Positions 1 to 64,000 of a stretch of 64,000 nt of DNA are shown piece by piece. Every line of letters begins with the position of its first letter. Within the stretch, counting starts at the first letter, position 1. Origin of the DNA: Escherichia phage ph0011; sequence record OP557969.1; one strand, written 5' to 3'. The notes under the pieces were generated by a model. The model had not been told where the DNA came from. It did not search any database and was given only the letters and a program-made list of their open reading frames with translations. Position numbers and translations under genes: made by a program.

Positions 1-51
1 AAAGTACACATACAGAGAAGTACTAAAACTTATCTCTATATAAGGTAATAT

Positions 52-240
52 ATGAACAATTTTGAGTACTACTTCAATAAACTAAATTCCATAGAACAAA
101 ATATGCACAAAACATATATTAAGTACTATCAATCATCTGCATCTGGAATTAAAAATATATCAATAAAGATTATCACTAACCGTGTACTGACACCTGAACG
201 TGATATGTATATTGATGTACTGAAACTCATCTCTGTGTAA
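52..240 (+). CDS. small hypothetical protein, divergent FamA-like
   Basis: 62-aa ORF; N-terminus MNNFEYY resembles the downstream KEYYT mini-protein array. Confidence 0.4.
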   Translation: MNNFEYYFNKLNSIEQNMHKTYIKYYQSSASGIKNISIKIITNRVLTPERDMYIDVLKLISV

Positions 241-250
241 GGAATAAACT

Positions 251-430
251 ATGAACAATTTCTATATAGAACACATAAACATTAAAGACCGTTTCATGTA
301 CGACACCTTCGTGAAGTACTACAACCTCGCAACTAACAGTACTAAAAATATTAATCTCAATAGCTGCATACACCAAGCACTAACAAAAGATAATCCCTTC
401 AGGGAAATCCTCGCTCTCGCATCTGTATAA
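251..430 (+). CDS. small hypothetical protein (about 59 aa), FamA-like N-terminus
   Basis: ATG shortly after upstream stop; N-terminus MNNFYIEH; below ORF-track length cutoff; coordinates hand-read. Confidence 0.35.
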   Translation: MNNFYIEHINIKDRFMYDTFVKYYNLATNSTKNINLNSCIHQALTKDNPFREILALASV

Positions 431-441
431 AGGAATCTAAT

Positions 442-1104
442 ATGAAACTTAATCAACACAGCAAACAATACCTTAAGCACTTTAAATACCTCAACAGTAT
501 TCAAGCAGAATCAGTTACATCATCTTATACGTATCACCCGAATATACTAAAGAAACGAAATAAAAAGAAAAAATCCAGAAATGTTCTCGTATCTAAGAAC
601 CTCAAATCGTACTTGAAGAAAAATAATATAGCTCTTGCTTTTATTAGTATCTATAATACTGATTTAAAAGTATTGAGTACTAATACCAGCACAAAAGCAC
701 TAAAGAATGCATCTATCTATATACACATTGATAATATCCCGTGCACTATAATTCTATCTTTCGGGAATGTATACTTCTTCGGGAATTGTAATAGCACCCA
801 TGATATCAGTACTGCACAATTCCAAATCGGAGATATGTACTGCATGGGTTCAGAAAAAATACACGATAACATGCACTTCTTCCAAAAGCAACGTACTAAC
901 GAAACTGATACAGTACTGCAATTCCTCAAAGAACTAGAACACAAAGAATTATCCGACGAAGAAGAATTCATGTACAGTACTGTAATCGATAATCCAGGAC
1001 TCTATAAAAACGCGTACAAACTAACAAAACATGTCCAGGAACTTATCAGTACTGATAAGAAATTTCATCACCTCATTACGTATATAACCTCTACAATGTC
1101 CTAA
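442..1104 (+). CDS. hypothetical protein (220 aa)
   Basis: Long ORF; RBS-like AAGGAA upstream; no recognisable domain. Confidence 0.5.
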   Translation: MKLNQHSKQYLKHFKYLNSIQAESVTSSYTYHPNILKKRNKKKKSRNVLVSKNLKSYLKKNNIALAFISIYNTDLKVLSTNTSTKALKNASIYIHIDNIPCTIILSFGNVYFFGNCNSTHDISTAQFQIGDMYCMGSEKIHDNMHFFQKQRTNETDTVLQFLKELEHKELSDEEEFMYSTVIDNPGLYKNAYKLTKHVQELISTDKKFHHLITYITSTMS

Positions 1105-1125
1105 CTCTAATATATAGATACTAAT

Positions 1126-1317
1126 ATGAAAAATCAATACAAAGAACTATACACAAAATATTTCCCCCAGTACCTGATCGAACACCTGGAACATACCAGA
1201 AACTTAAACACTAAAATTAATAAAGCAAGATTCATTATGTGCACTAAATCAGTAATAGATACTACCAACTATAATAGCGTACTATATCACATCCTGTACC
1301 TAACATTCGTGTACTAA
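1126..1317 (+). CDS. FamA mini-protein
   Basis: N-term KELYTKYFP, central MCTK, C-term LTFVY; tandem array. Confidence 0.55.
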   Translation: MKNQYKELYTKYFPQYLIEHLEHTRNLNTKINKARFIMCTKSVIDTTNYNSVLYHILYLTFVY

Positions 1318-1327
1318 AGAGAACAAT

Positions 1328-1510
1328 ATGCATAAAGAATACTACACAAATAAACTCCCTATGCATCTACAACACCTTATACCAATAAAACCTATTGGCA
1401 TAAAAGATCATGAAAAAATAATGTTCCAACAATGTACTAAGTACACCCTAATAGACGATGACAATCCATATATGCTGTACTATATAATAATGCTAACATT
1501 CAGGTACTAA
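1328..1510 (+). CDS. FamA mini-protein
   Basis: N-term MHKEYYT, C-term LTFRY. Confidence 0.55.
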   Translation: MHKEYYTNKLPMHLQHLIPIKPIGIKDHEKIMFQQCTKYTLIDDDNPYMLYYIIMLTFRY

Positions 1511-1511
1511 T

Positions 1512-1700
1512 ATGAATAACCACAAAGAATACTACACACAATTCCTCCCCAGCATTTTTGAACACTACGCCAGATATAAAGTCCCTCTGGATAACGAGTT
1601 GGCAGTACTCGGATTCAATAACTGCATAGAACGAAGTATAGAAAATAGTAGTACATATGACCAATTGTTTAACACTATCCTACTTATATTCAGGTACTAA
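1512..1700 (+). CDS. FamA mini-protein
   Basis: N-term HKEYYTQF, C-term LIFRY; 1-nt spacer to upstream stop. Confidence 0.55.
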   Translation: MNNHKEYYTQFLPSIFEHYARYKVPLDNELAVLGFNNCIERSIENSSTYDQLFNTILLIFRY

Positions 1701-1701
1701 T

Positions 1702-1890
1702 ATGCATAAAGAATACTACACAAAAGATTTTCCAATGTACCTCAAAACTAATCTATTAGATAAACCCCGCAACATCAATGCTCAAAACGATAAAGTGTAC
1801 TTTACTATGTGCACTAAAGCATGTATACTAGATTTTGATAGCTATCATCGAGTACTGTATCATACCCTGTACCTAGCTTTCGTGTACTAA
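1702..1890 (+). CDS. FamA mini-protein
   Basis: Start moved to internal MHKEYYT (track ORF 1657 reads through upstream gene); C-term LAFVY. Confidence 0.55.
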   Translation: MHKEYYTKDFPMYLKTNLLDKPRNINAQNDKVYFTMCTKACILDFDSYHRVLYHTLYLAFVY

Positions 1891-1900
1891 AGAGGCCAAT

Positions 1901-2107
1901 ATGAACGAACAGAAAGAATTTTACACCAAACACCTCAGTACATCAGAACAAATGTTTCTAAGGAGTGTATCACCTTTACGTTTAGATACACCACACGCCA
2001 GAGATTGCTTTAATAATTGTATACGTATTACTCTAGAAGCTTTAGAAAACAATAACAAAAATATTCAGTACTCAGGCGTAATGGGACTAATATTCTTCTA
2101 TGAATAA
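1901..2107 (+). CDS. FamA mini-protein
   Basis: N-term KEFYTKHLS..EQMF, C-term IFFYE. Confidence 0.55.
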   Translation: MNEQKEFYTKHLSTSEQMFLRSVSPLRLDTPHARDCFNNCIRITLEALENNNKNIQYSGVMGLIFFYE

Positions 2108-2288
2108 CAAAGAATTCTACTTAAACCATCTGGAACTAAACTCCCAAATGCTTATACCACTAAAACCAATAGATATCAAGGATAAGAAAAATACCAAACA
2201 ATTCCACTACCACACACTATGTGCTATCAACCCAGATTATAATACATATAAATTGTTCTACATCATCACCCTAATACTCAGGTACTAA
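2100..2288 (+). CDS. FamA mini-protein
   Basis: N-term NKEFYLNHL, C-term LILRY; overlaps upstream stop. Confidence 0.5.
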   Translation: MNNKEFYLNHLELNSQMLIPLKPIDIKDKKNTKQFHYHTLCAINPDYNTYKLFYIITLILRY

Positions 2289-2289
2289 T

Positions 2290-2475
2290 ATGCACAAAGA
2301 ATACTACACACAATTCGTTAAAGAAAACTACAAACACGCCGTACACATAAAACCATTAAATTCTAATGACCCAAATACCATATTCTTGTTTAAGGACGCA
2401 ACACGTACAGTACTCAATACTAAAGATGAACAGGTGCAGTACGTATTCTTACTATTACTTATATACAGACACTAA
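2290..2475 (+). CDS. FamA mini-protein
   Basis: N-term MHKEYYTQF, C-term LIYRH. Confidence 0.55.
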   Translation: MHKEYYTQFVKENYKHAVHIKPLNSNDPNTIFLFKDATRTVLNTKDEQVQYVFLLLLIYRH

Positions 2476-2480
2476 CTAAT

Positions 2481-2690
2481 ATGAATACAGAACATAAAGA
2501 ATTCTATTCCAAACACCTCAGCCCCTCAGAACAAATGTTTATAAGATCTACACCACCATTAAGTACTGATACATATTTCGGCAGAGTATGCTACAATAAA
2601 TGTGTACAAATGACTTTAAACGCAAACGACAATAATAACAGTACTAACATGTACTCAGGTATAATAGGTATACTATTTCTATATGATTAA
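2481..2690 (+). CDS. FamA mini-protein
   Basis: N-term EHKEFYSKHLSPSEQMF, close paralog of 1901..2107. Confidence 0.55.
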   Translation: MNTEHKEFYSKHLSPSEQMFIRSTPPLSTDTYFGRVCYNKCVQMTLNANDNNNSTNMYSGIIGILFLYD

Positions 2691-2865
2691 AGAACATAAA
2701 GACTTCTACATAAGAAAACTAACATTCGTCCCCGTAAAAATATACAAAGAATGCGACCCAAGATTATACCTGTGGCACTTCAATGAGTGCATAAAAGATT
2801 CTATATACCCTAAGAACTACAAAGAACAATTGTGCTCAGTACTAACACTAGTACTATCATATTAA
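2683..2865 (+). CDS. FamA mini-protein
   Basis: N-term KEHKDFY, C-term LVLSY; overlaps upstream stop. Confidence 0.5.
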   Translation: MIKEHKDFYIRKLTFVPVKIYKECDPRLYLWHFNECIKDSIYPKNYKEQLCSVLTLVLSY

Positions 2866-2878
2866 TAGAGATAATACT

Positions 2879-3082
2879 ATGAATAAAGAACATAAAAACT
2901 TCTATATAAGTAAACTAAAAGAAAATGAACAAGCATGGATTAGAACTATAATAATACTTCCATTTAATAGATACGCACTGAATAGATGTACACAGATTGC
3001 TATAGACCCTTATCCCATTGAAGAGGATGTACAGTACAATCAATACTACTATATCTTAATGCTTATATATAGACCTATATAG
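2879..3082 (+). CDS. FamA mini-protein
   Basis: N-term KEHKNFYISKL, C-term LIYRPI; RBS GAGA upstream. Confidence 0.55.
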   Translation: MNKEHKNFYISKLKENEQAWIRTIIILPFNRYALNRCTQIAIDPYPIEEDVQYNQYYYILMLIYRPI

Positions 3083-3098
3083 GAAATTACACAGGCGA

Positions 3099-3148
3099 AT
3101 TGTTAAAATTCAGCCTGCCATACGTCTGTATTGTTAAAATTCAGCCTG
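3099..3148. repeat. direct repeat ATTGTTAAAATTCAGCCTG x2
   Basis: Two 19-bp copies about 12 bp apart at start of non-coding hub. Confidence 0.6.
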
Positions 3149-3228
3149 GACAAATTCGATCACCAGGATTCTCTCCAGGCTAAACCACGTAACTCTACAG
3201 AGAAGCTATTAGCTTCTCTTTGTCATAT

Positions 3229-3460
3229 GTAGTCATAAGTAATCATATATAAACATTTAAGTAATCATTTATAATCACAGTAGTGAACAGTAGTGAGTAC
3301 TAGAGTACAGGAATGTGCACGTTTAATCAAGAACGTAGCAGTACTGATATGCCACTAAGTAGGCAGAGGAAGTCTGCCGTACTTTGTAGTTTCCAAGCTC
3401 CTTTTCCATTTTGCAAATTACATCAACTGTAATCAAAAGTAATCACATAATGATTAGTAC
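3229..3460. repeat. cluster of short direct repeats (GTAATCA about 5 copies, ACAGTAGTGA x2) and a GGCAGA/TCTGCC hairpin
   Basis: Seen by eye in non-coding sequence. Confidence 0.45.
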
Positions 3461-3489
3461 TGAATTATTACTTTCACCTTAATTTCAAT

Positions 3490-3560
3490 TACCCCTTTAC
3501 CCTTCGGGGTAAATGTATTTTTATCCATTTACCTTTGGGGTAAAATCCCATTACCCCTTG
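3490..3560 (+). other. cluster of consecutive short hairpins (TTACCC-TTCG-GGGTAA and variants)
   Basis: Three tandem GGGGTAA-containing inverted repeats, first with UUCG-type loop. Confidence 0.4.
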
Positions 3561-3744
3561 AGGCTCCAGCAAAAAGTTGGAAAGTACTCCATCGTAAATC
3601 TGGATCGTAAAAATTTTGGAGTACCTATGAAATAAAAGTTGGATCTTCGAAAGTTGAAATTTACGTTGGGACGTTTATGATTTGTGGGATATAATGAGTT
3701 TTGTAGCGATACAGTTTATACGATTTTAGAACTGCATAATGAAA

Positions 3745-3775
3745 GAAAGCTATTGACATTATGATTCAGTACTGT
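3745..3775 (+). promoter_or_regulatory. sigma70-type promoter with no ORF downstream
   Basis: TTGACA, about 16-bp spacer, TATAAT with TG upstream of -10. Confidence 0.5.
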
Positions 3776-4179
3776 ATAATGTTCTACATAGGGTGATGAC
3801 TTGCCGCAAACATTTCATTGACTCTACCTCCTGTCGTGAGACAGTACAGAAAAGATAGTTCCTCCTGTGGTGGTACATCTTTTTGAACCTCATGTAAAAA
3901 AACGTAATAACAGTACTGATATTAACAGAATGGTGTCAGTACTGACTTTAATCTAATACATTATGCCACCAGCACAAGCTGGTGGATTCCCTCTAACAGT
4001 ATTCAGTACTACATGATAGTCTTCATCCTCCTAGGGTAACATAGTGAGGGCTATTGTGGGAGTACTGAATACTCCTTTCAAAAGATAGAATAATGGTATA
4101 GTACCGACGGATTTTGGGCGTAGTTACCCTGGGTGGATTTTGGACGTAGATATGTCTAGCCCTCCAGAAGTCTGGAAGT

Positions 4180-4300
4180 AAAGATGGCTATCTATCTAGA
4201 CGGCTAAACGGCTAGATTTCTAGATGGCTGTATGGCTAGACGTTTGGATGGCTAAACGGCTAGATGGTTACACGTCTGGAAGTATAGACGGCTAAATCAA
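4180..4300. repeat. iteron-like array of GGCTA(GA) repeats
   Basis: At least 8 GGCTA copies at about 8-12 bp spacing, flanked by two GTCTGGAAGTA copies. Confidence 0.6.
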
Positions 4301-4634
4301 AATTTTTATTTTGTTTTTCCAATAGTTCCCCTACCGCGTGAGGATATTTTTCCCCGCAGTATCTGGAGTTAGATTTTTCTGAATCTGGAATCATTATCTA
4401 ATAAACTGGGGGCAATGTCAACCGCCTGGATGAATATTTTTAAAAAAATAATCTAGTACTGAATTTTGGGCGTAACTATGCACCCGGTGGGCTTGAGTCT
4501 TTCTCGACTTGATGGAACTATTATACAGTACTGAAAAAATAAAGCAATACCCTGGAAGCAAAAAAATTTTAATTAATTTGCTTGCTATTCTGGGCCGTAC
4601 TATGGTACTATTAATTCAGTACTGAGAAAGTGCT

Positions 4635-4722
4635 TTTACCTGCTAGGGTGCGGGAGTGTATCCTTTTTAAATTTTATGAATTTTGGGCAGATCTCCGCAC
4701 CCTGTGGGTTAGTGCCTTGTGT
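4635..4722. repeat. inverted pair of GGGTGCG-core element (AGGGTGCGGGAG ... CTCCGCACCCT)
   Basis: Arms about 45 bp apart; same core recurs at about 6530, 13520, 17240, 20520 and 23260. Confidence 0.5.
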
Positions 4723-4992
4723 CCGGCTTATGTAGTAATTATACGCTTTTTCAGTACTGAGTCAATACCTAAAAACAAAATAATTGAAAATAATTTAACG
4801 CGTTTAAACGGCCCGTAAAGCCCTGGAATGATTAGAATGGTGCAAATGTATAGCTTAGGTGTATTAATGCGTTAGAATGCGTCTGAGGCCGTTTTACGGG
4901 GTATAGGGATGATTTAGTGGATTGATTCAGTACTGAATAATAGTACTCCTATATAGAAAGAAAACTATTTTAAAAGTATTTGTAGAAAGTAC

Positions 4993-5051
4993 TTGCACCG
5001 TACTGATAAAAGCGTATAATGTTTTACATCGAGAGCGGGAACACTTCCCGC
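4993..5051 (+). promoter_or_regulatory. early promoter plus 5' leader hairpin cassette
   Basis: AGTACTTGCAC -35, TATAAT -10, GTTTTACAT, then GCGGGAA-cac-TTCCCGC hairpin, then RBS. Confidence 0.6.
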
Positions 5052-5075
5052 TACACATTAAGAGAGATTAAAACG

Positions 5076-5438
5076 ATGGCGACTCAAATCAATAAAATTA
5101 TTGCTAACCTGGTTAACTTCCGTGAAGAGATGAAAGGTCTTCCGGCTGAAACGGTAAAAATTCACATTTCAGCTTATCGGGAACTTATTGCAATGTTACC
5201 GCTTAAGCGTGAACAATACGCCGCTACCGTGATGCTTGATGCGATGATCAATAAGATGATCGCCAGTGATTTAACGATGGTTTATCAGTACATGGGCGAA
5301 AATTTCGCGGTGTCTGGTAAGCCAGTACCAGGGATGGCAACTACTGAGGAATTGCACGGTTTAAATTTAAAACAAGATGCATGGGATAATATGCCTCGTT
5401 TCCTGGTATGGGCTGACAGTGGCAAAATTTACAAATAA
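5076..5438 (+). CDS. hypothetical protein (120 aa)
   Basis: Start at MATQINK after hairpin and RBS AAGAGAG; track N-extension covers promoter. Confidence 0.65.
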   Translation: MATQINKIIANLVNFREEMKGLPAETVKIHISAYRELIAMLPLKREQYAATVMLDAMINKMIASDLTMVYQYMGENFAVSGKPVPGMATTEELHGLNLKQDAWDNMPRFLVWADSGKIYK

Positions 5439-5530
5439 GTTTAATAAAGTACTTGCATACTAAGTTAAAACAAGTATAATACTTTCTATCAGGTGGGGAA
5501 TAGTTCCCCACTATATAAGAGGATTAAAAA

Positions 5531-5770
5531 ATGGCTAAATCAAAAATGTTCTTAGGTCACAAAAACAAAACTCATTGGAATGTAAGCCTTTGGATTAATA
5601 ACGATGAATCATTATACCGGTTGGCCCTGGACTTTATTGCCGCCAATACTAATCGCAATGATGCGGCCCGTCATATGATGTTATTTTTAGAACAGACTGG
5701 ACAAGATAAAACACCGGACGGATTCAAATATAGCACTACTGCGATCCGTGCGGCGATGGTTGGAATGTAA
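5531..5770 (+). CDS. hypothetical protein, paralog of 7569..7808
   Basis: Shared GHKNKTHWNVSLWINN and TPDGFKYSTTAIRAAMVGM; own cassette. Confidence 0.7.
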   Translation: MAKSKMFLGHKNKTHWNVSLWINNDESLYRLALDFIAANTNRNDAARHMMLFLEQTGQDKTPDGFKYSTTAIRAAMVGM

Positions 5771-5860
5771 TAGAATAGAATTTATTTAAAGTACTATCAT
5801 TTTTTGCGATAGTACTTTATAATAGTGTTTTATTCATACACCAACGATAAGGGCAATAGC

Positions 5861-6127
5861 ATGAATATTAAGTATTTTGCGACGCGTGAACAAGCTCGGA
5901 AGGCGGCGAAAGTGGAAGGTGCAACGTTTAAAGATATGGGCATACAATCGGAACGTGGTAAACGTTGGGCCATTGTAAAGCGTAGTACAGCCAGATCATT
6001 ACAGTACTGGTTAGCGGCTTTAAAAAGTCCTGCTAGTGTATCGCGTCGAGTGGTAGAAATAAAGCTCGACCGTAAGGGGAATCGTGTTACCGTGTACCGT
6101 ACTAAAAAGATAGCAGTACTTGAATAA
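5861..6127 (+). CDS. hypothetical protein, paralog of 18547..18942
   Basis: Shared FYATRE..FKDMG..DRKGNRVTVY; start at MNIKY after RBS. Confidence 0.6.
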   Translation: MNIKYFATREQARKAAKVEGATFKDMGIQSERGKRWAIVKRSTARSLQYWLAALKSPASVSRRVVEIKLDRKGNRVTVYRTKKIAVLE

Positions 6128-6130
6128 AAA

Positions 6131-6195
6131 GTACTTGCAAACTATGCTTAAAAGCGTATAATACTTTATATCAGGGCGGGGGAATAGTTCCCGCC
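6131..6195 (+). promoter_or_regulatory. early promoter plus 5' leader hairpin cassette
   Basis: AGTACTTGCAA, TATAAT, GCGGGGGAA-tag-TTCCCGCC hairpin. Confidence 0.6.
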
Positions 6196-6214
6196 TATAA
6201 CCGGGAGTAATAAA

Positions 6215-6445
6215 ATGACTAATATGTATATGACTGAAGTTAAAACCGTAAAAGATACTACCACGAATAAAACTACTTACTTACAGCGGATCTGTGGTGT
6301 CTGGCAACGTATCAGCAAATCAAAGTACTTTAAATTAACATCATATGCCAATCGTTCGGATTCATTCAGTACTGAAATAAAAGGTAATAAAGTACACCAA
6401 TACGGCACTTATTATTATTATAGCCTGGACGCGATTGCAGTATAA
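6215..6445 (+). CDS. hypothetical protein (76 aa)
   Basis: ATG directly after hairpin and AGGAGT RBS. Confidence 0.6.
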   Translation: MTNMYMTEVKTVKDTTTNKTTYLQRICGVWQRISKSKYFKLTSYANRSDSFSTEIKGNKVHQYGTYYYYSLDAIAV

Positions 6446-6730
6446 GTAGTTTACAAATCTTTACAATTGCCGGTATTGACTTAAAATGTCAGTACTGGCA
6501 TAATGTATTCATTGGCAGATAAGCCGTGGCCCATAGGGTGCGGAAGTGTATCTATAGAAAAATTAGTTTAGTACAGTTACAATTGTGCACCCTGTGGGTT
6601 AGCTGTTGTCATGGGGTATATTATGCCAGTACTTGATAATGCTGTCAATACTTTTTTACTATTCAGTACTGAAAACTATTTGATAAAAAGTACTTGCAAA
6701 CTATGTTTAAAGGCGTATAATGTTTTACAT

Positions 6731-6803
6731 CAGGACGGGGAACGAAATAAGTAACTTCCCGTTAAGTAGCCCAGGAGTAAGGCATACGAAAAACTCCCCT
6801 GAT
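6731..6803 (+). other. structured about 75-nt leader element (copy 1), candidate small RNA or regulatory leader
   Basis: Starts at promoter +1 (CAGGACGGGGAACG...ACTCCCCTGAT), followed by a second promoter; near-identical copy at 17354-17424. Confidence 0.45.
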
Positions 6804-6871
6804 AAAATAGTTTGACAATTGTTTTTAAAAGCGTATAATACTTACATCAACTACTGAATGAGGGTTACAAA

Positions 6872-7483
6872 ATGAAAACTATCACTACTACTACTTATGT
6901 TATGGATTTTTCTGAATTGAACGCAGAACAAAAAACGTCAGCTATCGAACTGGTTCGGGAACGTGAAAAAAACTTAAACGACGATTATTTTTCTGAAAGT
7001 GAAATTGAATACTATAAAGAAACAGTACTACCGGAATATGGCATTAATGACGCAGAAATACAATTCAGTGGTTTTTGGTCGCAAGGTGACGGTGCATCAA
7101 TTAGTACTGACCACGTTGACGCAGTGAAGTTTTTACGTAAGGTAAGAGCATTAACTAAGTATCGCTCAATCCGTCACCTGCTGAATGAAGATGATTTGGC
7201 GATGAGTGTAAAGCGTTCTCACTCCCGCTACTCACATGAGAACACTGTAAGCGGGTACATTGAATCGGCTTACACTGATTTAACCGCAAAACAAGAAACG
7301 TTAGTTAATGAGCTTGAGGAACTGCTCACTGATACTATTCGTGAATTGTCACGCAAGTTATACCGTGATTTAGAGAATGCATATGAGGATCAATTCACTA
7401 CTGAAAACATCGTATCACTGATTGAGGGTAACGAATATCAATTCAATGTTATTGATGGCGTAGTAGAATCAATTGCATATTAA
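6872..7483 (+). CDS. hypothetical protein (203 aa)
   Basis: ORF with RBS GAGGG; tandem promoters upstream; no confident family call. Confidence 0.65.
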   Translation: MKTITTTTYVMDFSELNAEQKTSAIELVREREKNLNDDYFSESEIEYYKETVLPEYGINDAEIQFSGFWSQGDGASISTDHVDAVKFLRKVRALTKYRSIRHLLNEDDLAMSVKRSHSRYSHENTVSGYIESAYTDLTAKQETLVNELEELLTDTIRELSRKLYRDLENAYEDQFTTENIVSLIEGNEYQFNVIDGVVESIAY

Positions 7484-7485
7484 AA

Positions 7486-7550
7486 AGTACTTGCAAACTA
7501 AGTTTAAAAGCGTATAATACTTTATATCGAGGCGGGGAATGGTTCCCCGC
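7486..7550 (+). promoter_or_regulatory. early promoter plus 5' leader hairpin cassette
   Basis: AGTACTTGCAA, TATAAT, GCGGGGAA-tgg-TTCCCCGC hairpin. Confidence 0.6.
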
Positions 7551-7568
7551 TCAAACGAGGATTTAAAA

Positions 7569-7808
7569 ATGGCTAGTACTAAAACTTACAACGGTCACAA
7601 AAACAAAACTCATTGGAATGTTTCCTTATGGATTAATAACGGTGAGTCATTGTATCGGCTTGCTCAAAGTTGCATCGCACAATGTAAAACTAAAGATATT
7701 GCGGCCCAATGTATGTACCGCAGATTAAAAGCCAACGGTACTACTACAACGCCGGACGGATTCAAGTATAGCACTACGGCGATCCGTGCTGCAATGGTTG
7801 GAATGTAA
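7569..7808 (+). CDS. hypothetical protein, paralog of 5531..5770
   Basis: Start at MASTKTYNGHKNKTHW after hairpin and RBS. Confidence 0.7.
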   Translation: MASTKTYNGHKNKTHWNVSLWINNGESLYRLAQSCIAQCKTKDIAAQCMYRRLKANGTTTTPDGFKYSTTAIRAAMVGM

Positions 7809-7864
7809 CATTCAGTACTGAATCAATGGCGGGTGTGGTTCCCGCCTTTACTGAGGATTATCTA

Positions 7865-8146
7865 ATGAGTAAAGTAATTAACTATACAGTACTAAGCAAG
7901 TCATTATCTATTAGCCAGTGCACCGATGGTTTTTGGCTGTACGATGAAACGCGTGGTATGAATTTAGCTATGCAGGAGAAAACTCCTGATGCGGCATATC
8001 TTAAAGCACTGGAATACTACCAGAAGCGTTTAACGGAAGTAGAAAACAATTATCAGAATCTCAAAGAGAAAGTAGATAATTTCGTTGGTCAATTCGTTGA
8101 CGATGACGAAGGGCACTACTGCGACCGTTGCGGATCTTACAGTTAA
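7865..8146 (+). CDS. hypothetical protein (93 aa), C-terminal CxxC
   Basis: Start at MSKVINY after GGCGGG..CCCGCC hairpin and RBS GAGGAT. Confidence 0.55.
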   Translation: MSKVINYTVLSKSLSISQCTDGFWLYDETRGMNLAMQEKTPDAAYLKALEYYQKRLTEVENNYQNLKEKVDNFVGQFVDDDEGHYCDRCGSYS

Positions 8147-8163
8147 GTACTAAGGATTATATA

Positions 8164-8367
8164 ATGAGTGATTTAATTGAACGTATCAAAGAGCTTGAAG
8201 AAAAAGAATTACAGCTAATCGGCTTACAGAATAAAATCTATCATGATTTGGGGAGTTTTATCAATGCTTGGGATAGTGGCGATCCTGATGCGTTACCTGC
8301 TAACCGCCAGGCAATGATCAATGATGTGCGTGGTGTCTTTGAGTATGTTTTAAAGCAATTAAATTAA
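8164..8367 (+). CDS. hypothetical protein (67 aa)
   Basis: Start at MSDLIER after RBS TAAGGA. Confidence 0.55.
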   Translation: MSDLIERIKELEEKELQLIGLQNKIYHDLGSFINAWDSGDPDALPANRQAMINDVRGVFEYVLKQLN

Positions 8368-8370
8368 AAA

Positions 8371-8436
8371 AGTACTTGCAATTAGTTTTTAGTACTGTAT
8401 AATGTTTTACATAGAGGGGAGAAAATGGTTCTCCCT
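8371..8436 (+). promoter_or_regulatory. early promoter plus 5' leader hairpin cassette
   Basis: AGTACTTGCAA, AGTACTGTATAAT, GGGGAGAAA-atg-GTTCTCCC hairpin. Confidence 0.6.
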
Positions 8437-8454
8437 AGTAAAGAGGAAAATAAA

Positions 8455-8676
8455 ATGGCTAATATTACTACTCTTTCCCAACTTGAAGCACTGGTTAAAT
8501 CTATGCGGGAACATGCCGACAAAATCGGCGTAAAAGATCCAGCCGTTTGCTTTTGTGACGAATTGAATGATGATACATTGGTAATAGCAGAAGTCCAGGA
8601 CGTTTCTAACTATTCATCGCGTTACACTGGCGGCGTAGCAAATAAAGGTGACTTCTGTTTATACCTTACCAAATAA
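8455..8676 (+). CDS. hypothetical protein (73 aa)
   Basis: Start at MANITTL after hairpin and RBS AAGAGGAAA. Confidence 0.65.
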   Translation: MANITTLSQLEALVKSMREHADKIGVKDPAVCFCDELNDDTLVIAEVQDVSNYSSRYTGGVANKGDFCLYLTK

Positions 8677-8840
8677 CAACGCGGGGAGATAATAACTCCC
8701 CGTTACTTTTTCAGTACTGAATCATTTAATAGACGGATCTATGCACCCGGTGGGTTAGTGACTGTTTCGTCTTGATGTAGTAATTATGCCAGTACTGGAT
8801 GCGGTTGTCAAGAACTATTTTTCAAATACTTTTTACTAAA

Positions 8841-8906
8841 GTACTTGCTAATAGTTTTTAAACGCGTATAATGTTTTACATAGCAAGGGGAAACGGTTTC
8901 CCCTGG
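8841..8906 (+). promoter_or_regulatory. early promoter plus 5' leader hairpin cassette
   Basis: AGTACTTGCTA, TATAAT, GGGGAAAC-g-GTTTCCCC hairpin. Confidence 0.6.
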
Positions 8907-8924
8907 TAACTAAGGAATAAGAAA

Positions 8925-9161
8925 ATGATCGAACAAATCAAATCAACGTCTGCGAATGTAACGGGAACGGTATCACACTTTACTAGTGATGAATCGCGGG
9001 GCGTACCCTATTGTGCTGTACATGTAAACACTGAGGGTAACTACTGGTTTACGGTTTACGGATCATATTCATTTGGACGGCCAGGGCATCAAAAAATTCT
9101 GGATAAAGTACAGCCAACGGGTAAAAATATCACTGCTGAAATGTTTTATAAAAAATCATAA
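8925..9161 (+). CDS. hypothetical protein (78 aa)
   Basis: ATG after hairpin and RBS TAAGGA. Confidence 0.65.
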   Translation: MIEQIKSTSANVTGTVSHFTSDESRGVPYCAVHVNTEGNYWFTVYGSYSFGRPGHQKILDKVQPTGKNITAEMFYKKS

Positions 9162-9162
9162 A

Positions 9163-9228
9163 GTACTTGATAATAGTTTTTAGTATTGTATAATATTTTA
9201 CATCGCAAGGGGGAGCGGTTCCCCCTGG
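9163..9228 (+). promoter_or_regulatory. early promoter plus 5' leader hairpin cassette
   Basis: AGTACTTGATA, TGTATAAT, GGGGGAGC-GGTTCCCCC hairpin. Confidence 0.55.
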
Positions 9229-9245
9229 TAACTAAGGATAATAAA

Positions 9246-9545
9246 ATGAAAATTGCAATCATCGCCCTGGCTTTATCTGTTTCCTCTTTCGCTGTTAATG
9301 CGTCATTAGATGTAAGTAGTGAAAAATTCATTCAGTGCACTGTTGCAATGACCGATGAAAGAACTGGCGAGATTGTATTAAAGGATTTAGAGATCCAGCC
9401 GGAAGCATTTAAAAACGGCCCGTTCCATGAAGAAGACGAAAACGGTAGTACAACAATTTATTATGATGCTAGTACTAAACGCGGTTCGGTCACGGTTATG
9501 GATACTGAGAAAGTAACTCATACAGGCGTTATTAATTGCCGTTGA
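9246..9545 (+). CDS. small secreted or periplasmic protein (99 aa) with Sec-type signal peptide
   Basis: N-terminus MKIAIIALALSVSSFAVNA with AxA-like cleavage site; two Cys in mature part. Confidence 0.6.
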   Translation: MKIAIIALALSVSSFAVNASLDVSSEKFIQCTVAMTDERTGEIVLKDLEIQPEAFKNGPFHEEDENGSTTIYYDASTKRGSVTVMDTEKVTHTGVINCR

Positions 9546-9566
9546 TTGATACTACGGGGTAACATC

Positions 9567-9797
9567 ATGACTAAGCGAATAGTTTTACTTAACGCTGGAA
9601 GTACTACACAACTCCTTAACGCCGTGCATTATGATATTGAAACGAGCGTCAATCTTATCAGTACTGTAGTATTGTTGGACACTGGAAAGGTCGCAAATGA
9701 TAAAGCGATTGCAGGTATACTAACGGATCTTAAACCAGGTTGCAGTACTCCAATAACTTTAAATGATAAAGTGTTTAATATTTTACTAACTGATTAA
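9567..9797 (+). CDS. hypothetical protein (76 aa)
   Basis: ATG 22 nt after upstream stop; weak RBS; intrinsic terminator follows. Confidence 0.45.
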   Translation: MTKRIVLLNAGSTTQLLNAVHYDIETSVNLISTVVLLDTGKVANDKAIAGILTDLKPGCSTPITLNDKVFNILLTD

Positions 9798-9803
9798 GTA
9801 CAT

Positions 9804-9830
9804 AGCCCACCAGGTGGGCTTTTTTGTTTT
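9804..9830 (+). terminator. rho-independent terminator
   Basis: AGCCCACC/GGTGGGCT stem then TTTTTTGTTTTT. Confidence 0.75.
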
Positions 9831-9872
9831 TGTAGTATTGTAGTACTGAGATACTTTGAAAATAGTTTTAAA

Positions 9873-9915
9873 AAAGTAGTTGACATTACCGCAAAAAGGC
9901 GTAGAATGTATTACA
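9873..9915 (+). promoter_or_regulatory. sigma70-type promoter followed by long structured leader
   Basis: TTGACA, 17-bp spacer, TAGAAT; about 100-nt leader related to the 6731 element. Confidence 0.5.
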
Positions 9916-10030
9916 TCAAGACGGGGAGCACTAAGTAGACCGCCAGTAAGTCGAACGAAAAACTGGACACGTCGAGAAAACTTTGATACACTAATAAACG
10001 TAAACTAAACTTTAATTGAGGATTTATAAA

Positions 10031-10513
10031 ATGGCGAATGTAAAATCATTTCTGAAAGCACTGATTTCCAACGATACTGCTATTGCGGCTGAACTGCTGG
10101 CGGATCTGGATAACGATACCATGAAAGCAGTACGCAACAATTTTAACATTGCGTACAGTGAAGCTAAAGAACTGCAAGCCAAAAAGGTAGCAGAACTGGA
10201 AGAACAGAAAAAAGCCCGTGAAGAAGAACTACAAGCAACGATTGAAAGTATTCAGGCGGCAGTTGCTGGGTTGGATCTGGATGTAGTTGTAGAAATGGCA
10301 CATAAAGCCCTGGCAGTTAAGTACGGGGAAGATAAGCCAGTAGCTAAACCTAAAAAATGGATTCAGGAACGCGTAACGGTTGTTCTTGATAATGGCGAAG
10401 AACATTTAATTCCCGTGCGTGGTAACTGCATTGCGGTAGTTCTGGATGCTATCAAAGAAAGCGGATTGACTCGCGAGGAATGGATCGAAGCTCACCGCAA
10501 AATTGAAGCATAA
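10031..10513 (+). CDS. hypothetical protein (160 aa), coiled-coil-rich N-terminal half
   Basis: Start at MANVKSF after RBS GAGGAT; charged heptad-like segment EEQKKAREEELQ. Confidence 0.65.
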   Translation: MANVKSFLKALISNDTAIAAELLADLDNDTMKAVRNNFNIAYSEAKELQAKKVAELEEQKKAREEELQATIESIQAAVAGLDLDVVVEMAHKALAVKYGEDKPVAKPKKWIQERVTVVLDNGEEHLIPVRGNCIAVVLDAIKESGLTREEWIEAHRKIEA

Positions 10514-10534
10514 CAATTAAAGTACTGAATCACT

Positions 10535-10568
10535 AGCCCACTTCTTATAGTGGGCTTTTTTGTGTTTA
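10535..10568 (+). terminator. rho-independent terminator
   Basis: AGCCCAC/GTGGGCT stem then TTTTTTGTGTTT. Confidence 0.7.
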
Positions 10569-10788
10569 TCGTTTACCAGTCCACTAGCACCGCCTAGAGT
10601 CGATTCTAACGCATTAAACTGATTATCTGATGAATAGCCCTAGCTGGTGGCGTTAATGCCGTTAGAACGCGATTGAGGACGTTTAAAGTATTTTGCAAAA
10701 AGTAATAAAAAGTACTTGCACGATTAAGAGATTAGAGTATAATTAATTACATCAAGACAAGACACCTTAACTAACTGAGGATATAAAG

Positions 10789-10941
10789 ATGAATACTTAT
10801 GAACTGGATTGTTTCACTTTACAAGTAATGTCAGTATGCAGTAAAAAAGATTGGTCATCAAAGGAATTTAAAGCAGTTATTGCGTGTGCAAAACACGGCA
10901 AGACTATCAATGAAACGGCATCAATCATTGATAAACTTTAA
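10789..10941 (+). CDS. micro-protein (about 50 aa), Cys-containing
   Basis: Promoter (TTGCAC..TATAAT), RBS GAGGAT, ATG; below ORF-track cutoff; hand-read. Confidence 0.4.
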   Translation: MNTYELDCFTLQVMSVCSKKDWSSKEFKAVIACAKHGKTINETASIIDKL

Positions 10942-11012
10942 AAAATAGTTTGACAATAGTTTTAAGTACTGCGATAATACATACATCAACTACTGAATAG
11001 GAATAAAAAACA

Positions 11013-11240
11013 ATGGCTATCGTAATCACTCGCGTAACTGGTACTACTGGCACTGCTTCAACTGTTGCTGTAATTACTAATAAGAAAGGTGCAGAATTAC
11101 ATTTTGCAATGGATAAATGGGCCGTTAATGAGTTTGGTCAGTGGGCAAGTGTAGAATACATTGAAACCTATCAAGTGCCATCGATTAGCTTAACTGATTT
11201 AGGTGTAGAACGTATCCTTTGCCTGGATGAATTAAATTAA
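11013..11240 (+). CDS. hypothetical protein (75 aa), Thr/Gly-rich N-terminus
   Basis: Promoter TTGACA..CGATAAT upstream; RBS AATAGG. Confidence 0.55.
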   Translation: MAIVITRVTGTTGTASTVAVITNKKGAELHFAMDKWAVNEFGQWASVEYIETYQVPSISLTDLGVERILCLDELN

Positions 11241-11326
11241 AAAAGTACTTGCAAAGTAAATCAAATAAAGTATAATACATTACATCAAGGGGAGAAAATG
11301 GTTCTCCCCACTAAGAGGAAACTAAT

Positions 11327-11470
11327 ATGAAAACTTGTCAATGTGGTAAAAAATCTATTACGGGTTTGAAACGGGGCGTTGCACTTTGCCAGTATCATTA
11401 TAATGCTCAAGTATGGGGTAAAGAATGGGCCGACCAGGTGGAAGCAGCAAAGAAAGCAAAAAGTAAGTAA
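11327..11470 (+). CDS. micro-protein (about 47 aa), possible zinc-ribbon (CxCG ... CQYH)
   Basis: Complete cassette: promoter, GGGGAGAA/TTCTCCCC hairpin, RBS AAGAGGAAA, ATG; hand-read. Confidence 0.45.
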   Translation: MKTCQCGKKSITGLKRGVALCQYHYNAQVWGKEWADQVEAAKKAKSK

Positions 11471-11482
11471 AAATATTATCAC

Positions 11483-11520
11483 AGTACTATTGACATAGAT
11501 TGATAGTACTGGCATAATAG
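11483..11520 (+). promoter_or_regulatory. class-2 early promoter (AGTACTATTGACA ... AGTACTGGCATAAT)
   Basis: TTGACA, 17-bp spacer, CATAAT, AGTACT flanking both elements; same module at about 14366 and 22582. Confidence 0.55.
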
Positions 11521-11551
11521 ATTTTATCAAGACAACTAAGAGGAAATTAAA

Positions 11552-11896
11552 ATGGCTAACATCAATACTATAGCAGCACAAAATATCAACCTGTCTTCTG
11601 TTGAAGTTGTACACATTGCCGCCCGGCGTTGGTTCCAGGCGTCTTATGGTAATACTTATTTCTCTTTAACGGTAGATGTTGAAATCAATGGCGAATTTAT
11701 TGAAGTAGTAAACGTGCCGTTCCAATATGGCTACGGGGATCATTTTGACACTGTAGCAATGGAAGAATTTAGCAAGGTTATTAATATGGAAGGTAAAGAG
11801 TTTTTACGCGGTTCTTATCTTTCCCGTTTTTGCCGTGATAATAATATTACTGTTTATAGTTCTGTTAGTGATGTTAAACGCAAAAAAGATCTTTAA
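11552..11896 (+). CDS. hypothetical protein, paralog of 18128..18451
   Basis: Shared GNTY, YGYG and C-terminal DVKRKKD; RBS AAGAGGAAA. Confidence 0.7.
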   Translation: MANINTIAAQNINLSSVEVVHIAARRWFQASYGNTYFSLTVDVEINGEFIEVVNVPFQYGYGDHFDTVAMEEFSKVINMEGKEFLRGSYLSRFCRDNNITVYSSVSDVKRKKDL

Positions 11897-11976
11897 TTAG
11901 CTTTACTTTATGCAGATACTTTGATATAGTGTCTGCATAGGGGAAAGAAATTAAATCAACTTAAGAGGATAGTAAA

Positions 11977-12246
11977 ATGAAAAATATCAGTACTTTAATC
12001 GATGCAGGTACACATGTTCGTCGGTCTATGGTTGCAACCAGTTCTACAAAACAAGTAGCGAGCGGTTATCTTGTATTTGTGCACGATGGTAAACTCCTGG
12101 AACGTTCAATCAATTTTGATGTTAAAAACAATTGCCGTTTTATTATCTTTCGCCGTGAACAATATAAGATCGACATTCCAGCGAAGCCCATTAGCGGGGC
12201 GTACAACGTGCAATCATTGTTTGAGCGTCAACCATACACCTATTAA
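11977..12246 (+). CDS. hypothetical protein (89 aa)
   Basis: RBS AAGAGGA upstream. Confidence 0.6.
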   Translation: MKNISTLIDAGTHVRRSMVATSSTKQVASGYLVFVHDGKLLERSINFDVKNNCRFIIFRREQYKIDIPAKPISGAYNVQSLFERQPYTY

Positions 12247-12297
12247 TCAAAACAACGTTAGCGGTCGATTTAGGCCGCTTATACTGGGGATTATATA

Positions 12298-12570
12298 ATG
12301 AATACTAATCAAGTACTGAACGAGATTGAAAGCATCATTAAACCGATGAAGCGTACTGATGCAATGTTAACACCGGAAGAATGCCGCTTATATGAGCGTT
12401 ACAGCGTCGAACAAGTACAGGAAATGGCTATGGCTATCCCTGCCGTTCAACAGCCTGAGAACGCAGTACAGGACGTTACAGGGGATTATAACATCAATCC
12501 AGTACTAGGGAAGATTACACCAATTACCGAAGAACAAAAAGACTACTTAAGCCAGTACTTAAAAGGTTAA
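12298..12570 (+). CDS. hypothetical protein (90 aa)
   Basis: RBS GGGGA upstream; acidic. Confidence 0.6.
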   Translation: MNTNQVLNEIESIIKPMKRTDAMLTPEECRLYERYSVEQVQEMAMAIPAVQQPENAVQDVTGDYNINPVLGKITPITEEQKDYLSQYLKG

Positions 12571-12575
12571 TTAAT

Positions 12576-12785
12576 ATGCTTACTGTACAGGATAAGATCG
12601 ACATCTTAAAGGTTAATATGTATGTGATTGATGCCGTACCTGGTAAAGTATTTGCATACGATGACACCACTGTAAGCAATTTCTACTATAGCCAGGAAGT
12701 GGGGGATCTTTCTGTACAGTCGGTTATTGAAAACGTAGTTAATGCAGCGTATGAGCATTTACTTTCAAATAGTACTTGCAATTAG
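12576..12785 (+). CDS. hypothetical protein (69 aa)
   Basis: ATG 6 nt after upstream stop. Confidence 0.5.
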   Translation: MLTVQDKIDILKVNMYVIDAVPGKVFAYDDTTVSNFYYSQEVGDLSVQSVIENVVNAAYEHLLSNSTCN

Positions 12786-12833
12786 TTTTTAAACGCGTAT
12801 AATGTTTTACATGAAGGGGAGAAATAGTACTCC
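12771..12833 (+). promoter_or_regulatory. early promoter plus 5' leader hairpin cassette
   Basis: AGTACTTGCAA, TATAAT, GGGGAGAAA-tag-TACTCCC hairpin. Confidence 0.55.
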
Positions 12834-12853
12834 CACTAATTAAGGAATAGTAA

Positions 12854-13000
12854 ATGAAAGCATCAAAAAAGAGTACTAACAAGAAAGCACGTTCAACTTT
12901 AGATGGGGTATTCCCTTTGCGTTTTGTGGATGAAGTAGTTTCCTACCCGCTGGGCCTTACTCCTGAGATGGTAGAAAGTTTGCGTAAATCTAAAAAATAG
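12854..13000 (+). CDS. micro-protein (about 48 aa), basic
   Basis: Cassette (promoter, hairpin, RBS TAAGGA) then ATG; hand-read. Confidence 0.4.
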   Translation: MKASKKSTNKKARSTLDGVFPLRFVDEVVSYPLGLTPEMVESLRKSKK

Positions 13001-13081
13001 TACTTGCAATTAGTTTTTAGTACTGTATAATGTTTTACATGAAGGGGAGAAATGATTCTCCCCAAGAACAGGAGAAACAAA

Positions 13082-13234
13082 ATGAAACAATACAACGCTC
13101 GGTTTGATGTTACTATCGGCAACGGCAAAGGTCAATTCTCTTTCAGTACTCGTAAGAGTTATACAGAAAACTTCTTGCGTAATTGTGCACTGACCGCCGC
13201 ACAAATTAAACATTATTTTCAGGCTAAAAAATGA
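13082..13234 (+). CDS. micro-protein (50 aa)
   Basis: Start at MKQYN after hairpin and RBS AGGAGA. Confidence 0.55.
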   Translation: MKQYNARFDVTIGNGKGQFSFSTRKSYTENFLRNCALTAAQIKHYFQAKK

Positions 13235-13320
13235 AATCATTAGCTTATTATAGTTCGGCCCTGGTCGGTGCATTGATCGCGGCATTGTTAGTAGCTTATC
13301 TATTCTTTATGGTGATTTAA
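13231..13320 (+). CDS. tiny hydrophobic peptide (about 29 aa), predicted single transmembrane helix
   Basis: ATGA overlap with upstream stop; MKSLAYYSSALVGALIAALLVAYLFFMVI; hand-read. Confidence 0.35.
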   Translation: MKSLAYYSSALVGALIAALLVAYLFFMVI

Positions 13321-13458
13321 ATGAATCCTAACGGTATAATTTACAGTACTCCTAAAACGAAAGCAGATAAAGCCAAAGCACGTAAAGCGAAAGTAAAGGA
13401 GTACATCAAGCAAGGCATGACACGAAAGGCGGCAGTACTGAAAGCTAAAAATAAATGA
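13321..13458 (+). CDS. lysine-rich micro-protein (about 45 aa)
   Basis: ATG directly after previous stop; highly basic; hand-read. Confidence 0.35.
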   Translation: MNPNGIIYSTPKTKADKAKARKAKVKEYIKQGMTRKAAVLKAKNK

Positions 13459-13459
13459 A

Positions 13460-13565
13460 AAAAGTGGTTGACTTCGGTCAGCCATTTTGCTATTATATAT
13501 TCATTGAGAGATAGCTCACTAGCCCACGGGGTGCGGGAGTGTATCTATTATATAAGCATTGAGTA
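13460..13565 (+). repeat. GGGTGCG-core intergenic element with its own TTGACT..TATTATATA promoter
   Basis: Related copies at about 17190, 20460 and 23200. Confidence 0.5.
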
Positions 13566-13606
13566 CTGAAAACTATTTTAAAAGTATTTGTAGAAAGTAC
13601 TTGCAA

Positions 13607-13660
13607 ACTATCTCAATAGGCGTATAATGTTTTACATCAAGGGGGAAACGGTTTCCCCTA
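13607..13660 (+). promoter_or_regulatory. early promoter plus 5' leader hairpin cassette
   Basis: AGTACTTGCAA, TATAAT, GGGGGAAAC-g-GTTTCCCC hairpin. Confidence 0.6.
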
Positions 13661-13678
13661 GTAATAAGGAATAAAATC

Positions 13679-14020
13679 ATGACTATTGCAATTGTACAAT
13701 CTAACTTTGAAAACGAAATCATCGCCCAAGCACTGCGTTTAAATGATGGTCGGGCCGAAATTAATTACGGTTTCAATTCAGGCGGTTGTGAAAAATATCA
13801 GTACTTTATAACTGCTGATGGCGGTGTCCTGGGTATTAATACAGTTATTGTAAACATTCAGAAAATTAATTTCAATGATCCAGACGATAGCCAGTTTTAC
13901 ATTATAGGCGTAGACGTGAACTATGAGGATGACTCACTAACTGATGATTACACTGGCGAGAAGTTAGAAAGTGCATACGGTGAAGATGATTATCAGTCAG
14001 TACCGGAAGATTTTGAATAA
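13679..14020 (+). CDS. hypothetical acidic protein (113 aa)
   Basis: RBS TAAGGA after hairpin; Asp/Glu-rich C-terminus. Confidence 0.65.
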   Translation: MTIAIVQSNFENEIIAQALRLNDGRAEINYGFNSGGCEKYQYFITADGGVLGINTVIVNIQKINFNDPDDSQFYIIGVDVNYEDDSLTDDYTGEKLESAYGEDDYQSVPEDFE

Positions 14021-14143
14021 TATTAAAAAATAGTTTGACAATAGATTATAGTACTGTATAATATTTTACATGAAGGGCAACGGGAAGTTTTTAAAACTTC
14101 CCTATAGGGAGAATAGTTCTCCCACTAACAGAGAGAAAACAAA

Positions 14144-14356
14144 ATGGCTAATATCTGCACTGTACTGAAAAATGCAAAACAAGTTTTATTTTCTGATCAC
14201 GATCATTTAAACAAGGATATTACTGGCGTTCGGAATATCAAAGATGTAAAAAGTGTTATGGGCATCTATTGCAATATGAAACGTGTTGGAACGTTCGGTA
14301 ATAAATTTCTATACCAAGCGGGGGATTACAATTTTACACTGACTATCATTAACTAA
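14144..14356 (+). CDS. hypothetical protein (70 aa)
   Basis: Promoter, double hairpin, RBS AGAGAGA. Confidence 0.6.
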   Translation: MANICTVLKNAKQVLFSDHDHLNKDITGVRNIKDVKSVMGIYCNMKRVGTFGNKFLYQAGDYNFTLTIIN

Positions 14357-14438
14357 AAATATTATCACAGTACTATTGACATAGATTGATAGTACTGGCA
14401 TAATAGATTTTATCAATTACACTACTAAGGAATTAAAA

Positions 14439-14618
14439 ATGGCTATCATCGCAAAAACTGAAATCATCGGCCTGGATTCTATCATCATGACGTTTGAAGA
14501 TCAAAAAGGTATGTATGTAGTTTCCTATGGTGATTATGTTCGGGAGTATGAAACGGTAGACGAAGCCTTTGAAAGTTACATTCGCCAGGTGAATAAAGCA
14601 TACGACGATTACCGCTAA
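14439..14618 (+). CDS. micro-protein (about 59 aa)
   Basis: Class-2 promoter, RBS TAAGGA, ATG; hand-read. Confidence 0.45.
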   Translation: MAIIAKTEIIGLDSIIMTFEDQKGMYVVSYGDYVREYETVDEAFESYIRQVNKAYDDYR

Positions 14619-14731
14619 AATATATTACCAGTACTATTAAAGATATTGACAACGTTTGATAGTACTGGCATAATAAGTTTTATAAACAGTAGTCAAATAG
14701 TAGTTAACTTAACAAAAGAGAGAGAAACAAA

Positions 14732-14875
14732 ATGATCGCACTGGATTCATTCATCGATGCAGTTCTGGCAAAAACTGGCGAGGATCTGACCGCAGAACAA
14801 TACGCGATGATCGAGCAATGCCAGCAAGACGGTAAATCGGTGAAAGATACTGTTAAGATTATCCGCAAGATGTAA
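14732..14875 (+). CDS. micro-protein (about 47 aa)
   Basis: Class-2 promoter, RBS AGAGAGAGA, ATG; hairpin follows; hand-read. Confidence 0.4.
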   Translation: MIALDSFIDAVLAKTGEDLTAEQYAMIEQCQQDGKSVKDTVKIIRKM

Positions 14876-14981
14876 GATTATAAGCCCATTAGTTAACGCT
14901 GGTGGGCTTTAATCATTTACCCTATACAATGCCAGTACTAAACCGTTTATCTCGTTAGAATGCATTACAGGACGTTTGACA

Positions 14982-15179
14982 ATGATTAGCATGAAATCAG
15001 TACAAAAACAAATAGAAACATTATCAAAAATTAAACGTAAACAGTACTCATTAGAATATAATATCAATGGTAACTATCATCTAATGAAAGAGAATAATTT
15101 TATCGTCATTGATGAATCATTGCAAATTATTAGTATAGTACTGAAAGCATTAATTAATGATAGAAAAAGGTTAAAATAA
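14982..15179 (+). CDS. hypothetical protein (about 65 aa)
   Basis: Track ORF begins at a TTG; first ATG chosen; no clear RBS. Confidence 0.35.
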   Translation: MISMKSVQKQIETLSKIKRKQYSLEYNINGNYHLMKENNFIVIDESLQIISIVLKALINDRKRLK

Positions 15180-15436
15180 TGGCAGTAGGATTCGCGAAAG
15201 ATGGAGCCGAGCAAGATGAGATTAACGCAGTTATTCAAGCCGCCGTTAACCACGCTAGAAAGCAAATTAACGCACAAATAGAATCACTGATACATTGCCT
15301 CGACTGCGGCGATAAAATCCCTGAGAATCGCCGACAGGCTGTTAAGGGTTGTAAGTACTGCATAACTTGCCAGGAGGATCATGATAGTACTTTTAAACGT
15401 CCCCCGCGTAATTGTTGGCATAGATCTATGAGATAA
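15179..15436 (+). CDS. TraR/DksA-family C4 zinc-finger protein
   Basis: C-x2-C-GDKIPENRR ... C-x2-C spacing typical of TraR-like proteins; start overlaps upstream stop. Confidence 0.7.
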   Translation: MAVGFAKDGAEQDEINAVIQAAVNHARKQINAQIESLIHCLDCGDKIPENRRQAVKGCKYCITCQEDHDSTFKRPPRNCWHRSMR

Positions 15437-15500
15437 AAAGTAATTGACAGTACTGAAAGATAGTGTATAATGTTTTATATCTTAACTGAGGATAGAAATC

Positions 15501-15857
15501 ATGGGAATACAACATATCACGCGGACCACTGACAATGGCGAGATCACTGGTTATCAAGTACAGGGCAAAGTAGCACAATTGCAGTACTGGTTTGTTAAAC
15601 GTGGAATCATTGCACCGGATCTTGATTATGACCGTGTAGCGTTTATTGATTCTCTTTATGTTGATCCTGATAGTCGGGGCAATGGTGAAGGTAACGAATT
15701 AATGAATGCCTTTATTGATGCCGCCGATGATTCAGATTGTATCATCTTAGAATGCGATACGGGAGAAGATAACGCCTTTAATCTTAAAGAATGGTACGAA
15801 GGTTTCGGATTCGAGGTATTGATAGATAGTGAATATCCTATCATGATTTTATCATAG
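15501..15857 (+). CDS. probable small GNAT-family acetyltransferase
   Basis: FIDSLYVDPDSRGNGEGNELMNAF resembles GNAT motif A; 118 aa. Confidence 0.4.
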   Translation: MGIQHITRTTDNGEITGYQVQGKVAQLQYWFVKRGIIAPDLDYDRVAFIDSLYVDPDSRGNGEGNELMNAFIDAADDSDCIILECDTGEDNAFNLKEWYEGFGFEVLIDSEYPIMILS

Positions 15858-15936
15858 TACTTGCATTTAGTTTTCAGTACTGTTATAGTACTTGCATCAA
15901 GGGGAAACATCTTCCCCTACTAAGAGGAAATAAAAA

Positions 15937-16125
15937 ATGGAAAACTTATCAAGTATTTTAGTACAAGATGATTTCGGTAATCCTGGAAGTGCTATCATTG
16001 TTCGGGGCAATAAAGCAACGTTTGTTATTGCTGGTGGACCCGTACAGCGTAGCATTAAAAATAATGCTGTTACCATTAATAATGTACGCTATCGCTTAGA
16101 TAAAGAATTAATTCATAAACTGTAA
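15937..16125 (+). CDS. hypothetical protein (62 aa)
   Basis: Promoter, GGGGAAAC..TTCCCC hairpin, RBS AAGAGGAAA. Confidence 0.6.
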   Translation: MENLSSILVQDDFGNPGSAIIVRGNKATFVIAGGPVQRSIKNNAVTINNVRYRLDKELIHKL

Positions 16126-16152
16126 TATTAATTTAATAGAGGATAACAATAA

Positions 16153-16476
16153 ATGTACATTCATACTACTGTCACAAAGGAAGTCCGTTGCCAGTTCGAA
16201 AGTATTCCGGGCGTATGTTTCATCACTGGTACGTTTTCCCCTGGTGATCGTGATAATCCAGTACTGTTACAGTTACGCCATCCATTATGGGATAAAGCAT
16301 TTGATCTGCCGTTGAATGAATTCGCAACCACTGCTGATAAGTACATTAAAAATATTCGCGAGAATGATTGCCTATTCATTAATGCTTTTAGTGATGCCGC
16401 GTTAAGTGAGATCCATGCTGTATTGGTTGCAATCATGGAATCAATGGAGAAAACTATATTCAAACAAGGTGAATAA
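16153..16476 (+). CDS. hypothetical protein (107 aa)
   Basis: RBS AGAGGA upstream. Confidence 0.6.
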   Translation: MYIHTTVTKEVRCQFESIPGVCFITGTFSPGDRDNPVLLQLRHPLWDKAFDLPLNEFATTADKYIKNIRENDCLFINAFSDAALSEIHAVLVAIMESMEKTIFKQGE

Positions 16477-16481
16477 AAACT

Positions 16482-16542
16482 ATTGACAATGCAATCCAGT
16501 ACTGTATAATAGTTTACATGAAGGGGAGAAATGATTCTCCCC
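16482..16542 (+). promoter_or_regulatory. early promoter plus 5' leader hairpin cassette
   Basis: TTGACA, AGTACTGTATAAT, GGGGAGAA-atga-TTCTCCCC perfect palindrome. Confidence 0.65.
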
Positions 16543-16559
16543 ACTAAGAGGAAAGAAAA

Positions 16560-16772
16560 ATGCAAGGTCAACTAATCGTTCGTAAATGGTCTGATACTAA
16601 CGAAAAACCGTGGGATGTACAATACATCGCCCCAAATGGTGAATCCAGATATCAACCAGGTGTAACGCATAGTACTGAGCAATTCGCCGCCGCTCATCGC
16701 GAACGTCTGTTACAATCAATGCAGCACGGTTCCGGTGAAAAATTCATTCAGGATCATTGGCTGAAAGATTAA
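16560..16772 (+). CDS. hypothetical protein (70 aa)
   Basis: ATG after hairpin and RBS AAGAGGAAA. Confidence 0.65.
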   Translation: MQGQLIVRKWSDTNEKPWDVQYIAPNGESRYQPGVTHSTEQFAAAHRERLLQSMQHGSGEKFIQDHWLKD

Positions 16773-16858
16773 AAAGTACTTGCACAGTACTGAATAAAGT
16801 GTATAATGTTTTATATCGGAAGGGGAATAGTTCCCCTCCTAACAAAGAGGAAAGTATA

Positions 16859-17032
16859 ATGGTCCAGGTAGAATTAACAGTACTGAAAGATCTGTTTTAT
16901 CGGATTGGTACTACTGGCGAATATCCGAAGGGTGATAATGCAAAACTTTACGTATCACTCGACTTATGGCAACGCGAACAATTAGCAACGGCCTGGCGTA
17001 AAGGCAAAGCAGATAGCGAGGTGAAAGCATGA
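16859..17032 (+). CDS. micro-protein (57 aa)
   Basis: Start at MVQVEL after hairpin and RBS AAGAGGAAA. Confidence 0.55.
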   Translation: MVQVELTVLKDLFYRIGTTGEYPKGDNAKLYVSLDLWQREQLATAWRKGKADSEVKA

Positions 17033-17178
17033 AAGAATTCTTATTTGAAGTAGTGTTTCAAGGTGTCGGTAATAACCAACTGATTCGATCAAGTGGTTAT
17101 AATGTTAACCAGGCATGGAATAACATTAAACAAATGTACCCTAACGCTATCACATATCGCAACCCGAAAGAAGTTTAA
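17029..17178 (+). CDS. micro-protein (about 49 aa)
   Basis: ATGA overlap with upstream stop; hand-read. Confidence 0.35.
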   Translation: MKEFLFEVVFQGVGNNQLIRSSGYNVNQAWNNIKQMYPNAITYRNPKEV

Positions 17179-17189
17179 AAATATTTGAA

Positions 17190-17290
17190 AAAGGGATTGA
17201 CTCCGGTCAGTCCCTTTGCTATTATATACGCATAGAAACAAATCAGCCCACAGGGTGCATAAATGTATCTATTGTTTGCTGGTGGCTAGT
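17190..17290 (+). repeat. GGGTGCG-core intergenic element with own promoter
   Basis: GGGATTGACTCCGGTCAGTCCCTTTGCTATTATATA then AGCCCACAGGGTGCAT; near-identical 5' part at 20460 and 23200. Confidence 0.5.
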
Positions 17291-17353
17291 ACTGAAAACT
17301 ATTTTTAAAAAAGTACTTGCATTGTACTTAGAATCAAGTATAATGTTTTACAT

Positions 17354-17424
17354 CAGGACGGGGAACGAAATAAGTAACCCCGTTAAGTAGTCCAGGAGTA
17401 AGACATACGAAAAACTCCCCTGAT
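17354..17424 (+). other. structured about 75-nt leader element (copy 2)
   Basis: Near-identical to 6731-6803; between tandem promoters upstream of 17494. Confidence 0.45.
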
Positions 17425-17493
17425 AAAATAGTTTGACAATAGAAAGTAAACGAGTATAATACTTACATCAACCACTGATAAGGAAACATTAAA

Positions 17494-17769
17494 ATGCGGA
17501 CTTTACTTACAGCTAACGAAATCGAGCAAGTACTGACTACTAATCTGGAACAATGGAAACGTGAAGCAGATATCCAGGCGGTTCAATGCCTTAACGATAA
17601 GTTAACGCCAGATGACTTAAGCACGATTGTTGATCCACAATTTTATGAAGATATTCACGACACGTCTTTAAGCGTCGAGGATGTACTTGATAAGCACTAC
17701 ATTGATACTGATTTACATGTTTACGGTCGTAAAAACTTTATCACTATTCACGACATTTACAATACTTAA
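17494..17769 (+). CDS. hypothetical acidic protein (91 aa)
   Basis: RBS TAAGGAAA upstream. Confidence 0.65.
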   Translation: MRTLLTANEIEQVLTTNLEQWKREADIQAVQCLNDKLTPDDLSTIVDPQFYEDIHDTSLSVEDVLDKHYIDTDLHVYGRKNFITIHDIYNT

Positions 17770-17772
17770 GTA

Positions 17773-17836
17773 TTGACAAAGTATCTTAGTACTGTATAAT
17801 AGTTTACATCAAGTGAGGGGAAACGGTTCCCCTCCT
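17773..17836 (+). promoter_or_regulatory. early promoter plus 5' leader hairpin cassette (duplicate A)
   Basis: TTGACA, AGTACTGTATAAT, GAGGGGAA..TTCCCCTC hairpin; about 85-bp near-identical copy at 18044-18127. Confidence 0.65.
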
Positions 17837-17857
17837 AACAAAGAGAGAGAAATTAAA

Positions 17858-18040
17858 ATGGCTAAGTGCACTATCTGTAAGAAAGAAATCGTATTAGTTC
17901 CAAGTGCCCGTGAACGTGCCGCTCGGTTCGGTGGCAAAGCGTCAGACTATACAAAAATGTTTACTGCCCATGCAGCTTGTCAAGTAGCAAAACGTTCACA
18001 AGAAAGCGTAGAATTAATGCGTAAACTTTCCAAAAAATAA
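17858..18040 (+). CDS. micro-protein (60 aa), Cys/Lys-rich
   Basis: Start at MAKCTICKKE after hairpin and RBS AGAGAGAGA; start set from track frame. Confidence 0.6.
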   Translation: MAKCTICKKEIVLVPSARERAARFGGKASDYTKMFTAHAACQVAKRSQESVELMRKLSKK

Positions 18041-18043
18041 GTA

Positions 18044-18104
18044 TTGACAAAGTATCTTAGTACTGTATAATAGTTTACATCAAGCGAGGGGAATGGTTCC
18101 CCTC
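18044..18104 (+). promoter_or_regulatory. early promoter plus 5' leader hairpin cassette (duplicate B)
   Basis: Near-identical to 17773-17836. Confidence 0.65.
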
Positions 18105-18127
18105 CTAACAAAGAGAGAGAAATAAAA

Positions 18128-18451
18128 ATGGCTATGATCCTTACCCAGAAAGTAGAACTGAAAATTGTAACCTCCTTTGACATTAAAGTTAATCGGTGGA
18201 CTGATAGCCACGGCAATACTTACCACTCCTGCTACGTGTCCGCATTGATTGGTGATCGCTGGGAAGACCTGGGACACGAAACCTTTACATACGGTTACGG
18301 CACACAAGGCGAGTACACGGGTTTAGAAATCATTAAGGAAACTGTAATAGGTTTCAACCCGAAAGAGAAAGTACTACACAGAATTGAGAAAGAGATCAAC
18401 AAAGAAATTACAGTTCGCTACTACGATGTAAAACGTAAGAAAGACATGTAA
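18128..18451 (+). CDS. hypothetical protein, paralog of 11552..11896
   Basis: Shared GNTY, YGYG, DVKRKKD. Confidence 0.7.
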   Translation: MAMILTQKVELKIVTSFDIKVNRWTDSHGNTYHSCYVSALIGDRWEDLGHETFTYGYGTQGEYTGLEIIKETVIGFNPKEKVLHRIEKEINKEITVRYYDVKRKKDM

Positions 18452-18546
18452 TAGAATCCATTTAAAGTACTATTTGACATTGCCCAGATAGTACTTTATA
18501 ATAGACTCTAACTTGTAGTACTAACTTAACTAATAGGATGTATACC

Positions 18547-18942
18547 ATGATTACTAAATTCTACGCTACCCGTGAAGCTGCCCGTATTGTTGCACGCGAG
18601 GAAGGAGCAGCATTTAAAGACATGGGCAAAGATGCACCGAAAGGTCAACGCTGGGCCGTACAGTTCAAAGAAATCTCTGATATTGTGAATTCACCTGAGC
18701 CAGTACTGACAGCAGCAGAACTAAAACGAGCGGATATGCTGGCGGCAATACTTGACGCACAAGATGAGTTTATCGCTGATTCTGATATCAAAGTACAGGT
18801 AAACCACACCGCATGGACTCACGCGGATCACCTGGCAAACCTTAAGCGTCCAAGTGAACTGATTCGCAACCAGAAAGAGATCCGACATGATCGTAAGGGT
18901 AATCGTGTAACAGTATACAGTAAACGCCGCCAGGTTATCTAA
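18547..18942 (+). CDS. hypothetical protein, paralog of 5861..6127
   Basis: Start at MITKFYATRE (RBS AGGA 8 nt upstream). Confidence 0.6.
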   Translation: MITKFYATREAARIVAREEGAAFKDMGKDAPKGQRWAVQFKEISDIVNSPEPVLTAAELKRADMLAAILDAQDEFIADSDIKVQVNHTAWTHADHLANLKRPSELIRNQKEIRHDRKGNRVTVYSKRRQVI

Positions 18943-18964
18943 TAACTTGCAGTACTAACAACAC

Positions 18965-18990
18965 GGCGGGATCAGTTCCCGCCTTTTTTA
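18965..18990 (+). terminator. rho-independent terminator
   Basis: GGCGGGA/TCCCGCC stem then TTTTTTA; same stem type as leader hairpins but with a U-run. Confidence 0.7.
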
Positions 18991-19003
18991 TAGGACAAAC
19001 AAA

Positions 19004-19258
19004 ATGATTAAGGTTCAACTATATAAAGATAACATCTTACGGGTACACTATAAAGCACCGAAGAGAATCATCACAAAGGCCGTACAGCTTGCTAATGAGT
19101 TTATTAATGGTAACCTATTACCGAGGAAGTTAAGCAACGGGAAACTGCGTGTAATCGATGTGGACACTAACAACAGGATAGTAATCGAGAACACAGGAAA
19201 GATAAACCTTTATGAGCATCAACAATACAATAAGAAAATAAAACTAATATCACGTTGA
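19004..19258 (+). CDS. hypothetical basic protein (84 aa)
   Basis: RBS AGGACAAACAAA. Confidence 0.55.
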   Translation: MIKVQLYKDNILRVHYKAPKRIITKAVQLANEFINGNLLPRKLSNGKLRVIDVDTNNRIVIENTGKINLYEHQQYNKKIKLISR

Positions 19259-19311
19259 CAGTACTCAATTGTTTTAGTATTATGTACACATACCAACACG
19301 GGAGAAACAAA

Positions 19312-19530
19312 ATGAAATTATCTAAAATCGAAAAGAAAACTATTGATGAAGCAGTTAAGCACGGTTATACCTTTCGTAATGATTCACATTTTACCAATTT
19401 TCAACAAGGGTATCGTACTATTAAAAAACTAATTGACAAAGGTTTATTAGTTGAAGTCAATAACGGTAACGGTATCGAGTATCAACCAACACAGGACGCA
19501 TTTTATTTTAAGAAATATAATATTATCTAA
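19312..19530 (+). CDS. hypothetical protein (72 aa)
   Basis: Start at MKLSKIEKK after RBS GGGAGAAACAAA. Confidence 0.55.
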   Translation: MKLSKIEKKTIDEAVKHGYTFRNDSHFTNFQQGYRTIKKLIDKGLLVEVNNGNGIEYQPTQDAFYFKKYNII

Positions 19531-19588
19531 TTGACAGTACTCAAATGTTTTAGTACTATATGTACATACCAACACGGGGGGAAACAAA

Positions 19589-19831
19589 ATGATTACTTTA
19601 GAAAAACGTATCAAAGAAACTACATCGCTGGTGGAACTGTTAACAGTACTCAAATGTAAAACAACACCATTCAGCACGCCGGACTTTATTAATATGGTTG
19701 ATGTTAATGGTCGCTATCGTATCACGGTCGAACAAGGAGCGGCGAAAGTATTCAGTACTAAAAACACGAAGGAAGTGATCCACGCCGTTAATGTTAAAAA
19801 AGTAGTTGCCATTGATAGTAAAGTACTGTAA
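19589..19831 (+). CDS. hypothetical protein (80 aa)
   Basis: RBS GGGGGGAAACAAA; upstream module repeats that of 19312. Confidence 0.55.
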   Translation: MITLEKRIKETTSLVELLTVLKCKTTPFSTPDFINMVDVNGRYRITVEQGAAKVFSTKNTKEVIHAVNVKKVVAIDSKVL

Positions 19832-19862
19832 TATAGTTTCATTAACTCAAGGAGAACATGCA

Positions 19863-20447
19863 ATGCGTAATTATACTAAATTCATCCGTACACTGTCAGA
19901 AATGGAAACCAACAAAGAGATCCTTTCAGCTTGTCGGTTAGCTGGCCTGGAGATCATCGGTGCTGGTTCTTCCCGTATAGTTTTCGCTTTAAATGATCGG
20001 TTAGTGATTAAGGTCGCGAATTGTGATGCGGGTGTAGAACAAAATGAAACTGAATGTAAGGTATGGAATTTTTTAGACTATGACCGCCCTCAATTGAAAC
20101 AGTACTTTGCAAAGGTGCATATGCATTTATGCGATCCTGATAATATGTTTATCGTTATGGATCGGTTGAGTACTGCAAGCAAAGGCAGTGTGAAGCACGT
20201 AAACGCGTGCAATGAATTAAAGTACAATATTAAACGTAATGCAATCGAACGCCAGCACCGCTTTGCTGATGCACTACAACACGTTGATGATACATTATCA
20301 ACACTAACGATAAGAGATATCAGAAAACAGAATATCGGCCAGGATCGTAATGGACTTATTAAAGTACTTGATTACGGTTTAACCAGCAATATCTGGAATC
20401 AGTACTATAAAAAGCGTGATGTGGCAGCAAGTAAGGTAACACGATAA
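19863..20447 (+). CDS. minimal protein-kinase-like protein (about 195 aa)
   Basis: Gly-rich loop IIGAGSSRIVF, Lys motif LVIKVA, catalytic-loop-like IRDIRKQN, DFG-like LDYG in canonical order and spacing; RBS AAGGAG. Confidence 0.6.
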   Translation: MRNYTKFIRTLSEMETNKEILSACRLAGLEIIGAGSSRIVFALNDRLVIKVANCDAGVEQNETECKVWNFLDYDRPQLKQYFAKVHMHLCDPDNMFIVMDRLSTASKGSVKHVNACNELKYNIKRNAIERQHRFADALQHVDDTLSTLTIRDIRKQNIGQDRNGLIKVLDYGLTSNIWNQYYKKRDVAASKVTR

Positions 20448-20459
20448 AAAAGATTAAAA

Positions 20460-20560
20460 AAGGGATTGACTCCGGTCAGTCCCTTTGCTATTATATATCC
20501 ATTGAGAGATAACTCACTGACCCATAGGGTGCGGAAGTGTATCTATTATATAAGTATTCA
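20460..20560 (+). repeat. GGGTGCG-core intergenic element with own promoter
   Basis: GGGATTGACTCCGGTCAGTCCCTTTGCTATTATATA ... CCCATAGGGTGCGGAAGTGTATCTAT. Confidence 0.5.
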
Positions 20561-20667
20561 GTACTGAAAACTATTTTTAAAAAAGTACTTGCATTGTACT
20601 TAGAATCAAGTATAATGTTTTATATCGAGAGGGGGAATGGTTCTCCCTGGCAATAAGGAATAAAATC

Positions 20668-20889
20668 ATGACTACAATGACTTGCATTTACGCTTCTAAT
20701 CTTCTGAATGATGCGGCCTTTAATGTTGATTCAGAATATCAATGTTATCGGGATGAAAATAAAAAAGTTTTTGTAGTTGATAATAATGGTTTCCATATTG
20801 AATTACAATCCGGCTTCACTGGTGTTGATGGTAAATCAGTATGGGGCGTACAGGATGATAAAGGCACATATCATTTTAAACGTAATTAA
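20668..20889 (+). CDS. hypothetical protein (73 aa)
   Basis: Promoter, GGGGGAATGGTTCTCCC hairpin, RBS TAAGGA. Confidence 0.65.
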   Translation: MTTMTCIYASNLLNDAAFNVDSEYQCYRDENKKVFVVDNNGFHIELQSGFTGVDGKSVWGVQDDKGTYHFKRN

Positions 20890-20892
20890 GTA

Positions 20893-20951
20893 TTGACAAA
20901 GTATATCAGTACTGTATAATAGTTTACATCAAGGGGAGAATAGTTCTCCCC
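20893..20951 (+). promoter_or_regulatory. early promoter plus 5' leader hairpin cassette (duplicate C)
   Basis: TTGACA, AGTACTGTATAAT, GGGGAGAA-tag-TTCTCCCC; near-identical copy at 21385-21442. Confidence 0.65.
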
Positions 20952-20972
20952 GATACTAAAAGGAATAAAATC

Positions 20973-21377
20973 ATGACTACTACTAATCAAGCTCGGTCCA
21001 TCGCCAACGATAAAAATCATGCTGCAATGGTCGCTGGTTACATTGAAGCTATGCAATTCAGTACTGTACACAATGAGAACGGCGATTACCTGGAAGATTA
21101 TGAATTATCAGAGCAAGCCCATCAAGCGGCGGTGATTGCATGTTCTCGCTTCATTGAGAAACACGGTAATGATCTGGAAGTAGTTCGCGGTATGTTTATT
21201 GATTACGGTTATGAGCAAGCTGGTCATGATCTCTTTCTTACTCGCGAAGGTCACGGCACTGGTTTTTGGGATCGTGGTTTAGGTCACTATGGCGATGTAT
21301 TCACGAAGTACTGCGAAGAAATCAACGTTTGCGATCCCTATGTAGGCGATGATAATCTAATCTATATGGGCGAATAA
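20973..21377 (+). CDS. hypothetical protein (134 aa)
   Basis: RBS AAAGGA after hairpin. Confidence 0.65.
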   Translation: MTTTNQARSIANDKNHAAMVAGYIEAMQFSTVHNENGDYLEDYELSEQAHQAAVIACSRFIEKHGNDLEVVRGMFIDYGYEQAGHDLFLTREGHGTGFWDRGLGHYGDVFTKYCEEINVCDPYVGDDNLIYMGE

Positions 21378-21384
21378 AAGTATT

Positions 21385-21442
21385 TGACAAAGTATATCAG
21401 TACTGTATAATAGTTTACATCAAGGGGAGAATAGTTCTCCCC
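21385..21442 (+). promoter_or_regulatory. early promoter plus 5' leader hairpin cassette (duplicate D)
   Basis: Near-identical to 20893-20951. Confidence 0.65.
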
Positions 21443-21461
21443 ACTAAAAGGAAACAAAATT

Positions 21462-21734
21462 ATGTCTAGCTACTCCGCAACTATGATCATCAAAGATATG
21501 AATAACAATCCTACCGCCGCTGGTGGATCGTTCGGTAACATTAACCTAGATGGTCGGTTATCCATGCAATCAGCCATCGATGCAGCGAAAGAAGTTTTTA
21601 AGAATGAATGTACTGTTAGTAAGCTGGATTATATGGGTTTCGCTATCGAGAAAACTACTCGTTTTGTGAACTACAAAAATCCACTGATGATTGATACTAA
21701 CCTGAAAGCTAACGAAGTGGGGTACTTATTATGA
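21462..21734 (+). CDS. hypothetical protein (90 aa)
   Basis: RBS AAAGGAAAC after hairpin. Confidence 0.65.
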   Translation: MSSYSATMIIKDMNNNPTAAGGSFGNINLDGRLSMQSAIDAAKEVFKNECTVSKLDYMGFAIEKTTRFVNYKNPLMIDTNLKANEVGYLL

Positions 21735-21922
21735 CAGTAGAAGAAGTTAAAAAAGTACTGGCAGTACTACGATATCATAATCATTGCAAGGTGAAGAATG
21801 ATCCTGATTATCTTGATTCATCCCTGGAGGAAGACACCTTGAACGCTATAAGCCATATGCAGACATTAGCAAAGCGTATGACTGAAAAGAATATGCCGGA
21901 CTATATCGGAAATAAAATTTAA
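21731..21922 (+). CDS. hypothetical protein (63 aa)
   Basis: ATGA overlap with upstream gene. Confidence 0.5.
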   Translation: MTVEEVKKVLAVLRYHNHCKVKNDPDYLDSSLEEDTLNAISHMQTLAKRMTEKNMPDYIGNKI

Positions 21923-22009
21923 AAAGTACTTGCATTGTAGTTAGATTAACGTATAATGTTTTATATCGAGAGGGGGAAATGGTTTCCCCTCAAGTCCAGG
22001 AGATACACC

Positions 22010-22273
22010 ATGAACACTATCGAAATCACTATCAATGCACACGTATACGACAACGTAGTACTGCAAACTACTATGACCGCCAATGATACCAGTACTTTGC
22101 GGAATACTGTTATTAGTGCCGTATGTGCCGCTATCGGTGATGTCGCCCTGGAAAATGCAAAACACGTAAACGATGGTTTCACTATGTGCAAACGTGATAA
22201 CGCAAAACATATCATCGTGGAAGGTTACGGCGGTGTAGAATTTAATGTTTATATGAAAAAAGTACTTGCATAA
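22010..22273 (+). CDS. hypothetical protein (87 aa)
   Basis: Start at MNTIEIT after GGGGGAAA..TTTCCCC hairpin and RBS CAGGAG. Confidence 0.6.
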   Translation: MNTIEITINAHVYDNVVLQTTMTANDTSTLRNTVISAVCAAIGDVALENAKHVNDGFTMCKRDNAKHIIVEGYGGVEFNVYMKKVLA

Positions 22274-22340
22274 TAACTAAAACAAAGTATAATGTTTTGC
22301 ATAGGGGGAGATATCCTCCCCCACTAAAAGGAGTAATAAA

Positions 22341-22565
22341 ATGGCTAACTTTGATGAACTGATGCGGGAAGTAGCTAACCTGGCAGAAGAGAAGAAATCA
22401 TTCGATTCTATCTATAACACCGCTCACCGTGATTCAGTACTGGCATGTAACCAGGATCAAAAAGATGAACTAATCGCCACCTATCATGAAGCATGGAAGT
22501 ACTACCGACAATGGGAGAAAGAAGAAAGTGAGTCTACCATTGACGGCCTCAATAATCTAATCTAA
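22341..22565 (+). CDS. hypothetical acidic protein (74 aa)
   Basis: Promoter, GGGGGAG..CTCCCCC hairpin, RBS AAAGGAG. Confidence 0.65.
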   Translation: MANFDELMREVANLAEEKKSFDSIYNTAHRDSVLACNQDQKDELIATYHEAWKYYRQWEKEESESTIDGLNNLI

Positions 22566-22581
22566 AAGTTTTATTTCAGTA

Positions 22582-22615
22582 CTATTGACATAGCTTGATA
22601 GTACTGATGTAATAA
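22582..22615 (+). promoter_or_regulatory. class-2 early promoter
   Basis: AGTACTATTGACA ... AGTACTGATGTAAT. Confidence 0.5.
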
Positions 22616-22641
22616 CTTTACTAACTACAAGGGGAAACATA

Positions 22642-22899
22642 ATGGATCAGTTCACACAATATCGGGTAAATCCACAAGCTATGGCCTACGTAGAAGACCA
22701 TAAAACGTTACCAGTACTGCAACCAGTTAAAGGCCATATCTATCGTGCAATGTCGTGGTGTACGGCCCAGGATGGCTATAAAACCGTAGCCGTGGGTATG
22801 TATTGCGGTGATGGTGAATGGTTTGATCCAAATAATCCGGTAGCCATTGACAGTACTGAAAAAATGAAATGGGCCGACTACATCGAAGATATTTCATAA
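22642..22899 (+). CDS. hypothetical protein (85 aa)
   Basis: RBS AAGGGGAAA. Confidence 0.6.
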   Translation: MDQFTQYRVNPQAMAYVEDHKTLPVLQPVKGHIYRAMSWCTAQDGYKTVAVGMYCGDGEWFDPNNPVAIDSTEKMKWADYIEDIS

Positions 22900-22989
22900 A
22901 AACTATTTGACAGTACTAACCAGTAATGTATAATGTTTTACATAGAGCGGGGGAATAGTTCTCCCGCCAATAGTTTGGAGTAAAACATT

Positions 22990-23190
22990 ATGTCTATCGC
23001 TATCGCCATGGTTGAAGTACTGAAAGAAGCTAAAGCCAACCAGATCGACGTAAAGATCCAGGAACTACAAAACGGCTTAATCGGCTGTACTTGTACCGCT
23101 GGTGGAGCGGCAGACTATCGAGAACACGAATCACTCGAATCACTGGTTCGGTATCTTACCATGATCGTTGATGATTGGAGAATCATCTAA
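22990..23190 (+). CDS. hypothetical protein (66 aa)
   Basis: Promoter, GCGGGGGAA..TTCTCCCGC hairpin, RBS GGAG. Confidence 0.6.
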   Translation: MSIAIAMVEVLKEAKANQIDVKIQELQNGLIGCTCTAGGAADYREHESLESLVRYLTMIVDDWRII

Positions 23191-23199
23191 CAAAAAAGA

Positions 23200-23330
23200 A
23201 TAAAAAAAGGGATTGACTCCGGTCAGTCCCTTTGCTATTATATACGCATAGACAAAAACTAGCCCACAGGGTGCATAGGTGTATCCAAAATATATAGTTA
23301 ATAACGGTGAGTAACTATCTGCTGGTGGAA
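23200..23330 (+). repeat. GGGTGCG-core intergenic element with own promoter (longest copy)
   Basis: Same 5' part as 17190 copy with an insertion in the central region. Confidence 0.5.
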
Positions 23331-23435
23331 CTAAAACTATTAATAAAAAAGTATTGACAAAGTATATCAGTACTGCAATAATGTATCTCATAGGGCGGCA
23401 ATGGTGCGACGGCCCACAAAGTTAGGAGATTCAAA

Positions 23436-23768
23436 ATGACTACTTCAATCGCTATCGTTAAAGCTTTCATCCGTACTAATGTTTCCTCTGTATTCATCGA
23501 CGGCCTCGACCGTAACGTAGAATACTCAATCATTATCGCACAAACGGCAAACGGTTCTCGGTACATCCTGAATGATAGTGAAGCAAATCACTACTACTTC
23601 ACTAAAGCCACTGGCTTTAAACGCATCGATGCTGATGTAGTATACGCTAAGATGAATAAGCTGGTAGATAAGATTAACGCTAAAGGTACTATAGATTTAC
23701 AGTACTGGACCGAAACCGATCCAGAATATGGATCTCACCGCTACCTGAATCCAGGTATTAAAATGTAA
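23436..23768 (+). CDS. hypothetical protein (110 aa)
   Basis: Promoter, GGGCGG..CGGCCC hairpin, RBS TAGGAG. Confidence 0.65.
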   Translation: MTTSIAIVKAFIRTNVSSVFIDGLDRNVEYSIIIAQTANGSRYILNDSEANHYYFTKATGFKRIDADVVYAKMNKLVDKINAKGTIDLQYWTETDPEYGSHRYLNPGIKM

Positions 23769-23832
23769 AAAGTACTTGCATAGTACTTAGATTCATGTAT
23801 AATGTTTTACATAGAGAGGGGGAAATGGTTCT
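23766..23832 (+). promoter_or_regulatory. early promoter plus 5' leader hairpin cassette
   Basis: AGTACTTGCAT, TATAAT, GAGGGGGAAA-tgg-TTCTCCCTC hairpin. Confidence 0.6.
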
Positions 23833-23857
23833 CCCTCCTAAATTAAGGAGTTTTATC

Positions 23858-24259
23858 ATGACCTTCTCAATCACTTCCTTCGCTGACGTTTTAGTACTGG
23901 CTCGGACTTTTGGTAAAGATGCACTGGAGTACGCTGTAAGTAATGGCACTATCCAACCGGAACAGTGCCGCATCATTGGAAACTGCAAACGTTGGGCGGT
24001 TTCCAATACTATTGCACTGGAAAACTTCCACGATGGCAACAATGAATATTCTGTTGATGTAGTATTCGAAGCCGTTGATCTCGGCGGTATCTATAATACT
24101 AACCTGAATGATGTGCGTATCGTTCGCACTGGGTTCGGTGCTTATGATGTATCTATTCGTGAAGCTATGAACACCGGATACATTAGCAAGGACTTACTTG
24201 CTCACATCATGCAGCTGTGTACGGAACGTAACGAAGCACGCACTATCTTAGGGTTGTAA
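23858..24259 (+). CDS. hypothetical protein (133 aa)
   Basis: Start at MTFSITSF after hairpin and RBS AAGGAG. Confidence 0.65.
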   Translation: MTFSITSFADVLVLARTFGKDALEYAVSNGTIQPEQCRIIGNCKRWAVSNTIALENFHDGNNEYSVDVVFEAVDLGGIYNTNLNDVRIVRTGFGAYDVSIREAMNTGYISKDLLAHIMQLCTERNEARTILGL

Positions 24260-24327
24260 GCGTTACACATCATCAAACATCATAGGCCGCTCTCTAGCGG
24301 CCTTAACTATATCAGGAGTACATACAC

Positions 24328-24537
24328 ATGATCTATACAGTATACAACGTTCTAGGCACTATTGCAGGCGTACATGATAACGTCGATGGTGCTATGCGTA
24401 CAGTACTGCAACAGGTTCCACTAAAGCCTAAGACCATTAAGCAGATGACAGCACGACTAACCAGGGCGACGGCTGGCGTGGAAGTATGGCAGGACTATGG
24501 GGATACACAGATAATCGTAAGCGTAACGAAGGATTAA
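24328..24537 (+). CDS. hypothetical protein (69 aa)
   Basis: RBS CAGGAG; last gene before the FamB array. Confidence 0.6.
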   Translation: MIYTVYNVLGTIAGVHDNVDGAMRTVLQQVPLKPKTIKQMTARLTRATAGVEVWQDYGDTQIIVSVTKD

Positions 24538-24699
24538 TGCGTAAAAGGATTTAGTACTGATTCAGAAAAAAGTCAAGGCGTTTTTAAAATTATGCGTTAA
24601 AAAAATGCATAGGTAATCCCTTGACTTTTTTGAAATAAAAGGGATTGGACTATGGCAAAATGCGTAGGGGGCTAAAGGGCGGGTAACCTTAGCGACTTC

Positions 24700-24750
24700 G
24701 ATAAAGGGGTATTACGAATAAAATGTTATTGACTTTTTATATAAATCGTA
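24700..24750 (+). promoter_or_regulatory. sigma70-type promoter heading the FamB array
   Basis: TTGACT, about 17-bp spacer, TATAAAAT; no further promoter seen for several kb. Confidence 0.5.
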
Positions 24751-24756
24751 TAAAAT

Positions 24757-24984
24757 ATGATTGATAATAATTTTAAGGGAGTCCCTGTGCGTATTTTAAC
24801 TCAAGCAGAACACCACGAAAGACTTATTAACAATATGGCTATGATAATGTATAAGTCACATAAACGTGGTATTGCCTATAAGCATGAATTAGTACTGGAA
24901 CTATTCATTGGGACTAACTATCAGGAAAGGTATGTCAACGATTGGATTTGGTATTTAATTGAAGATATAACGAGTAAACTATGA
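24757..24984 (+). CDS. FamB small protein
   Basis: Motif FIGTNYQERYV; first array member. Confidence 0.55.
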   Translation: MIDNNFKGVPVRILTQAEHHERLINNMAMIMYKSHKRGIAYKHELVLELFIGTNYQERYVNDWIWYLIEDITSKL

Positions 24985-25175
24985 TAATTTTAACTAAAGA
25001 AGAATATCAATCACTGTTACGTAAAAACTACGTAAAGATTTACAATACAGACACACACGTAGAACGAATGGAGTTATACCTTTTGATTACATTGGGAACT
25101 AACTATCAGGAAAGATGGGTGATTCAATATATGGATACATTGAAAAATAAAATATTGTCCACGAGGAAACAATGA
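24981..25175 (+). CDS. FamB small protein
   Basis: LGTNYQERWV; ATGA overlap. Confidence 0.55.
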   Translation: MIILTKEEYQSLLRKNYVKIYNTDTHVERMELYLLITLGTNYQERWVIQYMDTLKNKILSTRKQ

Positions 25176-25381
25176 AAACTATAACACGAACCAAATCATT
25201 AGGTCTTATCTTGAAATACATGGACTTAATGGTGGATATCAGCAAAGACCTTCCTAAAACTGCAATTGAAGTTGCAAGAGCAGAGTACCGTCTATTAGCA
25301 GTACTGAATACTAACTACCAGGATGAATATGTTGACGATTGGATTCTATCATTAAAAAAAGATATAAAGAGTAAACTATGA
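25172..25381 (+). CDS. FamB small protein
   Basis: LNTNYQDEYV; ATGA overlap. Confidence 0.55.
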   Translation: MKTITRTKSLGLILKYMDLMVDISKDLPKTAIEVARAEYRLLAVLNTNYQDEYVDDWILSLKKDIKSKL

Positions 25382-25590
25382 TTTTTTTAACGCCAGAAGA
25401 ATATAAGAAACGTTTCAATTCTGTCCAGATTGACATTTTACTTATATACAATTCAAATGCAGACCTTGGCTTATCAAGGGTATTAGAAAAAGATTTACTT
25501 ATGGGTGCATTTTTGGATACAGACTTTCAGGTGTATTATGTAGGGGAATACTTAATTGCACTTCAGAATTACATTAAGAGTAAACTATGA
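25378..25590 (+). CDS. FamB small protein
   Basis: LDTDFQVYYV; C-term YIKSKL; ATGA overlap. Confidence 0.55.
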   Translation: MIFLTPEEYKKRFNSVQIDILLIYNSNADLGLSRVLEKDLLMGAFLDTDFQVYYVGEYLIALQNYIKSKL

Positions 25591-25799
25591 ATAGCATTAA
25601 CTCAAATCAATATACCGAACGCGTCGCTGCAAGGCAACTTGAAATCCTCATATTATATGAAGAGGCTGATGATTTGAACTTAGCATCAGTATTGGAAAAT
25701 GAAATACTATTGGGTGCATTCCTTGGTACTGACTATCAGGAGCATTTCTTGAATGAGTATATAGTTGCCCTCCAGAAATACATTAAGAGCAAACTATGA
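25587..25799 (+). CDS. FamB small protein
   Basis: LGTDYQEHFL; close paralog of 25378; ATGA overlap. Confidence 0.55.
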   Translation: MNSINSNQYTERVAARQLEILILYEEADDLNLASVLENEILLGAFLGTDYQEHFLNEYIVALQKYIKSKL

Positions 25800-26014
25800 A
25801 ACATTTAAGTAATTACGAGAAGAATAAAATTATCGTTGCTGCAATAAACAAATATTTTACACTTCCTCACACAGAAGGTTTATGTGTAAGGGAACACAGG
25901 ATAAACACCACCGATATACGCATGATGGCTGTACTGGGGACTAACTTTCAGGAAGAGTATGTTGTTGCACACATAGTTGCCCTCACTGATTTAATAAGGG
26001 ACAAATGCAAATGA
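25796..26014 (+). CDS. FamB small protein
   Basis: LGTNFQEEYV; ATGA overlap. Confidence 0.55.
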   Translation: MKHLSNYEKNKIIVAAINKYFTLPHTEGLCVREHRINTTDIRMMAVLGTNFQEEYVVAHIVALTDLIRDKCK

Positions 26015-26229
26015 AAGACATAAACACTCAAGAATATCTTAAACGATTAGAACAAGGGAAGAACTTTAGACTTCAAGTTTACGATGATGAATCACTAACA
26101 TCCAATGAAAAGTATGTTTTACTAACAGACTCATCATTAATACCATTTGTGGGAACGAACTATCAGGAGGTTATGGTAGACAACCACATCACGGCCTTAA
26201 AATGTTATGTCAGGGATTTAGGTAAATGA
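26011..26229 (+). CDS. FamB small protein
   Basis: VGTNYQEVMV; start set at ATGA overlap. Confidence 0.5.
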   Translation: MKDINTQEYLKRLEQGKNFRLQVYDDESLTSNEKYVLLTDSSLIPFVGTNYQEVMVDNHITALKCYVRDLGK

Positions 26230-26483
26230 AACACTTAACACTGGATGAATATGAAACTATAGTTCGTAAACTAACCCCTATAGCAAGGATAGTCTACGAT
26301 GACCCCAGCCTTACATGGAACCAAATGCGAGCTAAAGTTAATGAGCTATGGTTGTTGTACTTTATGGGGACTCAATATCAAGAGAAATATTGTACCGAGT
26401 ATATTGAACAACTAATGAATGTTATACAGGATAAACTAGATGATTATTGGCTCACAAAGCATGAAGATTTTATCAGGGGTTGA
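26226..26483 (+). CDS. FamB small protein
   Basis: MGTQYQEKYC; ATGA overlap. Confidence 0.55.
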   Translation: MKHLTLDEYETIVRKLTPIARIVYDDPSLTWNQMRAKVNELWLLYFMGTQYQEKYCTEYIEQLMNVIQDKLDDYWLTKHEDFIRG

Positions 26484-26727
26484 GTATCAGACTGCCCTCT
26501 TCTCTCTTCTAAACACCCTCCGCACGAACAATAAACTTTATAATTCCAGTACTGCTGATATTGTCAACGCTGATGTATATCTTAATAAATTTATAGGGAC
26601 TAACTATCAAGAACTGTTTGTTTTACGATATATCTCTACATTAAGAAACGAAATATCAGATAAAACCCGTCAAGCCAGAAGAGAATGGAAGAATGCGACA
26701 AAGACTAAATCACAAAATGTATTGTAA
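26461..26727 (+). CDS. FamB small protein
   Basis: IGTNYQELFV; start at internal MKILSGVEY. Confidence 0.5.
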   Translation: MKILSGVEYQTALFSLLNTLRTNNKLYNSSTADIVNADVYLNKFIGTNYQELFVLRYISTLRNEISDKTRQARREWKNATKTKSQNVL

Positions 26728-26944
26728 ACTATTACAGGAACTGGCACAGAAACACTATGATACAATATCTTCCATATTACCCTATGATATCATGCGTTTA
26801 ATTCATAGTGAGGCAGAGATGTTAGTACTGATGACCGGTACTGATAAAATAGCAATCACCAGATCGATAGAGCAATATATTGATGCACACTGTCAATGTA
26901 TTAGAACTGAGATATGGAGGCGAGTAAATGAAAGTACTGAATGA
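26693..26944 (+). CDS. FamB-like small protein (divergent)
   Basis: MTGTDKIAIT in motif position; start uncertain. Confidence 0.4.
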   Translation: MRQRLNHKMYCKLLQELAQKHYDTISSILPYDIMRLIHSEAEMLVLMTGTDKIAITRSIEQYIDAHCQCIRTEIWRRVNESTE

Positions 26945-27143
26945 GTTTCAGTATCATTGGAGGTTACAAGCAATAAGAGGGAAAGTTGTTAGTATTTCTT
27001 TAGACAAGTCTATTGCACAAGAGGACAAATGTGTTATAATAGCTGAAATGAAGTTGGGTGCTTTCGTAGGGACAAACTATCAAAACATCTACACAGACGT
27101 ATTATTAAGTGCCTTACGCAACAAGGTGTTATCCAGAGAATGA
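26928..27143 (+). CDS. FamB small protein
   Basis: VGTNYQNIYT. Confidence 0.55.
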   Translation: MKVLNEFQYHWRLQAIRGKVVSISLDKSIAQEDKCVIIAEMKLGAFVGTNYQNIYTDVLLSALRNKVLSRE

Positions 27144-27358
27144 GAAAATTAATAGGTTACGAATATGTTAAGCTTCTGAAAACCTGTAGTAGTAGCAGGG
27201 TAAAGATTCAATCTGATAAGAGCATCCCTGCCAACCTAAAACATGTAATGATAGCTGAACTCTATGCAGGGGCACTCATAGGGACAAACTATCAACAAAT
27301 GTATATAGACATGTGGGTTGATGCATTAGTCAAGGAGATCCGAAGTAAATGCAAATGA
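27140..27358 (+). CDS. FamB small protein
   Basis: IGTNYQQMYI; ATGA overlap. Confidence 0.55.
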   Translation: MRKLIGYEYVKLLKTCSSSRVKIQSDKSIPANLKHVMIAELYAGALIGTNYQQMYIDMWVDALVKEIRSKCK

Positions 27359-27567
27359 TTAATTTAAGTAAAGATGAATATTATGTTCGTCTTGCAAAAA
27401 CTTATCCAGCACGTAACGCCGTTTATAATAGTAACATTATTGAACGCTCAAAGAAGTTGATCGTAGTAAATGAGATTAAGATGCTTTCAGTCTTAGGAAC
27501 AAACTATCAAGAGAAAGCTGTACTGTTGTTAATTGATGCCCTCAAGAGAGAGATACAAAGTAAATGA
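27355..27567 (+). CDS. FamB small protein
   Basis: LGTNYQEKAV; start at ATGA overlap. Confidence 0.5.
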   Translation: MINLSKDEYYVRLAKTYPARNAVYNSNIIERSKKLIVVNEIKMLSVLGTNYQEKAVLLLIDALKREIQSK

Positions 27568-27800
27568 TTCATTTATCTTACCATGAATATCAAAAACGTT
27601 TAAATGCATCAAGGAATATAAGGATTCAAATCTTCAATAATAAAAGATTGAAATCTGAAGCCAAAAAAATCAAAATGATAGAAGCAGAGTTATGCAACTT
27701 CCTGGGGACGAACTATCAGGATGATAAGGTAACAAACTATCTTAGAGAACTAATGATTAGTATCAAGAGTAAATGCAATGCTTTGGAGAATAAAAAATGA
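27564..27800 (+). CDS. FamB small protein
   Basis: LGTNYQDDKV; ATGA overlap. Confidence 0.55.
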   Translation: MIHLSYHEYQKRLNASRNIRIQIFNNKRLKSEAKKIKMIEAELCNFLGTNYQDDKVTNYLRELMISIKSKCNALENKK

Positions 27801-28054
27801 TCAATTTAAGTAAAGATGAATATACCGAGCGTATGACAAAAATTACGCACAAACGTAATACAATCTATCACAACCAAGAAATTCAACACAGTAAGAAAAT
27901 GATCATGATGCGTGAGTTAAAGATGGGTGTATTCTTGGGAACAAACTATCAAGAGCCAGAAGTAAATCGCTTAATTGCTGAGTTACTAATGGAAATCAAA
28001 GGTAAGCTGTACTTTTATCAAATGACCCAACCACTGAGGTGTACTGAACGATGA
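27797..28054 (+). CDS. FamB small protein
   Basis: LGTNYQEPEV; ATGA overlap. Confidence 0.55.
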   Translation: MINLSKDEYTERMTKITHKRNTIYHNQEIQHSKKMIMMRELKMGVFLGTNYQEPEVNRLIAELLMEIKGKLYFYQMTQPLRCTER

Positions 28055-28311
28055 GTACTATGAGTACTATGAATAAAATTAATAACATCAGATTATCAGA
28101 AAGATTTGATAGAATTGGTGAAGCCAGTAGAAGATACAATAGGGAATATGGTCATTTAAGCTTTTCTTTGGAAAAGAGATATGAACTTGAAGCAGAGTTT
28201 AAAATGCAGAGTCTCTTAGGTACACAGTACCAAGATCATTATGTAGAAAATTGGATTTCACTTCTAATCCAATCAATTTATGTAAGGAGTATTAAATGCA
28301 AAATGGAATGA
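28051..28311 (+). CDS. FamB small protein
   Basis: LGTQYQDHYV; ATGA overlap. Confidence 0.55.
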   Translation: MSTMSTMNKINNIRLSERFDRIGEASRRYNREYGHLSFSLEKRYELEAEFKMQSLLGTQYQDHYVENWISLLIQSIYVRSIKCKME

Positions 28312-28526
28312 TATACTTAACCAACGAAGAATTTCAAGAAAAAATGATTAAATCAGGTAAGATTACTCTTGAACATATACCAAATCAATCAGTATATGAA
28401 GTAGCAGCGAATGTATTGTTTCAGAAGCTACCTTACTTTCTGGGAACAGATAAACAAGAATTTTTGGTACAAAATATGATTGAGCATCTTCTAATGAGTA
28501 TTAGGGAAAAAGTAAATGCAACATGA
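28296..28526 (+). CDS. FamB small protein (LGTDKQ variant)
   Basis: FLGTDKQEFLV. Confidence 0.5.
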   Translation: MQNGMIYLTNEEFQEKMIKSGKITLEHIPNQSVYEVAANVLFQKLPYFLGTDKQEFLVQNMIEHLLMSIREKVNAT

Positions 28527-28776
28527 AATTATATACTTAACACATGATGAGTTAAAAGAAAGACTAGATAAATCCAAAAGACTTACAAATCAACTTCCTC
28601 ACAACCCAAACCAAACCCCAGCGGAAAGGAGTGCAGAAGTTTTATTCCAGTCTTTGTCATACCTTCTTGGAACTGATAGGCAGGAGTATCACGTTGAACG
28701 TATAATTAAATATCTTAAAATTACTATTCAGGAAAAGATATATGAACATCAATATAAAAATCTTGACGGTCAATGA
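28516..28776 (+). CDS. FamB small protein (LGTDRQ variant)
   Basis: LLGTDRQEYHV; close paralog of 28296. Confidence 0.5.
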   Translation: MQHEIIYLTHDELKERLDKSKRLTNQLPHNPNQTPAERSAEVLFQSLSYLLGTDRQEYHVERIIKYLKITIQEKIYEHQYKNLDGQ

Positions 28777-28993
28777 ATATCATAATATTATAATGAAGAC
28801 TAATAGTGCAATTTCTAAAAAATCAAATCCAAAATACATACTGGAGCACACATTTGAAGAACGTCAATTAGCTTTAGTTGAAGCAAAACTTCTTGCACTC
28901 CTAGGAACAAACTATCAAGAAGAGTACGTTAGAAAACTAATATACCTTTTAACTAAACACATCAGGAAAAGAAATGCAGTACTTGACCGATGA
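28742..28993 (+). CDS. FamB small protein
   Basis: LGTNYQEEYV. Confidence 0.5.
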   Translation: MNINIKILTVNEYHNIIMKTNSAISKKSNPKYILEHTFEERQLALVEAKLLALLGTNYQEEYVRKLIYLLTKHIRKRNAVLDR

Positions 28994-29183
28994 CGAATAC
29001 GGTGTTATCATCCTTGATGTTATCAATAAAGAATACCACAGGAAACAACGTTACGCTTGTTATGAAGATAAGCAGCTTTCTATAGCTGAACAACAATTAG
29101 TTCATTTATTAGGAACAAACTATCAAGAACAATGCACTGAACGTTACCTGTATCTTCTGTCGAGGAAAGCACAAAGATTATGA
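28974..29183 (+). CDS. FamB small protein
   Basis: LGTNYQEQCT. Confidence 0.5.
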   Translation: MQYLTDDEYGVIILDVINKEYHRKQRYACYEDKQLSIAEQQLVHLLGTNYQEQCTERYLYLLSRKAQRL

Positions 29184-29395
29184 AAATTTTAAGCCACAGT
29201 GAACAAACAGAATTGTTAATCTTTAATACAAGTAAATTCTTAAACATAACATTGTCTGATATAGATGAGGATGAAAAAGAGTTACTTAGAGCAGATTTAA
29301 GAGTTCTTTTATATATTGGAACTAACTTCCAAGAGCAATTCGTCGAGGACTACATCGATGAACTAAAGTCTGCTATCCAACGGAAATACAAATGA
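29180..29395 (+). CDS. FamB small protein
   Basis: IGTNFQEQFV; ATGA overlap. Confidence 0.55.
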   Translation: MKILSHSEQTELLIFNTSKFLNITLSDIDEDEKELLRADLRVLLYIGTNFQEQFVEDYIDELKSAIQRKYK

Positions 29396-29628
29396 AAATT
29401 CTTTCAAGTTCTGAATACCACGAACTATTAAGTAGTTTAATTCTAAAGTTGTTTATAACAAAAAGCACAAAATTACCGGATGAAGAAGTACGTGTTCTAG
29501 TAAGTGAAGTATATGTTAAAGCTACTCTAGGAACTAATTATCAAGAATGTAATATTAATGATTATATCAATGATCTAAAAAGGTATATACAAAACAAATG
29601 CGAATCATTACCGAAGAAGAATACCTAA
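29392..29628 (+). CDS. FamB small protein
   Basis: LGTNYQECNI; ATGA overlap. Confidence 0.55.
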   Translation: MKILSSSEYHELLSSLILKLFITKSTKLPDEEVRVLVSEVYVKATLGTNYQECNINDYINDLKRYIQNKCESLPKKNT

Positions 29629-29834
29629 CAATCATAAATGGACTATTTTTGAAGTTATTTGCCATTAACACATCAAAAATACCAGATACTGATAAAATTA
29701 TTAAGTTAAATGAAATCTACGTTCAAGCTACTCTAGGAACTAACTATCAAGATGCCAATATGTATAATTACATTAATACACTCAAAAGGGTAATAAAATT
29801 AAAATGTACAAACAGCCAATACACAAACCTCTAG
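29598..29834 (+). CDS. FamB small protein
   Basis: LGTNYQDANM; close paralog of 29392. Confidence 0.5.
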   Translation: MRIITEEEYLTIINGLFLKLFAINTSKIPDTDKIIKLNEIYVQATLGTNYQDANMYNYINTLKRVIKLKCTNSQYTNL

Positions 29835-30034
29835 GAACAGCAGAATACATTGAACTAATGGCAGCAAACTTCTCATCCTTTCAGAAACTGATGCAAGAAT
29901 CAAATAATGATTTAGAATATCATATCAAAAGTTCAGATTTAAGATTGCTACTCACTCTAGGAACAGACAGTCAGTACCAATTCGTACAGGAACATATTAG
30001 AGCACTTTTAAATGGCATCAGGGATAAACTATGA
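29804..30034 (+). CDS. FamB small protein
   Basis: LGTDSQYQFV. Confidence 0.5.
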   Translation: MYKQPIHKPLGTAEYIELMAANFSSFQKLMQESNNDLEYHIKSSDLRLLLTLGTDSQYQFVQEHIRALLNGIRDKL

Positions 30035-30246
30035 AGGTAATATCAAACCAAGAGTACTTGGCACTATTCAGAAAAAATAGTCAAGAATTTCTGAATATTG
30101 ATATGAGGACTGATATAAGTGAACTTCAGAAAAATCTTTTGCGTTCAGAGATGATAGTACTGACACTCTTAGGAACACAGCATCAAGAGAGAACTGTTGA
30201 TTCATATATTGAGATTCTTAAGAAGCTTATACAGGAAAAACTATGA
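30031..30246 (+). CDS. FamB small protein
   Basis: LGTQHQERTV; ATGA overlap. Confidence 0.55.
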   Translation: MKVISNQEYLALFRKNSQEFLNIDMRTDISELQKNLLRSEMIVLTLLGTQHQERTVDSYIEILKKLIQEKL

Positions 30247-30464
30247 GAATCATAACACAAACAGACATATTTAAGTTAGCAAGGGAACATACATCTGAAA
30301 TTGATGCTATAGTATCAAAAAGTTACAATGACCCTTATACACAAGATGTACACTACAATGAATTATGGGTGTATATACTTTTAGGTACAAATTATCAAGA
30401 GTACGCATTACAGAAGTATTTGTTAGCTTTACGTGATGCTACTGCTAATGGAGTGATTGTTTAA
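30243..30464 (+). CDS. FamB small protein
   Basis: LGTNYQEYAL; ATGA overlap. Confidence 0.55.
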   Translation: MRIITQTDIFKLAREHTSEIDAIVSKSYNDPYTQDVHYNELWVYILLGTNYQEYALQKYLLALRDATANGVIV

Positions 30465-30465
30465 T

Positions 30466-30708
30466 ATGAAAGTACTATCTGAATTACAAATGGGACAGAG
30501 ATTTAATAAGTACTATCATTTACTGAAACCTATACAGAGGATTAAATGTTCTTATGATGAGAAACAGGTTTTAATTTATGAGCACAAGTTCTTTGTATCA
30601 TTAGGTACGAATCATCAAGAGTACTATTTGAAGTTGTACTTGATTACATTAATAGATTTAATTCACTATAAAACCAAACAAGCTAATAAAGAGAAATATG
30701 AAAACTAA
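30466..30708 (+). CDS. FamB small protein
   Basis: LGTNHQEYYL; start at MKVLSELQ after upstream stop. Confidence 0.5.
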   Translation: MKVLSELQMGQRFNKYYHLLKPIQRIKCSYDEKQVLIYEHKFFVSLGTNHQEYYLKLYLITLIDLIHYKTKQANKEKYEN

Positions 30709-31042
30709 TATACAACTCAAGGTGTATAAATCCTATGAACATATATATATCAAAAGTAGTCTATGTAGAGATGTAATGGACTACAAGGGTAAGCCATTCA
30801 CAATTACGTATGATTCTTATATTAATGATTTATATATATCATTTGTTAATTACGAAAATAAAATATACAAGCACGTTGATATTAAAGATTTAAGTACTTT
30901 ATCTGAAGAGGAATACTTTCAAGAATCATTAGTATGGGATTTAGAATTTCCTATGCCATTAGTACATAAAATGATAGTACTAATGAAAGAAGCTAAACAG
31001 AAGCCTAATGGTGATTATGAAGAACACATCGTTGAGTATTAA
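30698..31042 (+). CDS. FamC protein (short form)
   Basis: Motif SEEEYFQESLVWD; embedded at end of FamB array. Confidence 0.55.
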   Translation: MKTNIQLKVYKSYEHIYIKSSLCRDVMDYKGKPFTITYDSYINDLYISFVNYENKIYKHVDIKDLSTLSEEEYFQESLVWDLEFPMPLVHKMIVLMKEAKQKPNGDYEEHIVEY

Positions 31043-31258
31043 ATGAAAAGATTATCATACAAAGATTACACCAATCTTATCAGGACTTTACAACCAGAAA
31101 TTAGAAGAATTAATTCTCTTCCTATATCTAATGAAGAATGTTCAGTACTGAAAGATGAGTTAATCTTAAAACACACAGTAGGAACAAACTATCAAGCTGA
31201 TAGTGTTCGATATTTAATTTGGGGGTTGATGTGTCAAATAAAGTCCAAGTGCTATTGA
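31043..31258 (+). CDS. FamB small protein
   Basis: VGTNYQADSV; starts immediately after FamC ORF stop. Confidence 0.55.
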   Translation: MKRLSYKDYTNLIRTLQPEIRRINSLPISNEECSVLKDELILKHTVGTNYQADSVRYLIWGLMCQIKSKCY

Positions 31259-31322
31259 CAGTACTTGACGGAGCTTTTCATTACTGATATAGTACACTAA
31301 CGTTAATCATAGGGTAGAAATT

Positions 31323-31568
31323 ATGTTAAAATTTTTAAATTTCCTTATCGTCTTGTGTATTGTTCTTGGGATTGCACCGTTTGTACTGGTGTATATGGAT
31401 TCAGATGAAATGCAAAAGATGAATTGCACAAGGACAGGACAGAGTAGAGAAGAGACGATTCTTATGCCTGTTACGGTTATTGTTAACAACATGCCCATTA
31501 CAAACATGGTCCCTACCCTAACGACAACGTACCAGTACTCTTGTACAGACGGGGAGAGGTGGAGATAA
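31323..31568 (+). CDS. small membrane protein (81 aa)
   Basis: N-terminal hydrophobic helix LNFLIVLCIVLGIAPFVLVYM; RBS TAGGGTAGAAATT. Confidence 0.5.
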   Translation: MLKFLNFLIVLCIVLGIAPFVLVYMDSDEMQKMNCTRTGQSREETILMPVTVIVNNMPITNMVPTLTTTYQYSCTDGERWR

Positions 31569-31891
31569 TGCGTAAGTTCAATTGTATTGTACGTAAGAAT
31601 TCATGTTATATTGTAGTAGCTGATTTTAATACAGGTTCTGGGTTGAAGATATTTGAGTACAGAAAATGTAATAATTCTTTTCATTGGAAATTAGGTGCAA
31701 GAAAAACAAAAACAATTTCAGTACCGAATTTATGTTCTATCTCTGAAGAAGAAGAGTTTCAGTACATGTTAGTACATGATGTTTCTTTAGGATTTACATT
31801 TGGAGATATGAAGGAAGTACAAAAGCAGATGATTGCACATTGTCATCTTCCAAAGAATTTTGTTCAACACGTATGTGAATTCCACATATAA
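31568..31891 (+). CDS. FamC-like protein
   Basis: SEEEEFQYMLVHD; start at MRKFN after RBS GAGGTGGAG. Confidence 0.5.
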   Translation: MRKFNCIVRKNSCYIVVADFNTGSGLKIFEYRKCNNSFHWKLGARKTKTISVPNLCSISEEEEFQYMLVHDVSLGFTFGDMKEVQKQMIAHCHLPKNFVQHVCEFHI

Positions 31892-31900
31892 GAGAATAAT

Positions 31901-32212
31901 ATGAAATTTAATATAGCAAAAACATCGAGTATATGTATTTTTGGTTATGCAGAAGAGTTAGGTGATATTGACATTCTTTTGTACAAAAAGGATGGTGTTA
32001 TGCATTTCAAGTACCAAGATGAAGAGGCAGACAATTATCCTTTACCTAATTTAGTACAAATACAGGAAGAGGAATTATTCCAGTACAGTTTAGTATACGA
32101 CATTGATATTTGCACGATGCCAGTATTAATTAATATACAAAAAGTGATGCTCGATATGTATGATAAGCTAATACAAGGTATGTCAGGGAGGATCATTGAA
32201 ATCGATATATAA
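31901..32212 (+). CDS. FamC protein
   Basis: QEEELFQYSLVYD. Confidence 0.55.
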   Translation: MKFNIAKTSSICIFGYAEELGDIDILLYKKDGVMHFKYQDEEADNYPLPNLVQIQEEELFQYSLVYDIDICTMPVLINIQKVMLDMYDKLIQGMSGRIIEIDI

Positions 32213-32408
32213 GAATTTACCTAATGCATATATGTTGAAGTACAAAGAGTTTATTAAAGATGTATATGTAGATCCTTTCAATATAAAATTATCAGAGTTC
32301 GATGTATTATTTTATCTAGGGACAATAGTACAGGACCAATACGTTAATAATCTAATAAGGTGTTTGAAAAAGGAGATACAATGCAGACCCAAATGTACAA
32401 AAAAATAA
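32196..32408 (+). CDS. FamB-like small protein (variant)
   Basis: FYLGTIVQDQYV. Confidence 0.45.
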   Translation: MKSIYKNLPNAYMLKYKEFIKDVYVDPFNIKLSEFDVLFYLGTIVQDQYVNNLIRCLKKEIQCRPKCTKK

Positions 32409-32644
32409 ACCGTTATTTGTATGCATCAAAGTACAGGGATTTTTGTTTACAAGGAGGTGAGGACGATTTCGGTCTGAGGTTATCGGAATTTAATATGTTA
32501 TTTTATCTTGGTACATCCGTACAAGAAGAAATGGTTCAGAAATTTCTCAATAACCTTGTACAAAAAATTAATATTCAAATTATGATGCATAAATTACAGA
32601 ATGAGATAAATGAATATGAATCTAGAAATAGTTCAGGATCTTAA
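32381..32644 (+). CDS. FamB-like small protein (variant)
   Basis: FYLGTSVQEEMV; start at MQTQMYKK after RBS AAGGAG. Confidence 0.45.
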   Translation: MQTQMYKKINRYLYASKYRDFCLQGGEDDFGLRLSEFNMLFYLGTSVQEEMVQKFLNNLVQKINIQIMMHKLQNEINEYESRNSSGS

Positions 32645-33005
32645 AAAAGTAATATTTCTTTTGAATACAAGAAGCTCTTTATATAAGGAGTTCAAAGATA
32701 AGGATAGTTCTTTTAAACCAGTATGTATAGAATTCAATGATTTAATTACAGATGCATTGTTTGAATTTTCCGAGAAATATCAAGATACAGTGTTTGGTGT
32801 TAGGAATGCTATTCATCCAATTACAGGCACAAGGAAGATAACGTTATCTCATTTTACATTTGACAATAAAGATTTATTCAGTTATAATCCCAGTACATCT
32901 TTATATTTTATTCCAAAAGGAGACAAGAATAGTCCGATTCATTACGGATGGATTATATCTTATGTAGTGCAAGGAAAGGAGTATCCTATCAAATGGCACG
33001 ATTAG
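32610..33005 (+). CDS. hypothetical protein (131 aa)
   Basis: ORF overlapping upstream stop; no family motif. Confidence 0.45.
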   Translation: MNMNLEIVQDLKKVIFLLNTRSSLYKEFKDKDSSFKPVCIEFNDLITDALFEFSEKYQDTVFGVRNAIHPITGTRKITLSHFTFDNKDLFSYNPSTSLYFIPKGDKNSPIHYGWIISYVVQGKEYPIKWHD

Positions 33006-33145
33006 GACAGGAAGATTATAGTTTAAATATATTATTAAGAAATATTAATGCGGATTATTGTGTATGGGTTAAGAATCGAGACATGATGTATTATGATTTT
33101 TATTTAGATTATGCCATCAAACGCTTTTTAAGAGAAGAATATTAA
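32993..33145 (+). CDS. micro-protein (50 aa)
   Basis: Start at MARLGQEDY with RBS AAGGAG about 10 nt upstream. Confidence 0.35.
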   Translation: MARLGQEDYSLNILLRNINADYCVWVKNRDMMYYDFYLDYAIKRFLREEY

Positions 33146-33321
33146 TGAAAGTGGTTAATACAAAAGCAATAAATGATTTAAATGATTCTTTATTAGTAAG
33201 TATTAAGTTGTATTATAATATTCATTTAAAGGGTGGTATTAACGATTTTAGTTATTACTTAAGTGCAATATCACAAGAGCATTTAAATTATCAAGATCAT
33301 TTATTACATCCAAATCATTAA
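33145..33321 (+). CDS. micro-protein (about 58 aa)
   Basis: ATG overlapping upstream stop; hand-read, frame not verified. Confidence 0.25.
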   Translation: MKVVNTKAINDLNDSLLVSIKLYYNIHLKGGINDFSYYLSAISQEHLNYQDHLLHPNH

Positions 33322-33329
33322 GGCAAATT

Positions 33330-33890
33330 ATGAATGAGATAGAGTTATTATCACACAAGATTAGTACAATAGCTACAGTACTGAACAACAAAAATAAAGT
33401 ACATAGTTCCTTTTTAAGAATTAATAAAGTTGGTAGTAGTTTATATTTGGAAGTAAAAGCGGGTTTTGCAGGACAGTACAATGATAAAATCAAAGAAGAA
33501 GTTAAGGGAAATGAAGATGCTTTCATTGAGGTTTGTGCAACAGTTGGTTCAAATCCAATTTCAGTATCACCGTTAATGCGAAATGAAAATTCAGAATTTG
33601 ATTCCAGTTTCGAAGGTTATTTGTGGTACAATTATGGTGATAATTATTTTATATATCAGAATTCCAAAACGAATTATAGTGAAGAAGGTATAAAATTCAT
33701 TGATCCTTACAATGAAGCAGAAGTATTTCAGAAATCCCTAATATACAATACAAATCAAATGAAGTATCTTATGTTGTTTAGTACAATGCATTTGAATCCA
33801 TTGAAAGATAATTTAAAATTTTTCATTCGTTTAGAATTAGTTGATATTACTTATGATCTTTTAATCCAAGGAAGTAGTTATGAAGTATAA
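33330..33890 (+). CDS. FamC protein
   Basis: NEAEVFQKSLIYN. Confidence 0.55.
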   Translation: MNEIELLSHKISTIATVLNNKNKVHSSFLRINKVGSSLYLEVKAGFAGQYNDKIKEEVKGNEDAFIEVCATVGSNPISVSPLMRNENSEFDSSFEGYLWYNYGDNYFIYQNSKTNYSEEGIKFIDPYNEAEVFQKSLIYNTNQMKYLMLFSTMHLNPLKDNLKFFIRLELVDITYDLLIQGSSYEV

Positions 33891-34194
33891 AATGATGTAT
33901 ACACCATCATTAGTATATGTAGAATTAGAATCAAATGATAATGGGTGGAATTTCATTAAACATATCGATACCAATACATGGTACATGGCTCACTTGGATA
34001 ATAATGTGGTATCAGACCATTTTATGGATTTCAATATCTTAGATGAAGATGAATTTTTCCAAATGCAATTGGTGCTTGACACAAATGGTTTTGATATGGT
34101 ATTATTAAAGAATATACAGAAAGCTGTTGATGAATTAATAGCTGAACATAATTTGAGCGAAATAAGGATTAGTTATGACCTCGAAGTACTGTGA
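33880..34194 (+). CDS. FamC protein (short)
   Basis: DEDEFFQMQLVLD. Confidence 0.5.
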   Translation: MKYKMMYTPSLVYVELESNDNGWNFIKHIDTNTWYMAHLDNNVVSDHFMDFNILDEDEFFQMQLVLDTNGFDMVLLKNIQKAVDELIAEHNLSEIRISYDLEVL

Positions 34195-34525
34195 GTTTGA
34201 AATTAATAAGTTAAGAGAATGGTTTTATAATATTGAAATTGAGGCCATTCCTTATCATACATATGAACAAAGTGATTTACAATGTATTGATATTAGGGAG
34301 TTGTACAAATATTATCAAAGTGCGTTAGAGATGCATAAATTATTTTTGAGTACGGATTTCTTTATGCAGTATAATTTTGAGGAATATAATAATTATAACT
34401 TAGTACAGAAATACGTAGTAGCAAAGTACATGTACATTCAAGGTATTAAAGGTTGTATTGAATTCAATACTGTTCTTGCTTTAGTTGAGGTAATTTTATG
34501 TACAGCATGTGCATATCTAATTTAG
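34175..34525 (+). CDS. hypothetical protein (116 aa)
   Basis: ORF in array context; no FQ motif recognised. Confidence 0.45.
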   Translation: MTSKYCEFEINKLREWFYNIEIEAIPYHTYEQSDLQCIDIRELYKYYQSALEMHKLFLSTDFFMQYNFEEYNNYNLVQKYVVAKYMYIQGIKGCIEFNTVLALVEVILCTACAYLI

Positions 34526-35016
34526 AGTTTAGTTTAGATGCAGCCTTTAAATTTGCACATAAGATAGAAACAATATATAGTTTTTTTAGTGAAGTTTATG
34601 AAGTTTGTGCTAAACGATATATCGATACAATAGACATTAGCAATAAGTTCGATGTATGGCACAAAACAATCCAAAGCAAAAAGCAGTGTGCAGCAGTTTT
34701 TAGTGTTTTATCATTTAATCCCAGCAATTGTTACCCAGAGAAGCATGAACGTTATCCCAATGACGACATGTGGTTTGTGTACAAAGAAGATGCTGATATG
34801 TCGTCATTTGAAGTTCCTGATAATTTTGATATCAGTGATTTAACAGAAGAGTGGTGGTTCCAGCAGAATTTAGTACATGATGATATTGATTTATTTTTCT
34901 ATATCGTGTTCAAAATACTTTATCACAACAATATAGTTAAAGATAGTGTATCGTTTTCATGTCTATATATTGATGAGTTGTTCGAAGATATCAAAAATCT
35001 CAAGCCTGTATCGTAA
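34498..35016 (+). CDS. FamC protein
   Basis: TEEWWFQQNLVHDD. Confidence 0.55.
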   Translation: MYSMCISNLEFSLDAAFKFAHKIETIYSFFSEVYEVCAKRYIDTIDISNKFDVWHKTIQSKKQCAAVFSVLSFNPSNCYPEKHERYPNDDMWFVYKEDADMSSFEVPDNFDISDLTEEWWFQQNLVHDDIDLFFYIVFKILYHNNIVKDSVSFSCLYIDELFEDIKNLKPVS

Positions 35017-35070
35017 GATATGGGCTTTTTTGTTTGACTCAAGTACAAATGAATGGTACAATGTGAAATC
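35005..35070 (+). promoter_or_regulatory. internal terminator-like hairpin with U-run followed by sigma70-type promoter
   Basis: GGGCTTTTTTGTTTGACTC then TTGACT, 17-bp spacer, TACAAT. Confidence 0.45.
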
Positions 35071-35087
35071 ATTTTAAGGAGAACCCT

Positions 35088-35636
35088 ATGGAAAATTTTC
35101 AAATACCACAAGATTACGATACAGCGAAAGAGATGGTACACAAGGTTCATTACATTTTTAATGAATTAATTATTGCAAATTCATCCTGTATGCAAATTGA
35201 GTTAAAGGGTATTAATAGTGAAGAAGTTTTTTTGGCTTCTCCAAGTTCAATTATTCCGTTGTATGGTATGGACCGTTTATGGTTCATGAGAGATGCACCA
35301 ATTGACAGGTACAAAATACAAAAAAAATCAGAGAATGATTTTCTTTATGATTATTTTAATATTTCATTACAAGCACACGATATAAGTACAATGAGTGCAG
35401 AGGAATATTTTCAGCACAGTACAGTGTATAGTCCAGAAGAAATCTTTGTTGTTATGCTTGTTGCAAAATTGAGTACTGTTGATTTTGGGACGTACCCAAA
35501 TAAATCATTCAAGATTATTATTCCTGCATTTGTTGATCTTTATGATTTCATTGTGCACAAGAAAGAAAGTACAGTGTACGATATGCAGCGTTCAAATATC
35601 AGTTTAATTGCAGTAAGTGCAGGGGAATTAAAATGA
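35088..35636 (+). CDS. FamC protein
   Basis: SAEEYFQHSTVYSPEE; RBS AAGGAG. Confidence 0.6.
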   Translation: MENFQIPQDYDTAKEMVHKVHYIFNELIIANSSCMQIELKGINSEEVFLASPSSIIPLYGMDRLWFMRDAPIDRYKIQKKSENDFLYDYFNISLQAHDISTMSAEEYFQHSTVYSPEEIFVVMLVAKLSTVDFGTYPNKSFKIIIPAFVDLYDFIVHKKESTVYDMQRSNISLIAVSAGELK

Positions 35637-36241
35637 ACATAGACCAATTAATGAAGTACAGTAAAAGTACAGTTCCAGTACTAAGTAAAGTGTTAGATGC
35701 CTTCACTGCTAAGTACCCTGAAGGTTCAGAGTTAAATATTCCTTTTACTACACCAGGGATTGATGATACTTACATGGTACACATTGGTAGTTCAGGTATT
35801 GTTTTGAAGCAAAAGTACAGTGATAGTGAATATTATGGTTTGAAACTGGATAAAATTTCAGGAGAGAAGACACCTTTTGAGTTTTGGATTCCGAATAGTA
35901 TTGAATCATGGAATACACATATTAATAAGAGAGACGAAGGTAATATTTCTCTTGTAAATTATAAGGAAAAAAGATTTGACGTATTTTATTATTACAGTAC
36001 AGATACGTTTCCAGAAGAGATTTATTTAAATTCAGAGATGTATGAAGATATTGAATCATTTTTCTTTCAGTTATCATTGGTACATGATATCATGCCATTG
36101 CAAGCGTTCAGGGATGAAATAAATTTAGCGAAAGAGATTTCGGATATGTTACCTGAATTTAGTGTTCTTTATGGTAGTAGAGCTTTACCTGAAAATGTGT
36201 ATATAGAATTTATTTCTTGTGTTCAAGGATTGAATATATAA
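35633..36241 (+). CDS. FamC protein
   Basis: DIESFFFQLSLVHD; ATGA overlap. Confidence 0.55.
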   Translation: MNIDQLMKYSKSTVPVLSKVLDAFTAKYPEGSELNIPFTTPGIDDTYMVHIGSSGIVLKQKYSDSEYYGLKLDKISGEKTPFEFWIPNSIESWNTHINKRDEGNISLVNYKEKRFDVFYYYSTDTFPEEIYLNSEMYEDIESFFFQLSLVHDIMPLQAFRDEINLAKEISDMLPEFSVLYGSRALPENVYIEFISCVQGLNI

Positions 36242-36242
36242 T

Positions 36243-36437
36243 ATGAACGAAGATGATATCAAAAAAAGGCATACGAAGTTTGAACTGCTCCCTGACGAAA
36301 TCCACATTGATATAGTTAATTTTAACATCAAAGCGTCCTTGCATCCTATATCACAAGATGATTTTGACAACAGAGTGCTTAACATAGTGGTGATTTTGTG
36401 CTATAATCATTTCAGTGAATATTTTAACAAAAGATGA
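36243..36437 (+). CDS. small hypothetical protein (64 aa)
   Basis: ORF immediately after upstream stop. Confidence 0.4.
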   Translation: MNEDDIKKRHTKFELLPDEIHIDIVNFNIKASLHPISQDDFDNRVLNIVVILCYNHFSEYFNKR

Positions 36438-36444
36438 GGTACAT

Positions 36445-36966
36445 ATGTATCAGCACACGTACAATACATCATATGAGTATGGGTACAGCATTTTGAAGAT
36501 TATCAAAGCGTTAGAGGGTGGATTGCTTAGTCATAAGTACACCAGAGTAGGTGACAATTGGTTCAGAAATGATGATGATGAGTTCAGAAGTCATAAAATC
36601 GTTTACAGTAATAATTACAGTGCTAATTATCTTCAGGATGTGGTTATGTGCTTTGAATACGTGTTACAGTTCAGGGGTTCCATCAGACCAGAGTTAAGAG
36701 AACACATGTACATTCGATACCTACCAATGCTTGAGGATGAGAAATCAATATTCAATTCAGTACACCACAGAGTACGAGATAGAACATTCAGGAATATTTT
36801 GGAAGATGAAGCTGCCTATTTTCAGCGATCATTGATTGATGCTCCTGATGTGTTACAGATGCAGAATTTGTATAATGTATTAGATGCGAACATCGATACT
36901 GATATCTTTTTTTCCTTAAGTGATTATGAAACATGTTTGGAAGATTTAAAGGAAATAGGATTATGA
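36445..36966 (+). CDS. FamC protein
   Basis: DEAAYFQRSLIDAPD; start at MYQHTYN after RBS GAGGT. Confidence 0.5.
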   Translation: MYQHTYNTSYEYGYSILKIIKALEGGLLSHKYTRVGDNWFRNDDDEFRSHKIVYSNNYSANYLQDVVMCFEYVLQFRGSIRPELREHMYIRYLPMLEDEKSIFNSVHHRVRDRTFRNILEDEAAYFQRSLIDAPDVLQMQNLYNVLDANIDTDIFFSLSDYETCLEDLKEIGL

Positions 36967-37307
36967 GTGGATTTACAGTATATATAGTAAACGTCAGTAC
37001 AGATGGTAGTTTAATTGAATTTGATGTAGTTGATGACGATGATAATGCATATGGTATTAAGGTGCAAGACAATGTTGTGCAGTTCAGTACAAGAACAAAT
37101 TACGAAAATCCAGTTCCTGTTCCTAATTTCATAGAAGACGAAGCTGTACGATTCCAATACGAAACTGCCTTTGACAATATAGCGATGCATATTATTATGC
37201 AACACAGTTTAGTTCAATTAGTTCCTTTATTTAGACAAAATGTATATGTACATGAATTGTCGATTAATAACGTTCAAAGTTCCGTTTTGTTCGGCACAAA
37301 TATGTAA
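36963..37307 (+). CDS. FamC-like protein
   Basis: DEAVRFQYETAFD; ATGA overlap. Confidence 0.5.
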   Translation: MSGFTVYIVNVSTDGSLIEFDVVDDDDNAYGIKVQDNVVQFSTRTNYENPVPVPNFIEDEAVRFQYETAFDNIAMHIIMQHSLVQLVPLFRQNVYVHELSINNVQSSVLFGTNM

Positions 37308-37316
37308 GGAAGGATA

Positions 37317-37859
37317 ATGAGTTTATTAGATACCATAGAAAAAGACAGAAGTGCCATTAAGAGATTAAAAAATCTGGTTCTGTGTATTGTGAACAACGTT
37401 GAAAAGTTTGAAGTCCAAGGAAGAATTGGTGATATTTCACATACAGGAATAAAATCCCTGAAGTCAGATTTATTAATTCATAAGGAAGATAAATTATTAT
37501 TTGTATTGAGTTCAGATTTATTGGTTGCAAGTAATGGTTTCAATTCGGTATCAACACAAGATGGTAGTACTGGATTATATCTATCACAGGGTGTACAGAC
37601 GAATGAACATAAGTGTTTTAGTTCAAGAGTACAGAATCCCTTTAAGTTTAATACAGAACAAGCTACAGAGCTTTTTGAGGCTTCAGAAGAGATGTTATTT
37701 CAGTACAAAATGGTCTATACAGATTTTGAAATACGATGCCTATACGCTGTTAAGCATTATGTACAAGAGTTCGAAGATTTAAATTATCTTTTAGTTCGAA
37801 CGAATACGAAGAACATTGACATATTAGAAGATTACATTTCAACAGTTGTTAGTGTGTAA
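37317..37859 (+). CDS. FamC protein
   Basis: SEEMLFQYKMVYTD; RBS TAAGGAAGGA. Confidence 0.6.
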   Translation: MSLLDTIEKDRSAIKRLKNLVLCIVNNVEKFEVQGRIGDISHTGIKSLKSDLLIHKEDKLLFVLSSDLLVASNGFNSVSTQDGSTGLYLSQGVQTNEHKCFSSRVQNPFKFNTEQATELFEASEEMLFQYKMVYTDFEIRCLYAVKHYVQEFEDLNYLLVRTNTKNIDILEDYISTVVSV

Positions 37860-37863
37860 TGGG

Positions 37864-38034
37864 ATGTTGCTTATGAAGGAGTTATTTGATGAACAGTTCA
37901 ATGTATTAATGGATAATATTCTTTTTTATAGCCTTGGTAGTAAACGAGGAAATCGTGCTTACAATATAGATTACATATTAACTGTGTTGAGTTCACAGTA
38001 CACATATGCTGTGCAGAGGACATATTATGAATAG
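37864..38034 (+). CDS. micro-protein (about 56 aa)
   Basis: Start uncertain between several in-frame Met codons. Confidence 0.3.
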   Translation: MLLMKELFDEQFNVLMDNILFYSLGSKRGNRAYNIDYILTVLSSQYTYAVQRTYYE

Positions 38035-38212
38035 TTATAGTGGTGTTGCTAAGGAGAAGTTAAATTGTAGTTTAGATTTTGGCTTAAATGATTTTCTTAC
38101 GTGCACAATGTTCAGGAATGATGATTATGAACAATCCGTAATTTCGTTGTATAGATATTTTGAAATAATTTACACAAGATACCTTAGAAGGTTAGAGGGA
38201 TTGGAATTATGA
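38027..38212 (+). CDS. micro-protein (61 aa)
   Basis: ATGA overlap with upstream stop. Confidence 0.35.
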   Translation: MNSYSGVAKEKLNCSLDFGLNDFLTCTMFRNDDYEQSVISLYRYFEIIYTRYLRRLEGLEL

Positions 38213-38427
38213 TTTATGAACAAAAAGTACCAAGTGGTTATAGTGTTGATGGTTTTGAATTCATGATGGATTTGGTTTTAAAGAATACATTAGTAGTACA
38301 CCGTGCATTACCGGACCATGTAGATAGTGCGGTTCAACGAATAATGAATGTATACGAGATGACGAGTCGAAAGCTTTGTGCAATGAAAAGGATTGAAGAA
38401 ATCAAGCGTTCTAGGATGAATAATTAG
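38209..38427 (+). CDS. small hypothetical protein (72 aa)
   Basis: ATGA overlap; RBS GAGGGA. Confidence 0.45.
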   Translation: MIYEQKVPSGYSVDGFEFMMDLVLKNTLVVHRALPDHVDSAVQRIMNVYEMTSRKLCAMKRIEEIKRSRMNN

Positions 38428-38567
38428 AGACGTTTCGTATGATGTATTCAAACGTACAATAAAACAATACTATATAACTTTTTATAATTGATATTTTTTA
38501 AAAAATACACAATCACAACGTGCTCCTTTTATTGGAATTTACCTTATTAATTATAGTTGAGGGGAAG

Positions 38568-38945
38568 ATGGAAATGAAATATAAAGATTTTCATATAGGG
38601 ACATGGATGTACACTGGTGAGTTTATTACGTGCTGTAATTTATACAAGCGTGATTTAAACTACTCAAGGGAGAAGGTTATAAAGTTCGCAGATTCACAAT
38701 TTTATTTTATGGAGTTAAGTACTGGAATTCGTGTTAAATCAACCGTTATGCTGGATTATACAGTTCTGGATGAGGCACAATTATTTCAGGAGTCATTAGT
38801 ATTTGATAAGAAGTACAACTGTACATTAGAAGAGATAGTTGAAATCCAGCGTAGGATCAAATTTATTCACAAGGATTGTATCGATAAATGGTGTAAAACT
38901 GGTGAAACTAATTTTAGTAATTATTTCAATCTAGGGGAAGAGTGA
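38568..38945 (+). CDS. FamC protein (DKKY subgroup)
   Basis: DEAQLFQESLVFDKKYNCTLEE; start at MEMKYKDF after RBS GAGGGGAAG. Confidence 0.55.
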   Translation: MEMKYKDFHIGTWMYTGEFITCCNLYKRDLNYSREKVIKFADSQFYFMELSTGIRVKSTVMLDYTVLDEAQLFQESLVFDKKYNCTLEEIVEIQRRIKFIHKDCIDKWCKTGETNFSNYFNLGEE

Positions 38946-39301
38946 TGGAATTTGATTTTGTAATATCAGTACATTCTTTCAAGAATAGTTTTCAGTACTT
39001 TTGTAATTTAAACAAAGGTGATTTAATGCACAGTGCAAATGAGTATATTCATTACACTGCTGGTAAATTTACATTTATTGATTACGATTCATTACAGTAT
39101 CCACATCAGGATATGCCGGACTTTACATTAATGGATGAGGCCGAACTATTCCAAGCTGCATTAGTATTCGATAAGAAGTACTTGTGTACACTAGAAGAAG
39201 TAATTGCCATACAAAATGAAATAAAAGAGTATGCTGCTTTGAATAAATCCAATGTAAGTATTAATCAAGAATACAAATTCAATATAGGAATTACAGAATG
39301 A
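38942..39301 (+). CDS. FamC protein (DKKY subgroup)
   Basis: DEAELFQAALVFDKKYLCTLEE; ATGA overlap. Confidence 0.6.
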   Translation: MMEFDFVISVHSFKNSFQYFCNLNKGDLMHSANEYIHYTAGKFTFIDYDSLQYPHQDMPDFTLMDEAELFQAALVFDKKYLCTLEEVIAIQNEIKEYAALNKSNVSINQEYKFNIGITE

Positions 39302-39663
39302 CATTTGATTATTCGATATACGTTTGCAAGTCCAGAACGGGGTGGGATTTGTGCTGTAATCTTGTCAAGGGTGACTCGGAACATGAGTTGAGTTTATATA
39401 TTCAGTACTCGGATTTGTGTTTTAATTTTATTGATGTATTGTATGATGACTTCGACTATAACTCTGAAAGTATTACAGATTATACAGTACTGGATGATGC
39501 TGAACTATTTCAAGCTTCTTTGGTGTTTGACAAGAATAAGTACTCATGTACAATAGAAGATATGATTTTTATACAAAATGAAATGAAGAGATATGTCAAA
39601 GAAAACACCTTTGATACATCTACACCAACAACAAGTAATTATTATTTCAATACAGGTGAGTAA
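39298..39663 (+). CDS. FamC protein (DKKY subgroup)
   Basis: DDAELFQASLVFDKNKYSCTIED; ATGA overlap. Confidence 0.6.
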   Translation: MTFDYSIYVCKSRTGWDLCCNLVKGDSEHELSLYIQYSDLCFNFIDVLYDDFDYNSESITDYTVLDDAELFQASLVFDKNKYSCTIEDMIFIQNEMKRYVKENTFDTSTPTTSNYYFNTGE

Positions 39664-39664
39664 T

Positions 39665-40006
39665 ATGGAATATGATTTTTCTATTTATATGCCTATAATT
39701 AGTTCACAAGATGTGTATTGTAATCTTAATAAAGGTGATTACGAACACAAAATGGATCAGTACATTAAATTTAATGGTGCGTACTTTAGCTTCATTGATT
39801 ATCAGGCCAAAGGATCAGTTGTAGAAAATATGAAAGACTATACAACAGTACATGGTGAGGCTGAAATATTTCAAGAGTCATTAATATTCGACAAGAAGTA
39901 CTTGTGTACTCTAGAGGAAGTAATTGAACTCCAACAGAAGATGAAAGAATATAGAAGAATCTACACAGAGACTGGTTCCAAAGATAGGTATCGTTTTAAG
40001 CTATGA
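39665..40006 (+). CDS. FamC protein (DKKY subgroup)
   Basis: GEAEIFQESLIFDKKYLCTLEE; start at MEYDFSIY after upstream stop. Confidence 0.55.
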   Translation: MEYDFSIYMPIISSQDVYCNLNKGDYEHKMDQYIKFNGAYFSFIDYQAKGSVVENMKDYTTVHGEAEIFQESLIFDKKYLCTLEEVIELQQKMKEYRRIYTETGSKDRYRFKL

Positions 40007-40188
40007 ATAAAAAAGAACAAATGGAATCATTCATGAATACAATACTTCGACGATTCGTAATTGATATTAGACATAACAACATTACCAGGAATGACATGTG
40101 CTTCGGTACATATAATATTAGTGAATTGTATATAGCTAATATTCACATGGTGTACCGAGATTATATCCAGACACTACACGGGAGTTGA
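40003..40188 (+). CDS. micro-protein (61 aa)
   Basis: ATGA overlap. Confidence 0.4.
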   Translation: MNKKEQMESFMNTILRRFVIDIRHNNITRNDMCFGTYNISELYIANIHMVYRDYIQTLHGS

Positions 40189-40189
40189 T

Positions 40190-40660
40190 ATGAGTTTTGA
40201 AAGAGCATTAGAAATTGCTAAGTTAATTGATGTATGTAAAAAAGAAATAGTGCTCAACAGACTCAATGGGTATCTATTCAAGGAAGGTAAATCTTATTGC
40301 CGAATGATATACGATGACAGTAGTGAATATATTCACATGTATGAAGAAAATCTTGATGAATCTGAAACAACACTCACTGGGTGTGATGTTAATCTGGAAG
40401 ATAATTACATGTACTTCTGTCGTGATGCTGATATTTTAATACAAGAAACATCATATCAAACTGGGAATCCAGAGGTATATCTTCCATATTCAGTACTGGA
40501 TAATGACTGGGGAAGTGAAGAGTTCTACTTCCAGCAGAATACTATCTACGATGAAGATGTACTTGACAAGCTTGTCATTCTGTGGTACTTTAAGAACACT
40601 GATACTCCTAACTTCTATATAGATTTGGATCTACTAAGAGTTATTAATGAGGATATATGA
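40190..40660 (+). CDS. FamC protein (WYFK subgroup)
   Basis: SEEFYFQQNTIYDEDVLDKLVILWYFK; N-term MSFERALEIAK. Confidence 0.6.
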   Translation: MSFERALEIAKLIDVCKKEIVLNRLNGYLFKEGKSYCRMIYDDSSEYIHMYEENLDESETTLTGCDVNLEDNYMYFCRDADILIQETSYQTGNPEVYLPYSVLDNDWGSEEFYFQQNTIYDEDVLDKLVILWYFKNTDTPNFYIDLDLLRVINEDI

Positions 40661-41097
40661 GTTTAGTAAGTGCACTTGAACTGGCACACAAAATACACAA
40701 CTTCCATGATAAAATAAAAAGTGGGTTTTATGGTGATAACGTAAGTGAATTTGGTAATGAGTATTATCTATCAAGTTCAAATACATACGCTGATGATATT
40801 TTACTTATGGGTCATGATAAAGACAATACTATACAGTACTCTTCATGTAGTCAATATGCTAGTTTTATGGTATATATTCCAGGAACTAAGATTACTTTTG
40901 ACACATCAAATACACCTGTTGACTTCGGGGTACTTGATGGTCCATGGGGTACTGAAGAGTATTACTTCCAACAGAGTCTTATTTTTAGCCAAGAGATGCT
41001 TGATACCTTGGTTGTGTTGTGGTACTTTAAAGAATTGAATTTTGAACCATTCTTTCTTGACTGGGGAGCATGTGAGTATTTAAGTTCAGGAGAATAA
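40657..41097 (+). CDS. FamC protein (WYFK subgroup)
   Basis: TEEYYFQQSLIFSQEMLDTLVVLWYFK; ATGA overlap. Confidence 0.6.
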   Translation: MSLVSALELAHKIHNFHDKIKSGFYGDNVSEFGNEYYLSSSNTYADDILLMGHDKDNTIQYSSCSQYASFMVYIPGTKITFDTSNTPVDFGVLDGPWGTEEYYFQQSLIFSQEMLDTLVVLWYFKELNFEPFFLDWGACEYLSSGE

Positions 41098-41099
41098 TA

Positions 41100-41567
41100 A
41101 TGTCATTGCGAAGTGCATTGAAAGAAGCAAAGAAGATCCATAATTACATGATTATGGTACAAGAAGGTTCCGTGCCTGGTGTATATAAAACATCTGATAC
41201 TGAATTTTTCGTAAAAGATCGAGATGATTATGATGAGTCAGAGATATGTGCAGAAACGTTAGTACTGCACATTGATACGGATGATACTGATGACTGTGAA
41301 TATCAGATGCACAATCAATACCTTAGTTATTATAGGGATGAAGATATTATAATTTACACTCCTGATTACGATGATGATAACATAATCATTCCGTATTCAG
41401 TTCTGGAAGGTCCATGGGATAGTGAAGAATATTATTTCCAGCAAAGTACTGTGTATAATGAAGATGTTTTAGATGTTATTGTAATTATGTGGTACTTTAA
41501 AAGTATTGATTCTGACAGTTTCTATTTCGATTATGAATACGTAGAGAATACTGTAGGGGGAAGATAA
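41100..41567 (+). CDS. FamC protein (WYFK subgroup)
   Basis: SEEYYFQQSTVYNEDVLDVIVIMWYFK. Confidence 0.6.
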   Translation: MSLRSALKEAKKIHNYMIMVQEGSVPGVYKTSDTEFFVKDRDDYDESEICAETLVLHIDTDDTDDCEYQMHNQYLSYYRDEDIIIYTPDYDDDNIIIPYSVLEGPWDSEEYYFQQSTVYNEDVLDVIVIMWYFKSIDSDSFYFDYEYVENTVGGR

Positions 41568-42010
41568 TGTCATTACAAAGTGCTCTTGAAAAAGCAAAAG
41601 AACTTCATGCATATATTGAAGATATTAAGGCTGGGAAGTTCGAAGAAATATACAAAGCCGAGAATGGTAACTACTACAAGGATAGTGATTTTGCTACAAC
41701 TACAGTTATTCTTGGGTTGAATTCCAAAAGTCCAGTAGACTTTTCTCAATACAATCCAGATGCAGAATTTATTAGTTATGCTTATGGTGGCGAAATCCGT
41801 TTTTATAATCGCAGCAGACCTTTAAAATTGAACTTTGAAGTACTGAAAGGTCCGTGGGATAGTGAAGAGTACTACTTCCAGAATAGAACTTTGTATGATG
41901 ATGAAGTTCTAGATACTTTAGTTATTATGTGGTACTTTAAAAGTATTGATAGTACAAGATTTTATTTGGATTATGAATATGTACGTGAAGTTTATAAGGG
42001 TAAACGATGA
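41567..42010 (+). CDS. FamC protein (WYFK subgroup)
   Basis: SEEYYFQNRTLYDDEVLDTLVIMWYFK. Confidence 0.6.
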   Translation: MSLQSALEKAKELHAYIEDIKAGKFEEIYKAENGNYYKDSDFATTTVILGLNSKSPVDFSQYNPDAEFISYAYGGEIRFYNRSRPLKLNFEVLKGPWDSEEYYFQNRTLYDDEVLDTLVIMWYFKSIDSTRFYLDYEYVREVYKGKR

Positions 42011-42321
42011 AATTCTTATACAATATTCAGTACATTCCGGGTACAATTAGTTTAATGTATTTCTTCGACCATGATAATTTCCAACATCTTGCAGTTAGGA
42101 GATGTAATGAATCTTTAATGATCGAATATCTTCACGATTGTGATTATCTTCCTGACTTACTTGAATGTGATTACAGAGATGAGCATGAATCATTTCTGTT
42201 TCAGGAATCACTTGTATGGGACAAGAGAATAAATTTTTATGTTTTACTTGAGATACAAAAACAAGTAAAGTACTACTGGGATTACTTAATCACCCAAGAC
42301 TATATAGAGATTGAAATATAA
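42007..42321 (+). CDS. FamC protein (short)
   Basis: HESFLFQESLVWDKR; ATGA overlap. Confidence 0.55.
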   Translation: MKFLYNIQYIPGTISLMYFFDHDNFQHLAVRRCNESLMIEYLHDCDYLPDLLECDYRDEHESFLFQESLVWDKRINFYVLLEIQKQVKYYWDYLITQDYIEIEI

Positions 42322-42764
42322 TGTACGAAAGTGATCTTAAGCACGCTGAAGAATTAGTTAATATAGTAAAGTTCTTTCAAAATAATGTAAAGTACTTAGA
42401 CTATAAAGGGGCTTATATTAGTACTATAAGTGTTGGTACAGATATTCTAGGATTAGGCAATGAATATAAGTACGAGTCCCATGATTATGACTTGGAATTC
42501 AAGTACTTCGTATGGGATTCTGGAACTTTCTATTCTATAGATGAAGATGGCAAATATTTTGAATTCACAGAAGAAGAAGTTCTATTCTTAAATTCAGAAG
42601 ATGCTTACTTTCAATATAGTACTATATACCCAAACGCGGCGTTAAGAGCTTTAGTAGTTTTTAATGCATTTCTGAAAGAGAACTTTAACAATTCTATATT
42701 CATTGATTTAGATTATGTATATGAACTAAATCAGGTGATATATATGGAGTCCAGAAAAGAATGA
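42321..42764 (+). CDS. FamC protein
   Basis: SEDAYFQYSTIYPN. Confidence 0.55.
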   Translation: MYESDLKHAEELVNIVKFFQNNVKYLDYKGAYISTISVGTDILGLGNEYKYESHDYDLEFKYFVWDSGTFYSIDEDGKYFEFTEEEVLFLNSEDAYFQYSTIYPNAALRALVVFNAFLKENFNNSIFIDLDYVYELNQVIYMESRKE

Positions 42765-43216
42765 GTTATGAAAGTGCACTAAAAAAGGCTAATGATATTC
42801 TACGCGTTGTTCAGTTCTTAAAGGACTATCCTGTTTATGTAGATGATGAACGCAGAGAAGTTTCTAATGGCACGAAGATTACAATTGATTCTTTATTTGA
42901 CACTAGCAGCAACAACTGTAGTACTATTGAATTAGCATACGATTATATTTCATTGAACAGAAAATATGATGAAGTTACGATAGAGCGTCATGAGGATGAA
43001 GAATCTTTTAAAATTTCTGATATTTTATCCCTGAGTACTGAAGAAGGGTACTTCCAGGGAAGTACTCTTTATAATGAAGAAACACTTGACAATCTATGTA
43101 CATTTAGTGTACTATATCAGAAGTCAGTACTGGATATATTTTATCTAGACACTGAAAAACTTGATAGGTTAGTTGATTTCGTTACTATAGAAGAGGCATC
43201 CTTTGAGAAAAATTAA
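42761..43216 (+). CDS. FamC protein
   Basis: TEEGYFQGSTLYNEE; ATGA overlap. Confidence 0.55.
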   Translation: MSYESALKKANDILRVVQFLKDYPVYVDDERREVSNGTKITIDSLFDTSSNNCSTIELAYDYISLNRKYDEVTIERHEDEESFKISDILSLSTEEGYFQGSTLYNEETLDNLCTFSVLYQKSVLDIFYLDTEKLDRLVDFVTIEEASFEKN

Positions 43217-43739
43217 CATTAATGATTATGATGCATTACAAGATTTATCAAAAAAGATTCGCACTATCGTACCAGTACTGAAGAAATGCAGTACTGGATT
43301 AATCGATCCTAGTACAGTTATTAGTGAGAAGTACAATTTTCATAAACTGTTACAAGGGAATGGTGCATTCCAGAAGTGTGAGATACGTGAGACACACGTA
43401 ATTGATACATCATTGTTTTCTATTGGTGCACCTGTGTCGAATAATACTATTTTCCTAGACAACGCTGGAAATATTCAACAATTAACATTTAAGAAAAGGA
43501 AAAAGAACAATAACATTGGTGTGTATGCGATGAAGTGGGGTCAACCTGATTTGAAGCGTGAAATTCACATCCCTAAGTACAATTACAATGCATTTGACGA
43601 ACAGTGTTTTCAACTATCGTGTACTGACCCTGACTATGCTATCATTCAGTTCTATATGGAATTGCAGATTGCATTTAACAGTAATTTGTATATTAACTTA
43701 TTGGCGATGAACATCGATGAAGTATTCAAAAACATTTAA
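43203..43739 (+). CDS. FamC-like protein (divergent)
   Basis: FDEQCFQLSCTDPD. Confidence 0.45.
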   Translation: MRKININDYDALQDLSKKIRTIVPVLKKCSTGLIDPSTVISEKYNFHKLLQGNGAFQKCEIRETHVIDTSLFSIGAPVSNNTIFLDNAGNIQQLTFKKRKKNNNIGVYAMKWGQPDLKREIHIPKYNYNAFDEQCFQLSCTDPDYAIIQFYMELQIAFNSNLYINLLAMNIDEVFKNI

Positions 43740-43935
43740 TCGAATTGAATACATGAGAACTGTGAGTGCAGTGTGGGACATATGGTTCACTACTAAACCA
43801 AAAATGGATTACCATGACTTTAAGCTATTGTTCTTCGTTGGCTCTAACAAACAGGATGTTGCAATGAAGGGTTATATTCAGCACTTACAGGAACTAATCC
43901 AGAAGAGAATATATGAAAATAATAGACCAAGATGA
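43717..43935 (+). CDS. FamB-like small protein (variant)
   Basis: FFVGSNKQDVAMKGYI; start uncertain. Confidence 0.4.
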   Translation: MKYSKTFNRIEYMRTVSAVWDIWFTTKPKMDYHDFKLLFFVGSNKQDVAMKGYIQHLQELIQKRIYENNRPR

Positions 43936-44104
43936 TATTGCTAAACTATTCAATATATATTCTTCTAAAATGATGCAAATCGACTCATATAGTACTGAAT
44001 TCAAAGAATTAAAAGTACTGATGTATTTGGGTACACAACATCAGGAACAAGTTGTTAAAGAATATATTGATTCATTACAGAAGGATATACGTTATGTACA
44101 ATGA
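43913..44104 (+). CDS. FamB small protein
   Basis: LGTQHQEQVV. Confidence 0.5.
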   Translation: MKIIDQDDIAKLFNIYSSKMMQIDSYSTEFKELKVLMYLGTQHQEQVVKEYIDSLQKDIRYVQ

Positions 44105-44648
44105 GCTTGACTTAGCATTTGAACGTGTAAAAATCTTCATTGAAACTTATCTTATGCACAAAACTATATTGAAAACAAAAGGAATATGGTTCACTGATAA
44201 ATTTCTTACTATGGCTAAGAGAGATGGAATGGAACATCTTTACTGTACAGATAGTGCCAGAATTTCAGTACTGAATTATGATGAAAGTGTATCATCTGGT
44301 ACTAGTTTAATTTCGACATATAATGATAATATTACTAGTATTATGTATACTAAAAATTGTTCAAATGTTTCTGTATATAAAAACTGTGATAGTTCATTAT
44401 CGTACAATATCGATCAGTACTTTTATCCTAATACAGAAGAAAACATCTTTCAAAATAGTCTTATATTGGATGATACATCTAATAAATGTATATATCTTTA
44501 TAATAAATTAAAAGAGTACATTGATAACAGTTCAATTAGAACTAATACATTCAGTGTTTCTGTTTTAAATTATAATAAGGAAGATGTGTTTTATTATACA
44601 GAAATTGAAAGAATACATACAATGTATAAGGAACTACTATGTTATTAA
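44094..44648 (+). CDS. FamC-like protein
   Basis: TEENIFQNSLILDD; start at MYNELDLAF. Confidence 0.45.
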   Translation: MYNELDLAFERVKIFIETYLMHKTILKTKGIWFTDKFLTMAKRDGMEHLYCTDSARISVLNYDESVSSGTSLISTYNDNITSIMYTKNCSNVSVYKNCDSSLSYNIDQYFYPNTEENIFQNSLILDDTSNKCIYLYNKLKEYIDNSSIRTNTFSVSVLNYNKEDVFYYTEIERIHTMYKELLCY

Positions 44649-45241
44649 ATGCAAATAAATGTTGTAGTGCTGATGTTCATGTATATTTTAAGAAATTAGT
44701 CAATGATATCATCTATATGCAAGAAATCATTTATCACAAAAGAATGGACTTAGAAAAAGCATTAGCTCAGTTCTCTTTTAATCTAGATGGTGATATATCT
44801 TTAGATGGTGATGGGTTACGTATAACATTAGACAGCAATTCCAATAGAGTTTTCTTTTGGATAGATAATAAATTATGTTCCTCAATTTGTCGCACTTTTT
44901 ATAACCCTATTTCGGACTTGTATCAATTGGTTTATTCGAAAGGTGCGGTTGAAGCATCATATGGTGATAGTTTTGCACTAGGGAAGTCCATTCCATATAT
45001 GCAAACATTTGATATTGAATTAGTCAGTACTGATGAAGATGTAATGTTCACAAATGATCTAACGATGCAGCGTGAATCTGCAATGAGATATATAACAAAT
45101 TCAATGCATACCTTCTTTAAAATAGCAGAATTTGATAATGTATATATATCAAATGTAAATATTTTCACTGACTTGTGTCAGTTTTTGAGAAATATTTTTG
45201 ATTTTGATGAAAGATATTCTAAGTTTTATACTGAGGTTTAA
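44639..45241 (+). CDS. hypothetical protein (200 aa)
   Basis: ORF in array context; no clear FQ motif. Confidence 0.45.
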   Translation: MLLNANKCCSADVHVYFKKLVNDIIYMQEIIYHKRMDLEKALAQFSFNLDGDISLDGDGLRITLDSNSNRVFFWIDNKLCSSICRTFYNPISDLYQLVYSKGAVEASYGDSFALGKSIPYMQTFDIELVSTDEDVMFTNDLTMQRESAMRYITNSMHTFFKIAEFDNVYISNVNIFTDLCQFLRNIFDFDERYSKFYTEV

Positions 45242-45246
45242 ATCAA

Positions 45247-45606
45247 ATGAATACCATTAGTATTACGTACTACACAACTAAAAAATACGTTTGTTGTTTA
45301 CTTTCTTTGAAGACTAATGATGATATGTTCAATAATGTGGCATATACATTAGAATTGTCAGAAGATGGTTTTCAATGTCATGAAGCATACTCAAATACAC
45401 GTGAAGATACAATTGATACTACGCTCATGCAAGAGGATGAATTATTTCAAGAAAGTTTAGTATGGGATAAAAAGTACTATTGTGATTTTGATTTTCTATG
45501 TTTAATCCAGAAAGAAATGAAAAGGATCTTCGACAATTATCCAGTGAAGAGATTAAGTTCTGGACCAGAGCAGTACAGGAGGATGATATTCCGATATGAA
45601 GACTAG
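45247..45606 (+). CDS. FamC protein (DKKY subgroup)
   Basis: QEDELFQESLVWDKKYYCDFD. Confidence 0.55.
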   Translation: MNTISITYYTTKKYVCCLLSLKTNDDMFNNVAYTLELSEDGFQCHEAYSNTREDTIDTTLMQEDELFQESLVWDKKYYCDFDFLCLIQKEMKRIFDNYPVKRLSSGPEQYRRMIFRYED

Positions 45607-45931
45607 ATTAGTAAAAGTAATGTATGCTACACATATTAAACTACTTCTTGTGAAATTTGATTATAATAAAAAACACAATGAGTTTTATACTTTAATTCGT
45701 AATGAAGAATCATTTTCATTGAGATGTAATAATATACCAATGAAAATAAACGATTACACCACATTAGATGAGGGAGAACTATTCCAAGAATCATTAGTTA
45801 TTGATAGTAATATAAAAATAGATATAGAAATTATTAAGCAGTACCAGACGTTATTAAACAAAATTATGAATTGTTATCCCTGTAGAATAGAAGGTAATAT
45901 GCAATTTAAATCGAAAATGTACGAGTTGTGA
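45596..45931 (+). CDS. FamC protein
   Basis: DEGELFQESLVIDSN. Confidence 0.55.
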   Translation: MKTRLVKVMYATHIKLLLVKFDYNKKHNEFYTLIRNEESFSLRCNNIPMKINDYTTLDEGELFQESLVIDSNIKIDIEIIKQYQTLLNKIMNCYPCRIEGNMQFKSKMYEL

Positions 45932-45938
45932 GGTTTTT

Positions 45939-46475
45939 ATGTTAGATAAAATAATCAATACTGGAACACCATACAACCATCTTAAGTTGGATACATTTGA
46001 GTCAGCATTAAGTACTGCCCAAGATATAATTGATATTATTAAGTACATTAAAGAAAATAAGATAAAATGTTTAAAAAAGATAAATCATTCAATGTACAAA
46101 GATGACGACATTCATGTATCAGTTCTAAAGCCAAAAGATAAAGTAAATGGGAGAGATTTTTATAATAATAGTGGACAGTATGAATGCGAATATGACCCAG
46201 AATTTCGTGGCGGGTTCATGTGCTACAGTAAAAATGACACATCACATATTGAGATACGTACAATAAACGGTGGTATAACTAGATTGGAGTTCATTGATAT
46301 AGTTTTAAATCAGGAAAATTACTTCCAACAAACATTAATTTATCCTTCTTATTATGTAGGAGTACTATTCATGTACAAGTACTTCTATGTGCACTTAAAT
46401 GAAGATTTCTATATAGACTTAGAAGATTACCAATTAGTATGGGAAGAAATGATAGAACTTCGCAATAACACTTGA
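45939..46475 (+). CDS. FamC protein
   Basis: NQENYFQQTLIYPS; RBS GAGG. Confidence 0.55.
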   Translation: MLDKIINTGTPYNHLKLDTFESALSTAQDIIDIIKYIKENKIKCLKKINHSMYKDDDIHVSVLKPKDKVNGRDFYNNSGQYECEYDPEFRGGFMCYSKNDTSHIEIRTINGGITRLEFIDIVLNQENYFQQTLIYPSYYVGVLFMYKYFYVHLNEDFYIDLEDYQLVWEEMIELRNNT

Positions 46476-46477
46476 CC

Positions 46478-46530
46478 CCCACCAAATCTTTGTGATATAA
46501 TCTCTTTAAATTAATTGTAAAGGGTTATAT
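46478..46530 (+). promoter_or_regulatory. internal sigma70-type promoter
   Basis: TTGACC, about 18-bp spacer, TATAAT with TG upstream of -10. Confidence 0.5.
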
Positions 46531-46534
46531 CGCA

Positions 46535-47008
46535 ATGTCACCAGACCTCAATTTCGATAATGCACAAAAAATCGCACAATATATCATTAAACTTCATAAG
46601 TTTCTCATAACAGTTAAAGAGGATATAATTCTACCCAAAGGTAAACTTTATGTGGGCAAAAATTATTTGTCATATCGTGGAAATTTATTGTATACTACAG
46701 ATGAAAATTTCTGTGGTATTCGTGTAATTGACGATGTACCAACAGGAAACTTTATCTCATATTGTTTCCGTACATCTAGTCGTTTTAAGTACTATCATCC
46801 TAGATATGATGATGAACATGACACATTTGATGTTAGGACAGAAGAAGATTTTTTCCAGAACAGTACTTTACACGATGAGAGAATTGTGTTGAGTTCTACA
46901 ATTTTTACAGTTCTTAAAGATGAACTCAACGACGCAAATGATAGATTCTATATGGATTTAAACTTCGTAGATGAAATTATGGAGTACATGGAGACGAATG
47001 GTTTATGA
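46535..47008 (+). CDS. FamC protein
   Basis: TEEDFFQNSTLHDER; RBS AAAGGG. Confidence 0.55.
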   Translation: MSPDLNFDNAQKIAQYIIKLHKFLITVKEDIILPKGKLYVGKNYLSYRGNLLYTTDENFCGIRVIDDVPTGNFISYCFRTSSRFKYYHPRYDDEHDTFDVRTEEDFFQNSTLHDERIVLSSTIFTVLKDELNDANDRFYMDLNFVDEIMEYMETNGL

Positions 47009-47475
47009 TTACAACAACATATGATTACGATGGTGTTTTGGAATTTGCATCTAACATTCATCGCATTGCTAAGGAGTTCAGAAGTCCCGAACCGTTTGGT
47101 GGAATGTTCCATTATGACATGTTCAGTTCACCCAAAGGAAAACTTGCCTATAAAAATAATAAGGGTAATCAAGTATATGCTGAAATCTTTGACGATAATG
47201 ACTTTCACTACAAAGCCGAATACATTTCATATTGTCCTGGGTCTGATTTGAAGATTTATATTGATAGGGATAAAGAAAATGTATTTGTTCCATATACTGA
47301 TTTAGTCTTCATGTCAGAGGAAATGTACTTTCAGGAATCATTGATTCATGATATAAAAGTTCTTAATGCTATATTATTATATGGTACACTACTTAATTAT
47401 TACAAATACAATCAAAGATTCTTTTTAGATTTAGAAGTATACTATATATGCGTGGATTATTTGAATGCAAAATAA
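47005..47475 (+). CDS. FamC protein
   Basis: SEEMYFQESLIHDIK; ATGA overlap. Confidence 0.55.
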   Translation: MITTTYDYDGVLEFASNIHRIAKEFRSPEPFGGMFHYDMFSSPKGKLAYKNNKGNQVYAEIFDDNDFHYKAEYISYCPGSDLKIYIDRDKENVFVPYTDLVFMSEEMYFQESLIHDIKVLNAILLYGTLLNYYKYNQRFFLDLEVYYICVDYLNAK

Positions 47476-47827
47476 GAAAACAATTCAGTACATCACTGAT
47501 GGCAATGAATACTTTGCTTCAAGATATGAATTCAGTGAGGGTCATTTCGTAACTTATATACCTGAATATAATCAGTTTTATCTCCAGATTTACCAAAAAG
47601 ATTCCAATATAAATGAATTATATACCGAAATAAAAATCCCAGATTATAGTACTTTATCAGAAGAGGAATTGTTTCAGGAGAGCACGATCAGTACTGAAGA
47701 TGTATACGAACTAATTGAATATCAGAAGGTACTTAAATATTTCCATAAATCACATGATATAGAAATGGATATGGTTAAACCGTGGCGTTATAATACATAT
47801 GAGGTAAATTATGTTAGAAATGATTAA
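47465..47827 (+). CDS. FamC protein
   Basis: SEEELFQESTISTED. Confidence 0.55.
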   Translation: MQNKKTIQYITDGNEYFASRYEFSEGHFVTYIPEYNQFYLQIYQKDSNINELYTEIKIPDYSTLSEEELFQESTISTEDVYELIEYQKVLKYFHKSHDIEMDMVKPWRYNTYEVNYVRND

Positions 47828-48224
47828 AATCATACAACGCTGTCTTGTTGACAAATATGGTATATATGGATATAGTTTAAGTGCTCCTATTGACAAAAAC
47901 AAAACAACCTATGTAAGCTATAATGCAGTGCGTGGGTTTGATATATTCATTAGTACTAATCATCAAATTAAACAAGCTAAAGATGTGTCTATGATGGCCC
48001 CTGACGAGTTGTTTCAGTACAGCTTAGTTCTTCCTACATGTATCGATATACATCGTCTAGGAGCTATACAGAAGGTTTTACGTGAACATAAAATACTACC
48101 TAATAAAATTACACACATCCCAGAAACAATCTTCAAAACCATAGAAGTAGAAACCCCTGATTATATGTTAAGTGATGATGAGTTCTACGAGAAGCACTTC
48201 CCTGGTAAAGTTTGGAGAGACTAA
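47811..48224 (+). CDS. FamC protein
   Basis: APDELFQYSLVLPT. Confidence 0.5.
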   Translation: MLEMIKIIQRCLVDKYGIYGYSLSAPIDKNKTTYVSYNAVRGFDIFISTNHQIKQAKDVSMMAPDELFQYSLVLPTCIDIHRLGAIQKVLREHKILPNKITHIPETIFKTIEVETPDYMLSDDEFYEKHFPGKVWRD

Positions 48225-48691
48225 TGAACCGAAAGTACAGAGAAACTATGAAGTTCACTAAGGAGTGTTTAGAGGTAGTTGATTTCATTTTCGATAACAA
48301 AGACTCTCTGGGTCATCACTTCGTAATTACAAAGAAAGAAGATAAGAGATACAAGTGTCAAAGACTAGGATACAGTATTGAGTTCTCCTTAATGAGTGAT
48401 GGAATGATTAACTCCTTATATGAATGTGGGAAGACTGATTACATTTCATTTAGATCATGGAGTGATAATATAATGTTCTTGAGTCCTAATGGAAGTAAAT
48501 ATCCATTTCTTAATGATTTATCAGAAGAAAGTTACTTTCAAAATAGTTTAATTTACACAGAAAAAGAACTCAAGATGCTATTCATTATGTCGTACTTTAA
48601 AAAGTACTGCAAATTTAAATTATTATCTTTTGAGATTTCATCAATGAAAGTATTCATTAAAAATGTAAAAGAATTAAAGAGGGTTTTTTGA
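48212..48691 (+). CDS. FamC protein (YFKK-type)
   Basis: SEESYFQNSLIYTEKELKMLFIMSYFKK. Confidence 0.55.
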   Translation: MERLMNRKYRETMKFTKECLEVVDFIFDNKDSLGHHFVITKKEDKRYKCQRLGYSIEFSLMSDGMINSLYECGKTDYISFRSWSDNIMFLSPNGSKYPFLNDLSEESYFQNSLIYTEKELKMLFIMSYFKKYCKFKLLSFEISSMKVFIKNVKELKRVF

Positions 48692-49233
48692 TGTACATAG
48701 AAAATGATAATGTAAAATGCATTTCTGACATTTGTATAAAATTAATGAAAATTTTCATTAACCCAAAATACAAGACTCGTTTATTACGTCATAACATTGA
48801 TGAACATTGTGTAATTACTATTTTAGGTAGTATGCTTGATGTAAAGTACGATGGAAAAATTCTTTTTGGTATAAGAGAAGAAAAGATTGAAGATTCCTTC
48901 TTTACTCCTAAAGATAAATTTGAACCTTCTGATTATAAAGTAATTATTCGTGATGATACACTATACATTAGTAGTGATTATTCCAACTTTTTGGACCAAA
49001 TATATACTGAAAATGTTGACTACTATCATGAATTATTAGATTTACCAAAAACTGACATAGATATGGAGAGAATTAAATTTTCATTATCATATAATGAGTT
49101 CTTAGGTATACAAACATATTATTCACTCAAAGGAAAGATTCCACCTTCTATGTATATAAGGATTGAGATTGGTAATGTATTCAATGAAAAAGTTCTATCA
49201 ATTGCTGATAAAATATTGAGGGTTGAATTATGA
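48688..49233 (+). CDS. hypothetical protein (181 aa)
   Basis: ATGA overlap; no clear FQ motif. Confidence 0.45.
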   Translation: MMYIENDNVKCISDICIKLMKIFINPKYKTRLLRHNIDEHCVITILGSMLDVKYDGKILFGIREEKIEDSFFTPKDKFEPSDYKVIIRDDTLYISSDYSNFLDQIYTENVDYYHELLDLPKTDIDMERIKFSLSYNEFLGIQTYYSLKGKIPPSMYIRIEIGNVFNEKVLSIADKILRVEL

Positions 49234-49802
49234 ATATTATGAATTTTACAAATTACCAATTTCATAGGCTTGAATTTCGTCATTGTGTTGCATTTGCAAA
49301 AACATTGATGTGTATCATTGACACTCTTTCAAACAAATCATTTCTAAAGGATAATGATTTATTTCTGAAAAAAAATCGTGTGGCATCATCCGATGTCGGT
49401 GTCGAACTATATGTTGAGATCAGTGTTGATACGGAAGATAGTTCAAGAGTGGGGTGTATTGGCACTATTGGTACACATTGTTTTACATGGAATCCAAATA
49501 CAAGTCAAGTTCGTATTGATAGAAACAATTCACGTTGGGTTAATCTTAGTACTGAACCCGATTTAGAATCAGTAATGTTTCAGTTGAGTTTAATACACGA
49601 ACCTAATGAACTTCTTTATATTATTGTATTCAGTTATCTTTCACAAAATTACGATAAACCAACAGGGTTTTTCATAGAATCGGATATAGATGAAATTATG
49701 GAAGAGATTCCTAGTTTAAAGCATATTTTAGTACAGAAAGATTTCTATGAAGACTTCAGAGATTTATATGACATGCACTTAGGGTTATTTAAGAATGGAT
49801 AA
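49230..49802 (+). CDS. FamC protein
   Basis: DLESVMFQLSLIHEPNELLYIIVFSYL; ATGA overlap. Confidence 0.55.
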   Translation: MNIMNFTNYQFHRLEFRHCVAFAKTLMCIIDTLSNKSFLKDNDLFLKKNRVASSDVGVELYVEISVDTEDSSRVGCIGTIGTHCFTWNPNTSQVRIDRNNSRWVNLSTEPDLESVMFQLSLIHEPNELLYIIVFSYLSQNYDKPTGFFIESDIDEIMEEIPSLKHILVQKDFYEDFRDLYDMHLGLFKNG

Positions 49803-50313
49803 AGATGGTATTCTAATTAGACTAATTAAGAGTTTGATGAAGTTCACAAATAATGATGTCGATACATACAAAGTTGGGGATATTGAATTCAAATCATTTG
49901 GTATGTACGGTGAAGCCAAAACATATTATGCATCAATAAAATTACAAGAATCACACGAAATGTTAATATCGTTATCATACGAAGATGTTGACCCAAGATG
50001 GAGTTCCAGTATCTCGTTATCGAGAATGGTAATTCGTAATAATCACCGATACATTTCGTCAAGGAATACTCCTAACTTGTTTGATATTGTTTTGAATGAA
50101 AATACCAACCCTATATCTAAACATGATATCGTACCTTTAACTGATGAAGTTCGTTTTCAGTTGAGCACCATTTGTGACGAAGATGTAATATCATGTATGA
50201 AAATTTACGAGAAGGTTGGGAGTGATATTCCCATGAACTATTACCTAACCATCGATGGAACGTACATCCGAGATGATGTTCTTGTGTACATTGACAGTGT
50301 TTTACCAAAATAA
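49795..50313 (+). CDS. FamC protein
   Basis: TDEVRFQLSTICDED. Confidence 0.5.
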   Translation: MDKDGILIRLIKSLMKFTNNDVDTYKVGDIEFKSFGMYGEAKTYYASIKLQESHEMLISLSYEDVDPRWSSSISLSRMVIRNNHRYISSRNTPNLFDIVLNENTNPISKHDIVPLTDEVRFQLSTICDEDVISCMKIYEKVGSDIPMNYYLTIDGTYIRDDVLVYIDSVLPK

Positions 50314-50340
50314 AGACCCGTATGGGTCTTTTTGTGTTTT
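50314..50340 (+). terminator. rho-independent terminator
   Basis: AGACCC-gtat-GGGTCT then TTTTTGTGTTTT. Confidence 0.7.
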
Positions 50341-50345
50341 AGGCT

Positions 50346-50380
50346 TTACATAAGCATTCAGGTGTGTTATACTTGATTTT
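50346..50380 (+). promoter_or_regulatory. sigma70-type promoter
   Basis: TTTACA, 17-bp spacer, TATACT. Confidence 0.45.
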
Positions 50381-50400
50381 AAATAAAATTGGAGGAATAT

Positions 50401-50964
50401 ATGAGTACTGAATTAATTAAAGAAGTCACATTACTTCTGAAACATTGTTTTAAGTACATTCCTGATACTGGTTCACGCCAGTACATTAAAGTTAATGAGA
50501 AATATAACATTAATGTCTTAAAGAATGAAACCGTTAACAGTTATGCAAACATTGAGTTAGATGTTGAGGACAAATACACAGCATTACACATCATTTCGTC
50601 AGGCGATAGAAAACAAGATTATCGTTCTACATTTTATGATGAGAGTGTTACTGTTGGTTATAACTTTCATAAAAATAAAATTGCGTACAAGAATACATAC
50701 ACACATGAAGTAATTGAAGAGTACAATTATAAAATTAAAAAAGACGAGTACGATGTACTTTTATTCAATGCGAACCTCATACATAATGCTTGCACAGTTC
50801 GCAATCTTATGTTAGCATATGAAATTCCAAAGGTGATAGAAAGAAATGAATTGATAATCTTCAAAACTATTTTAAAATTCAGTACAGAAGAATTAGAAGA
50901 ACTAGTACTGGCTCTTAAGATGTTCATCAATGAATATGTGCCTGTTAAATTAGAGGACTTATAA
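50401..50964 (+). CDS. hypothetical protein (187 aa), possibly divergent FamC
   Basis: Start at MSTELIK after RBS GGAGG (track ORF begins at a TTG). Confidence 0.55.
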   Translation: MSTELIKEVTLLLKHCFKYIPDTGSRQYIKVNEKYNINVLKNETVNSYANIELDVEDKYTALHIISSGDRKQDYRSTFYDESVTVGYNFHKNKIAYKNTYTHEVIEEYNYKIKKDEYDVLLFNANLIHNACTVRNLMLAYEIPKVIERNELIIFKTILKFSTEELEELVLALKMFINEYVPVKLEDL

Positions 50965-51548
50965 TGCAAGCTGAACACATTCAAATTATGAATTTGATGC
51001 ATGACATTGCGGAACTATCTGATAAGTACGATATTACTGTTCATGAGTCTATTGGAAATTATCGACTTAAAGTTGAAAACAAATCACCACATCGTTTTGG
51101 TTCTGTGACACTGGAGTCTTATAAAGATTACGGTTATGGAACGGCAAAAAAGGGTTTCTGGGATACTATGGCAATGTATATACGTACATCAAGACGTAGA
51201 GAACAAATCGGTTCAATTACGCCAAATATGATATTTGTCAATGCTGTACACAGTGATATTAATCGAATTGTTGAATCTAATTTTGGTGACGTTGAGAACG
51301 ATACATATTTGGAAATTCCACCAGAACTAGACCAATGTGAAGACATTCGTGAAGCATACATTTTCCAGAGATCATTACTTAACAACTTCAATGAGTTTCA
51401 GTACTTGATGCTTTGTTATGAAGCTGCAAAAGCTATTAAGACTGGTGAATTGGTAATGTATAATAATTTCATTAACTGCAAATCCGATACACTTAAAGAG
51501 TTACACACTGCCATCAAAAACATCAAGGATACATATGAACGCTTATAG
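50964..51548 (+). CDS. FamC protein
   Basis: REAYIFQRSLLNNFNEFQYLMLCYE. Confidence 0.55.
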   Translation: MQAEHIQIMNLMHDIAELSDKYDITVHESIGNYRLKVENKSPHRFGSVTLESYKDYGYGTAKKGFWDTMAMYIRTSRRREQIGSITPNMIFVNAVHSDINRIVESNFGDVENDTYLEIPPELDQCEDIREAYIFQRSLLNNFNEFQYLMLCYEAAKAIKTGELVMYNNFINCKSDTLKELHTAIKNIKDTYERL

Positions 51549-52113
51549 TTATATGACAGAACGTCATCAGATATTATATGATATCAGTACTAAAATGTTA
51601 TCAATCGTTAATAGTGGAAAAGAAATTGAAAAACAATACCTCATCCGTGATGTAGCAATTTCATCTAAATGTTGGTCCAATGAATATTACAACCACGGTA
51701 TTCTTACGATTTCTGGTGCTAGAAATATTTGTATTGTAAAAAATAAAAACAAAAGTAATGAAGAGTGTGAGATTAGAACCGATATACAAATTAAGGATGA
51801 TGGAAGTTTTTCACACTACCCATTTCATATTAGTACTATTGGTGTTTTATATAATATTAAAGTACTATTCGGTGATGAAGAGTATAAGTTAAAATATATC
51901 GACCCAGAATCGAGTACAGTCCAAGAAGACCTGTTTCAGATGAGCACAATTATGCCCGAAGAAGTTCTTAGTACTGTTGTTTTTTGTAGTTTAATTTATC
52001 ACGAATACAAAAAGAACCAATTCGATTTCCACATGATAGGAACGTACATCTTCAATAATTTGAATGTAGATCGTTTAAAAGCATTAAATTCAGCAATGGA
52101 TAAGGTGCTATAA
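51535..52113 (+). CDS. FamC protein
   Basis: VQEDLFQMSTIMPEE. Confidence 0.5.
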   Translation: MNAYSYMTERHQILYDISTKMLSIVNSGKEIEKQYLIRDVAISSKCWSNEYYNHGILTISGARNICIVKNKNKSNEECEIRTDIQIKDDGSFSHYPFHISTIGVLYNIKVLFGDEEYKLKYIDPESSTVQEDLFQMSTIMPEEVLSTVVFCSLIYHEYKKNQFDFHMIGTYIFNNLNVDRLKALNSAMDKVL

Positions 52114-52541
52114 TGACAAGAGATGATTGTTTGTACATATGGGATGTAGTTGAAAATACACTTTCAAATCCAGAAAAATATAAAACACAAAAAAGACAGC
52201 GACATAAAACATGGATAGATTTGTTCGTTGAGGACATACACGCAGTGACTATTTGGGATTCACCGAGGGCATCAGCATCTACTCTATTGGACAATGAATG
52301 TATTGATTGCATTAATTCCACTTTTCATCTACACGGTTCTACAATTTTCGGTACATTTCTGGATATTGAAAATAAAGATGATATTGATTCACTTGCGTTA
52401 CAATATCAAGTACTGTATAATACTAAATTAATTTATGATTTAGTTCTAGCTTCTTATGTGTATAAATTAATGAAGAAATATAATTATATTTCTGTTTCAG
52501 TTTATACTAAGGATATTCTTTCATTAAGAGACAAAACATGA
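52113..52541 (+). CDS. hypothetical protein (142 aa)
   Basis: ATG overlapping upstream stop; no FQ motif. Confidence 0.45.
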   Translation: MTRDDCLYIWDVVENTLSNPEKYKTQKRQRHKTWIDLFVEDIHAVTIWDSPRASASTLLDNECIDCINSTFHLHGSTIFGTFLDIENKDDIDSLALQYQVLYNTKLIYDLVLASYVYKLMKKYNYISVSVYTKDILSLRDKT

Positions 52542-53047
52542 ATTTATTAAATGCACGCGAATTGGTTGAGATGTATGAGATATTGTCTACATATAAAAAT
52601 TCACCTGACGATGTAATTATCAACAAAAAGTTCCATGTCAGTGTTGATCATATGACAAATATAGATATGATTTCTTTGGTTGAAAGTAATAAGTCAGGTC
52701 TTGAACGTGATATCATGCGTTTGATTTATATTCCCAAACCATCATATCCTAATGATAGTTCAATTAGTAATGAGACTTTTATATATAATCCTTATACTGA
52801 TTGTACTTTAGTTTCGGTATCGAATCAGAAACAAGATACTTTTCAATTCATCTATACCAGTACTGATAACCTTGAAGAAATCGAATTCCAAAATAATACA
52901 TTAAGTCCATGTGGAAGTATTATTGCATTCATGTCATATCTGTGGTCAATCAAATCAGATACCATAGTATATAGTTCAAATTATACACAGGATTGTATTG
53001 TTGAATCATTTAAAGTTCTAAAGGAATACTATGAAAATAACAAATGA
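52538..53047 (+). CDS. FamC-like protein
   Basis: LEEIEFQNNTLSP; ATGA overlap. Confidence 0.5.
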   Translation: MNLLNARELVEMYEILSTYKNSPDDVIINKKFHVSVDHMTNIDMISLVESNKSGLERDIMRLIYIPKPSYPNDSSISNETFIYNPYTDCTLVSVSNQKQDTFQFIYTSTDNLEEIEFQNNTLSPCGSIIAFMSYLWSIKSDTIVYSSNYTQDCIVESFKVLKEYYENNK

Positions 53048-53612
53048 TTTTATTAAAAGTTTAGTACACCCTATGCTTAGTGTTATGAAAAAATCACAGT
53101 CTCTACCTGAAGATAACGATTACAAGTATAATCGTTTTGATTCAGATGTGTTTTGTATTGAAATGGAAATTAATAACAATCGTGATTTTTATTTAAAATT
53201 CAAAGAATCTTCAAGTTCGTACTACAATTTTGACATGAATTTCAAAATGGACACAAATATTGAAGAAAACGCAATTTCAAATCATATTAGTAGAAATGGT
53301 TTTATGTATAGATCTAATATGCATAATAATAAAAAAAGTGTTAGATCTAAATGGAACCAGCAATTCACTAAAATTTGTGAAATTGATAGCAGTACTTTTG
53401 GTGAAGAACAATATTTTCAATTAAGCACAATTCATGAACTACCACCATATGATTTTGTTAAAACATGGTTTGATATTCATAATATAATTGATGAAACAAT
53501 TGAACTTCCATTTAGTTTATCAATATCATATACTGCAACTAAAACGTTTATTTTTACTGAAGATATGATTATGAAAAAAATATGGGCAATGCTCCCTCTT
53601 ATGAGTGATTAA
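53031..53612 (+). CDS. FamC protein
   Basis: GEEQYFQLSTIHEL. Confidence 0.5.
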   Translation: MKITNDFIKSLVHPMLSVMKKSQSLPEDNDYKYNRFDSDVFCIEMEINNNRDFYLKFKESSSSYYNFDMNFKMDTNIEENAISNHISRNGFMYRSNMHNNKKSVRSKWNQQFTKICEIDSSTFGEEQYFQLSTIHELPPYDFVKTWFDIHNIIDETIELPFSLSISYTATKTFIFTEDMIMKKIWAMLPLMSD

Positions 53613-53624
53613 CGGAGAAACTAC

Positions 53625-54176
53625 ATGAATCAAAGTCATGATCTTTTTAAATTATGTGCATCCAAAGATGTTGAAGGATGGACAGATAAAGTCAATACAA
53701 TCATCAATAGATTCCGAGTCTTTAGTGCTCGTGCACGAAGTGATGGTTCTATGAATTTCAAATATTCAATGACAATTGATGGTGTTGTAATTCATGTAGA
53801 TGAAGAAAAACTATCTATTAATCTACATGATTCATGTGTATTTGCTATTCATCAAAAGATGGGTTCAGGATGGGGTTGCAACAACATGAACTCAAAAGCA
53901 TTCTTTTGGGTTGGTCATTACAATACAGTTCTTGATCCTTCCATCAAATCCAATCTATTAGTTAATAATATCGTTTATGATTTATCGTATCCAGAAGAGT
54001 CACATTTTCAATTGAGTACATTACATAATTTAGTCAAATATGAAGATTGTGTCAAAGCATTAGAATTATGTCATTCAATTGATCTTAAAGATAAGTTGAT
54101 ACAAATTTACCCGTTGTTCTTCCATGAAGAAGTACAATGCACACTTGAACATATTTTATATGGGTACGATAAATGA
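53625..54176 (+). CDS. FamC protein
   Basis: PEESHFQLSTLHNL; RBS ACGGAGAAA. Confidence 0.55.
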   Translation: MNQSHDLFKLCASKDVEGWTDKVNTIINRFRVFSARARSDGSMNFKYSMTIDGVVIHVDEEKLSINLHDSCVFAIHQKMGSGWGCNNMNSKAFFWVGHYNTVLDPSIKSNLLVNNIVYDLSYPEESHFQLSTLHNLVKYEDCVKALELCHSIDLKDKLIQIYPLFFHEEVQCTLEHILYGYDK

Positions 54177-54775
54177 GAAAAAGTTACCAAGAAGCTATTG
54201 ACCTAATTCGAGAAGTTATTAAGGTTGCACCAGGTGCAATAGCATTCAAGAAGTCTCTATATAAGAAATATGGTCCCATGTCAAGTATGTGCTGTCAAAA
54301 GAAACGTAGTAAATTCACTACGCAGTACTGGCATGACTCTATTATCTTGAGTAATGAACATCAGCGTATTTTAACAATCGAATCAGTAGATAATCAATAT
54401 GGGGAAGGATTGATTTGTATTCCTGACTATGATGAAATTAATTTCAATTGTGGGGATTATGAGACAACATTATTATTACACGAGGGTTATCCTGAAGGTG
54501 ATGTAATGGCAGAGTATAATCCAAAAACAAAAATACTGAAACGTGGTATACAGTTCAAAATCGATAACAAAGATGATGTGGAAGCTGCACTAATGCAACT
54601 GAGTACAAGCGAACCTATCTCTATTGATGTAGAAGAGTTATGGGGAATCATTTCAGTACTTAATGAGTGTTATAAAATTAAATCATTGCATAAGTACTCT
54701 ATAATTTTACATACTAATTGTGCAATGATAAAATGTAAGAACATACAAGAGATGGTGGTTCCAGATGAACTTTAA
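54173..54775 (+). CDS. FamC-like protein (divergent)
   Basis: EAALMQLSTSEP; ATGA overlap. Confidence 0.45.
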   Translation: MRKSYQEAIDLIREVIKVAPGAIAFKKSLYKKYGPMSSMCCQKKRSKFTTQYWHDSIILSNEHQRILTIESVDNQYGEGLICIPDYDEINFNCGDYETTLLLHEGYPEGDVMAEYNPKTKILKRGIQFKIDNKDDVEAALMQLSTSEPISIDVEELWGIISVLNECYKIKSLHKYSIILHTNCAMIKCKNIQEMVVPDEL

Positions 54776-55349
54776 AGAAATAGAAAGTAAAATTAAGTAC
54801 TTCAAAGATATCAAAAAACTTTGGGAAAAGTATAAAATTGTTTATCAATTCCAAGATGATGATACTGTTCAAACCATTGATATTAGTATTCGTGTGAAGT
54901 TCAAGAATGGTAGTTATGGTGAAGTTAAATTGAATTCTATGGGTGTATATCTTAGAGACTATGATGGTTCCACTCTTGCACAATTTGACTTCACACCTGA
55001 CCCTGATGATATGTTACTGAGTGAAATCAATGCGTATGACCTTGAGATGTTTGGTGGGAAACCTTTATTATTCCGCTTATCAGATGAATGGGATGAGGTT
55101 TACTACACATACAAAGATGGAGTGATTCGAGACGTGAATGATGAGGTTGTAAATGATATGGAAGAACGTCTATTCCAAGAATCATGTGTGTCATCTGAGT
55201 CATATACATACCAATACCTACTTGACATGTTCGATTTGTATAGTAAAATAGATTCAGAAATGGGTACATTGGGTATTCATTATCTCACAATAAATGACTA
55301 TGCTCAACTCGAAACCGCAGTGAAAGCATTATCTAAAGTTCTGAAATAG
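54765..55349 (+). CDS. FamC protein
   Basis: MEERLFQESCVSSES. Confidence 0.5.
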   Translation: MNFKEIESKIKYFKDIKKLWEKYKIVYQFQDDDTVQTIDISIRVKFKNGSYGEVKLNSMGVYLRDYDGSTLAQFDFTPDPDDMLLSEINAYDLEMFGGKPLLFRLSDEWDEVYYTYKDGVIRDVNDEVVNDMEERLFQESCVSSESYTYQYLLDMFDLYSKIDSEMGTLGIHYLTINDYAQLETAVKALSKVLK

Positions 55350-55358
55350 GAATGAATT

Positions 55359-55772
55359 ATGAAACTGTATCATGCGAGTACTGTAAAAATTGATAACTTT
55401 TATATCCCGTATGGTGGCCTTCATATGGGAGGTAAACACAGTGCACTTGAAGCTGCATTACGCAAGCTAAGAAGCCCACTGAACGTTGTTGCCGCTGATA
55501 CAGTATACTTGCATACTTTAGAAGTTGATGTTGACAACGTGCTTCTATGGGAGGATTTGGGTAGTGATGATGAGTGGCGTTCACTAATTGAACATTGTAA
55601 TTCTAAAGGTTACGATGCTGTTCAATACACAAATGAATACGAGCCGGATAATGTTCCTAGTTATATGATTTGGGATACGTCTAAGGTTCGCATTGTCGAA
55701 GTTGATGCTATGCATATGGATGATGCAGAAATGATCATCGAAGATTTCCTTGATGAATATGAAGGTGTATAA
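55359..55772 (+). CDS. hypothetical protein (137 aa), not FamB/FamC
   Basis: RBS TAGGAATGAATT; distinct composition (LYHAS, GLHMGGKH); no confident family. Confidence 0.55.
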   Translation: MKLYHASTVKIDNFYIPYGGLHMGGKHSALEAALRKLRSPLNVVAADTVYLHTLEVDVDNVLLWEDLGSDDEWRSLIEHCNSKGYDAVQYTNEYEPDNVPSYMIWDTSKVRIVEVDAMHMDDAEMIIEDFLDEYEGV

Positions 55773-56290
55773 TGATTGAACCTATGACAGTACTAGCACG
55801 TACTAAATTATTATTGAAGATTGGTGAGATATTAACTGATATTTTGTACAGTGAGATTGATATACATGAATTATGCATTATACAACCATGGGAATTAACC
55901 AAATTCTCTGCGTTCTATCGTTTATCATATAAAGGGGAAACAGTTCTGGACTGGAACCCCAAAGCCAGATTTATGGAGTATGCAGCTTTATATGGAACAT
56001 GTGGTGGAATAACAAATGATTTTAAAGAAATTAAAACTCAAACAGCGTCACATGAATTTAATGATTTATTATATCCAGAATTTAAGTTAACAGAAGAATC
56101 ATTATTCCAGCACTCATTAATTTTAAAAGATCTTAATGATTTAGAGTACTACAAAGAATTAGTAGATATTTTTATGAATACACGACTTTCAAAAGATATT
56201 GTGATATTCTGGTATACAGAGCATGTTACGGAGGAATTGCTTACTGAATTTCTTCTAAATATGACAGCTATAAAGGAGAAGTTATGTTAG
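55772..56290 (+). CDS. FamC protein
   Basis: TEESLFQHSLILKD. Confidence 0.55.
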   Translation: MIEPMTVLARTKLLLKIGEILTDILYSEIDIHELCIIQPWELTKFSAFYRLSYKGETVLDWNPKARFMEYAALYGTCGGITNDFKEIKTQTASHEFNDLLYPEFKLTEESLFQHSLILKDLNDLEYYKELVDIFMNTRLSKDIVIFWYTEHVTEELLTEFLLNMTAIKEKLC

Positions 56291-56757
56291 ATATTTTAGG
56301 AAACATCGATACTGCAAATTATTTTATCCAAGACGCACTGTTTAATACACTACAAAAAGGTTTAGAAGTTCGTCACAATGTATACCAAGGTGATGGTTAT
56401 TTCGTTGATATTATTGAGGCACGAAAGAATACGTTTAATCTTAACGTTACGACGCTTGGAAGACAGAACATTGCACGAATTTTAGTAAGTAAAGATGAAA
56501 TTGTATTAAGATACAGTGCTAAGTTTATGCTGACTTACAAGAAAAAAACTGACATGTTCAGTACTAATTTATTTGATGAGCCATTTGACCTTGAAGATAT
56601 TGAAGCTACTTTCTTCACTCAAAGTACTATGGTAAAATACACTGATGTTCAATTTTCAGCAGACGTTATGTCTGAAACATTACAAATGATCAAGGTATTA
56701 TTTTATGCTTTTGAGCAATTTAGAGAAGAAAGAAATAAGGTTAACAACCACAGATGA
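56284..56757 (+). CDS. FamC-like protein
   Basis: IEATFFTQSTMVKY. Confidence 0.45.
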   Translation: MLDILGNIDTANYFIQDALFNTLQKGLEVRHNVYQGDGYFVDIIEARKNTFNLNVTTLGRQNIARILVSKDEIVLRYSAKFMLTYKKKTDMFSTNLFDEPFDLEDIEATFFTQSTMVKYTDVQFSADVMSETLQMIKVLFYAFEQFREERNKVNNHR

Positions 56758-57118
56758 ACTAATAGAGGCGATTACTAAGGATTCAAAATACCATAAAGGG
56801 ATTCGTCTATACTTTATAGATACTGGCTCAATGGAAGGTACATACATTTATGGCTCACAATCTTTGTCTTATGTTGTAATACCAAATAAAAATGTAAAAA
56901 TCTTTTTAGGTTCAAGTAAAAAAGCGTTCTTGACAGTTAATGACAACAGTGTTATTATGAATTCCTTGGGTCATGACAAGGTAGAAATTGATCTAAACAC
57001 ATTAGAAGAAATGGATTTTTTTCAGTACGAGTGTTTAGGCGTTGACTTACATGGTATCAGTAGTGATATGATAAAATCATTAATTAAATATTTCAAGGGT
57101 GTTTATAAATGTATCTAA
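56705..57118 (+). CDS. FamC-like protein
   Basis: LEEMDFFQYECLG; start uncertain (53-nt overlap with upstream ORF). Confidence 0.4.
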   Translation: MLLSNLEKKEIRLTTTDELIEAITKDSKYHKGIRLYFIDTGSMEGTYIYGSQSLSYVVIPNKNVKIFLGSSKKAFLTVNDNSVIMNSLGHDKVEIDLNTLEEMDFFQYECLGVDLHGISSDMIKSLIKYFKGVYKCI

Positions 57119-57606
57119 CAAAATCGATGAAAAATTCATTTGATAAGATCAAGAGTGTTCTTGGTGGTGAGCATATTACTAGTGTGACTCAAACGGCTGA
57201 CCAAATTCAATGCAGTTCAAATGATTATACTGTAATTCTAGGTTTACATAGTCTACGTTTGACAATAGTAAATAATATTGACAACACTGCAATTGTAATA
57301 ACACCATGCCATATCAAAAATGAAAATGGTGTATATCTTCATCATATGGGAACAGTATTTCATATTTTTAATACAAATGAAAATATTGTTAAAGAATACA
57401 ATACACTTAATATTGATTCAGGTGAATTATTTCAAATGAGCACGTTGTACTCATGTAATTTTACAGATACTTCACGTATTTTACCATTCTTCTTAGAAAT
57501 TATTAAGAAAATGGAAAATTTAAAACGTGAATACAATAAAGAAATGGTTCCTGAAGCTATATTAAATATTACTAATGCTATAGAGAAGTATAATTCAGTG
57601 ACTTAA
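57109..57606 (+). CDS. FamC protein
   Basis: DSGELFQMSTLYSC. Confidence 0.5.
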   Translation: MYLTKSMKNSFDKIKSVLGGEHITSVTQTADQIQCSSNDYTVILGLHSLRLTIVNNIDNTAIVITPCHIKNENGVYLHHMGTVFHIFNTNENIVKEYNTLNIDSGELFQMSTLYSCNFTDTSRILPFFLEIIKKMENLKREYNKEMVPEAILNITNAIEKYNSVT

Positions 57607-57648
57607 TAAAAACGCACATGGAGTGCATGAGAAGATCAAGGATAGATC

Positions 57649-58122
57649 ATGGAGATTAAAACCGTTGAAAATGGGGAAATTGATGACATTTTAGAGTTGG
57701 ATGCCTTCAAAGTTCATGATATAATGTTCAATGTGAAAGACATTATTCAATGTCTGTTTTTGTGCAGCAAGACTATGCATGACTTTTTTCACAACCCAAA
57801 TACAAATGTTTTTATACTAACAATCAGTACTGAAAGCTCGTTCATCATGGGTATGCCTATGAGTACGAATGAACAGTATATTGATTGTGTTATTCGCAAT
57901 AACGATAGTATTACACCTCAATCTGAAGTACGTAAAAAGAAAAACACTTACACAATCAAAGATGATAAAATTATGATGTGCTGTAGTAAGGGGTTTATAT
58001 TAGATAATTTTATTGTCAAAGATAGTTATCATGACTTTAAAGTTTCCGAAAACCAATCTAATGTAGTTCTTTATGCAAGTGACATAGAAAGTCTAACAGT
58101 AAAAGATCCCAGTTTGGAGTAA
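57649..58122 (+). CDS. hypothetical protein (157 aa)
   Basis: RBS AAGGATAGATC; no clear FQ motif. Confidence 0.5.
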   Translation: MEIKTVENGEIDDILELDAFKVHDIMFNVKDIIQCLFLCSKTMHDFFHNPNTNVFILTISTESSFIMGMPMSTNEQYIDCVIRNNDSITPQSEVRKKKNTYTIKDDKIMMCCSKGFILDNFIVKDSYHDFKVSENQSNVVLYASDIESLTVKDPSLE

Positions 58123-58124
58123 TT

Positions 58125-58256
58125 ATGTCGAAGAAAGTTAATAATTTCGTACAGAAACACATGAATGAGTTTAATAAACCTCAAACACATGTGGATCGTA
58201 AAAAAGAAATGAAAAATGGTAAAGTAAAACATAAGTCGAGATTTATTCTCGACTAA
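58125..58256 (+). CDS. basic micro-protein (about 43 aa)
   Basis: RBS GGAGTAATT; C-terminus runs into terminator hairpin; hand-read. Confidence 0.3.
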   Translation: MSKKVNNFVQKHMNEFNKPQTHVDRKKEMKNGKVKHKSRFILD

Positions 58257-58262
58257 TTTTTT
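58235..58262 (+). terminator. rho-independent terminator
   Basis: GTCGAGA-tttat-TCTCGAC then TAATTTTTT. Confidence 0.55.
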
Positions 58263-58285
58263 GTCCAAATTTATGGAGATTGTAT

Positions 58286-59134
58286 ATGTTAGATAGTACA
58301 GAATTTCGCAACTTCAAAAAGTATTCAGTACTTGAACATATCAACGAATTTCTGAATTCTCCAACACCATTTGGTATCAGTACATCAGATTCATACGATG
58401 GATATAGAATCTTCACATGTAATGACTTTCAAATTTCTGTCAAAAAAGGTACTTCAAAAGAAGTTGCAATTCGTGATGTAGTACTGTATAGCGATTCTTC
58501 CATTTCTTACTGTCATGATGTGAACAATTTTGAATCTCTTTCAACACCTAATTGTTCATACTACAAATCCCATGACACGATGATGTATAAAGAACAACAT
58601 ATCAATGGCGTTTCGTTCTATAAAACTAGCAGTGATAAATCATATACATCTAGAGATGATTTTGGAAAATACACATGTACTATGTACACGGATAATGAAA
58701 AAACAAATTACACTCATTCATTCGAGTCCAAATTCAAAGAAAGTGAAGTTTCAAATATCACTATACAAGAACAGGTATCAGAAGGCATTGTTTATCGTAG
58801 CACTGCATTCTTTCGCATGAAAGATATTGAATCTGGTAGGCCAATGATGTATAATATTGATATATACATGCAAGGTGAAATATCTGAAGTAGTGATTAGT
58901 GTTGGATATCGTACTAGCTTCACATTTACGATAAACTCACCAGATGCATCATTGGTACACCTCTTTGACAAATTGTATACATTCCAAGTTGAGTTTTGTC
59001 TCAATTCAAACGAATATCAAATATTCGATATATTAAAAAGTAATATCATTAATAAATTAGAATATTACTATAAGTTGGGTGGGAAGATGAGTATAGTTAA
59101 TACAATGATACATAATATAAAAGAAACATTATAA
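58286..59134 (+). CDS. hypothetical protein (about 283 aa)
   Basis: Start at first ATG after RBS GGAGATTGTAT (track ORF begins at a TTG). Confidence 0.6.
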   Translation: MLDSTEFRNFKKYSVLEHINEFLNSPTPFGISTSDSYDGYRIFTCNDFQISVKKGTSKEVAIRDVVLYSDSSISYCHDVNNFESLSTPNCSYYKSHDTMMYKEQHINGVSFYKTSSDKSYTSRDDFGKYTCTMYTDNEKTNYTHSFESKFKESEVSNITIQEQVSEGIVYRSTAFFRMKDIESGRPMMYNIDIYMQGEISEVVISVGYRTSFTFTINSPDASLVHLFDKLYTFQVEFCLNSNEYQIFDILKSNIINKLEYYYKLGGKMSIVNTMIHNIKETL

Positions 59135-59150
59135 ATCTGGAGGATTTGGT

Positions 59151-59444
59151 ATGGATACTAAATTCAAAATTATTTTTAAAACGAAGCCGTATATACCATA
59201 TACTGCCGAACGTTTTATACCACCTGGTGCAGAGGAAATTATTCACCAAGATGGTACAAAGTTATATCTAGTTCCATGTTCATATGAACGTGCAGTAGAA
59301 ATGCTACTCATGAATTCTAAACTATGCACAAATAAGTATATTAGTTACCTATATAATGAACATATCTTAGAGTTCAATGATGAAAATATGTTTATTCTTG
59401 CAATTGAAGATTTTAATAAATGGTTTGAATTTATTAAAGTCTAA
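59151..59444 (+). CDS. hypothetical protein (97 aa)
   Basis: RBS CTGGAGGATTTGGT. Confidence 0.6.
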   Translation: MDTKFKIIFKTKPYIPYTAERFIPPGAEEIIHQDGTKLYLVPCSYERAVEMLLMNSKLCTNKYISYLYNEHILEFNDENMFILAIEDFNKWFEFIKV

Positions 59445-59455
59445 TGAAAAAAATA

Positions 59456-59500
59456 ATGTGGACAAATTAAATCCCTGTGATATAATGTTCGCATCTTTTT
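59456..59500 (+). promoter_or_regulatory. sigma70-type promoter
   Basis: TGGACA, about 16-bp spacer, TATAAT with TG upstream of -10. Confidence 0.5.
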
Positions 59501-59516
59501 GATAACGGAGATATAG

Positions 59517-59903
59517 ATGAATACAAGTTCAATCCTAAAAGCAATTGGTGGTGTTTTACTCATTGAGGTGAAAGGTGAACCAAAACTATGCTGTTTAGAA
59601 GATATGAAGAACACAAAACACTTCAGTACTGGTCAGATTTTCAATGCAATTCGCGTTCTGAATGACAAATCCATTGCTGATTATGGTAAAGTTTGGCCTG
59701 TATATCAAAATTCTGATGGTGAGATCAGTTCTGATTGGAAAACAATTGAAGAAGTTCGACAAAATTGTGATTGTGATTGGGACTTTATCGTTGAAGTATG
59801 TGACCAACTACAAGAAGATGTACCAGAAATCGTAGAACGAAAGGAAGTTCTGGCAAATCTAGAAAAATTCCGTAATGGAACACTCCAATACGACACAATC
59901 TAA
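59517..59903 (+). CDS. hypothetical protein (128 aa)
   Basis: RBS AACGGAGAT. Confidence 0.6.
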   Translation: MNTSSILKAIGGVLLIEVKGEPKLCCLEDMKNTKHFSTGQIFNAIRVLNDKSIADYGKVWPVYQNSDGEISSDWKTIEEVRQNCDCDWDFIVEVCDQLQEDVPEIVERKEVLANLEKFRNGTLQYDTI

Positions 59904-59952
59904 TCTGCTTATTTAAAAATAGCTAGTTAACATTATATAAAAGGAATTTAAA

Positions 59953-60258
59953 ATGGAAGACAATGGAATGAAATTTGATATGTTTGAGGGTGTGCCTGAG
60001 TTTGATTTTAACAAACTTGAAGAAGGTGAAGCCACTGAACTTGTCAGTGTTACGCTTAAAGCTGATACTAAAAAGAAATATTCACCATCAGTTCGTGCAC
60101 GCTCAAAAGAAGAATATGAAACATTTATTGAGAGTATTCATTATGAAACATTCTATCACAAAGATGGAACTCCATATGAAGTACGTGTAACAGTTCTGAA
60201 GCCTGAAGTAAACCCAATGGAAAATCTACGTCCTGTTTACTGCTGGGCAAGCCACTAA
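59953..60258 (+). CDS. hypothetical protein (101 aa)
   Basis: RBS AAAGGAATTT; terminator follows. Confidence 0.6.
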   Translation: MEDNGMKFDMFEGVPEFDFNKLEEGEATELVSVTLKADTKKKYSPSVRARSKEEYETFIESIHYETFYHKDGTPYEVRVTVLKPEVNPMENLRPVYCWASH

Positions 60259-60267
60259 TAAACCATA

Positions 60268-60298
60268 GGACGGGATATAATATCTCGTCCTTTTTTTT
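60268..60298 (+). terminator. rho-independent terminator
   Basis: GGACGGGA ... TCTCGTCC stem then TTTTTTTT. Confidence 0.65.
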
Positions 60299-60310
60299 GT
60301 CTGGAGATAT

Positions 60311-61159
60311 ATGAAACTTTATCTAATCGTTGACTACAGTAAGGGTTATTATGACTACGCAGAAGAATCTGAAGGGTATTGCTCGTCTACTAATGTCAAT
60401 GTACGCACCAGTAGTACACATGAGCATGAATCTATTACAAATCTAAAAGATTTTATTGCATATCGAGCATTTGAAAAGAATTTCTGTCGTAGTAGATATT
60501 CGAAGTTTGAGTACCCGTTAATTGATGTTCCTGATGAATTGATGTTCCAGTTAATGCTCACTGGAGTACAAGATTATGATTACATTGCGTACAATCACAT
60601 TACTAAGAAAATTTATATCGGTACGTCAACGCATGACATTTCTATGTATGCATCATGCCCCGATGATCGAATGAATGATAGAAAATCATACTATAGTGGT
60701 TCAGTTGGTTCAAATGTTCCATCAAATAAAAATTTATTCTTTGAGTACGAGTTTGATAATCATCGAGGGAAAACAGACCGAGAAGATTATTGTACTGAAA
60801 TTAATAGTTCAAATGGATATGAAGAAGTGAAAGAAGCAATAATGCCATATATCCTAGACAAGTACTACAAAGATTTTCAGTACTGTAGTAATTTTCTAAT
60901 CCGAAATTCTATCAAAATCGGTCGTCAAAGCACTGCATTCTCTAAGTACTACAATGATTCCCCTGTTGCTGAAAATGAATACTGTAATGTTCTCTCAATC
61001 CCACGTGAAGATATGGTATTCATGTTCACATCTTTCATTGAAGATGATGAGTTGTATGTAAAAAACAAGCACAGGTTCATGCTAAGTAATATTGAGGTTA
61101 TGAGAAGCTTAAGTGCAGATATATTAACGAATTTCACTGAAAAAACAGAATACAACTGA
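60311..61159 (+). CDS. hypothetical protein (282 aa), possible distant FamC relative
   Basis: RBS CTGGAGATAT; contains DVPDELMFQLMLTG resembling the FamC motif. Confidence 0.6.
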   Translation: MKLYLIVDYSKGYYDYAEESEGYCSSTNVNVRTSSTHEHESITNLKDFIAYRAFEKNFCRSRYSKFEYPLIDVPDELMFQLMLTGVQDYDYIAYNHITKKIYIGTSTHDISMYASCPDDRMNDRKSYYSGSVGSNVPSNKNLFFEYEFDNHRGKTDREDYCTEINSSNGYEEVKEAIMPYILDKYYKDFQYCSNFLIRNSIKIGRQSTAFSKYYNDSPVAENEYCNVLSIPREDMVFMFTSFIEDDELYVKNKHRFMLSNIEVMRSLSADILTNFTEKTEYN

Positions 61160-61189
61160 GACATACCATAAGTTTATGATATAATATAA

Positions 61190-61218
61190 GGTGACAGCAG
61201 AATATGTTGTCACCTTTT
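61190..61218 (+). terminator. rho-independent terminator
   Basis: GGTGACAG ... TGTCACC stem then TTTTTT. Confidence 0.7.
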
Positions 61219-61762
61219 TTAATCCTGAAAGGTTCCTTTAAAGGAAACGTTTAAAACCTAATCCACTCGAAAATGTAGAGGGTAGATGAGTAGTCCTTTC
61301 AGTACGAACAGCAGATGAAACCCGTTAGATGATGGCATAGTTTGAACCACTCACGGCAATGCGGCTGTATAAAGAACTCCAATAGGATAAAGAGAGTTCC
61401 TCGATAGACATATAAGGATCGCACCTTACCAATTATCTAAGGGAGATTTCATGAGAAATATGCGGTCGGAATTATACAATATAGTTGCGTCCAAATTTTG
61501 TGAAATCAAATACAAGTACTGGTCATATGGTATTTGTATTATGTGTTGGGATGTTTAAGACCAACGACCGTTGCTACAAGAACCGCGATAGAGAGAAACC
61601 GAGCAACCCGCTTTCGTCTCGTATGAGAATTCGTGATATGAACTATGTGAAGACCACCAGCGTCAAATTTTTTTGTTCTTTCCCCTGCGGGGGGATGAAA
61701 TATGCTCAAACAAACCTCGTCAATATTAATTAAAAGAATTATTATTACTTGTAGAATTTGAC

Positions 61763-62386
61763 ATGCGTAGCATGGATAATTCTACTGGTGTTGATGTAAT
61801 CAACATCACGTATATATTCATTGAAGTTTCCACAGGAATAATGATGGCATTTATTAAAAAACAAAAAACATTTACCTATAAGACTTTGGATTTTATTGAT
61901 TGCGAAAATCAAACACAGAATGAAGATAACTTTACTGGATTTGTTGTTATTAAAGAAAAAGGATGTATTTCGTATATCAAGGAATTACAAAATGGAATTG
62001 AAGTAACGTCGGTTAAATTACTTCCTACACAAAAGCCAACAATATCCAAAGCACAATATGGTAATTATTTTGAGGAAAGATATAGTAATAATTTAATAAG
62101 TGTTAAGGCTCATATTATAAAAGGAGAACTAGAAGGAGAATATAGAAAATTCAATCCACAAGGAAAATGTGTTTGGGTTAAATACTTCAATTCAGGAAAT
62201 GATGTAACATCTGAAATAATTGAGTTTTTAGGTTTAACATGTACCCCTGAAACTCTTCATGACTACAAATTTAATGCTGAAGAAGAGTTTAATCTGATGA
62301 TGCGTTATGGAACACATTTTAAATTTTTATATGAATATAACATTGACAGTGGTGTTTTTGATAGGATAGTACAAAACTGTCTTTAA
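61763..62386 (+). CDS. hypothetical protein (207 aa)
   Basis: Long ORF after promoter-like TTGACA; no clear RBS; no confident family. Confidence 0.45.
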   Translation: MRSMDNSTGVDVINITYIFIEVSTGIMMAFIKKQKTFTYKTLDFIDCENQTQNEDNFTGFVVIKEKGCISYIKELQNGIEVTSVKLLPTQKPTISKAQYGNYFEERYSNNLISVKAHIIKGELEGEYRKFNPQGKCVWVKYFNSGNDVTSEIIEFLGLTCTPETLHDYKFNAEEEFNLMMRYGTHFKFLYEYNIDSGVFDRIVQNCL

Positions 62387-62402
62387 CAAAAGGATTTATA
62401 AC

Positions 62403-62927
62403 ATGTCGAAGAAGGATACTTCGAAGAAAAAGCAATCAGTACATTTCAGTACTGGAAAAGATAACTGGACAACTCCAAAGGATTTCTTTGAAGAGTTGGA
62501 TGAGTTATGGGGATTCACACTTGATGCTGCTTGTGTTGATGAGACGGCATTATGTGAAAATTATTTTACACCAAATGACGATTCTCTATCACAGGATTGG
62601 GGAAAGAATATAGTTTGGTTAAACCCGCCATATAGTGATTTGAAAACATGGTTATCTAAAGCAGTAGATGCGTATAATAAAGGAGCAACAGTCGTAATTC
62701 TAGTTCCATCACGAACTGATACAATAGCCTTCCATGAATATGCTGCAAAAGTTTGTGATTGTATTTGTTTCATTAAAGGAAGATTACGATTTGGTATCCC
62801 AGAAGAACCAGAGAAGAAGACAGATTCAGCACCATTTCCTTCATGTCTTATAGTTCTTGATAATTACTTAACTACTGCTAAAATAAATTATCTTAAATCT
62901 ATTGGGTTGGTAATGAAGAAACTATGA
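62403..62927 (+). CDS. phage Dam-type DNA N6-adenine methyltransferase
   Basis: N-terminal W-x-TP...F..L......FTLDAA and catalytic NPPY motif, as in phage Dam-family MTases; RBS AAAGGA. Confidence 0.75.
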   Translation: MSKKDTSKKKQSVHFSTGKDNWTTPKDFFEELDELWGFTLDAACVDETALCENYFTPNDDSLSQDWGKNIVWLNPPYSDLKTWLSKAVDAYNKGATVVILVPSRTDTIAFHEYAAKVCDCICFIKGRLRFGIPEEPEKKTDSAPFPSCLIVLDNYLTTAKINYLKSIGLVMKKL

Positions 62928-63457
62928 AAGAAACATGTATTTTATCATTTATGAGATGTAACCCTGTACATAATGGACATGGTTTAGTTTTTGAAAAGGC
63001 CAAAACATTACAAGAACAGTACAATGCTGATTTGAAAATATATCTAAGTACCAGTACTGACAATATAAAAAACCAACTCCCACCTGAACTAAAAATGTAT
63101 TATACAGAGGGATTTTATCCTTCAGTACAAGAGAACATCTACACCGAAGACAATCTATTTGATATAATGAGAGAACTGGATGGAAAATACTTAGATGTAT
63201 TTTTCATATGTGGTTCAGACCGTATTGAATCTTTTCAGAAAACTCTTGACAGTTACAATGGGAAATTATATAATTTTTGTAATATAAAAGCAATTCAAGC
63301 AGGTATTGATCGCCAATCAAGTCAATATAGTTCAACACAAATGCGTAACTTCGCAAAAAATGAAGATTTTGATAATTTTCGAGAATTTTTACCAGGTAAT
63401 GATGAGGACTTAAAAATTCAATTATTTGAAGATGTTATCAAATACATGAGGAAATAA
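62924..63457 (+). CDS. HxGH-motif nucleotidyltransferase (NMNAT/NadD- or PPAT-like)
   Basis: N-terminal CNPVHNGH (H-x-G-H) and later SSTQMR (ISSTxxR-like); ATGA overlap with MTase. Confidence 0.6.
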   Translation: MKETCILSFMRCNPVHNGHGLVFEKAKTLQEQYNADLKIYLSTSTDNIKNQLPPELKMYYTEGFYPSVQENIYTEDNLFDIMRELDGKYLDVFFICGSDRIESFQKTLDSYNGKLYNFCNIKAIQAGIDRQSSQYSSTQMRNFAKNEDFDNFREFLPGNDEDLKIQLFEDVIKYMRK

Positions 63458-63459
63458 CT

Positions 63460-63753
63460 ATGACAGTACTGTTCAAAACTAATCCAGTTCTTTGGGAACA
63501 AAATGAGCAAGCAGGATTCCGTTCTATCCATGTTGAATACAAGGGTAACACGGTAGTTGCAATTATTGCTAATAAAACTTTAGGAAAATGGACTGCACAA
63601 GTTGTTCCTATGGGATATTCTTATACATCTGATGAGGTAGAATTTTTGGCTGATCTTTATCGTCAAATGCCTTTTATCATTAATGTTCTAGAACAAAGTG
63701 ATACATTAACACATGAAGATGTAATCAACTTTCTTGGAAACTTACATGTGTGA
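63460..63753 (+). CDS. hypothetical protein (97 aa)
   Basis: ORF 2 nt after upstream stop. Confidence 0.5.
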   Translation: MTVLFKTNPVLWEQNEQAGFRSIHVEYKGNTVVAIIANKTLGKWTAQVVPMGYSYTSDEVEFLADLYRQMPFIINVLEQSDTLTHEDVINFLGNLHV

Positions 63754-64000
63754 TGTGATTAATCTTACTGGATATTTTTTACAAGAATCAATGATTAAAT
63801 TTAGTGAACACTTTCCAGTACTGGATGGTATAGAAATGTGGCATGTTAAGCCACTTTTCAACTCTTTCAGTAAAGAGCACAAAATGTTATTGACAGAAGC
63901 GAGTAAATCTAATAACATATGTGAAATCAAGATTGGTGTGAATGTCTATAAAGGGTTGGTAATCTTTTTTGACAATAACAGCAATTATTTTTATATTGTT
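63746..64000 (+). CDS. hypothetical protein, 3'-truncated by window end
   Basis: ATG overlapping upstream stop; open frame to window end (MCDVINLTGYF...). Confidence 0.4.
   Translation, partial: MCDVINLTGYFLQESMIKFSEHFPVLDGIEMWHVKPLFNSFSKEHKMLLTEASKSNNICEIKIGVNVYKGLVIFFDNNSNYFYIV

Follow-up and report, generated by a model that had tools for sequence, protein, structure and literature searches.

Ten copies of a promoter-linked repeat

The window analyzed here, the whole 64-kb stretch of Escherichia phage ph0011 (OP557969.1), belongs to a RaK2/121Q-like jumbo coliphage of 350 kb and covers its early, terminal-repeat region. The direct terminal repeat of a RaK2/121Q-like phage, approximately 21 kb long, carries early genes that are transcribed by the host RNA polymerase. 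The GGGTGC repeat dispersed in this region appears to represent some ten short, structured RNA genes of a family not described before, each preceded by a predicted strong promoter. A search of the whole window with a covariance model of the element (R1) identified 10 copies, six on the plus strand and four on the minus strand, and no match in the other 40 kb (24-64 kb). The element is about 50 nt long and consists of a 5' hairpin (P1, 3-5 bp), the invariant core RCCC-N3-4-GGGUGC, and a second hairpin (P2, 5-6 bp). The units are as follows.

Unit 1, 4460..4547, minus strand: promoter TTGCTT-16-TATAAT (4547-4520), predicted start about 4513; RNA element 4517-4460, core 4492-4480, P2 4485-4468 (42.8 bits, E 2e-6); predicted transcription toward the genome end and the repeat array
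Unit 2 (partial), 4582..4663, plus strand: weak promoter TTGCTA-18-TACTAT; lacks the CCCAYA half (17.1 bits, E 0.61); P2 hairpin AGGGTGCGGGAGTGTATCCT at 4645-4664 followed by TTTTTAAATTTT, hence terminator-like; convergent partner of unit 3
Unit 3, 4677..4765, minus strand: promoter TTGACT-16-TATAAT (4765-4738), predicted start about 4731; RNA element 4735-4677, core 4709-4697, P2 4702-4685 (51.6 bits)
Unit 4, 6476..6561, plus strand: promoter TTGACT-17-CATAAT with TG (6476-6504), predicted start about 6511; RNA element 6505-6561, P1 GGC/GCC, core 6529-6541, P2 6536-6553 (51.6 bits); convergent with unit 5
Unit 5, 6567..6648, minus strand: promoter TTGACA-17-CATAAT with TG (6648-6620), predicted start about 6613; RNA element 6624-6567, core 6599-6587, P2 6592-6575 (38.5 bits)
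Unit 6, 8681..8811, minus strand: promoter TTGACA-17-CATAAT (8811-8783), predicted start about 8776; RNA element 8780-8723 (51 bits), continuing via AGUACUG into a bidirectional hairpin (8703-8681) in common with the upstream plus-strand gene; predicted RNA about 100 nt
Unit 7, 13461..13554, plus strand: -35 hexamer within a terminator-like hairpin (13461-13488); promoter TTGACT-17-TATTAT with TG (13468-13496), predicted start about 13503; RNA element 13497-13554, core 13522-13534, P2 13529-13546 (60 bits)
Unit 8, 17190..17278, plus strand: -35 hexamer within a hairpin (17190-17217); promoter 17197-17225, predicted start about 17232; RNA element 17221-17278, core 17246-17258, P2 17253-17270 (52.6 bits)
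Unit 9, 20459..20552, plus strand: -35 hexamer within a hairpin (20459-20486); promoter 20466-20494, predicted start about 20501; RNA element 20495-20552, core 20520-20532, P2 20527-20544 (65.3 bits)
Unit 10, 23206..23294, plus strand: -35 hexamer within a hairpin (23206-23233); promoter 23213-23241, predicted start about 23248; RNA element 23237-23294, core 23262-23274, P2 23269-23286 (53.3 bits)

The family described in the original prediction is real: the core CCCAYNGGGTGC occurs 9 times compared to 0.30 expected, a count reached in none of 100 shuffles, and a partial tenth copy is present at 4644-4663. The inverted pairs (4635-4722 and 6520-6610) and the single copies (about 4480 and 8745) were found where they had been placed, at 4646/4702, 6536/6592, 4485 and 8748, respectively. 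Some details of that description have to be revised. The family is not confined to 13460-23330 but spans 4460-23294, and the copies said to consist of the core alone each possess a sigma70-like promoter on their own strand, at the same distance. In antisense, the minus-strand copies match the plus-strand core perfectly.

Promoters and terminator/promoter cassettes

Every window copy is preceded, on the same strand, by a predicted sigma70-type promoter, with 26-35 nt between the -10 hexamer and GGGUG. In a survey of 69 copies from seven loci of six or seven phage genomes, with matches to the promoter consensus scored out of 12, a promoter-like site scoring at least 8/12 was detected for all 69 copies and one scoring at least 10/12 for 58 of them, compared to 4.6% of random positions. 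The distance from the -10 hexamer to GGGUG is 26-35 nt in 64 of the 69 copies, the other five being mis-assignments by the script. The predicted start is the A of CAT in nine of the ten window copies, and in all copies the element begins within a few nucleotides of it (about +2 to +4). Nearly every gene in the region has a predicted promoter of its own, and those driving the element family are predicted to be the best among them.

The -35/-10 pair originally noticed in the direct copies is contained in a 36-nt block that recurs exactly at 17193, 20462 and 23209 (0 expected) and, in a diverged form with compensatory stem changes, at 13461-13496. By consensus match, the predicted promoter of these four copies is TTGACT-17-TATTAT with TG and an upstream A-run. 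The GGGATTGAC..GTCAGTCCC block doubles as a 12-bp terminator-like hairpin followed by TTTGCTATT, such that the -35 hexamer lies inside an intrinsic-terminator stem. This hairpin with its T-rich tail, located at 13461, 17190, 20459 and 23206, is found in co-directional copies only. The corresponding hairpin in G17 (-13 kcal/mol according to ARNold) was annotated as a terminator by the G17 annotators, and the stem covaries across genera (GGGA/TCCC, GTGG/CCAT, GGGG/CCCC, GTAC/GTAC). Judging from the consensus, the direct copies are predicted terminator/promoter cassettes similar to the PeSLs of T4-type phages. The co-directional copies have no terminator of their own, and in a few copies, a U-run directly follows P2.

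Conserved RNA structure

The copies align over about 58 nt downstream, well past the promoter hexamers, which is where the original prediction had been declared open to refutation. The P1 stem covaries, with double changes (GC, CG, AU, UA) at all four P1 pairs. In P2, GGGUG pairs with the 3' arm, and the changes in this arm keep only G-U/G-C and U-A/U-G pairs; the 5' arm never varies, and the support for P2 is therefore one-sided. P2 is 91% paired and the loop columns vary freely. Paired cells amount to 81.6-84%, compared to 28-49% in slid controls. When folded singly, the sequences do not consistently outperform shuffles (z from -0.95 to -5.4). The RCCC-N3-4-GGGU inverted repeat has a spacing of 3 or 4 nt, and its outer pair is A-T in only about half of the copies.

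Because P1 covaries and P2 varies only in a pair-preserving manner, these patterns point to a structure in the sense-strand RNA rather than a site in DNA, and selection appears to act on the sense RNA. A DNA-level site is unsupported as the primary role because the G-U pairs are A-C mismatches in DNA and on the other strand. Of the two possibilities raised originally, the promoter and the sense-only hairpins thus favor a short RNA family over a protein-binding or recombination site in DNA as the primary role.

Distribution among phages

The covariance-model search that had been proposed for related genomes detected 10-14 copies per genome in jumbo phages of Escherichia, Klebsiella, Pectobacterium, Cronobacter and Salmonella (69 matches in 7 loci, five host genera), and 34 further matches in other 355-378-kb viral contigs. 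The core and the structure are kept across at least five phage genera, with copies otherwise only about 70% identical. In fEgEco12, the 10 matches (1079-19598) are inside the terminal repeat, which has been experimentally defined as 20,993 bp (PMC13070987), and every copy in CBB lies within its 22,456-bp repeat. Both these phages have a convergent pair about 1 kb from the physical left end. Compared to the window, fEgEco12 contains an extra copy together with a small gene in a 318-bp indel; the other four of the five breakpoints between the two do not involve an element copy. R1 had no matches in unrelated viral sequences that contain the exact 14-mer (857 kb) or in 30 bacterial loci with the inverted 12-mer pair. 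The family is restricted to the RaK2/121Q-like phage clade and its terminal repeat.

In the five annotated genomes (the window, RaK2, CBB, GAP32 and Munch), 20 of the 55 copies (36%) are oriented opposite to every gene; about 40 nt beyond several of these lies a hairpin with a U-tract on their own side. Because about a third of the copies oppose all genes, several running into terminators, we interpret the copies as small-RNA genes.

Searches for known families, targets and partners

The window contains no matches to Rfam 15 at gathering thresholds (including ToxI, CRISPR repeats, 6S, tmRNA, riboswitches and small ribozymes), and at E values up to 5, the 4380-8900 region with its six copies yields only two chance-level matches, none on the core. 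The family was not found in Rfam or in searchable genome papers, and ARAGORN detected no tRNA or tmRNA genes in the window. The lambda-type boxA (YGCUCUUWA) has two matches in the 64 kb, which is the chance frequency, both far from any copy. Apart from the opposite-strand copies, there is no site complementary to the core in the window, and weaker duplexes with the core are not enriched (148 compared to 83-394 for shuffled cores). At BLAST sensitivity, none of 5,426 E. coli genomes contained a complementary stretch of about 21 nt or longer, and neither genomes nor plasmids of E. coli yielded a sequence counterpart. The annotations of the terminal repeat in the relatives examined include no RNA-binding protein.

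Possible functions of the element

The copy number, the fixed-distance promoter, the conservation of structure at the RNA level, the restriction to one clade and its repeat, and the lack of a host or Rfam counterpart are directly supported. The explanation that we favor, with about an even chance of being correct, is that the terminal repeat carries some ten paralogous small-RNA units whose RNAs act in trans as a high-dose protein-binding decoy or scaffold. Each unit would comprise a strong sigma70-type promoter, which in the co-directional copies is joined to the terminator that closes the preceding cassette. Over its first ~50 nt, the transcript would fold into P1 with a purine-rich loop, a short purine-rich linker, RCCC-N3-4-GGGUGC, and P2, in which GGGUG(C) pairs with the variable 3' arm; alternatively, GGGU could pair with RCCC in a mini-hairpin of similar stability. 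Some copies would end at their own or a shared terminator, yielding RNAs of about 50-105 nt, and others would continue into the next early cassette. The RNAs would be synthesized abundantly as soon as infection begins and would act in trans rather than regulate the downstream gene. Their candidate binding site is the invariant core plus P2, and the protein bound there would be one that is conserved among Enterobacterales hosts or among these phages. The RNA of the co-directional copies, which lack their own terminator, could simply be a leader.

An improbable alternative is that the element acts in cis, like HK022 put or nut, staying on its RNA polymerase and altering pausing or termination, with read-through of the cassette terminators. 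The RCCC/GGGU stem resembles the lambda boxB stem. In all copies, the element starts at a fixed distance, a few nucleotides from the predicted start, as does the structured RNA of putL/putR from its early promoter start, with no need for coding capacity, and the co-directional copies without a terminator face a terminator-rich region. The two hairpins and the invariant segment are comparable to the two stem-loops of put just downstream of PL (PMC9378689) and to its conserved unpaired residues. However, put is about 70 nt long, contains a triplex in addition to two long stems, has two copies per genome and is in every case oriented toward the operon that it antiterminates, whereas the jumbo-phage element, set against this description, is only about 50 nt long with much shorter hairpins (stems of 3-6 bp), is present in 10-14 copies, and is in many cases antisense or directly followed by a terminator. 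The copies that face no genes (36% in the five annotated genomes), the own-side U-tract terminators after several of them, which would be pointless for a terminator-resistant polymerase, the convergent pairs, which would collide, and the lack of a boxA-like sequence near any copy all argue against such a role. Moreover, read-through would be unneeded because nearly every gene has its own promoter. Similarly improbable is a group of base-pairing small RNAs with a common seed (the core or the unpaired RCCCAYA), perhaps assisted by Hfq, in which dosage would come from the number of copies. Qrr1-5 and OmrA/B are likewise encoded by several paralogous genes with their own promoters and retain an invariant stretch in diverging sequence, which suggests dosage. 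The invariant 12-nt segment with a variable remainder, the A-rich 5' loop, AU-rich linker and terminator with a U-tail of the stand-alone copies, and the perfect antisense match of minus-strand copies to the plus-strand core all fit this possibility. On the other hand, the searches for complementarity in the window and in E. coli genomes revealed no target, half of the putative seed is tied up in P2 or in the mini-hairpin, the invariant stretch is largely base-paired, and many copies lack a terminator or U-tail. The jumbo-phage RNAs also differ from Qrr and Omr in being phage-borne and terminal-repeat restricted, with predicted heterogeneous 3' ends; the predicted rho-independent terminator typical of Hfq-type small RNAs is limited to the stand-alone copies. 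We prefer protein binding over base-pairing as the mode of action.

A function at the DNA level, as PeSL-like shuffling linkers, sites for DNA-binding proteins, or transcription-activated replication or terminal-processing sites, with the RNA as a by-product, appears more doubtful still. PeSLs combine a G/C-rich stem-loop terminator with a strong sigma70-like early promoter and an AT-rich upstream sequence (PMC2839356, PMC4122927), and are located between small ORFan genes, insulating each cassette (Arbiol et al., 2010; Comeau et al., 2014), an arrangement shared by the predicted jumbo-phage cassettes. The confinement to the terminal repeat, the convergent pair near the left end of fEgEco12 and CBB, the ACCC-N3-GGGT inverted repeat and the extra fEgEco12 copy within an indel between close relatives are compatible with such a role. 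Conversely, the P1 covariation and the G-U-type changes in P2 amount to mismatches in DNA and on the other strand, the inverted repeat varies in its spacing and outer pair, and only one of the five breakpoints involves a copy. Unlike PeSLs, the jumbo-phage units have the -35 hexamer within the terminator stem, a promoter predicted to drive a conserved structured RNA of ~50 nt, and a third of their copies antisense to genes. Least probable by far is a selfish or neutral promoter cassette that spread and whose transcript is functionless in itself. The multiple copies in both orientations and some presence/absence polymorphism would be expected of such a repeat, but not the conservation of core and structure over at least five phage genera despite the low identity of the copies, nor the stable copy number and location and the absence of terminal inverted repeats and target duplications.

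Under the favored decoy or scaffold explanation, a more specific and rather unlikely possibility is a new class of phage counter-host RNA, namely a ~50-nt decoy that would titrate or re-program a conserved enterobacterial protein. The decoy would be transcribed in the first minutes of infection from about 20 genes in each virion genome, 10 in either terminal repeat, and whether its binding site is exposed would depend on a switch between P2 and the RCCC/GGGU mini-hairpin, two forms of nearly equal energy. Candidate targets include a component of RNA decay, an RNA chaperone, RNA polymerase or an immune sensor. In this working model, the element would resemble the pseudo-ToxI antitoxin RNA and RNA anti-CRISPRs, which are short, highly expressed, repeated phage RNAs titrating a host protein; it differs from these in showing no match to ToxI, CRISPR repeats or any other Rfam family. 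Abundant non-coding transcripts from a terminal repeat are known in PA5oct, a distant jumbo-phage relative dependent on host RNA polymerase, in which ncRNA001/002 from the long terminal repeat account for 2-5% of phage reads (PMC7318152). The likeness is one of analogy only: the PA5oct RNAs are single-copy and 236-451 nt long (PMC7318152), and the best R1 match to them is 13 bits (E 1.2).

Implications for RaK2-like phages

RaK2-like jumbo phages are under development for therapy, yet over 80% of their genes lack characterization, as does their entire non-coding content. The family is conserved in phages of at least five host genera, and its 10-14 copies per terminal repeat are doubled in the virion. 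If expressed as predicted, these RNAs would rank with the most abundant transcripts that the phage makes early, offering a clear handle on host take-over. The covariance model and the predicted start sites make the family directly testable. The intergenic "terminators" annotated in these genomes are predicted to be terminator-promoter-RNA units.

Composition of the repeated unit

The GGGTGC-core element is a clade-specific, multi-copy unit that is confined to the terminal repeat and combines a promoter with a structured RNA. The observation on which the original prediction was based is both confirmed and extended. The four direct copies (13461, 17190, 20459 and 23206) do share a recurring unit, with a 36-nt promoter block that is exact at 17193, 20462 and 23209 and diverged in the 13461 copy, and the core repeat CCCAYNGGGTGC is present 9 times against 0.3 expected. 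R1, a covariance model of the element RNA, detects exactly ten copies in the window, all within 4460-23294, and none in the other 40 kb. The inverted pairs and single copies described earlier were found where they had been placed; these supposedly core-only copies indeed contain the core, but each of them has its own sigma70-like promoter on its own strand.

The GGGATTGAC-TCCG-GTCAGTCCC block, which had been read solely as promoter sequence, forms a terminator-like hairpin of 12 bp with a T-rich tail behind it, which places the -35 hexamer inside a terminator stem. This upstream stem covaries between genera (GGGG/CCCC, GTAC/GTAC, AGG/CCT), as compared by hairpin scan in plus-strand copies, and also inside the window (GTGG..CCAT at 13461), and it is the only part of the unit marked in the G17 and GAP32 annotations, as 'terminator' or 'stem_loop'. 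A promoter-like -10 ends 26-35 nt before GGGUG in 64 of the 69 copies compared, in two classes of 26-28 and 31-35 nt, the other five distances being mis-assigned. The promoter score is at least 10/12 in 58 of the 69 copies, compared with 4.6% of random positions, and TG is present in 41. For nine of the ten window copies, transcription is predicted to begin on the A of CAT.

The palindrome AGTACT occurs 248 times in the window, most densely in 1-24000, against about 21 expected from composition and 93 for the next palindromic hexamer. It is placed in the -35 flank (AAAAAGTACTTGCA) and the extended -10 (CAGTACTGTATAAT), follows GGGTG at a distance of 18-60 nt in 42 of 69 copies versus 28% of random sites, and in CBB and GAP32 AGUACU pairs form terminator stems.

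Structure of the predicted RNA

The prediction of a short RNA family with its own promoter is backed by comparative structure evidence, the RNAs themselves remaining predicted. The 5' hairpin (P1) is a 3-5-bp stem with a purine-rich loop (AGAUAA, AGAACAA, GCGAAA, GAGAAA), sometimes represented by the loop alone, and is joined by a short purine-rich linker to the core, RCCC plus 3 or 4 variable nucleotides plus GGGUGC. In the second hairpin (P2), GGGUG(C) is paired with (G)YRYCY across a six-nucleotide loop with a conserved U at its end. In an alignment anchored on GGGTG only, and thus independent of any structure, 81.6% of the cells are paired, compared with 28-46% for slid partners; a model-based alignment agrees (84% paired, covariation 0.466 versus 0.235). 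All four pairs of P1 show two-sided changes. Pairing in P2 reaches 91%; the five core pairs of this hairpin alternate solely between G-U and G-C or between U-A and U-G, and its inner three pairs (36-51, 38-49, 39-48) show no transversions while the neighbouring loop columns vary freely. Most P2 pairs are G-U and would be lost in DNA and antisense RNA, where the hairpin therefore cannot form; this implies selection on the sense transcript.

An alternative pairing of RCCC with GGGU is possible in 97% of cells, with R being A or G opposite U, and the variable distance of 3-4 nt that separates the invariant CCC from the invariant GGG is consistent with a hairpin loop. This mini-hairpin and P2 are mutually exclusive and similar in computed stability (means of -3.6 and -3.1 kcal/mol, respectively), so the element may be bistable. 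In a few copies (window 4645-4664, GAP32 17354, CBB 15237), a U-run directly follows P2, which suggests a minimal unit of about 50 nt.

Another conserved non-coding segment, about 85 nt long, is located at 6730-6815 and 17352-17435, with a diverged copy at 9915-10000, right after a standard early promoter and ahead of another promoter; two of the three copies are just downstream of GGGTGC elements. Its consensus is AUCAGGACGGGG..CCCCG..UAAGUAG.CC.AGGAGUAAG..ACGAAAAACUCCCCUGAU, with the closing stem AUCAGG/CCUGAU and a minimum free energy of -20.9 kcal/mol (z -2.95).

Distribution and genomic context

A 116-nt query identifies the unit, at identities down to about 70%, in 69 phage records associated with Escherichia, Klebsiella (RaK2, K64-1), Pectobacterium (CBB), Cronobacter (GAP32), Salmonella (Munch, 7t3) and Erwinia. 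With R1, 69 matches were obtained across seven loci; each annotated genome has 10-14 of them, all inside a span of about 17-20 kb. Other viral contigs of 355-378 kb contributed a further 34. The model matched nothing in 857 kb of unrelated viral DNA containing the exact 14-mer core, which served as specificity control, in 30 bacterial loci with an inverted 12-mer pair or in a 16-kb Serratia BF locus; a 14-mer scan of viral contigs gave mostly chance matches, and none of the 100 scanned loci fit R1.

Window region 13300-23600 is 88-98% identical to Asteriusvirus jumbo coliphages (fEgEco12, G17, 121Q and PBECO4 relatives, 350-386 kb). The direct terminal repeats of fEgEco12 are 20,993 bp long, with termini set by PhageTerm and restriction mapping (PMC13070987). 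In a direct alignment, fEgEco12 has its left end at window 3358, and its repeat (1-20,993) ends at about 24688; these positions probably are the terminal-repeat boundaries of the window. Since the fEgEco12 termini are known and the window is aligned to them, the element family falls within the terminal repeat. Ten R1 matches are found at 1079-19598 of the fEgEco12 repeat, and every CBB copy lies inside the annotated 22,456-bp repeat.

The copies occur in three settings. The four direct copies of the original prediction are co-directional, each preceded by a terminator and followed by the next early promoter. In the second setting, opposite-strand copies are aimed at the upstream gene's bidirectional terminator, with predicted RNAs of 95-105 nt and U-tracts on their own side, as in these examples:

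Opposite-strand copies aimed at an upstream gene's terminator
Window 8748, minus strand
RaK2 16288, minus strand
RaK2 23356, minus strand
Munch 3327, minus strand
Munch 12020, minus strand

The third setting comprises convergent pairs, for example 4646/4702 and 6536/6592; in fEgEco12 and in CBB, one such pair is located at a distance of about 1 kb from the physical left end. Of the 55 copies in the five annotated genomes, 20 are directed away from all genes. The spacer of convergent copies contains a Fur-box-like palindrome in RaK2 (L002, ~12650-13590), Munch (L005, ~1009-1083 and 7409-7476) and comparison loci L018 and L077; one example, GATAATGATAATCATTTAC, agrees with the Fur consensus at 17 of 19 positions. 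Such a site is absent from the window even when up to 3 mismatches are allowed.

Possible functions of the element

The units are predicted to be small-RNA genes that would be transcribed very early by the host polymerase. The strict invariance of RCCC..GGGUGC, the free variation of the rest and the lack of a detected pairing target favour recognition by a protein and, through it, a role as decoy or scaffold; we give roughly even chances to the prediction that the element RNA would act as such a protein-recognised molecule. A cis element of the put type that acts on RNA polymerase appears unlikely because many copies are antisense or terminated, which speaks against a role limited to cis effects on downstream genes; no boxA was found near the element, so a lambda-type nut reading was also rejected. 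To a seed-pairing small RNA, for which no pairing target is detectable, we assign the same low probability as to the put-like element. A + strand duplex scan of the window with the core returned only opposite-strand copies, and its yield did not exceed that of shuffled cores. Neither host mimicry nor long antisense pairing is indicated, there being no match of at least ~21 nt to any of 5,426 E. coli genomes and 72,556 plasmids. Roles at the DNA level, PeSL-type shuffling among them, are slightly less probable still, given the mostly G-U pairs of P2, and a neutral repeat is highly improbable.

The terminator/promoter shell is best likened to the PeSL cassettes of T4-type phages (PMC2839356, PMC4122927) and is a composite of a known kind; the transcribed RNA, unlike this shell, has no described counterpart and is a new RNA family. 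No tRNA or tmRNA was identified in the window, no Rfam family matches it, ToxI and CRISPR repeats included, and no description was found in the jumbo-phage literature searched, including the CBB, fEgEco12 and PA5oct papers; the PA5oct terminal-repeat ncRNAs are not homologous. Several ideas drawn from other systems were dropped as unsupported, namely a CsrA sponge (GGA is present in only ~60% of P2 loops), a ToxI-like antitoxin, a ribosome decoy, an N4-type hairpin promoter, an RfaH ops-like site and a consensus pause. Among bacterial genome contigs (L128-L157), Ruminococcus MAGs contain a long palindromic repeat in multiple copies, with the 12-mer of the core as its inner arms (..AATTTCAGCCCCATAGGGTGCAT..ATGCACCCTATGGGGCTGAAATT..), and single convergent-core palindromes are present in a Streptomyces and a gammaproteobacterial MAG; all of these lack P1, P2, the promoter and an R1 match, and are taken as coincidence.

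Organization of the terminal-repeat region

The terminal-repeat region is dense in small + strand genes, each behind a standard early cassette in which AAAAAGTACTTGCA-N16-TATAAT is combined with a 5'-UTR hairpin and a Shine-Dalgarno sequence; at least 23 copies of this cassette lie in window 3700-24000. The hairpin (GGGGAGAA..UUCUCCCC) begins a few nucleotides past the CAT start motif; the use of the same motif by the small-RNA units suggests a common origin of the two.

Where the physical left end of fEgEco12 aligns, about 1.6 kb of non-coding sequence begins (3358-5000), which could be a terminus, packaging or origin region. Short tandem repeats (3222-3296) are found just upstream, TTACCCCTTxGGGGTAA hairpins (~3490-3560) and a periodic array of CTAGATGGCTAAACGG with an 8/16/24-nt period (4186-4267) are located within it, and the element copies at 4485(-) and 4702(-) transcribe toward it. 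At 24.7 kb, cassettes with one promoter per gene give way to a tightly packed series of about 30 paralogous ORFs (24757-32000; 70-85 aa; repeat families D9 and D18) without promoters of their own. Finally, a 318-bp segment of fEgEco12 (L166, 11150-11468) that is missing from the window carries a small gene and an eleventh-position element copy (11185-11242), an example of cassette gain or loss.

Follow-up and report, generated by a model that had tools for sequence, protein, structure and literature searches.

Locus and probable early-gene setting

The window, a stretch of 64,000 nucleotides, belongs to an Asteriusvirus, a 121Q/PBECO4-like jumbo coliphage; its closest Asteriusvirus records share 94-97% nucleotide identity with it, and 121Q itself 91%. 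We focused on two neighboring plus-strand genes, one encoding an 85-aa C4 zinc-finger protein of the DksA/TraR family, within a YbiI-like phage clade (15179..15436), and the other a predicted 118-aa minimal GNAT-fold N-acetyltransferase (15501..15857; hereafter, the GNAT). Both open reading frames (ORFs) have exactly the boundaries given in the initial annotation, and both folds proposed there found profile and structure support (Pfam, PHROG, PDB, AF2, and Foldseek). Three minus-strand ORFs that overlap the two genes (15077-15277, 15235-15363, and 15656-15910) were discarded, as the pattern of substitutions agrees with the plus-strand frames. Neither an Rfam family nor a tRNA was detected within the window.

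The zinc-finger gene follows a small plus-strand ORF of 65 aa (14982..15179), for which we take the ATG at 14982 as the start, rather than the TTG at 14976 of the ORF list. This ORF matches PHROG 36844 at 5e-45 with an alignment from residue 3, its counterpart in relatives is a CDS of 198 bp, and its stop codon and the start codon of the zinc-finger gene overlap in TAATG. No consensus promoter belonging to the zinc-finger gene itself was found in this phage. The GNAT gene has a dedicated promoter on the plus strand with a perfect sigma-70 consensus (TTGACA, 16 nt, TATAAT; 12/12 matches; 15444..15471), located in the 64-bp gap 3' of the zinc-finger gene, and a ribosome-binding site (GAGGA, 15488..15492) can be read ahead of its start. 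Beyond the GNAT gene, also on the plus strand, are a promoter-like site (TTGCAT, 17 nt, TATAGT; 15861..15889) and a 5'-UTR hairpin (GGGGAA-acatc-TTCCCC; 15901..15917).

The two genes lie mid-way in a direct terminal repeat of ~21 kb (they map to the middle of the 21.5-kb repeat annotated in vB_Ec-M-J), surrounded by ~50 small plus-strand genes with near-consensus sigma-70 promoters. Early expression of both, driven by the host RNA polymerase (RNAP), is plausible because they are situated in this repeat among 39 such promoters on the coding strand (vs 6 on the minus strand). The host sigma-70 polymerase would probably transcribe both cassettes soon after DNA entry. Of the early reprogramming of host transcription or translation suggested initially, the early setting thus stands as plausible, whereas binding to RNAP is a prediction from homology.

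The zinc-finger protein and its relatives

By its sequence, the product of 15179-15436 belongs to the DksA/TraR zinc-finger family and is of the YbiI type. It matched Pfam PF01258 (zf-dskA_traR) with an E-value of 1.1e-11 (45 bits; cut-off 24.9) and PHROG 54 ("DksA-like zinc-finger protein") at 4.9e-19, and a sequence search of the PDB ranked YbiI (2KGO, 1.6e-12) ahead of TraR (9e-6; chains from RNAP complexes). The AF2 model, of moderate quality (pLDDT 75, pTM 0.42), contains a helix (residues 6-32), a zinc domain with its knuckle, and a second helix (62-71); Foldseek placed YbiI 2KGO first, followed by TraR (6N57, 5W1S) and then DksA. The NCBIfam scores were below the cut-offs for the YbiI equivalog (NF008243/PRK11019; 82.8 vs 96, with only residues 1-72 matched and the tail unshared), the TraR subfamily TIGR02419 (52.8 vs 59.7), and TraR NF010268 (31.2 vs 108). 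The initial assignment to the TraR family therefore holds for the DksA/TraR family and fold, but the protein is closer to YbiI than to TraR and lacks the DxxDxA motif.

The zinc-binding core (C40-x2-C43 ... I47-P-E-N-R51-R52 ... C61-x2-C64; 15296..15370, plus strand) has the architecture initially read from the sequence, and its four cysteines, I47, R51, and R52 do not vary among 31 homologues. In alignment A1, the CxxC-(17)-CxxC spacing equals that of TraR (C37/C40/C58/C61). The arginine pair R51/R52 corresponds in the alignment to TraR R48/R49, which contact the rim helices and beta'Si3 (PMC9239242). Residues 1-12 (15179..15214, plus strand) form the motif M-A-x-G-[FWY]-[AG]-[KR]-[DE]-G-[AG]-x-Q (alignments A1 and A2), with M1, A2, G4, G9, and Q12 invariant across phage and bacterial members and A6, K7, and A10 conserved in at least 90%. 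This motif is common to bacterial YbiI and stands in place of the DxxDxA tip of TraR, a pattern absent from residues 1-32; the tip reads A-K-D8-G-A-E11-Q-D13, where D8 alone is conserved (as acidic) across the clade. Four acidic residues and one basic residue are present in the first 20. The C-terminal tail (residues 72-85, FKRPPRNCWHRSMR; 15392..15433, plus strand) follows the pattern FKRxPRNCWHRSMR, and its RNCWHRSMR part is invariant in the phage clade (alignment A1), where bacterial YbiI has NRRGSKDSQLR; AF2 gave this tail no regular structure (pLDDT 52-66).

The protein resembles TraR of the F plasmid and lambda Orf73 in PF01258 membership, small size (85 aa vs 73 aa), an acidic N-terminal half, an I-P-E-x-R-R segment with the arginine pair, a proteobacterial phage as carrier, and, in the AF2 model, the order of N-terminal helix, C4 zinc domain, and C-terminal helix described for TraR (PMC6970531). 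It differs from TraR in sequence (only ~26-29% identity), in the absent DxxDxA tip, in three additional N-terminal residues with conserved glycines, and in the sequence of its predicted C-terminal helix (62-71), whose TraR counterpart contacts beta Si1 and which is followed here by the extra invariant, basic tail of 14 residues. The best match by both sequence and fold is E. coli YbiI (2KGO; 38% identity in alignment A1), of similar length (88 aa) and with the common N-terminal motif MAxGxAxDxA..Q (MAxG[WF]AxDxAxxxQI), and identity to other bacterial YbiI-type proteins is 42-52%. Unlike YbiI, which is chromosomal and has an iron-related neighborhood (PMC2613031), the protein is phage-borne in an early-gene array, and its FKRxPRNCWHRSMR tail replaces GYNRRGSKDSQLR of YbiI.

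The clade is common to jumbo Asteriusvirus and many T4-like phages at 62-74% identity, and in the latter the 85-aa form is encoded in the tk-nrdC early region. These carriers are virulent, whereas the TraR homologues assayed came from temperate phages or a plasmid. A comparison of the gene with four related phages gave pN/pS values of 0.05-0.08, indicating strong purifying selection. Mosigvirus phages have a truncated ORF of 55 aa, conserved in ~34 records, in which the second CxxC, the helix, and the tail are all that is left.

We propose that the protein may bind the host polymerase as TraR and lambda Orf73 do, its helix entering the secondary channel and its zinc domain sitting on the rim. 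Such binding would divert initiation from the promoters of ribosomal RNA and r-protein genes, which may free resources for the phage. Because the protein is YbiI-like and the tip that TraR and lambda Orf73 need is absent, polymerase binding by this phage clade is put forward as a prediction from homology. The DxxDxA tip is required for the activity of TraR and lambda Orf73, homologues with an imperfect motif are less active, and five of five phage TraR homologues assayed bound RNAP (PMC9239242). Overexpression of YbiI reportedly rescues the auxotrophy of delta-dksA cells (data not shown in that study; PMC2613031), which is the one relevant sentence on YbiI that we found in the literature. The invariant arginine pair, the three-element layout, the acidic N-terminus, the YbiI rescue report, and the binding of all assayed homologues speak for a TraR-like mechanism, and the missing DxxDxA, the NCBIfam scores, the moderate model, and the lack of an own consensus promoter speak against it.

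A competing explanation, to which we give clearly less credence, is that the protein bypasses the secondary channel, and that its YbiI-type N-terminus and invariant basic tail confer a different mode of action or a different target, e.g., a nucleic acid, another host protein, or some other part of the RNAP surface. The replacement of DxxDxA by another N-terminal motif conserved from bacteria to phages would fit this, as would a tail that stays invariant while the remaining protein falls to 62-74% identity, the Mosigvirus ORF reduced to the C-terminal elements, the iron metabolism to which YbiI has been tentatively tied (PMC2613031), and the existence of certain DksA/TraR-type zinc-finger proteins of intermediate length that do not act on RNAP (PMC9239242). 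However, the protein keeps the arginine pair and the general layout of TraR, YbiI is the reported delta-dksA rescuer, and our searches gave no alternative domain or partner.

We regard as rather unlikely the proposal that this virulent-phage clade works through its invariant C-terminal part (the second CxxC, the short helix, and the tail) instead of the secondary-channel tip, and that this part binds a target, or makes an RNAP contact, used by no characterised DksA/TraR protein. If true, it would explain the loss of DxxDxA, the lack of change in the tail from jumbo to T4-like phages, and the persistence of the Mosigvirus form, which has neither the N-terminal helix nor the first CxxC. The preferred reading remains a polymerase-binding protein of the TraR kind. 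TraR-type proteins are a proven means for temperate phages and plasmids to reprogram the host RNA polymerase independently of ppGpp. To our knowledge, neither a YbiI-type protein nor any member encoded by a virulent phage has yet been characterised. The clade would show whether the mechanism tolerates the loss of DxxDxA and what the added tail does.

A minimal GNAT and its possible targets

The initial annotation had noted a segment like GNAT motif A, which could be confirmed. Residues 54-71 (VDPDSRGNGEGNELMNAF) include the pyrophosphate-binding loop R59-G-N-G62-E-G64 (15675..15692, plus strand), fitting the motif A consensus R/Q-x-x-G-x-G/A. Across the 30 sequences of alignment A3, G62 and G64 never vary and R59 is at least 90% conserved, all three are invariant in alignment A4, and W98 and Y99 of alpha4 are invariant along with the two glycines in the family alignment. 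The protein matched PF00583 with an E-value of 4.1e-9 (37.2 bits; cut-off 20.7), covering only the C-terminal half of the profile (positions 53-116), and also exceeded the Pfam cut-offs for PF13508 (33.5 vs 27) and PF13673 (26.3 vs 23.6). In the AF2 model (pLDDT 87, pTM 0.81), the core beta4-alpha3-beta5-alpha4-beta6-beta7 has the motif A loop between strand 45-54 and helix 63-74, and the N-terminus consists of a beta-hairpin (3-10 and 13-21) and a single helix (25-33). The canonical alpha1-alpha2 arm (beta1-alpha1-alpha2), which contributes to the acceptor site, is absent from this model. The PDB matches listed by Foldseek were all GNATs, and nearly all those to viral structures were uncharacterised small GNATs. 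Alignment and model show the predicted acetyl-CoA-binding core, i.e., the beta4-alpha3 loop RGNGEG and the WY pair of alpha4, to be intact.

An exhaustive HMMER search of 1.84 billion representatives was needed to define the family, and detected 290 relatives, typically 118-140 aa long, full length, and situated in arrays of small phage ORFs; a word-indexed homologue search found just 2 relatives, and 18 with a profile. A truncated pseudogene could thus be ruled out, as 118 aa is within the family norm with full-length alignments, and pN/pS comes close to zero. In comparisons with four related phages, this ratio was 0.00-0.06 with pS up to 0.39, two of these comparisons had 0 non-synonymous vs 7 synonymous differences, and 17 phages that diverge by 3-4% in their DNA have a 100% identical protein. 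This strong purifying selection, together with motif A glycines and an alpha4 WY pair that are invariant across a deep family, makes it very improbable that the protein is catalytically inert, either a PanZ-like acetyl-CoA-binding regulator or a decaying passenger gene, a reading with which the minimal 118-aa architecture without alpha1-alpha2, the PanZ structures among the fold matches, and the dispensability of the gene would agree.

Homologous domains occur in multidomain phage proteins, e.g., at 578-693 of P0122 (2284 aa; with ART-PolyVal and NUDIX; E 9e-10 to the GNAT of the window) and at 41-156 of P0075 (with PARP and ParB_N; E 1e-12). The GNAT is homologous over its full length to such polyvalent-protein domains (36-42% identity, E 1e-9 to 1e-12) and resembles the ART-adjacent, RimI-like polyvalent GNAT family of Iyer et al. 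2017 (PMC5512222), matched here by domain architecture and not by the authors' sequences; solo versions of that family are known (PMC5512222). It differs from the polyvalent GNATs in being free-standing, with 118 aa and its own promoter, instead of belonging to a multidomain protein packaged in the virion, and is a convenient example of an effector domain that elsewhere is embedded in huge polyvalent proteins. The searches pointed to no specific subfamily: NCBIfam scores were all far below the cut-offs, including the weak best match to rimI, and PDB profile and fold searches gave generic GNATs only.

We infer that the GNAT may acetylate an amino group on a host protein, because the family recurs beside ADP-ribosyltransferases in polyvalent proteins and its best, albeit weak, match is RimI-like. 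The substrate class is not readable from the fold because the acceptor-binding alpha1-alpha2 arm is missing. The best profile-level PDB match is an aminoglycoside acetyltransferase and the gene is dispensable within the genus, both of which run against this reading. That match, to AAC(3)-XI at 3e-7, with further ones to phosphinothricin and puromycin acetyltransferases and weak NCBIfam matches to AAC(6') and ArsN, could point to action on a small molecule or tRNA (a polyamine, an aminoglycoside-like compound, an amino acid, or, in a TacT/AtaT-type toxin, an aminoacyl-tRNA). We consider this unlikely, as the matches are confined to motifs A and B, the acetyl-CoA-binding part common to GNATs, and score far below family cut-offs, and as the early-gene context and the ADP-ribosyltransferase fusions favor macromolecular targets. 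No antitoxin of the kind that accompanies TacT, AtaT, or ItaT (RHH or DUF1778) was detected by Pfam and PHROG in the neighboring ORFs, no toxin family is among the NCBIfam or PADLOC matches of the GNAT, and PADLOC had no match for the zinc-finger protein either; the acetylating toxin suggested initially was accordingly not borne out.

Rac, a phiKMV-like phage GNAT that subverts host transcription, was proposed as a model for those of jumbo phages (PMC7552054, PMC7824862). The GNAT of the window is likewise phage-encoded, but the host differs, as does the genomic position (Rac adjoins the phage RNAP and structural genes), and homology to Rac/LUZ19 gp28 was not detected, no phiKMV-like phage being found by tblastn among 50,697 phage records (E 1e-3). 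AcrVA5, an anti-CRISPR GNAT of 92 aa that acetylates Cas12a, is likewise a minimal GNAT on a mobile element, and superimposes on the model with a TM-score of 0.77 (normalised to AcrVA5) and an rmsd of 2.9 A at 16-17% identity; many ordinary GNATs give comparable Foldseek E-values.

An anti-defence enzyme that acetylates and inactivates a host immunity protein, as AcrVA5 does, has a similarly low probability in our view. AcrVA5 ranks with the top structural matches (and leads them once scores are normalised to target length), the cassette is variable in the genus and exchanged with an unrelated phage, as is typical for counter-defence genes, and the polyvalent-protein relatives are predicted conflict effectors (PMC5512222). 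The low sequence identity to AcrVA5, the dozens of ordinary GNATs that match equally well, and the fact that no defence system or target is implicated argue otherwise, and PADLOC was silent, a weak point given that its library holds defence systems and not anti-defence proteins. For the anti-defence role named in the initial annotation, the support found is a fold similarity to AcrVA5 that is common to many GNATs.

Independence of the two cassettes and exchange of the GNAT

The zinc-finger and GNAT genes are independent cassettes and not a unit. Of 33 genus members with the zinc-finger gene, about 10 have no GNAT, e.g., Salmonella SD-1_S14, Sharanji, and PBECO4, and T4-like phages have the zinc-finger gene without any GNAT. 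Conversely, the GNAT cassette is present without the zinc-finger gene in the unrelated 146-kb Shigella phage SF1-1, which, along with Asteriusvirus-type phages and Klebsiella 05F01, accounts for all tblastn matches of the GNAT among the phage records. An operon or functional pair is ruled out by the consensus promoter between the genes, the missing GNAT in some members, and the occurrence of each gene alone elsewhere; for the same reasons, the adjacency that the initial annotation had noted carries no weight as a functional pairing.

The GNAT cassette is bounded on the right by the promoter-like site and hairpin (15861..15917). SD-1_S14, a phage without the GNAT, has the -35 element of the 15444 promoter fused to the -10 element and hairpin of this site. 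The arrangement resembles the PeSL (promoter-early stem-loop) cassettes of T4-type phages, through which genes are shuffled and in which small genes each lie between a conserved early promoter and a stem-loop (PMC2839356, PMC4122927), and, as there, gain/loss junctions fall within promoters and the cassettes are reordered in another phage. The comparison is by analogy only, as the phage group is another one, the promoters have an AGTACT-rich flavor, and the genes are in a 21-kb terminal repeat.

For the locus as a whole, the explanation that we favor, by a little more than an even chance, is that of two independent early cassettes, one for a YbiI-type zinc-finger protein predicted to bind RNAP and one for a minimal GNAT that may acetylate protein. 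Both annotations are already present in GenBank relatives and neither would surprise a specialist; similar predictions for jumbo-phage GNATs have been published (PMC7824862), and the Sharanji genome paper mentions neither gene. Natural phage variants with and without the GNAT exist and offer a ready comparison.

A further difference among relatives was detected at the left end of the zinc-finger gene, where an 11-bp repeat (GTTAAAATAAT; 15170..15180, plus strand) is present as a single copy. In 121Q-type relatives, two copies surround ~330 bp of extra DNA with promoters and a small ORF (293), and megablast matches to relatives are in one piece or two depending on this insert, whose locus was read at 3230-3640 of a relative.

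Two genes within a promoter-rich terminal repeat

The closest DNA relatives of the region are the Asteriusvirus jumbo coliphages (e.g., SP27 and vB_EcoM_E9.1, with 94–97% identity; 121Q shares 91%), the matched records of which are 347–386 kb in size, and many of them contain the region in two copies. In vB_Ec-M-J, it lies within an annotated direct terminal repeat of 21,525 bp; the repeat of Sharanji is 20.7 kb by PhageTerm (PMC11895373). Mapped onto the window, the vB_Ec-M-J repeat covers ~3358–24700, and thus the zinc-finger gene (15179–15436, + strand; 85 aa: MAVGFAKDGAEQDEINAVIQAAVNHARKQINAQIESLIHCLDCGDKIPENRRQAVKGCKYCITCQEDHDSTFKRPPRNCWHRSMR) and the GNAT acetyltransferase gene (15501–15857, + strand; 118 aa, including VDPDSRGNGEGNELMNAF) are located mid-repeat. 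Both ORFs, claimed by the initial annotation, were found on the + strand with exactly these coordinates. Nei-Gojobori comparisons with four relatives gave pN/pS ratios of 0.05–0.08 for the zinc-finger gene (pS up to 0.40) and 0.00–0.06 for the GNAT gene; both are real genes under purifying selection.

The repeat stretch holds ~50 small genes with 60–90-bp spacers, all on the + strand and nearly all annotated as "hypothetical". The two genes are located among sigma-70-type promoters, with 39 near-consensus sites on the + strand versus 6 on the − strand in 3358–24700. Such a promoter-rich stretch of small genes is the signature of transcription by unmodified host RNA polymerase (RNAP), from which we infer early timing. 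The two genes are 64 bp apart, and this gap contains a perfect sigma-70 promoter (TTGACA-16-TATAAT, 15444–15471, + strand); the GNAT gene has GAGGA as its ribosome-binding site. The stop codon of the upstream ORF (14982–15179, + strand, 65 aa) overlaps the start of the zinc-finger gene as TAATG. Most relatives have ~330 bp extra between these two ORFs (3270–3612 of the 121Q locus); this insert carries a small ORF (121Q gene 293) along with two promoter-like sites and is flanked by an 11-bp direct repeat, GTTAAAATAAT. The window (15170–15180), UE-S1, phAPEC6, G17 and Sharanji have a single GTTAAAATAAT copy without this insert, so that in these phages the zinc-finger gene lacks a consensus promoter of its own and its translation is coupled to that of the upstream ORF.

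Both proteins belong to well-known families, and the same annotations are public for 121Q and its relatives, with several Asteriusvirus records labeling the genes "DksA-like zinc-finger protein" and "acetyltransferase". New here, and useful rather than surprising, are the YbiI-type affiliation of the zinc-finger protein and its lack of DxxDxA, the phage-specific tail, which is frozen, with a truncated derivative of 55 aa, the tie of the mini-GNAT to a polyvalent-protein family, and the demonstration that the adjacency of the two genes is incidental.

A YbiI-type zinc-finger protein with a phage-specific tail

The initial annotation had placed the zinc-finger protein in the TraR family. Its zinc-finger family and fold were supported by Pfam (PF01258, E = 1.1e-11, above threshold), PHROG (PHROG 54) and Foldseek, whereas TraR itself was not, given that YbiI is closer and DxxDxA is absent. 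Among PDB sequences the best match was E. coli YbiI (2KGO, 1.6e-12, with the alignment starting at Met1), followed by TraR of the RNAP complexes 5W1S and 6N57 (~9e-6), and Foldseek ranked YbiI, TraR-RNAP and DksA in this order. The protein also shares the N-terminal motif M-A-x-G-[FWY]-[AG]-[KR]-[DE]-G-[AG]-x-Q with bacterial YbiI. The NCBIfam cut-offs for YbiI (82.8 versus 96), the TraR subfamily (52.8 versus 59.7) and TraR (31 versus 108) were not reached. The AF2 model (31 homologues, pLDDT 75) has a helix at 6–32, the zinc domain, a helix at 62–71 and an unstructured tail, matching the N-helix, globular and C-helix division of TraR (PMC6970531).

The zinc site and an arginine pair are conserved, as the four cysteines, I47, R51 and R52 are invariant in the alignments. 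R51/R52 are the counterparts of TraR R48/R49, which touch the rim helices and β′Si3 (PMC9239242). The protein would thus be predicted to bind host RNAP via the secondary channel and rim, and to bias initiation in the manner of TraR and Orf73. In work by the Gourse laboratory, RNAP was bound by each of the five phage TraR homologues tested, and those with an imperfect DxxDxA were less active; the motif is critical to the activity of TraR and lambda Orf73, and certain other family members are inactive (PMC9239242). No DxxDxA tip was found in the window protein in alignments with its homologues. The sole functional statement found on YbiI is that its over-expression rescues the amino-acid auxotrophy of ΔdksA, with the data not shown there (PMC2613031).

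The phage clade of this protein is further characterized by a tail, FKRxPRNCWHRSMR, following the C-helix, in place of which bacterial YbiI has GYNRRGSKDSQLR. RNCWHRSMR is unchanged among homologues of only 62–74% overall identity. A non-canonical role of the protein, centered on this tail, is an alternative to TraR-like action that we consider rather unlikely. The 85-aa clade also occurs in T4-like phages (Moon, RZ, fHe-Yen9-01, Klebsiella EI and Yersinia P8), among the small early genes that lie between tk and nrdC, where no GNAT was found near the zinc-finger gene.

Of the zinc-finger protein, a 55-aa ORF of the Mosigvirus Escherichia phage DCP548 (514–681 of the compared locus; MLYDYTGKSEDGVLELLPESAEDDDMVVIYCVGCQSMHDEIFKREPRNCWHRSMR) has kept just the second CxxC together with the C-helix and invariant tail; its acidic N-terminus is unrelated. 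About 34 phage records have this ORF at ≥90% conservation, and many further T4-like phages match it at residues 1–45 only. The CxxC and the C-x-H of the tail could form a different metal site.

A minimal GNAT on an independent cassette

The GNAT fold proposed for the neighboring protein was confirmed by Pfam models above threshold (covering the motif A-B half only), a confident AF2 model (pLDDT 87, pTM 0.81), and the listed PDB Foldseek matches, all of which are GNATs. In the model, a beta-hairpin and one helix replace β1-α1-α2, followed by the standard β4-α3-β5-α4-β6-β7 core. A word-indexed database search returned essentially the Asteriusvirus protein alone; searching 1.84 billion representatives exhaustively with HMMER yielded 290 relatives, many of them 118–140 aa and aligned over their full length. 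The acetyl-CoA loop is conserved, and the family alignment has invariant G62, G64, W98 and Y99 and nearly invariant R59, D86 and E89. An inert protein is doubtful and the least probable of the alternatives considered.

Two relatives with readable contigs lie in phage-typical arrays of small unannotated ORFs. Others are domains of large proteins, next to ART-PolyVal and NUDIX (P0122, 2284 aa), next to a PARP-type ADP-ribosyltransferase and ParB_N (P0075), or with DUF5661 or an amidoligase domain. These architectures fit one of the two GNAT families of phage polyvalent proteins described by Iyer et al., whose members are usually ART-adjacent, also exist as solo versions and fall in a RimI-like clade, and are therefore predicted to modify proteins (PMC5512222). 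The best NCBIfam match was rimI (weak), and modification of host proteins, RNAP for example, had already been predicted for jumbo-phage GNATs in a comparative study (PMC7824862). The window GNAT would accordingly be expected to acetylate a host protein early in infection; a small molecule or tRNA as its substrate appears improbable. Taken together, we slightly favor a joint reading in which the zinc-finger protein acts on RNAP as TraR and Orf73 do, with early acetylation of a host protein by the GNAT.

An anti-defence function, for which the best Foldseek match normalized to target length is suggestive (the 92-aa anti-CRISPR AcrVA5, TM 0.77), is about as improbable as the small-molecule or tRNA substrate, as dozens of ordinary GNATs reach similar E-values. 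Viral structure matches were uncharacterized small GNATs, a PDB profile search gave generic matches only (AAC(3)-XI first), and PADLOC returned no match for this protein. A tblastn search of phage records showed no sequence link between the GNAT and Rac of phiKMV-like phages (PMC7552054). Each alternative was judged singly, three of them for the GNAT and the tail-centered one for the zinc-finger protein, and their probabilities are not additive with that of the joint reading.

The adjacency of the two genes is incidental, and their cassettes are independent. Based on tblastn, 33 phage records have the zinc-finger protein at ≥90% identity, and just 23 Asteriusvirus-type records have the GNAT. 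The GNAT cassette (window 15437–15936; compared with 2369–2450 of locus L006) is cleanly missing in roughly one third of the genus, the junction falling inside a promoter, and in Sharanji, G17, PBECO4, slurp01 and BF17 the similarity ends at ~15454. In Salmonella phage SD-1_S14, a homologue of the window ORF 15937–16125 directly follows the zinc-finger gene with no GNAT between, and the −35 of the 15444 promoter is fused to the −10 and hairpin of window 15884–15917. The unrelated Shigella phage SF1-1 (146 kb; Phapecoctavirus-like relatives according to its annotation notes) lacks the zinc-finger gene but has the GNAT cassette (DNA 88.5% identical over 15434–15923, protein 95.8%), and at least five other terminal-repeat cassettes in changed order (window 5085–5438, 5555–5775, 6150–6446, 11601–11904 and 14130–14358). 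The window cassette (15437–15936) was also compared with locus L011 (2434–2933), and the Stephanstirmvirinae phage 05F01 encodes a more distant GNAT homologue (47%). Based on these comparisons, the GNAT gene behaves as a mobile promoter-gene cassette, resembling the promoter-stem-loop (PeSL) cassettes by which T4-type phages reshuffle their small early genes (PMC2839356). A single unit of both genes was rejected given the dedicated GNAT promoter, the GNAT loss in relatives and its occurrence alone in SF1-1.

Repeated elements and other ORFs of the repeat

Internal BLAST matches between intergenic stretches of 3358–24700 revealed repeated intergenic modules, and in vB_Ec-M-J the gene packing turns tight, with overlaps, past the end of the repeat. 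Among the hexamers of the window, the palindrome AGTACT is the most over-represented by a wide margin (248 versus ~21 expected from base composition), followed by CAGTAC and GTACTG; no other palindromic hexamer exceeds 3.4-fold enrichment, and several GC-rich ones do not occur at all. AGTACT occurs 134 times in the terminal-repeat stretch (7 expected), with the highest density in 1–24700, both as part of many promoters (AGTACTGTATAAT, AGTACTTGCA) and within ORFs (e.g., 15354, 15386 and 15583), and may be a site bound by a phage protein, a signal for recombination or the target of a modification.

Two near-identical + strand hairpins with a 12-bp stem (AAAG..GGTTGACTYCGGTCAG..CTTT; 13461–13488 and 17190–17217), each followed by GCTATTATAT, are composite terminator-promoter elements between cassettes, and the TTGACT in each stem is also the −35 of a promoter-like site (13468 and 17197). 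Two genes downstream of the GNAT, a 107-aa ORF (16153–16476, + strand) matches DUF7247 (Pfam E = 6e-8, above threshold) and PHROG 3566, and 121Q lacks it at the corresponding position. The ORF at 13679–14020 (+ strand, 113 aa) matches EcMJ_024 of vB_Ec-M-J (342 bp), annotated as "DNA ligase", and its counterparts in the other records inspected are "hypothetical"; it is far below ligase size, and the label therefore looks like an annotation error.

Follow-up and report, generated by a model that had tools for sequence, protein, structure and literature searches.

The DNA analysed here (the window) is a 64,000-nt stretch of Escherichia phage ph0011 (OP557969.1) that is 95-98% identical to Asteriusvirus genomes (fEgEco12, WPEC3, G17, 121Q), and its sequence identifies the source as an Asteriusvirus jumbo coliphage of the 121Q/PBECO4/fEgEco12 group (Rak2-like), not a T4-type phage. 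In the interval 17773-21442, where 8 of 10 proteins lack a Pfam family, lie two pairs of repeated modules, A and C (Table 1). Each of their modules comprises, in order, a stop codon, TTGACA-N16-TGTATAAT, about 12 nt, a stem-loop of 8-9 bp with G-rich and C-rich arms, a purine-rich Shine-Dalgarno (SD) sequence, and an ATG. Aligned over about 97 columns (17768-17864 versus 18039-18134), the copies of pair A show 4 differences: T/C at 17812, an indel of 1 nt in the loop together with C/T, and T/A immediately ahead of the ATG. Those of pair C share an identical 59-nt core (20893-20951 and 21384-21442), for which 0 matches are expected (100 dinucleotide shuffles). From the -35 to the ATG, identity is 94% for pair A and 90% for pair C. 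BLASTP gives no alignment between the products of g17858 and g18128, and a best E of 2.1, i.e., no relationship, between those of g20973 and g21462. An earlier note had described both pairs as near-identical repeats of about 85 and 65 bp ahead of unrelated coding sequences, and that description holds, the lengths being roughly right.

Table 1. Coordinates of modules, genes and terminators in the window
Feature	Position	Strand	Description
Whole module family	4985..23858	+	Predicted promoter/stem-loop/SD modules, each ahead of a small early gene
Module pair 8837-8924/9159-9245	8837..9245	+	85% identical; flanks g8925 (8925-9161)
Composite terminator-promoter repeat	17177..17270	+	Hairpin AAAGGGATTGACTCCGGTCAGTCCCTTT containing -35; TATTAT -10; punctuates cassette array
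Further copies of composite repeat	20446-20540, 23193-23285	+	Same repeat family as 17177..17270
Module A1	17765..17857	+	TTGACA at 17773, N16, TGTATAAT; SD; ends at ATG 17858; 12/12 promoter match
Module A1 stem-loop	~17814-17833	+	GAGGGGAA-ACGG-TTCCCCTC
Cassette gene g17858	17858..18040	+	60 aa, no Pfam family; absent in 6/21 loci
Module A2	18036..18127	+	94% identical to A1; ends at ATG of g18128
Gene g18128	18128-18451	+	Downstream of module A2; unrelated to g17858
Canonical intrinsic terminator	18965..18992	+	GGCGGGATCAGTTCCCGCC then TTTTTT; annotated terminator in G17 and UE-S1
Module B1	19245..19311	+	Hairpin-less, TTGACA-N17-TATTAT plus SD; precedes g19312
Cassette gene g19312	19312..19530	+	72 aa; absent in 7/21 loci; 62-86 nt junction overlap
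Module B2	19521..19588	+	B1 partner, 81% identical; precedes g19589
TTGCAT -35 subtype module	20581..20667	+	AAAAGTACTTGCAT...TATAAT plus hairpin; nearest relative 21922-22009
Module C1	20885..20972	+	TTGACA at 20893, N16, TGTATAAT; SD; ends at ATG 20973
Module C1 stem-loop	within 20885..20972	+	GGGGAGAA-TAG-TTCTCCCC
Cassette gene g20973	20973..21377	+	134 aa, no Pfam family; present in 8/21 loci, absent in 12
Module C2	21376..21461	+	59-nt core identical to C1; precedes g21462
Gene g21462	21462-21734	+	Downstream of module C2; unrelated to g20973
Module ahead of g22010	21922..22009	+	Partner of 20581-20667 (TH47) and of 22258-22340 (121Q)

A module family in a probable terminal repeat

The two pairs are real and not isolated: together they make up four members of a family of about 30 modules (24 with a hairpin and about 7 promoter modules lacking one), the rest of which the earlier note had missed. 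Every module is on the + strand, and none falls outside 4985-23858. The layout is uniform across the 24 hairpin modules. TATAAT is present in every one, and AAGGA, AAGAG or GGAG stands 6-10 nt ahead of an ATG in 22, the remaining two (6716 and 17339) preceding a non-coding stretch. An A/T-rich tract leads into the -35, with module starts reading AAAAGTACTTGCA..., AAAAACTATTGACA... and TTAAGTATTGACA.... There are eight perfect 12/12 sigma70 matches in 16-24 kb, and 17 near-consensus, TTGACA-N17-TATAAT-like sites in the window versus 2.0 expected; with a -35/-10 spacing of 16-18 nt, the putative module promoters appear to be strong, sigma70-like early promoters. Modules B1 and B2 bound a third cassette within the 17773-21442 interval. 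Adjacent modules are reciprocal nearest neighbours only in pair A, pair C and 8867/9189 (8837-8924 and 9159-9245), each of which flanks a polymorphic cassette; across the family as a whole, the relationship between adjacency and similarity is weak (0.716 versus 0.695, p = 0.02).

The array appears to lie inside a direct terminal repeat (DTR) of about 21 kb, at approximately 4031-24690, as judged from the DTR of fEgEco12 (20,993 bp) and from the ends of the WPEC3 and G17 records, which map to window position 24689. The composite terminator-promoter repeats within it correspond to ARNOLD terminators in the G17 annotation, and the terminator at 18965..18992 is the only canonical intrinsic one in the 17773-21442 interval.

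Stems in the 24 hairpin modules are 8-9 bp long (deltaG -9 to -15 kcal/mol) and in nearly all begin 10-14 nt past the -10, i.e., in the predicted 5' UTR. In the hairpin alignment, 98.3% of paired cells are complementary, falling to 49-83% in slid-register controls. Five of the eight pairs vary on both sides, with 28 compensatory cells versus 7.9 +/- 2.6 after shuffling (0/500 reach the observed value), a significance inflated by fitting of the alignment to the model and by the paralogy of the copies. Covariance-model matches all fall at 5030-23840, with none in 24-64 kb, and score about 15-20 bits higher on the + strand than on the - strand. In every wobble, the 5' arm has the G and the 3' arm the T, so that pairing is possible only in the sense RNA, and this favours a role in RNA over one in folded DNA. 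A T-run follows the hairpin in none of the 24 modules, and they are therefore not canonical intrinsic terminators. The predicted transcription start leaves 6-8 unpaired nt ahead of the hairpin, more than the classical 5'-stabiliser rule tolerates. The stem-loop probably works at the RNA level, through stabilising or processing of the 5' UTR or through attenuating read-through from upstream units.

Gene content and junctions in related genomes

Gene content was compared at 21 Asteriusvirus loci, with events scored as indels, insertion and deletion alike. The earlier note had named this comparison beforehand as the test that could refute it, and gene order does vary: g17858 is missing from 6 of the 21 (121Q, JP4, UE-S1, phAPEC6, TH47 and SHEFM2K) and g20973 from 12. 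The diverged EJP2 carries an 88% copy of g20973 beyond the 8 loci that have it at this position, and distant homologues of this gene are spread over many phage groups. In each genome without g17858 or g20973, the missing stretch is exactly one period of the repeat (271 and 491 nt, respectively). The single module left in the shorter genomes aligns to both window copies, the alignments overlapping by 85-108 nt, and joins the upstream flank of copy 1 to the downstream flank of copy 2. Likewise, recombination of modules 20581-20667 and 21922-22009 in TH47 has removed four genes (20648-21918), and 121Q has lost g22010 between modules 21922-22009 and 22258-22340.

Altogether, eight distinct module-bounded events were found within 8.8-23.4 kb, with junction overlaps of 45-108 nt, and all four presence/absence combinations are seen for cassette pairs A/B, B/C, A/D and C/D. 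Polymorphism of g8925 was predicted blind, from the similarity of its module pair alone, and then borne out: G17 and JP4 keep the gene, and it is missing from TH47 with an overlap of 86 nt and from 121Q with one of 45 nt. The module region is rich in indels, whereas the same genomes are collinear over the control region at 40-45 kb. The earlier claim of repeat-mediated gene shuffling stands for these eight events and does not extend to about half the distinct indels found there, whose junctions share at most 13 nt (+317 nt at 15180, 15454-15875, 16125-16475, 22902-23193, 17297 and 9538-9814); the modules are thus not the sole route to change in gene content. Under any mechanism, breakpoints between genes would be enriched by selection that keeps promoters intact.

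At the base level, the leftover module was exact in register and length at 18/18 inspected junctions. Cassettes A and C each show at least two different crossover positions, and some inferred crossovers fall in the promoter, 5' of the hairpin, and others near the SD, on its 3' side. The hairpin variants of pair A, X and Y, occur in copy 1 or copy 2 depending on the genome, and PBECO4 and SP27 carry chimeras of the two. The hairpin-less pair 19245/19521 bounds its indel equally cleanly. Between genomes more than 98% identical, 5 of 11 divergent patches begin inside modules, which make up about 19% of the sequence. The in-register junctions, varied crossovers and variant swaps support the proposal that the repeats are substrates for homologous recombination. 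"Recent," as the earlier note had it, is only a relative term: both copies and their distinguishing variants are common to many genomes, so the duplications must predate the divergence of those genomes, and continuing exchange between copies accounts for their high identity.

Exchange has apparently reached further, as single module-bounded cassettes are common to unrelated phages (Justusliebigvirus, Vequintavirinae) at 88-91% nucleotide identity. Phage muut matches window positions 17338-17846 at 91%, and its spacers of 86-92 nt follow the same module layout; PHB05 matches 17793-18116 at 88.5%. The g17858 protein is 95% identical in the Justusliebigvirus phages PHB05, ALITA and BME3, and the Vequintavirinae phage W70 matches 8860-9152 at 89%.

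Probable regulatory cassettes as portable homology

Taken as a whole, these observations make it quite likely that the repeats are PeSL-type (promoter-early stem-loop) regulatory cassettes that double as portable homology for gene gain, loss and exchange. Each small early gene in the terminal repeat would have its own 85-95-nt module directly after the preceding stop codon, supplying a host sigma70 promoter close to consensus and with an extended -10, then a conserved initiation region, a stem-loop some 7 nt from the predicted start of the transcript, and lastly the Shine-Dalgarno sequence and ATG. As their motifs suggest, the modules would primarily allow host RNA polymerase to express each gene early, strongly and autonomously. 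They also act as portable homology, since the same 60-100 nt, repeated directly, precede unrelated genes; the aligned genomes demonstrate this second role comparatively. General homologous recombination or copy-choice between two modules would remove or add exactly one "gene + module" period, swap sequence between copies and start patches of allelic replacement, and the architecture shared with unrelated coliphages would let single cassettes cross genera. That pairs A and C are the most similar in the family would reflect their position around two single-gene cassettes that are polymorphic at present.

Four other explanations were weighed against this one. Slippage or template switching (copy-choice) between direct repeats, with G/C-rich palindromes stalling the fork and with neither strand exchange nor circles, is unlikely. 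The repeats are suitably short (60-100 nt), direct and 271-1341 nt apart, with stable palindromes, and slipped-strand deletion also leaves an in-register loss of one period; for deletions, slippage and strand exchange are inseparable by sequence data alone. Slippage covers deletions and tandem duplications, however, and not foreign cassettes from other genera, and it leaves the reciprocal swapping of variants between copies unexplained. Considerably less probable is a form of survivorship, whereby modules are alike through functional constraint, events are illegitimate, and selection keeps those products with one intact module. Modules fill nearly all intergenic spacers, so any whole-gene indel must end near one, and the indels at 15180, 15454-15875, 16125-16475 and 22902-23193, with their minimal junction homology, are of the expected kind. 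Yet random intergenic breakpoints would rarely give leftover modules exact in every inspected case, pair-specific variants recombine at differing points within the module and swap between copies, and the most similar pairs are those flanking polymorphic cassettes, with the g8925 prediction borne out.

A dedicated phage recombinase that excises and inserts cassettes as circles, with the stem-loop as an attC-like structured site, is more doubtful still. In its favour, the structure of the hairpin is strongly conserved, each cassette consists of one promoter and one gene and moves between unrelated phage genera, and Arbiol et al. made the integron analogy and found circles for T4-type PeSLs (PMC2839356). 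Against this, crossover points vary and fall on either side of the hairpin, a hairpin-less pair bounds a clean indel, the sense-strand-only wobbles indicate an RNA role, and no recombinase was identified in RB49/phi1 (PMC2839356). Finally, collapse or expansion of repeats in short-read assemblies, suggested by the UNVERIFIED records Ecwhy_1, TH47 and CMSTMSU and by frameshift-like errors in the CMSTMSU modules, can be dismissed almost outright as the source of presence/absence, since the states recur in many independent genomes across laboratories and platforms (12 in the case of g20973 absence), the repeats are shorter than reads, and intact ORFs are annotated in both states.

Relation to known systems

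In T5-like phages, pre-early/early gene blocks lie in the long terminal repeat and are thought to be expressed first, for host takeover. Rak2-like phages (e.g., CBB) have clusters of RpoD-type promoters ahead of short hypothetical genes in or near a terminal repeat of about 20 kb, and the genes of this repeat are likewise thought to be expressed first, for host takeover (PMC5259590). The array in the window resembles both in that promoters cluster ahead of short hypothetical genes in or beside a terminal repeat; those descriptions list promoters only, with no conserved stem-loop, module family or link to gene content reported. The resemblance to integrons is an analogy only. As with integron cassettes and attC sites, each unit here carries one gene between structured palindromic sites that are imperfectly conserved; units come and go and change order, and the array is read one way. 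Unlike integron cassettes, each cassette here has its own promoter, crossover points are not fixed, and hairpin-less modules behave alike.

The closest kind of system is already known from T4-type phages, where PeSLs have been described in RB49/phi1 (Arbiol et al. 2010, PMC2839356) and in PST/T4 and nt-1/KVP40 (Comeau et al. 2014, PMC4122927), so the T4 cassette-shuffling model invoked by the earlier note is the right comparison; in this phage group, a PeSL-type cassette system has apparently not been described so far. As in the T4-type phages, a module of about 100 bp combines an A/T-rich start, an early sigma70 promoter close to consensus and a Gn-loop-Cn stem-loop with a 3' SD plus ATG, and copies of it stand ahead of small ORFan genes in an early region that is hyperplastic. 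Where close relatives differ by an indel or a replacement, the junctions likewise fall on modules and one chimeric module is left, with crossovers that vary within it. The stem-loop here lies downstream of the -10, whereas in RB49/phi1 most stem-loops lie over the promoter hexamers or between them and in PST they lie upstream, although Arbiol et al. place PeSL stem-loops at "various positions," making placement a weak discriminator (PMC2839356); it also lacks a T-run, and a terminator role is at most putative. That the phage is an Asteriusvirus (Rak2-like jumbo) is a taxonomic, not a mechanistic, limit of the original description. Finally, the array lies within what is apparently a direct terminal repeat of about 21 kb, and its cassettes are common to unrelated genera at about 90% nucleotide identity.

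Promoter and stem-loop modules of the early region

Two pairs of near-identical repeats had been claimed in the earlier note, and both are present. In pair A, which flanks the cassette gene g17858 (genes are named by their start in the window), ~17768-17864 and 18039-18134 differ at 4 positions per ~97 columns, while the copies of pair C, flanking g20973, have an identical 59-nt core (20893-20951 = 21384-21442; 0 matches expected in shuffled sequence). Each repeat starts directly 3' of the preceding stop codon and proceeds through TTGACA-N16-TGTATAAT, a conserved AGTTTACATCAA, a stem-loop of 8-9 bp whose 5' arm is rich in G and 3' arm in C, and a purine-rich Shine-Dalgarno (SD) sequence to ATG. 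The proteins encoded downstream of the paired modules are unrelated, again as had been claimed.

These modules belong to a larger family. Scanning for TATAAT with a stable hairpin after it identified 24 hairpin modules, which all lie at 4985-23858 on the + strand; approximately seven more promoter-SD modules lack the hairpin, and a hairpin covariance model found matches at 5030-23840 only in the 64-kb window. Two -35 subtypes, TTGACA and AAAAGTACTTGCA(A/T), occur among the modules, whose putative promoter activity is read from consensus. By type, pairs A and C are ordinary family members, distinguished by their mutual similarity: over -35 to ATG they are the family's two most similar pairs (94% and 90%, respectively) and reciprocal nearest neighbours, and the remaining modules have best matches of 64-86%, mostly non-adjacent. 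A third repeat-bounded cassette, g19312, also lies in the interval.

Coordinates of modules and other features in the window
Feature	Coordinates	Strand	Remarks
Module A1	17765-17857	+	Precedes g17858
Module A2	18036-18127	+	Precedes g18128
Module C1	20885-20972	+	Precedes g20973
Module C2	21376-21461	+	Precedes g21462
Hairpin-less modules flanking g19312	19245-19311, 19521-19588		81% identical
Composite terminator-promoter repeat	17177-17270, 20446-20540, 23193-23285	+	Hairpin AAAGGGATTGACTCCGGTCAGTCCCTTT
Related composite copies	near 6476, 13468	+	
Related composite copies	near 4765, 6648, 8811	-	
Conserved non-coding stretch (~85 nt)	17346-17432, 6723-6810		3' of full promoter (17339, 6716), 5' of second promoter
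AGTACT palindrome (examples)	17788-17793, 18059-18064, 20908-20913		
g19004	19004-19258		84 aa
g19863	19863-20447		194 aa

The hairpin was aligned with a covariance model across 22 + strand copies (18 from the window and 4 from two other phage genera), in place of a plain MAFFT alignment in which stems with 3-nt and 4-5-nt loops fell out of register. In this structure-aware alignment, 98.3% of cells are paired and both sides have changed at 5 of 8 pairs (28 cells versus 7.9 +/- 2.6 in shuffles, 0/500 as high), figures to be read with the caveats that the alignment is fitted to the model and that the copies are paralogues. Shifting the partner column by 1-3 lowers pairing to 49-83%. Moreover, the 24 window hairpins contain 16 wobble pairs, each with G in the 5' arm and T in the 3' arm, which would therefore pair in the sense transcript alone. 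The module stem-loop is real and probably acts in RNA. With transcription assumed to start ~7 nt past the -10, the hairpin would begin ~6-8 nt into the predicted mRNA, and candidate roles include 5'-UTR stabilisation or processing, or else attenuation or 3'-end protection of read-through transcripts. A role as canonical intrinsic terminators was rejected, as a T-run follows none of the module hairpins; a terminator scan picked only 18965-18992 and three composite elements (17190, 20459, and 23206). An Rfam scan of window 1-26000 (E <= 1) gave a sub-threshold Trp-leader as its sole match, and no known RNA family therefore accounts for the hairpins or for the remaining conserved non-coding boxes.

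Several other elements occur in the same region. In the composite terminator-promoter repeat, a terminator-like hairpin holds the -35 of a promoter (TTGACT-N17-TATTAT), and a conserved box, RRCCCAYNGGGTGCR, is found 25-35 nt after the -10 in 8/8 related composite promoters on both strands. Consensus folding of the box yielded no supported structure and Rfam no match; it could be a small RNA start or a protein-binding box. The ~85-nt non-coding stretch is conserved between Asteriusvirus and Justusliebigvirus, being present also in phage muut (locus L009 3010-3098), and is predicted, from three copies only, to fold into an outer helix (AUCAGG/CCUGAU) with two inner hairpins. No hexamer is more over-represented than the palindrome AGTACT, found in the context (C)AGTACT(G) (248 versus 21 expected, or 11.6x; 19x in 1-24700). 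In many modules it adjoins the promoter hexamers, with AAAAGTACTTGCAA at the -35 and AGTACTGTATAAT at the extended -10. Its near-equal use of the three frames in genes (55/43/50), together with densities per kb of 3.0 (coding) and 7.9 (non-coding), points to selection at the DNA level; no report of this excess was found in an incomplete search of the Asteriusvirus literature. Finally, g19004 matches a ParE-like toxin domain (PF24732, E = 4.6e-11), and g19863 resembles protein kinases weakly (E = 0.004, short of the Pfam cut-off); its annotation in some relatives is Ser/Thr kinase.

Variable presence and exchange of repeat-bounded cassettes

The comparison of gene order in relatives that the earlier note had proposed was made by scoring each window gene in the homologous interval from 21 Asteriusvirus genomes (EJP2 was left out of event counts, its divergence being too high for breakpoint mapping), and the genes between the repeats do vary in presence. 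The pair A gene, g17858, is missing from 121Q, JP4, UE-S1, phAPEC6, TH47, and SHEFM2K, the pair C gene, g20973, from 12 of the 21 genomes, and g19312 from seven. Where these genes are lacking, the left alignment reaches the end of copy 1 and the right alignment opens at the start of copy 2, with an overlap between them of 62-108 nt in the shorter genome; a single module therefore matches both copies, and the deficit is precisely one period (271, 276, or 491 nt). Base-by-base alignment of 18 junctions revealed lone modules of exact length with upstream flanks from copy 1 and downstream flanks from copy 2, and internal module variants place the crossover at points that differ between genomes. 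For example, in cassette C of JP4, PBECO4, slurp01, and others, the "CGATACTAAAAGG" of copy 1 is kept after the hairpin and the switch falls just before the SD, and in UE-S1 the switch has already been made 5' of "CGATACTAAAAGG".

Further differences of this kind involve other modules and cassettes. TH47 is without the four genes (20648-21918) that separate module 20581-20667 from its closest family member, 21922-22009; g22010 is missing from 121Q; and an extra cassette is found at 17421-17496 in 121Q, phAPEC6, and JP4, with a second in 121Q at 23340-23407. The sole other adjacent reciprocal-nearest pair, 8867/9189 (85%), has g8925 between its modules, and it was predicted beforehand from this similarity that g8925 would be polymorphic if similarity marks exchangeable cassettes. 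The prediction held in 2/4 genomes examined: TH47 and 121Q lack exactly the g8925 period, with overlaps of 86 and 45 nt, respectively, and G17 and JP4 retain the gene, their ~270-nt gap being a separate indel at 9539-9813. At this latter junction, which is located away from the hairpin modules, G17, JP4, slurp01, UB, and four Salmonella Asteriusvirus phages have ~39 nt in place of a 275-nt segment downstream of g9246.

The repeats thus bound some of the indels in the region, not all, as 8 module-bounded events stand beside a similar number of others. Junction homology is <=13 nt for +317 nt at 15180, the GNAT cassette at 15454-15875, g16153 (16125-16475), 22902-23193 in TH47, +223 nt at 17297 in PBECO4, and 9539-9813.

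Variants within the modules have also been exchanged between copies. Among g17858 carriers, two hairpin-region variants alternate: in the window, G17, fEgEco12, Turkey3, and EC.P1, AAGTGAGGGGAAACGG belongs to copy 1 and AAGCGAGGGGAATGG to copy 2; the arrangement is reversed in UB and slurp01, and PBECO4 and SP27 have chimeric forms. The post-hairpin variants of pair C likewise swap position between copies. Because these variants are shared and swapped among genomes, the duplications predate the split of the genomes concerned. The word "recent" in the earlier claim of recombination holds in a relative sense only, and the high identity of the copies reflects repeated exchange or conversion, as opposed to one recent event. 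Cassettes also assort independently, with 4/4 presence/absence combinations for several cassette pairs. Finally, in genomes >98% identical, 8-19%-divergent patches start inside a module in 5/11 cases (modules make up ~19% of the sequence) and terminate within coding sequence, a pattern that lends modest support to the proposal that genes are swapped at the repeats. Homologous recombination, copy-choice slippage, and circle excision/integration would look alike from sequence alone.

The terminal repeat and sharing among phage genera

Window 17000-22000 is 95-98% identical to the Asteriusvirus jumbo coliphages fEgEco12, WPEC3, Ecwhy_1, and G17, with 121Q and PBECO4 as more distant matches from the genus. 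Its fEgEco12 counterpart spans 13.3-18.3 kb in that genome, for which a direct terminal repeat (DTR) of 20,993 bp was established with PhageTerm and restriction mapping (PMC13070987), and the WPEC3 and G17 record ends match window 24689. This homology and these record ends would place the interval of pairs A and C inside a ~21-kb DTR with predicted borders at ~4031 and ~24690, and since both borders fall within the window, the repeat would be embedded in the source record, through either a collapsed or a permuted assembly. All of the hairpin modules are within the predicted DTR, a block of small + strand genes mostly annotated "hypothetical".

The DTR query (17000-22000) matched 88 records from several genera, and the control query (40-45 kb) matched 33, all from Asteriusvirus, collinear, and 85-93% identical. 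Relatives are thus closer in nucleotide identity in the DTR region than in 40000-45000, yet differ there by far more gene-level indels; together with the cross-genus sharing, this suggests that co-circulating phages have exchanged the early region often and recently. Six "Campylobacter" phage records also matched 17000-22000 and may be mislabelled or contaminated.

One case of sharing is Justusliebigvirus muut (146 kb), which is 91% identical to window 17338-17846. The homology runs from the promoter at 17339 to the hairpin of module A1, and so spans one gene and its flanking modules; muut's own 86-92-nt spacers follow the order stop, TTGACA, TATAAT, G-C hairpin, SD, and ATG, as in the window, and for three further window genes muut has homologues arranged in another order. 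In addition, PHB05 matches window 17793-18116 (88.5%), with a g17858 protein that is 95% identical, and Vequintavirinae phage W70 is 89% identical to window 8860-9152. The promoter part of a module, at 8357-8415, is 92% identical over 59 nt to a segment of the Yersinia jumbo phage fHe-Yen9-03 (Eneladusvirus) that is annotated there with -35/-10 signals. Pfam holds no family for g17858 or g20973; by tblastn, g17858 is also found in Justusliebigvirus, and g20973 falls in a gene family distributed widely among phages.

It is tempting, if rather unlikely, to regard the module as an "adaptor" common to unrelated virulent coliphages (Asteriusvirus, Justusliebigvirus, Vequintavirinae, and possibly Eneladusvirus), forming an inter-family exchange network for host-takeover genes in which the covarying stem-loop would be a specific functional element rather than incidental, serving either as an RNA signal for a common host or phage factor or as a recombination-stimulating structure. 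If so, the long terminal repeats of jumbo phages would be cassette-capture platforms.

Comparison with the stem-loops of T4-type phages

The proposal of repeat-driven gene shuffling on the T4-type model is supported, with qualifications regarding the indels outside modules, the word "recent", and the reading of promoters from consensus. The comparative evidence is unusually clean, comprising in-register junctions, variant swapping, and module-bounded cassettes common to several genera. In practical terms, it reveals dispensable or exchangeable early genes in a phage group under development for therapy, warns that terminal-repeat gene content is unstable, and offers engineering both natural "landing pads" and promoter-leader modules that are compact and apparently very strong. 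Papers on Asteriusvirus and Rak2-like phages mention at most RpoD-type promoters (CBB, PMC5259590); neither the module family nor its link to gene-content variation was found in this literature, of which coverage was incomplete, and novelty is unproven.

The closest known system is the promoter-early stem-loop (PeSL) of T4-type phages, a ~100-bp element in which an A/T-rich lead and SD/ATG accompany a sigma70 early promoter and a Gn-loop-Cn stem-loop. It recurs before ORFans in hyperplastic regions, and its copies recombine to yield indels, replacements, and mini-circles (PMC2839356, PMC4122927). Six sequence-level features of the PeSL are found in the window modules. The latter differ in belonging to Asteriusvirus, which is not a T4-type lineage, in their DTR location, in having the stem-loop downstream of the -10, and in having no terminator-like T-run. 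The modules extend the known PeSL kind and are not a new principle; with them, the PeSL cassette-shuffling model covers, beyond the T4-type phages, Rak2-like jumbo phages and their terminal repeats.
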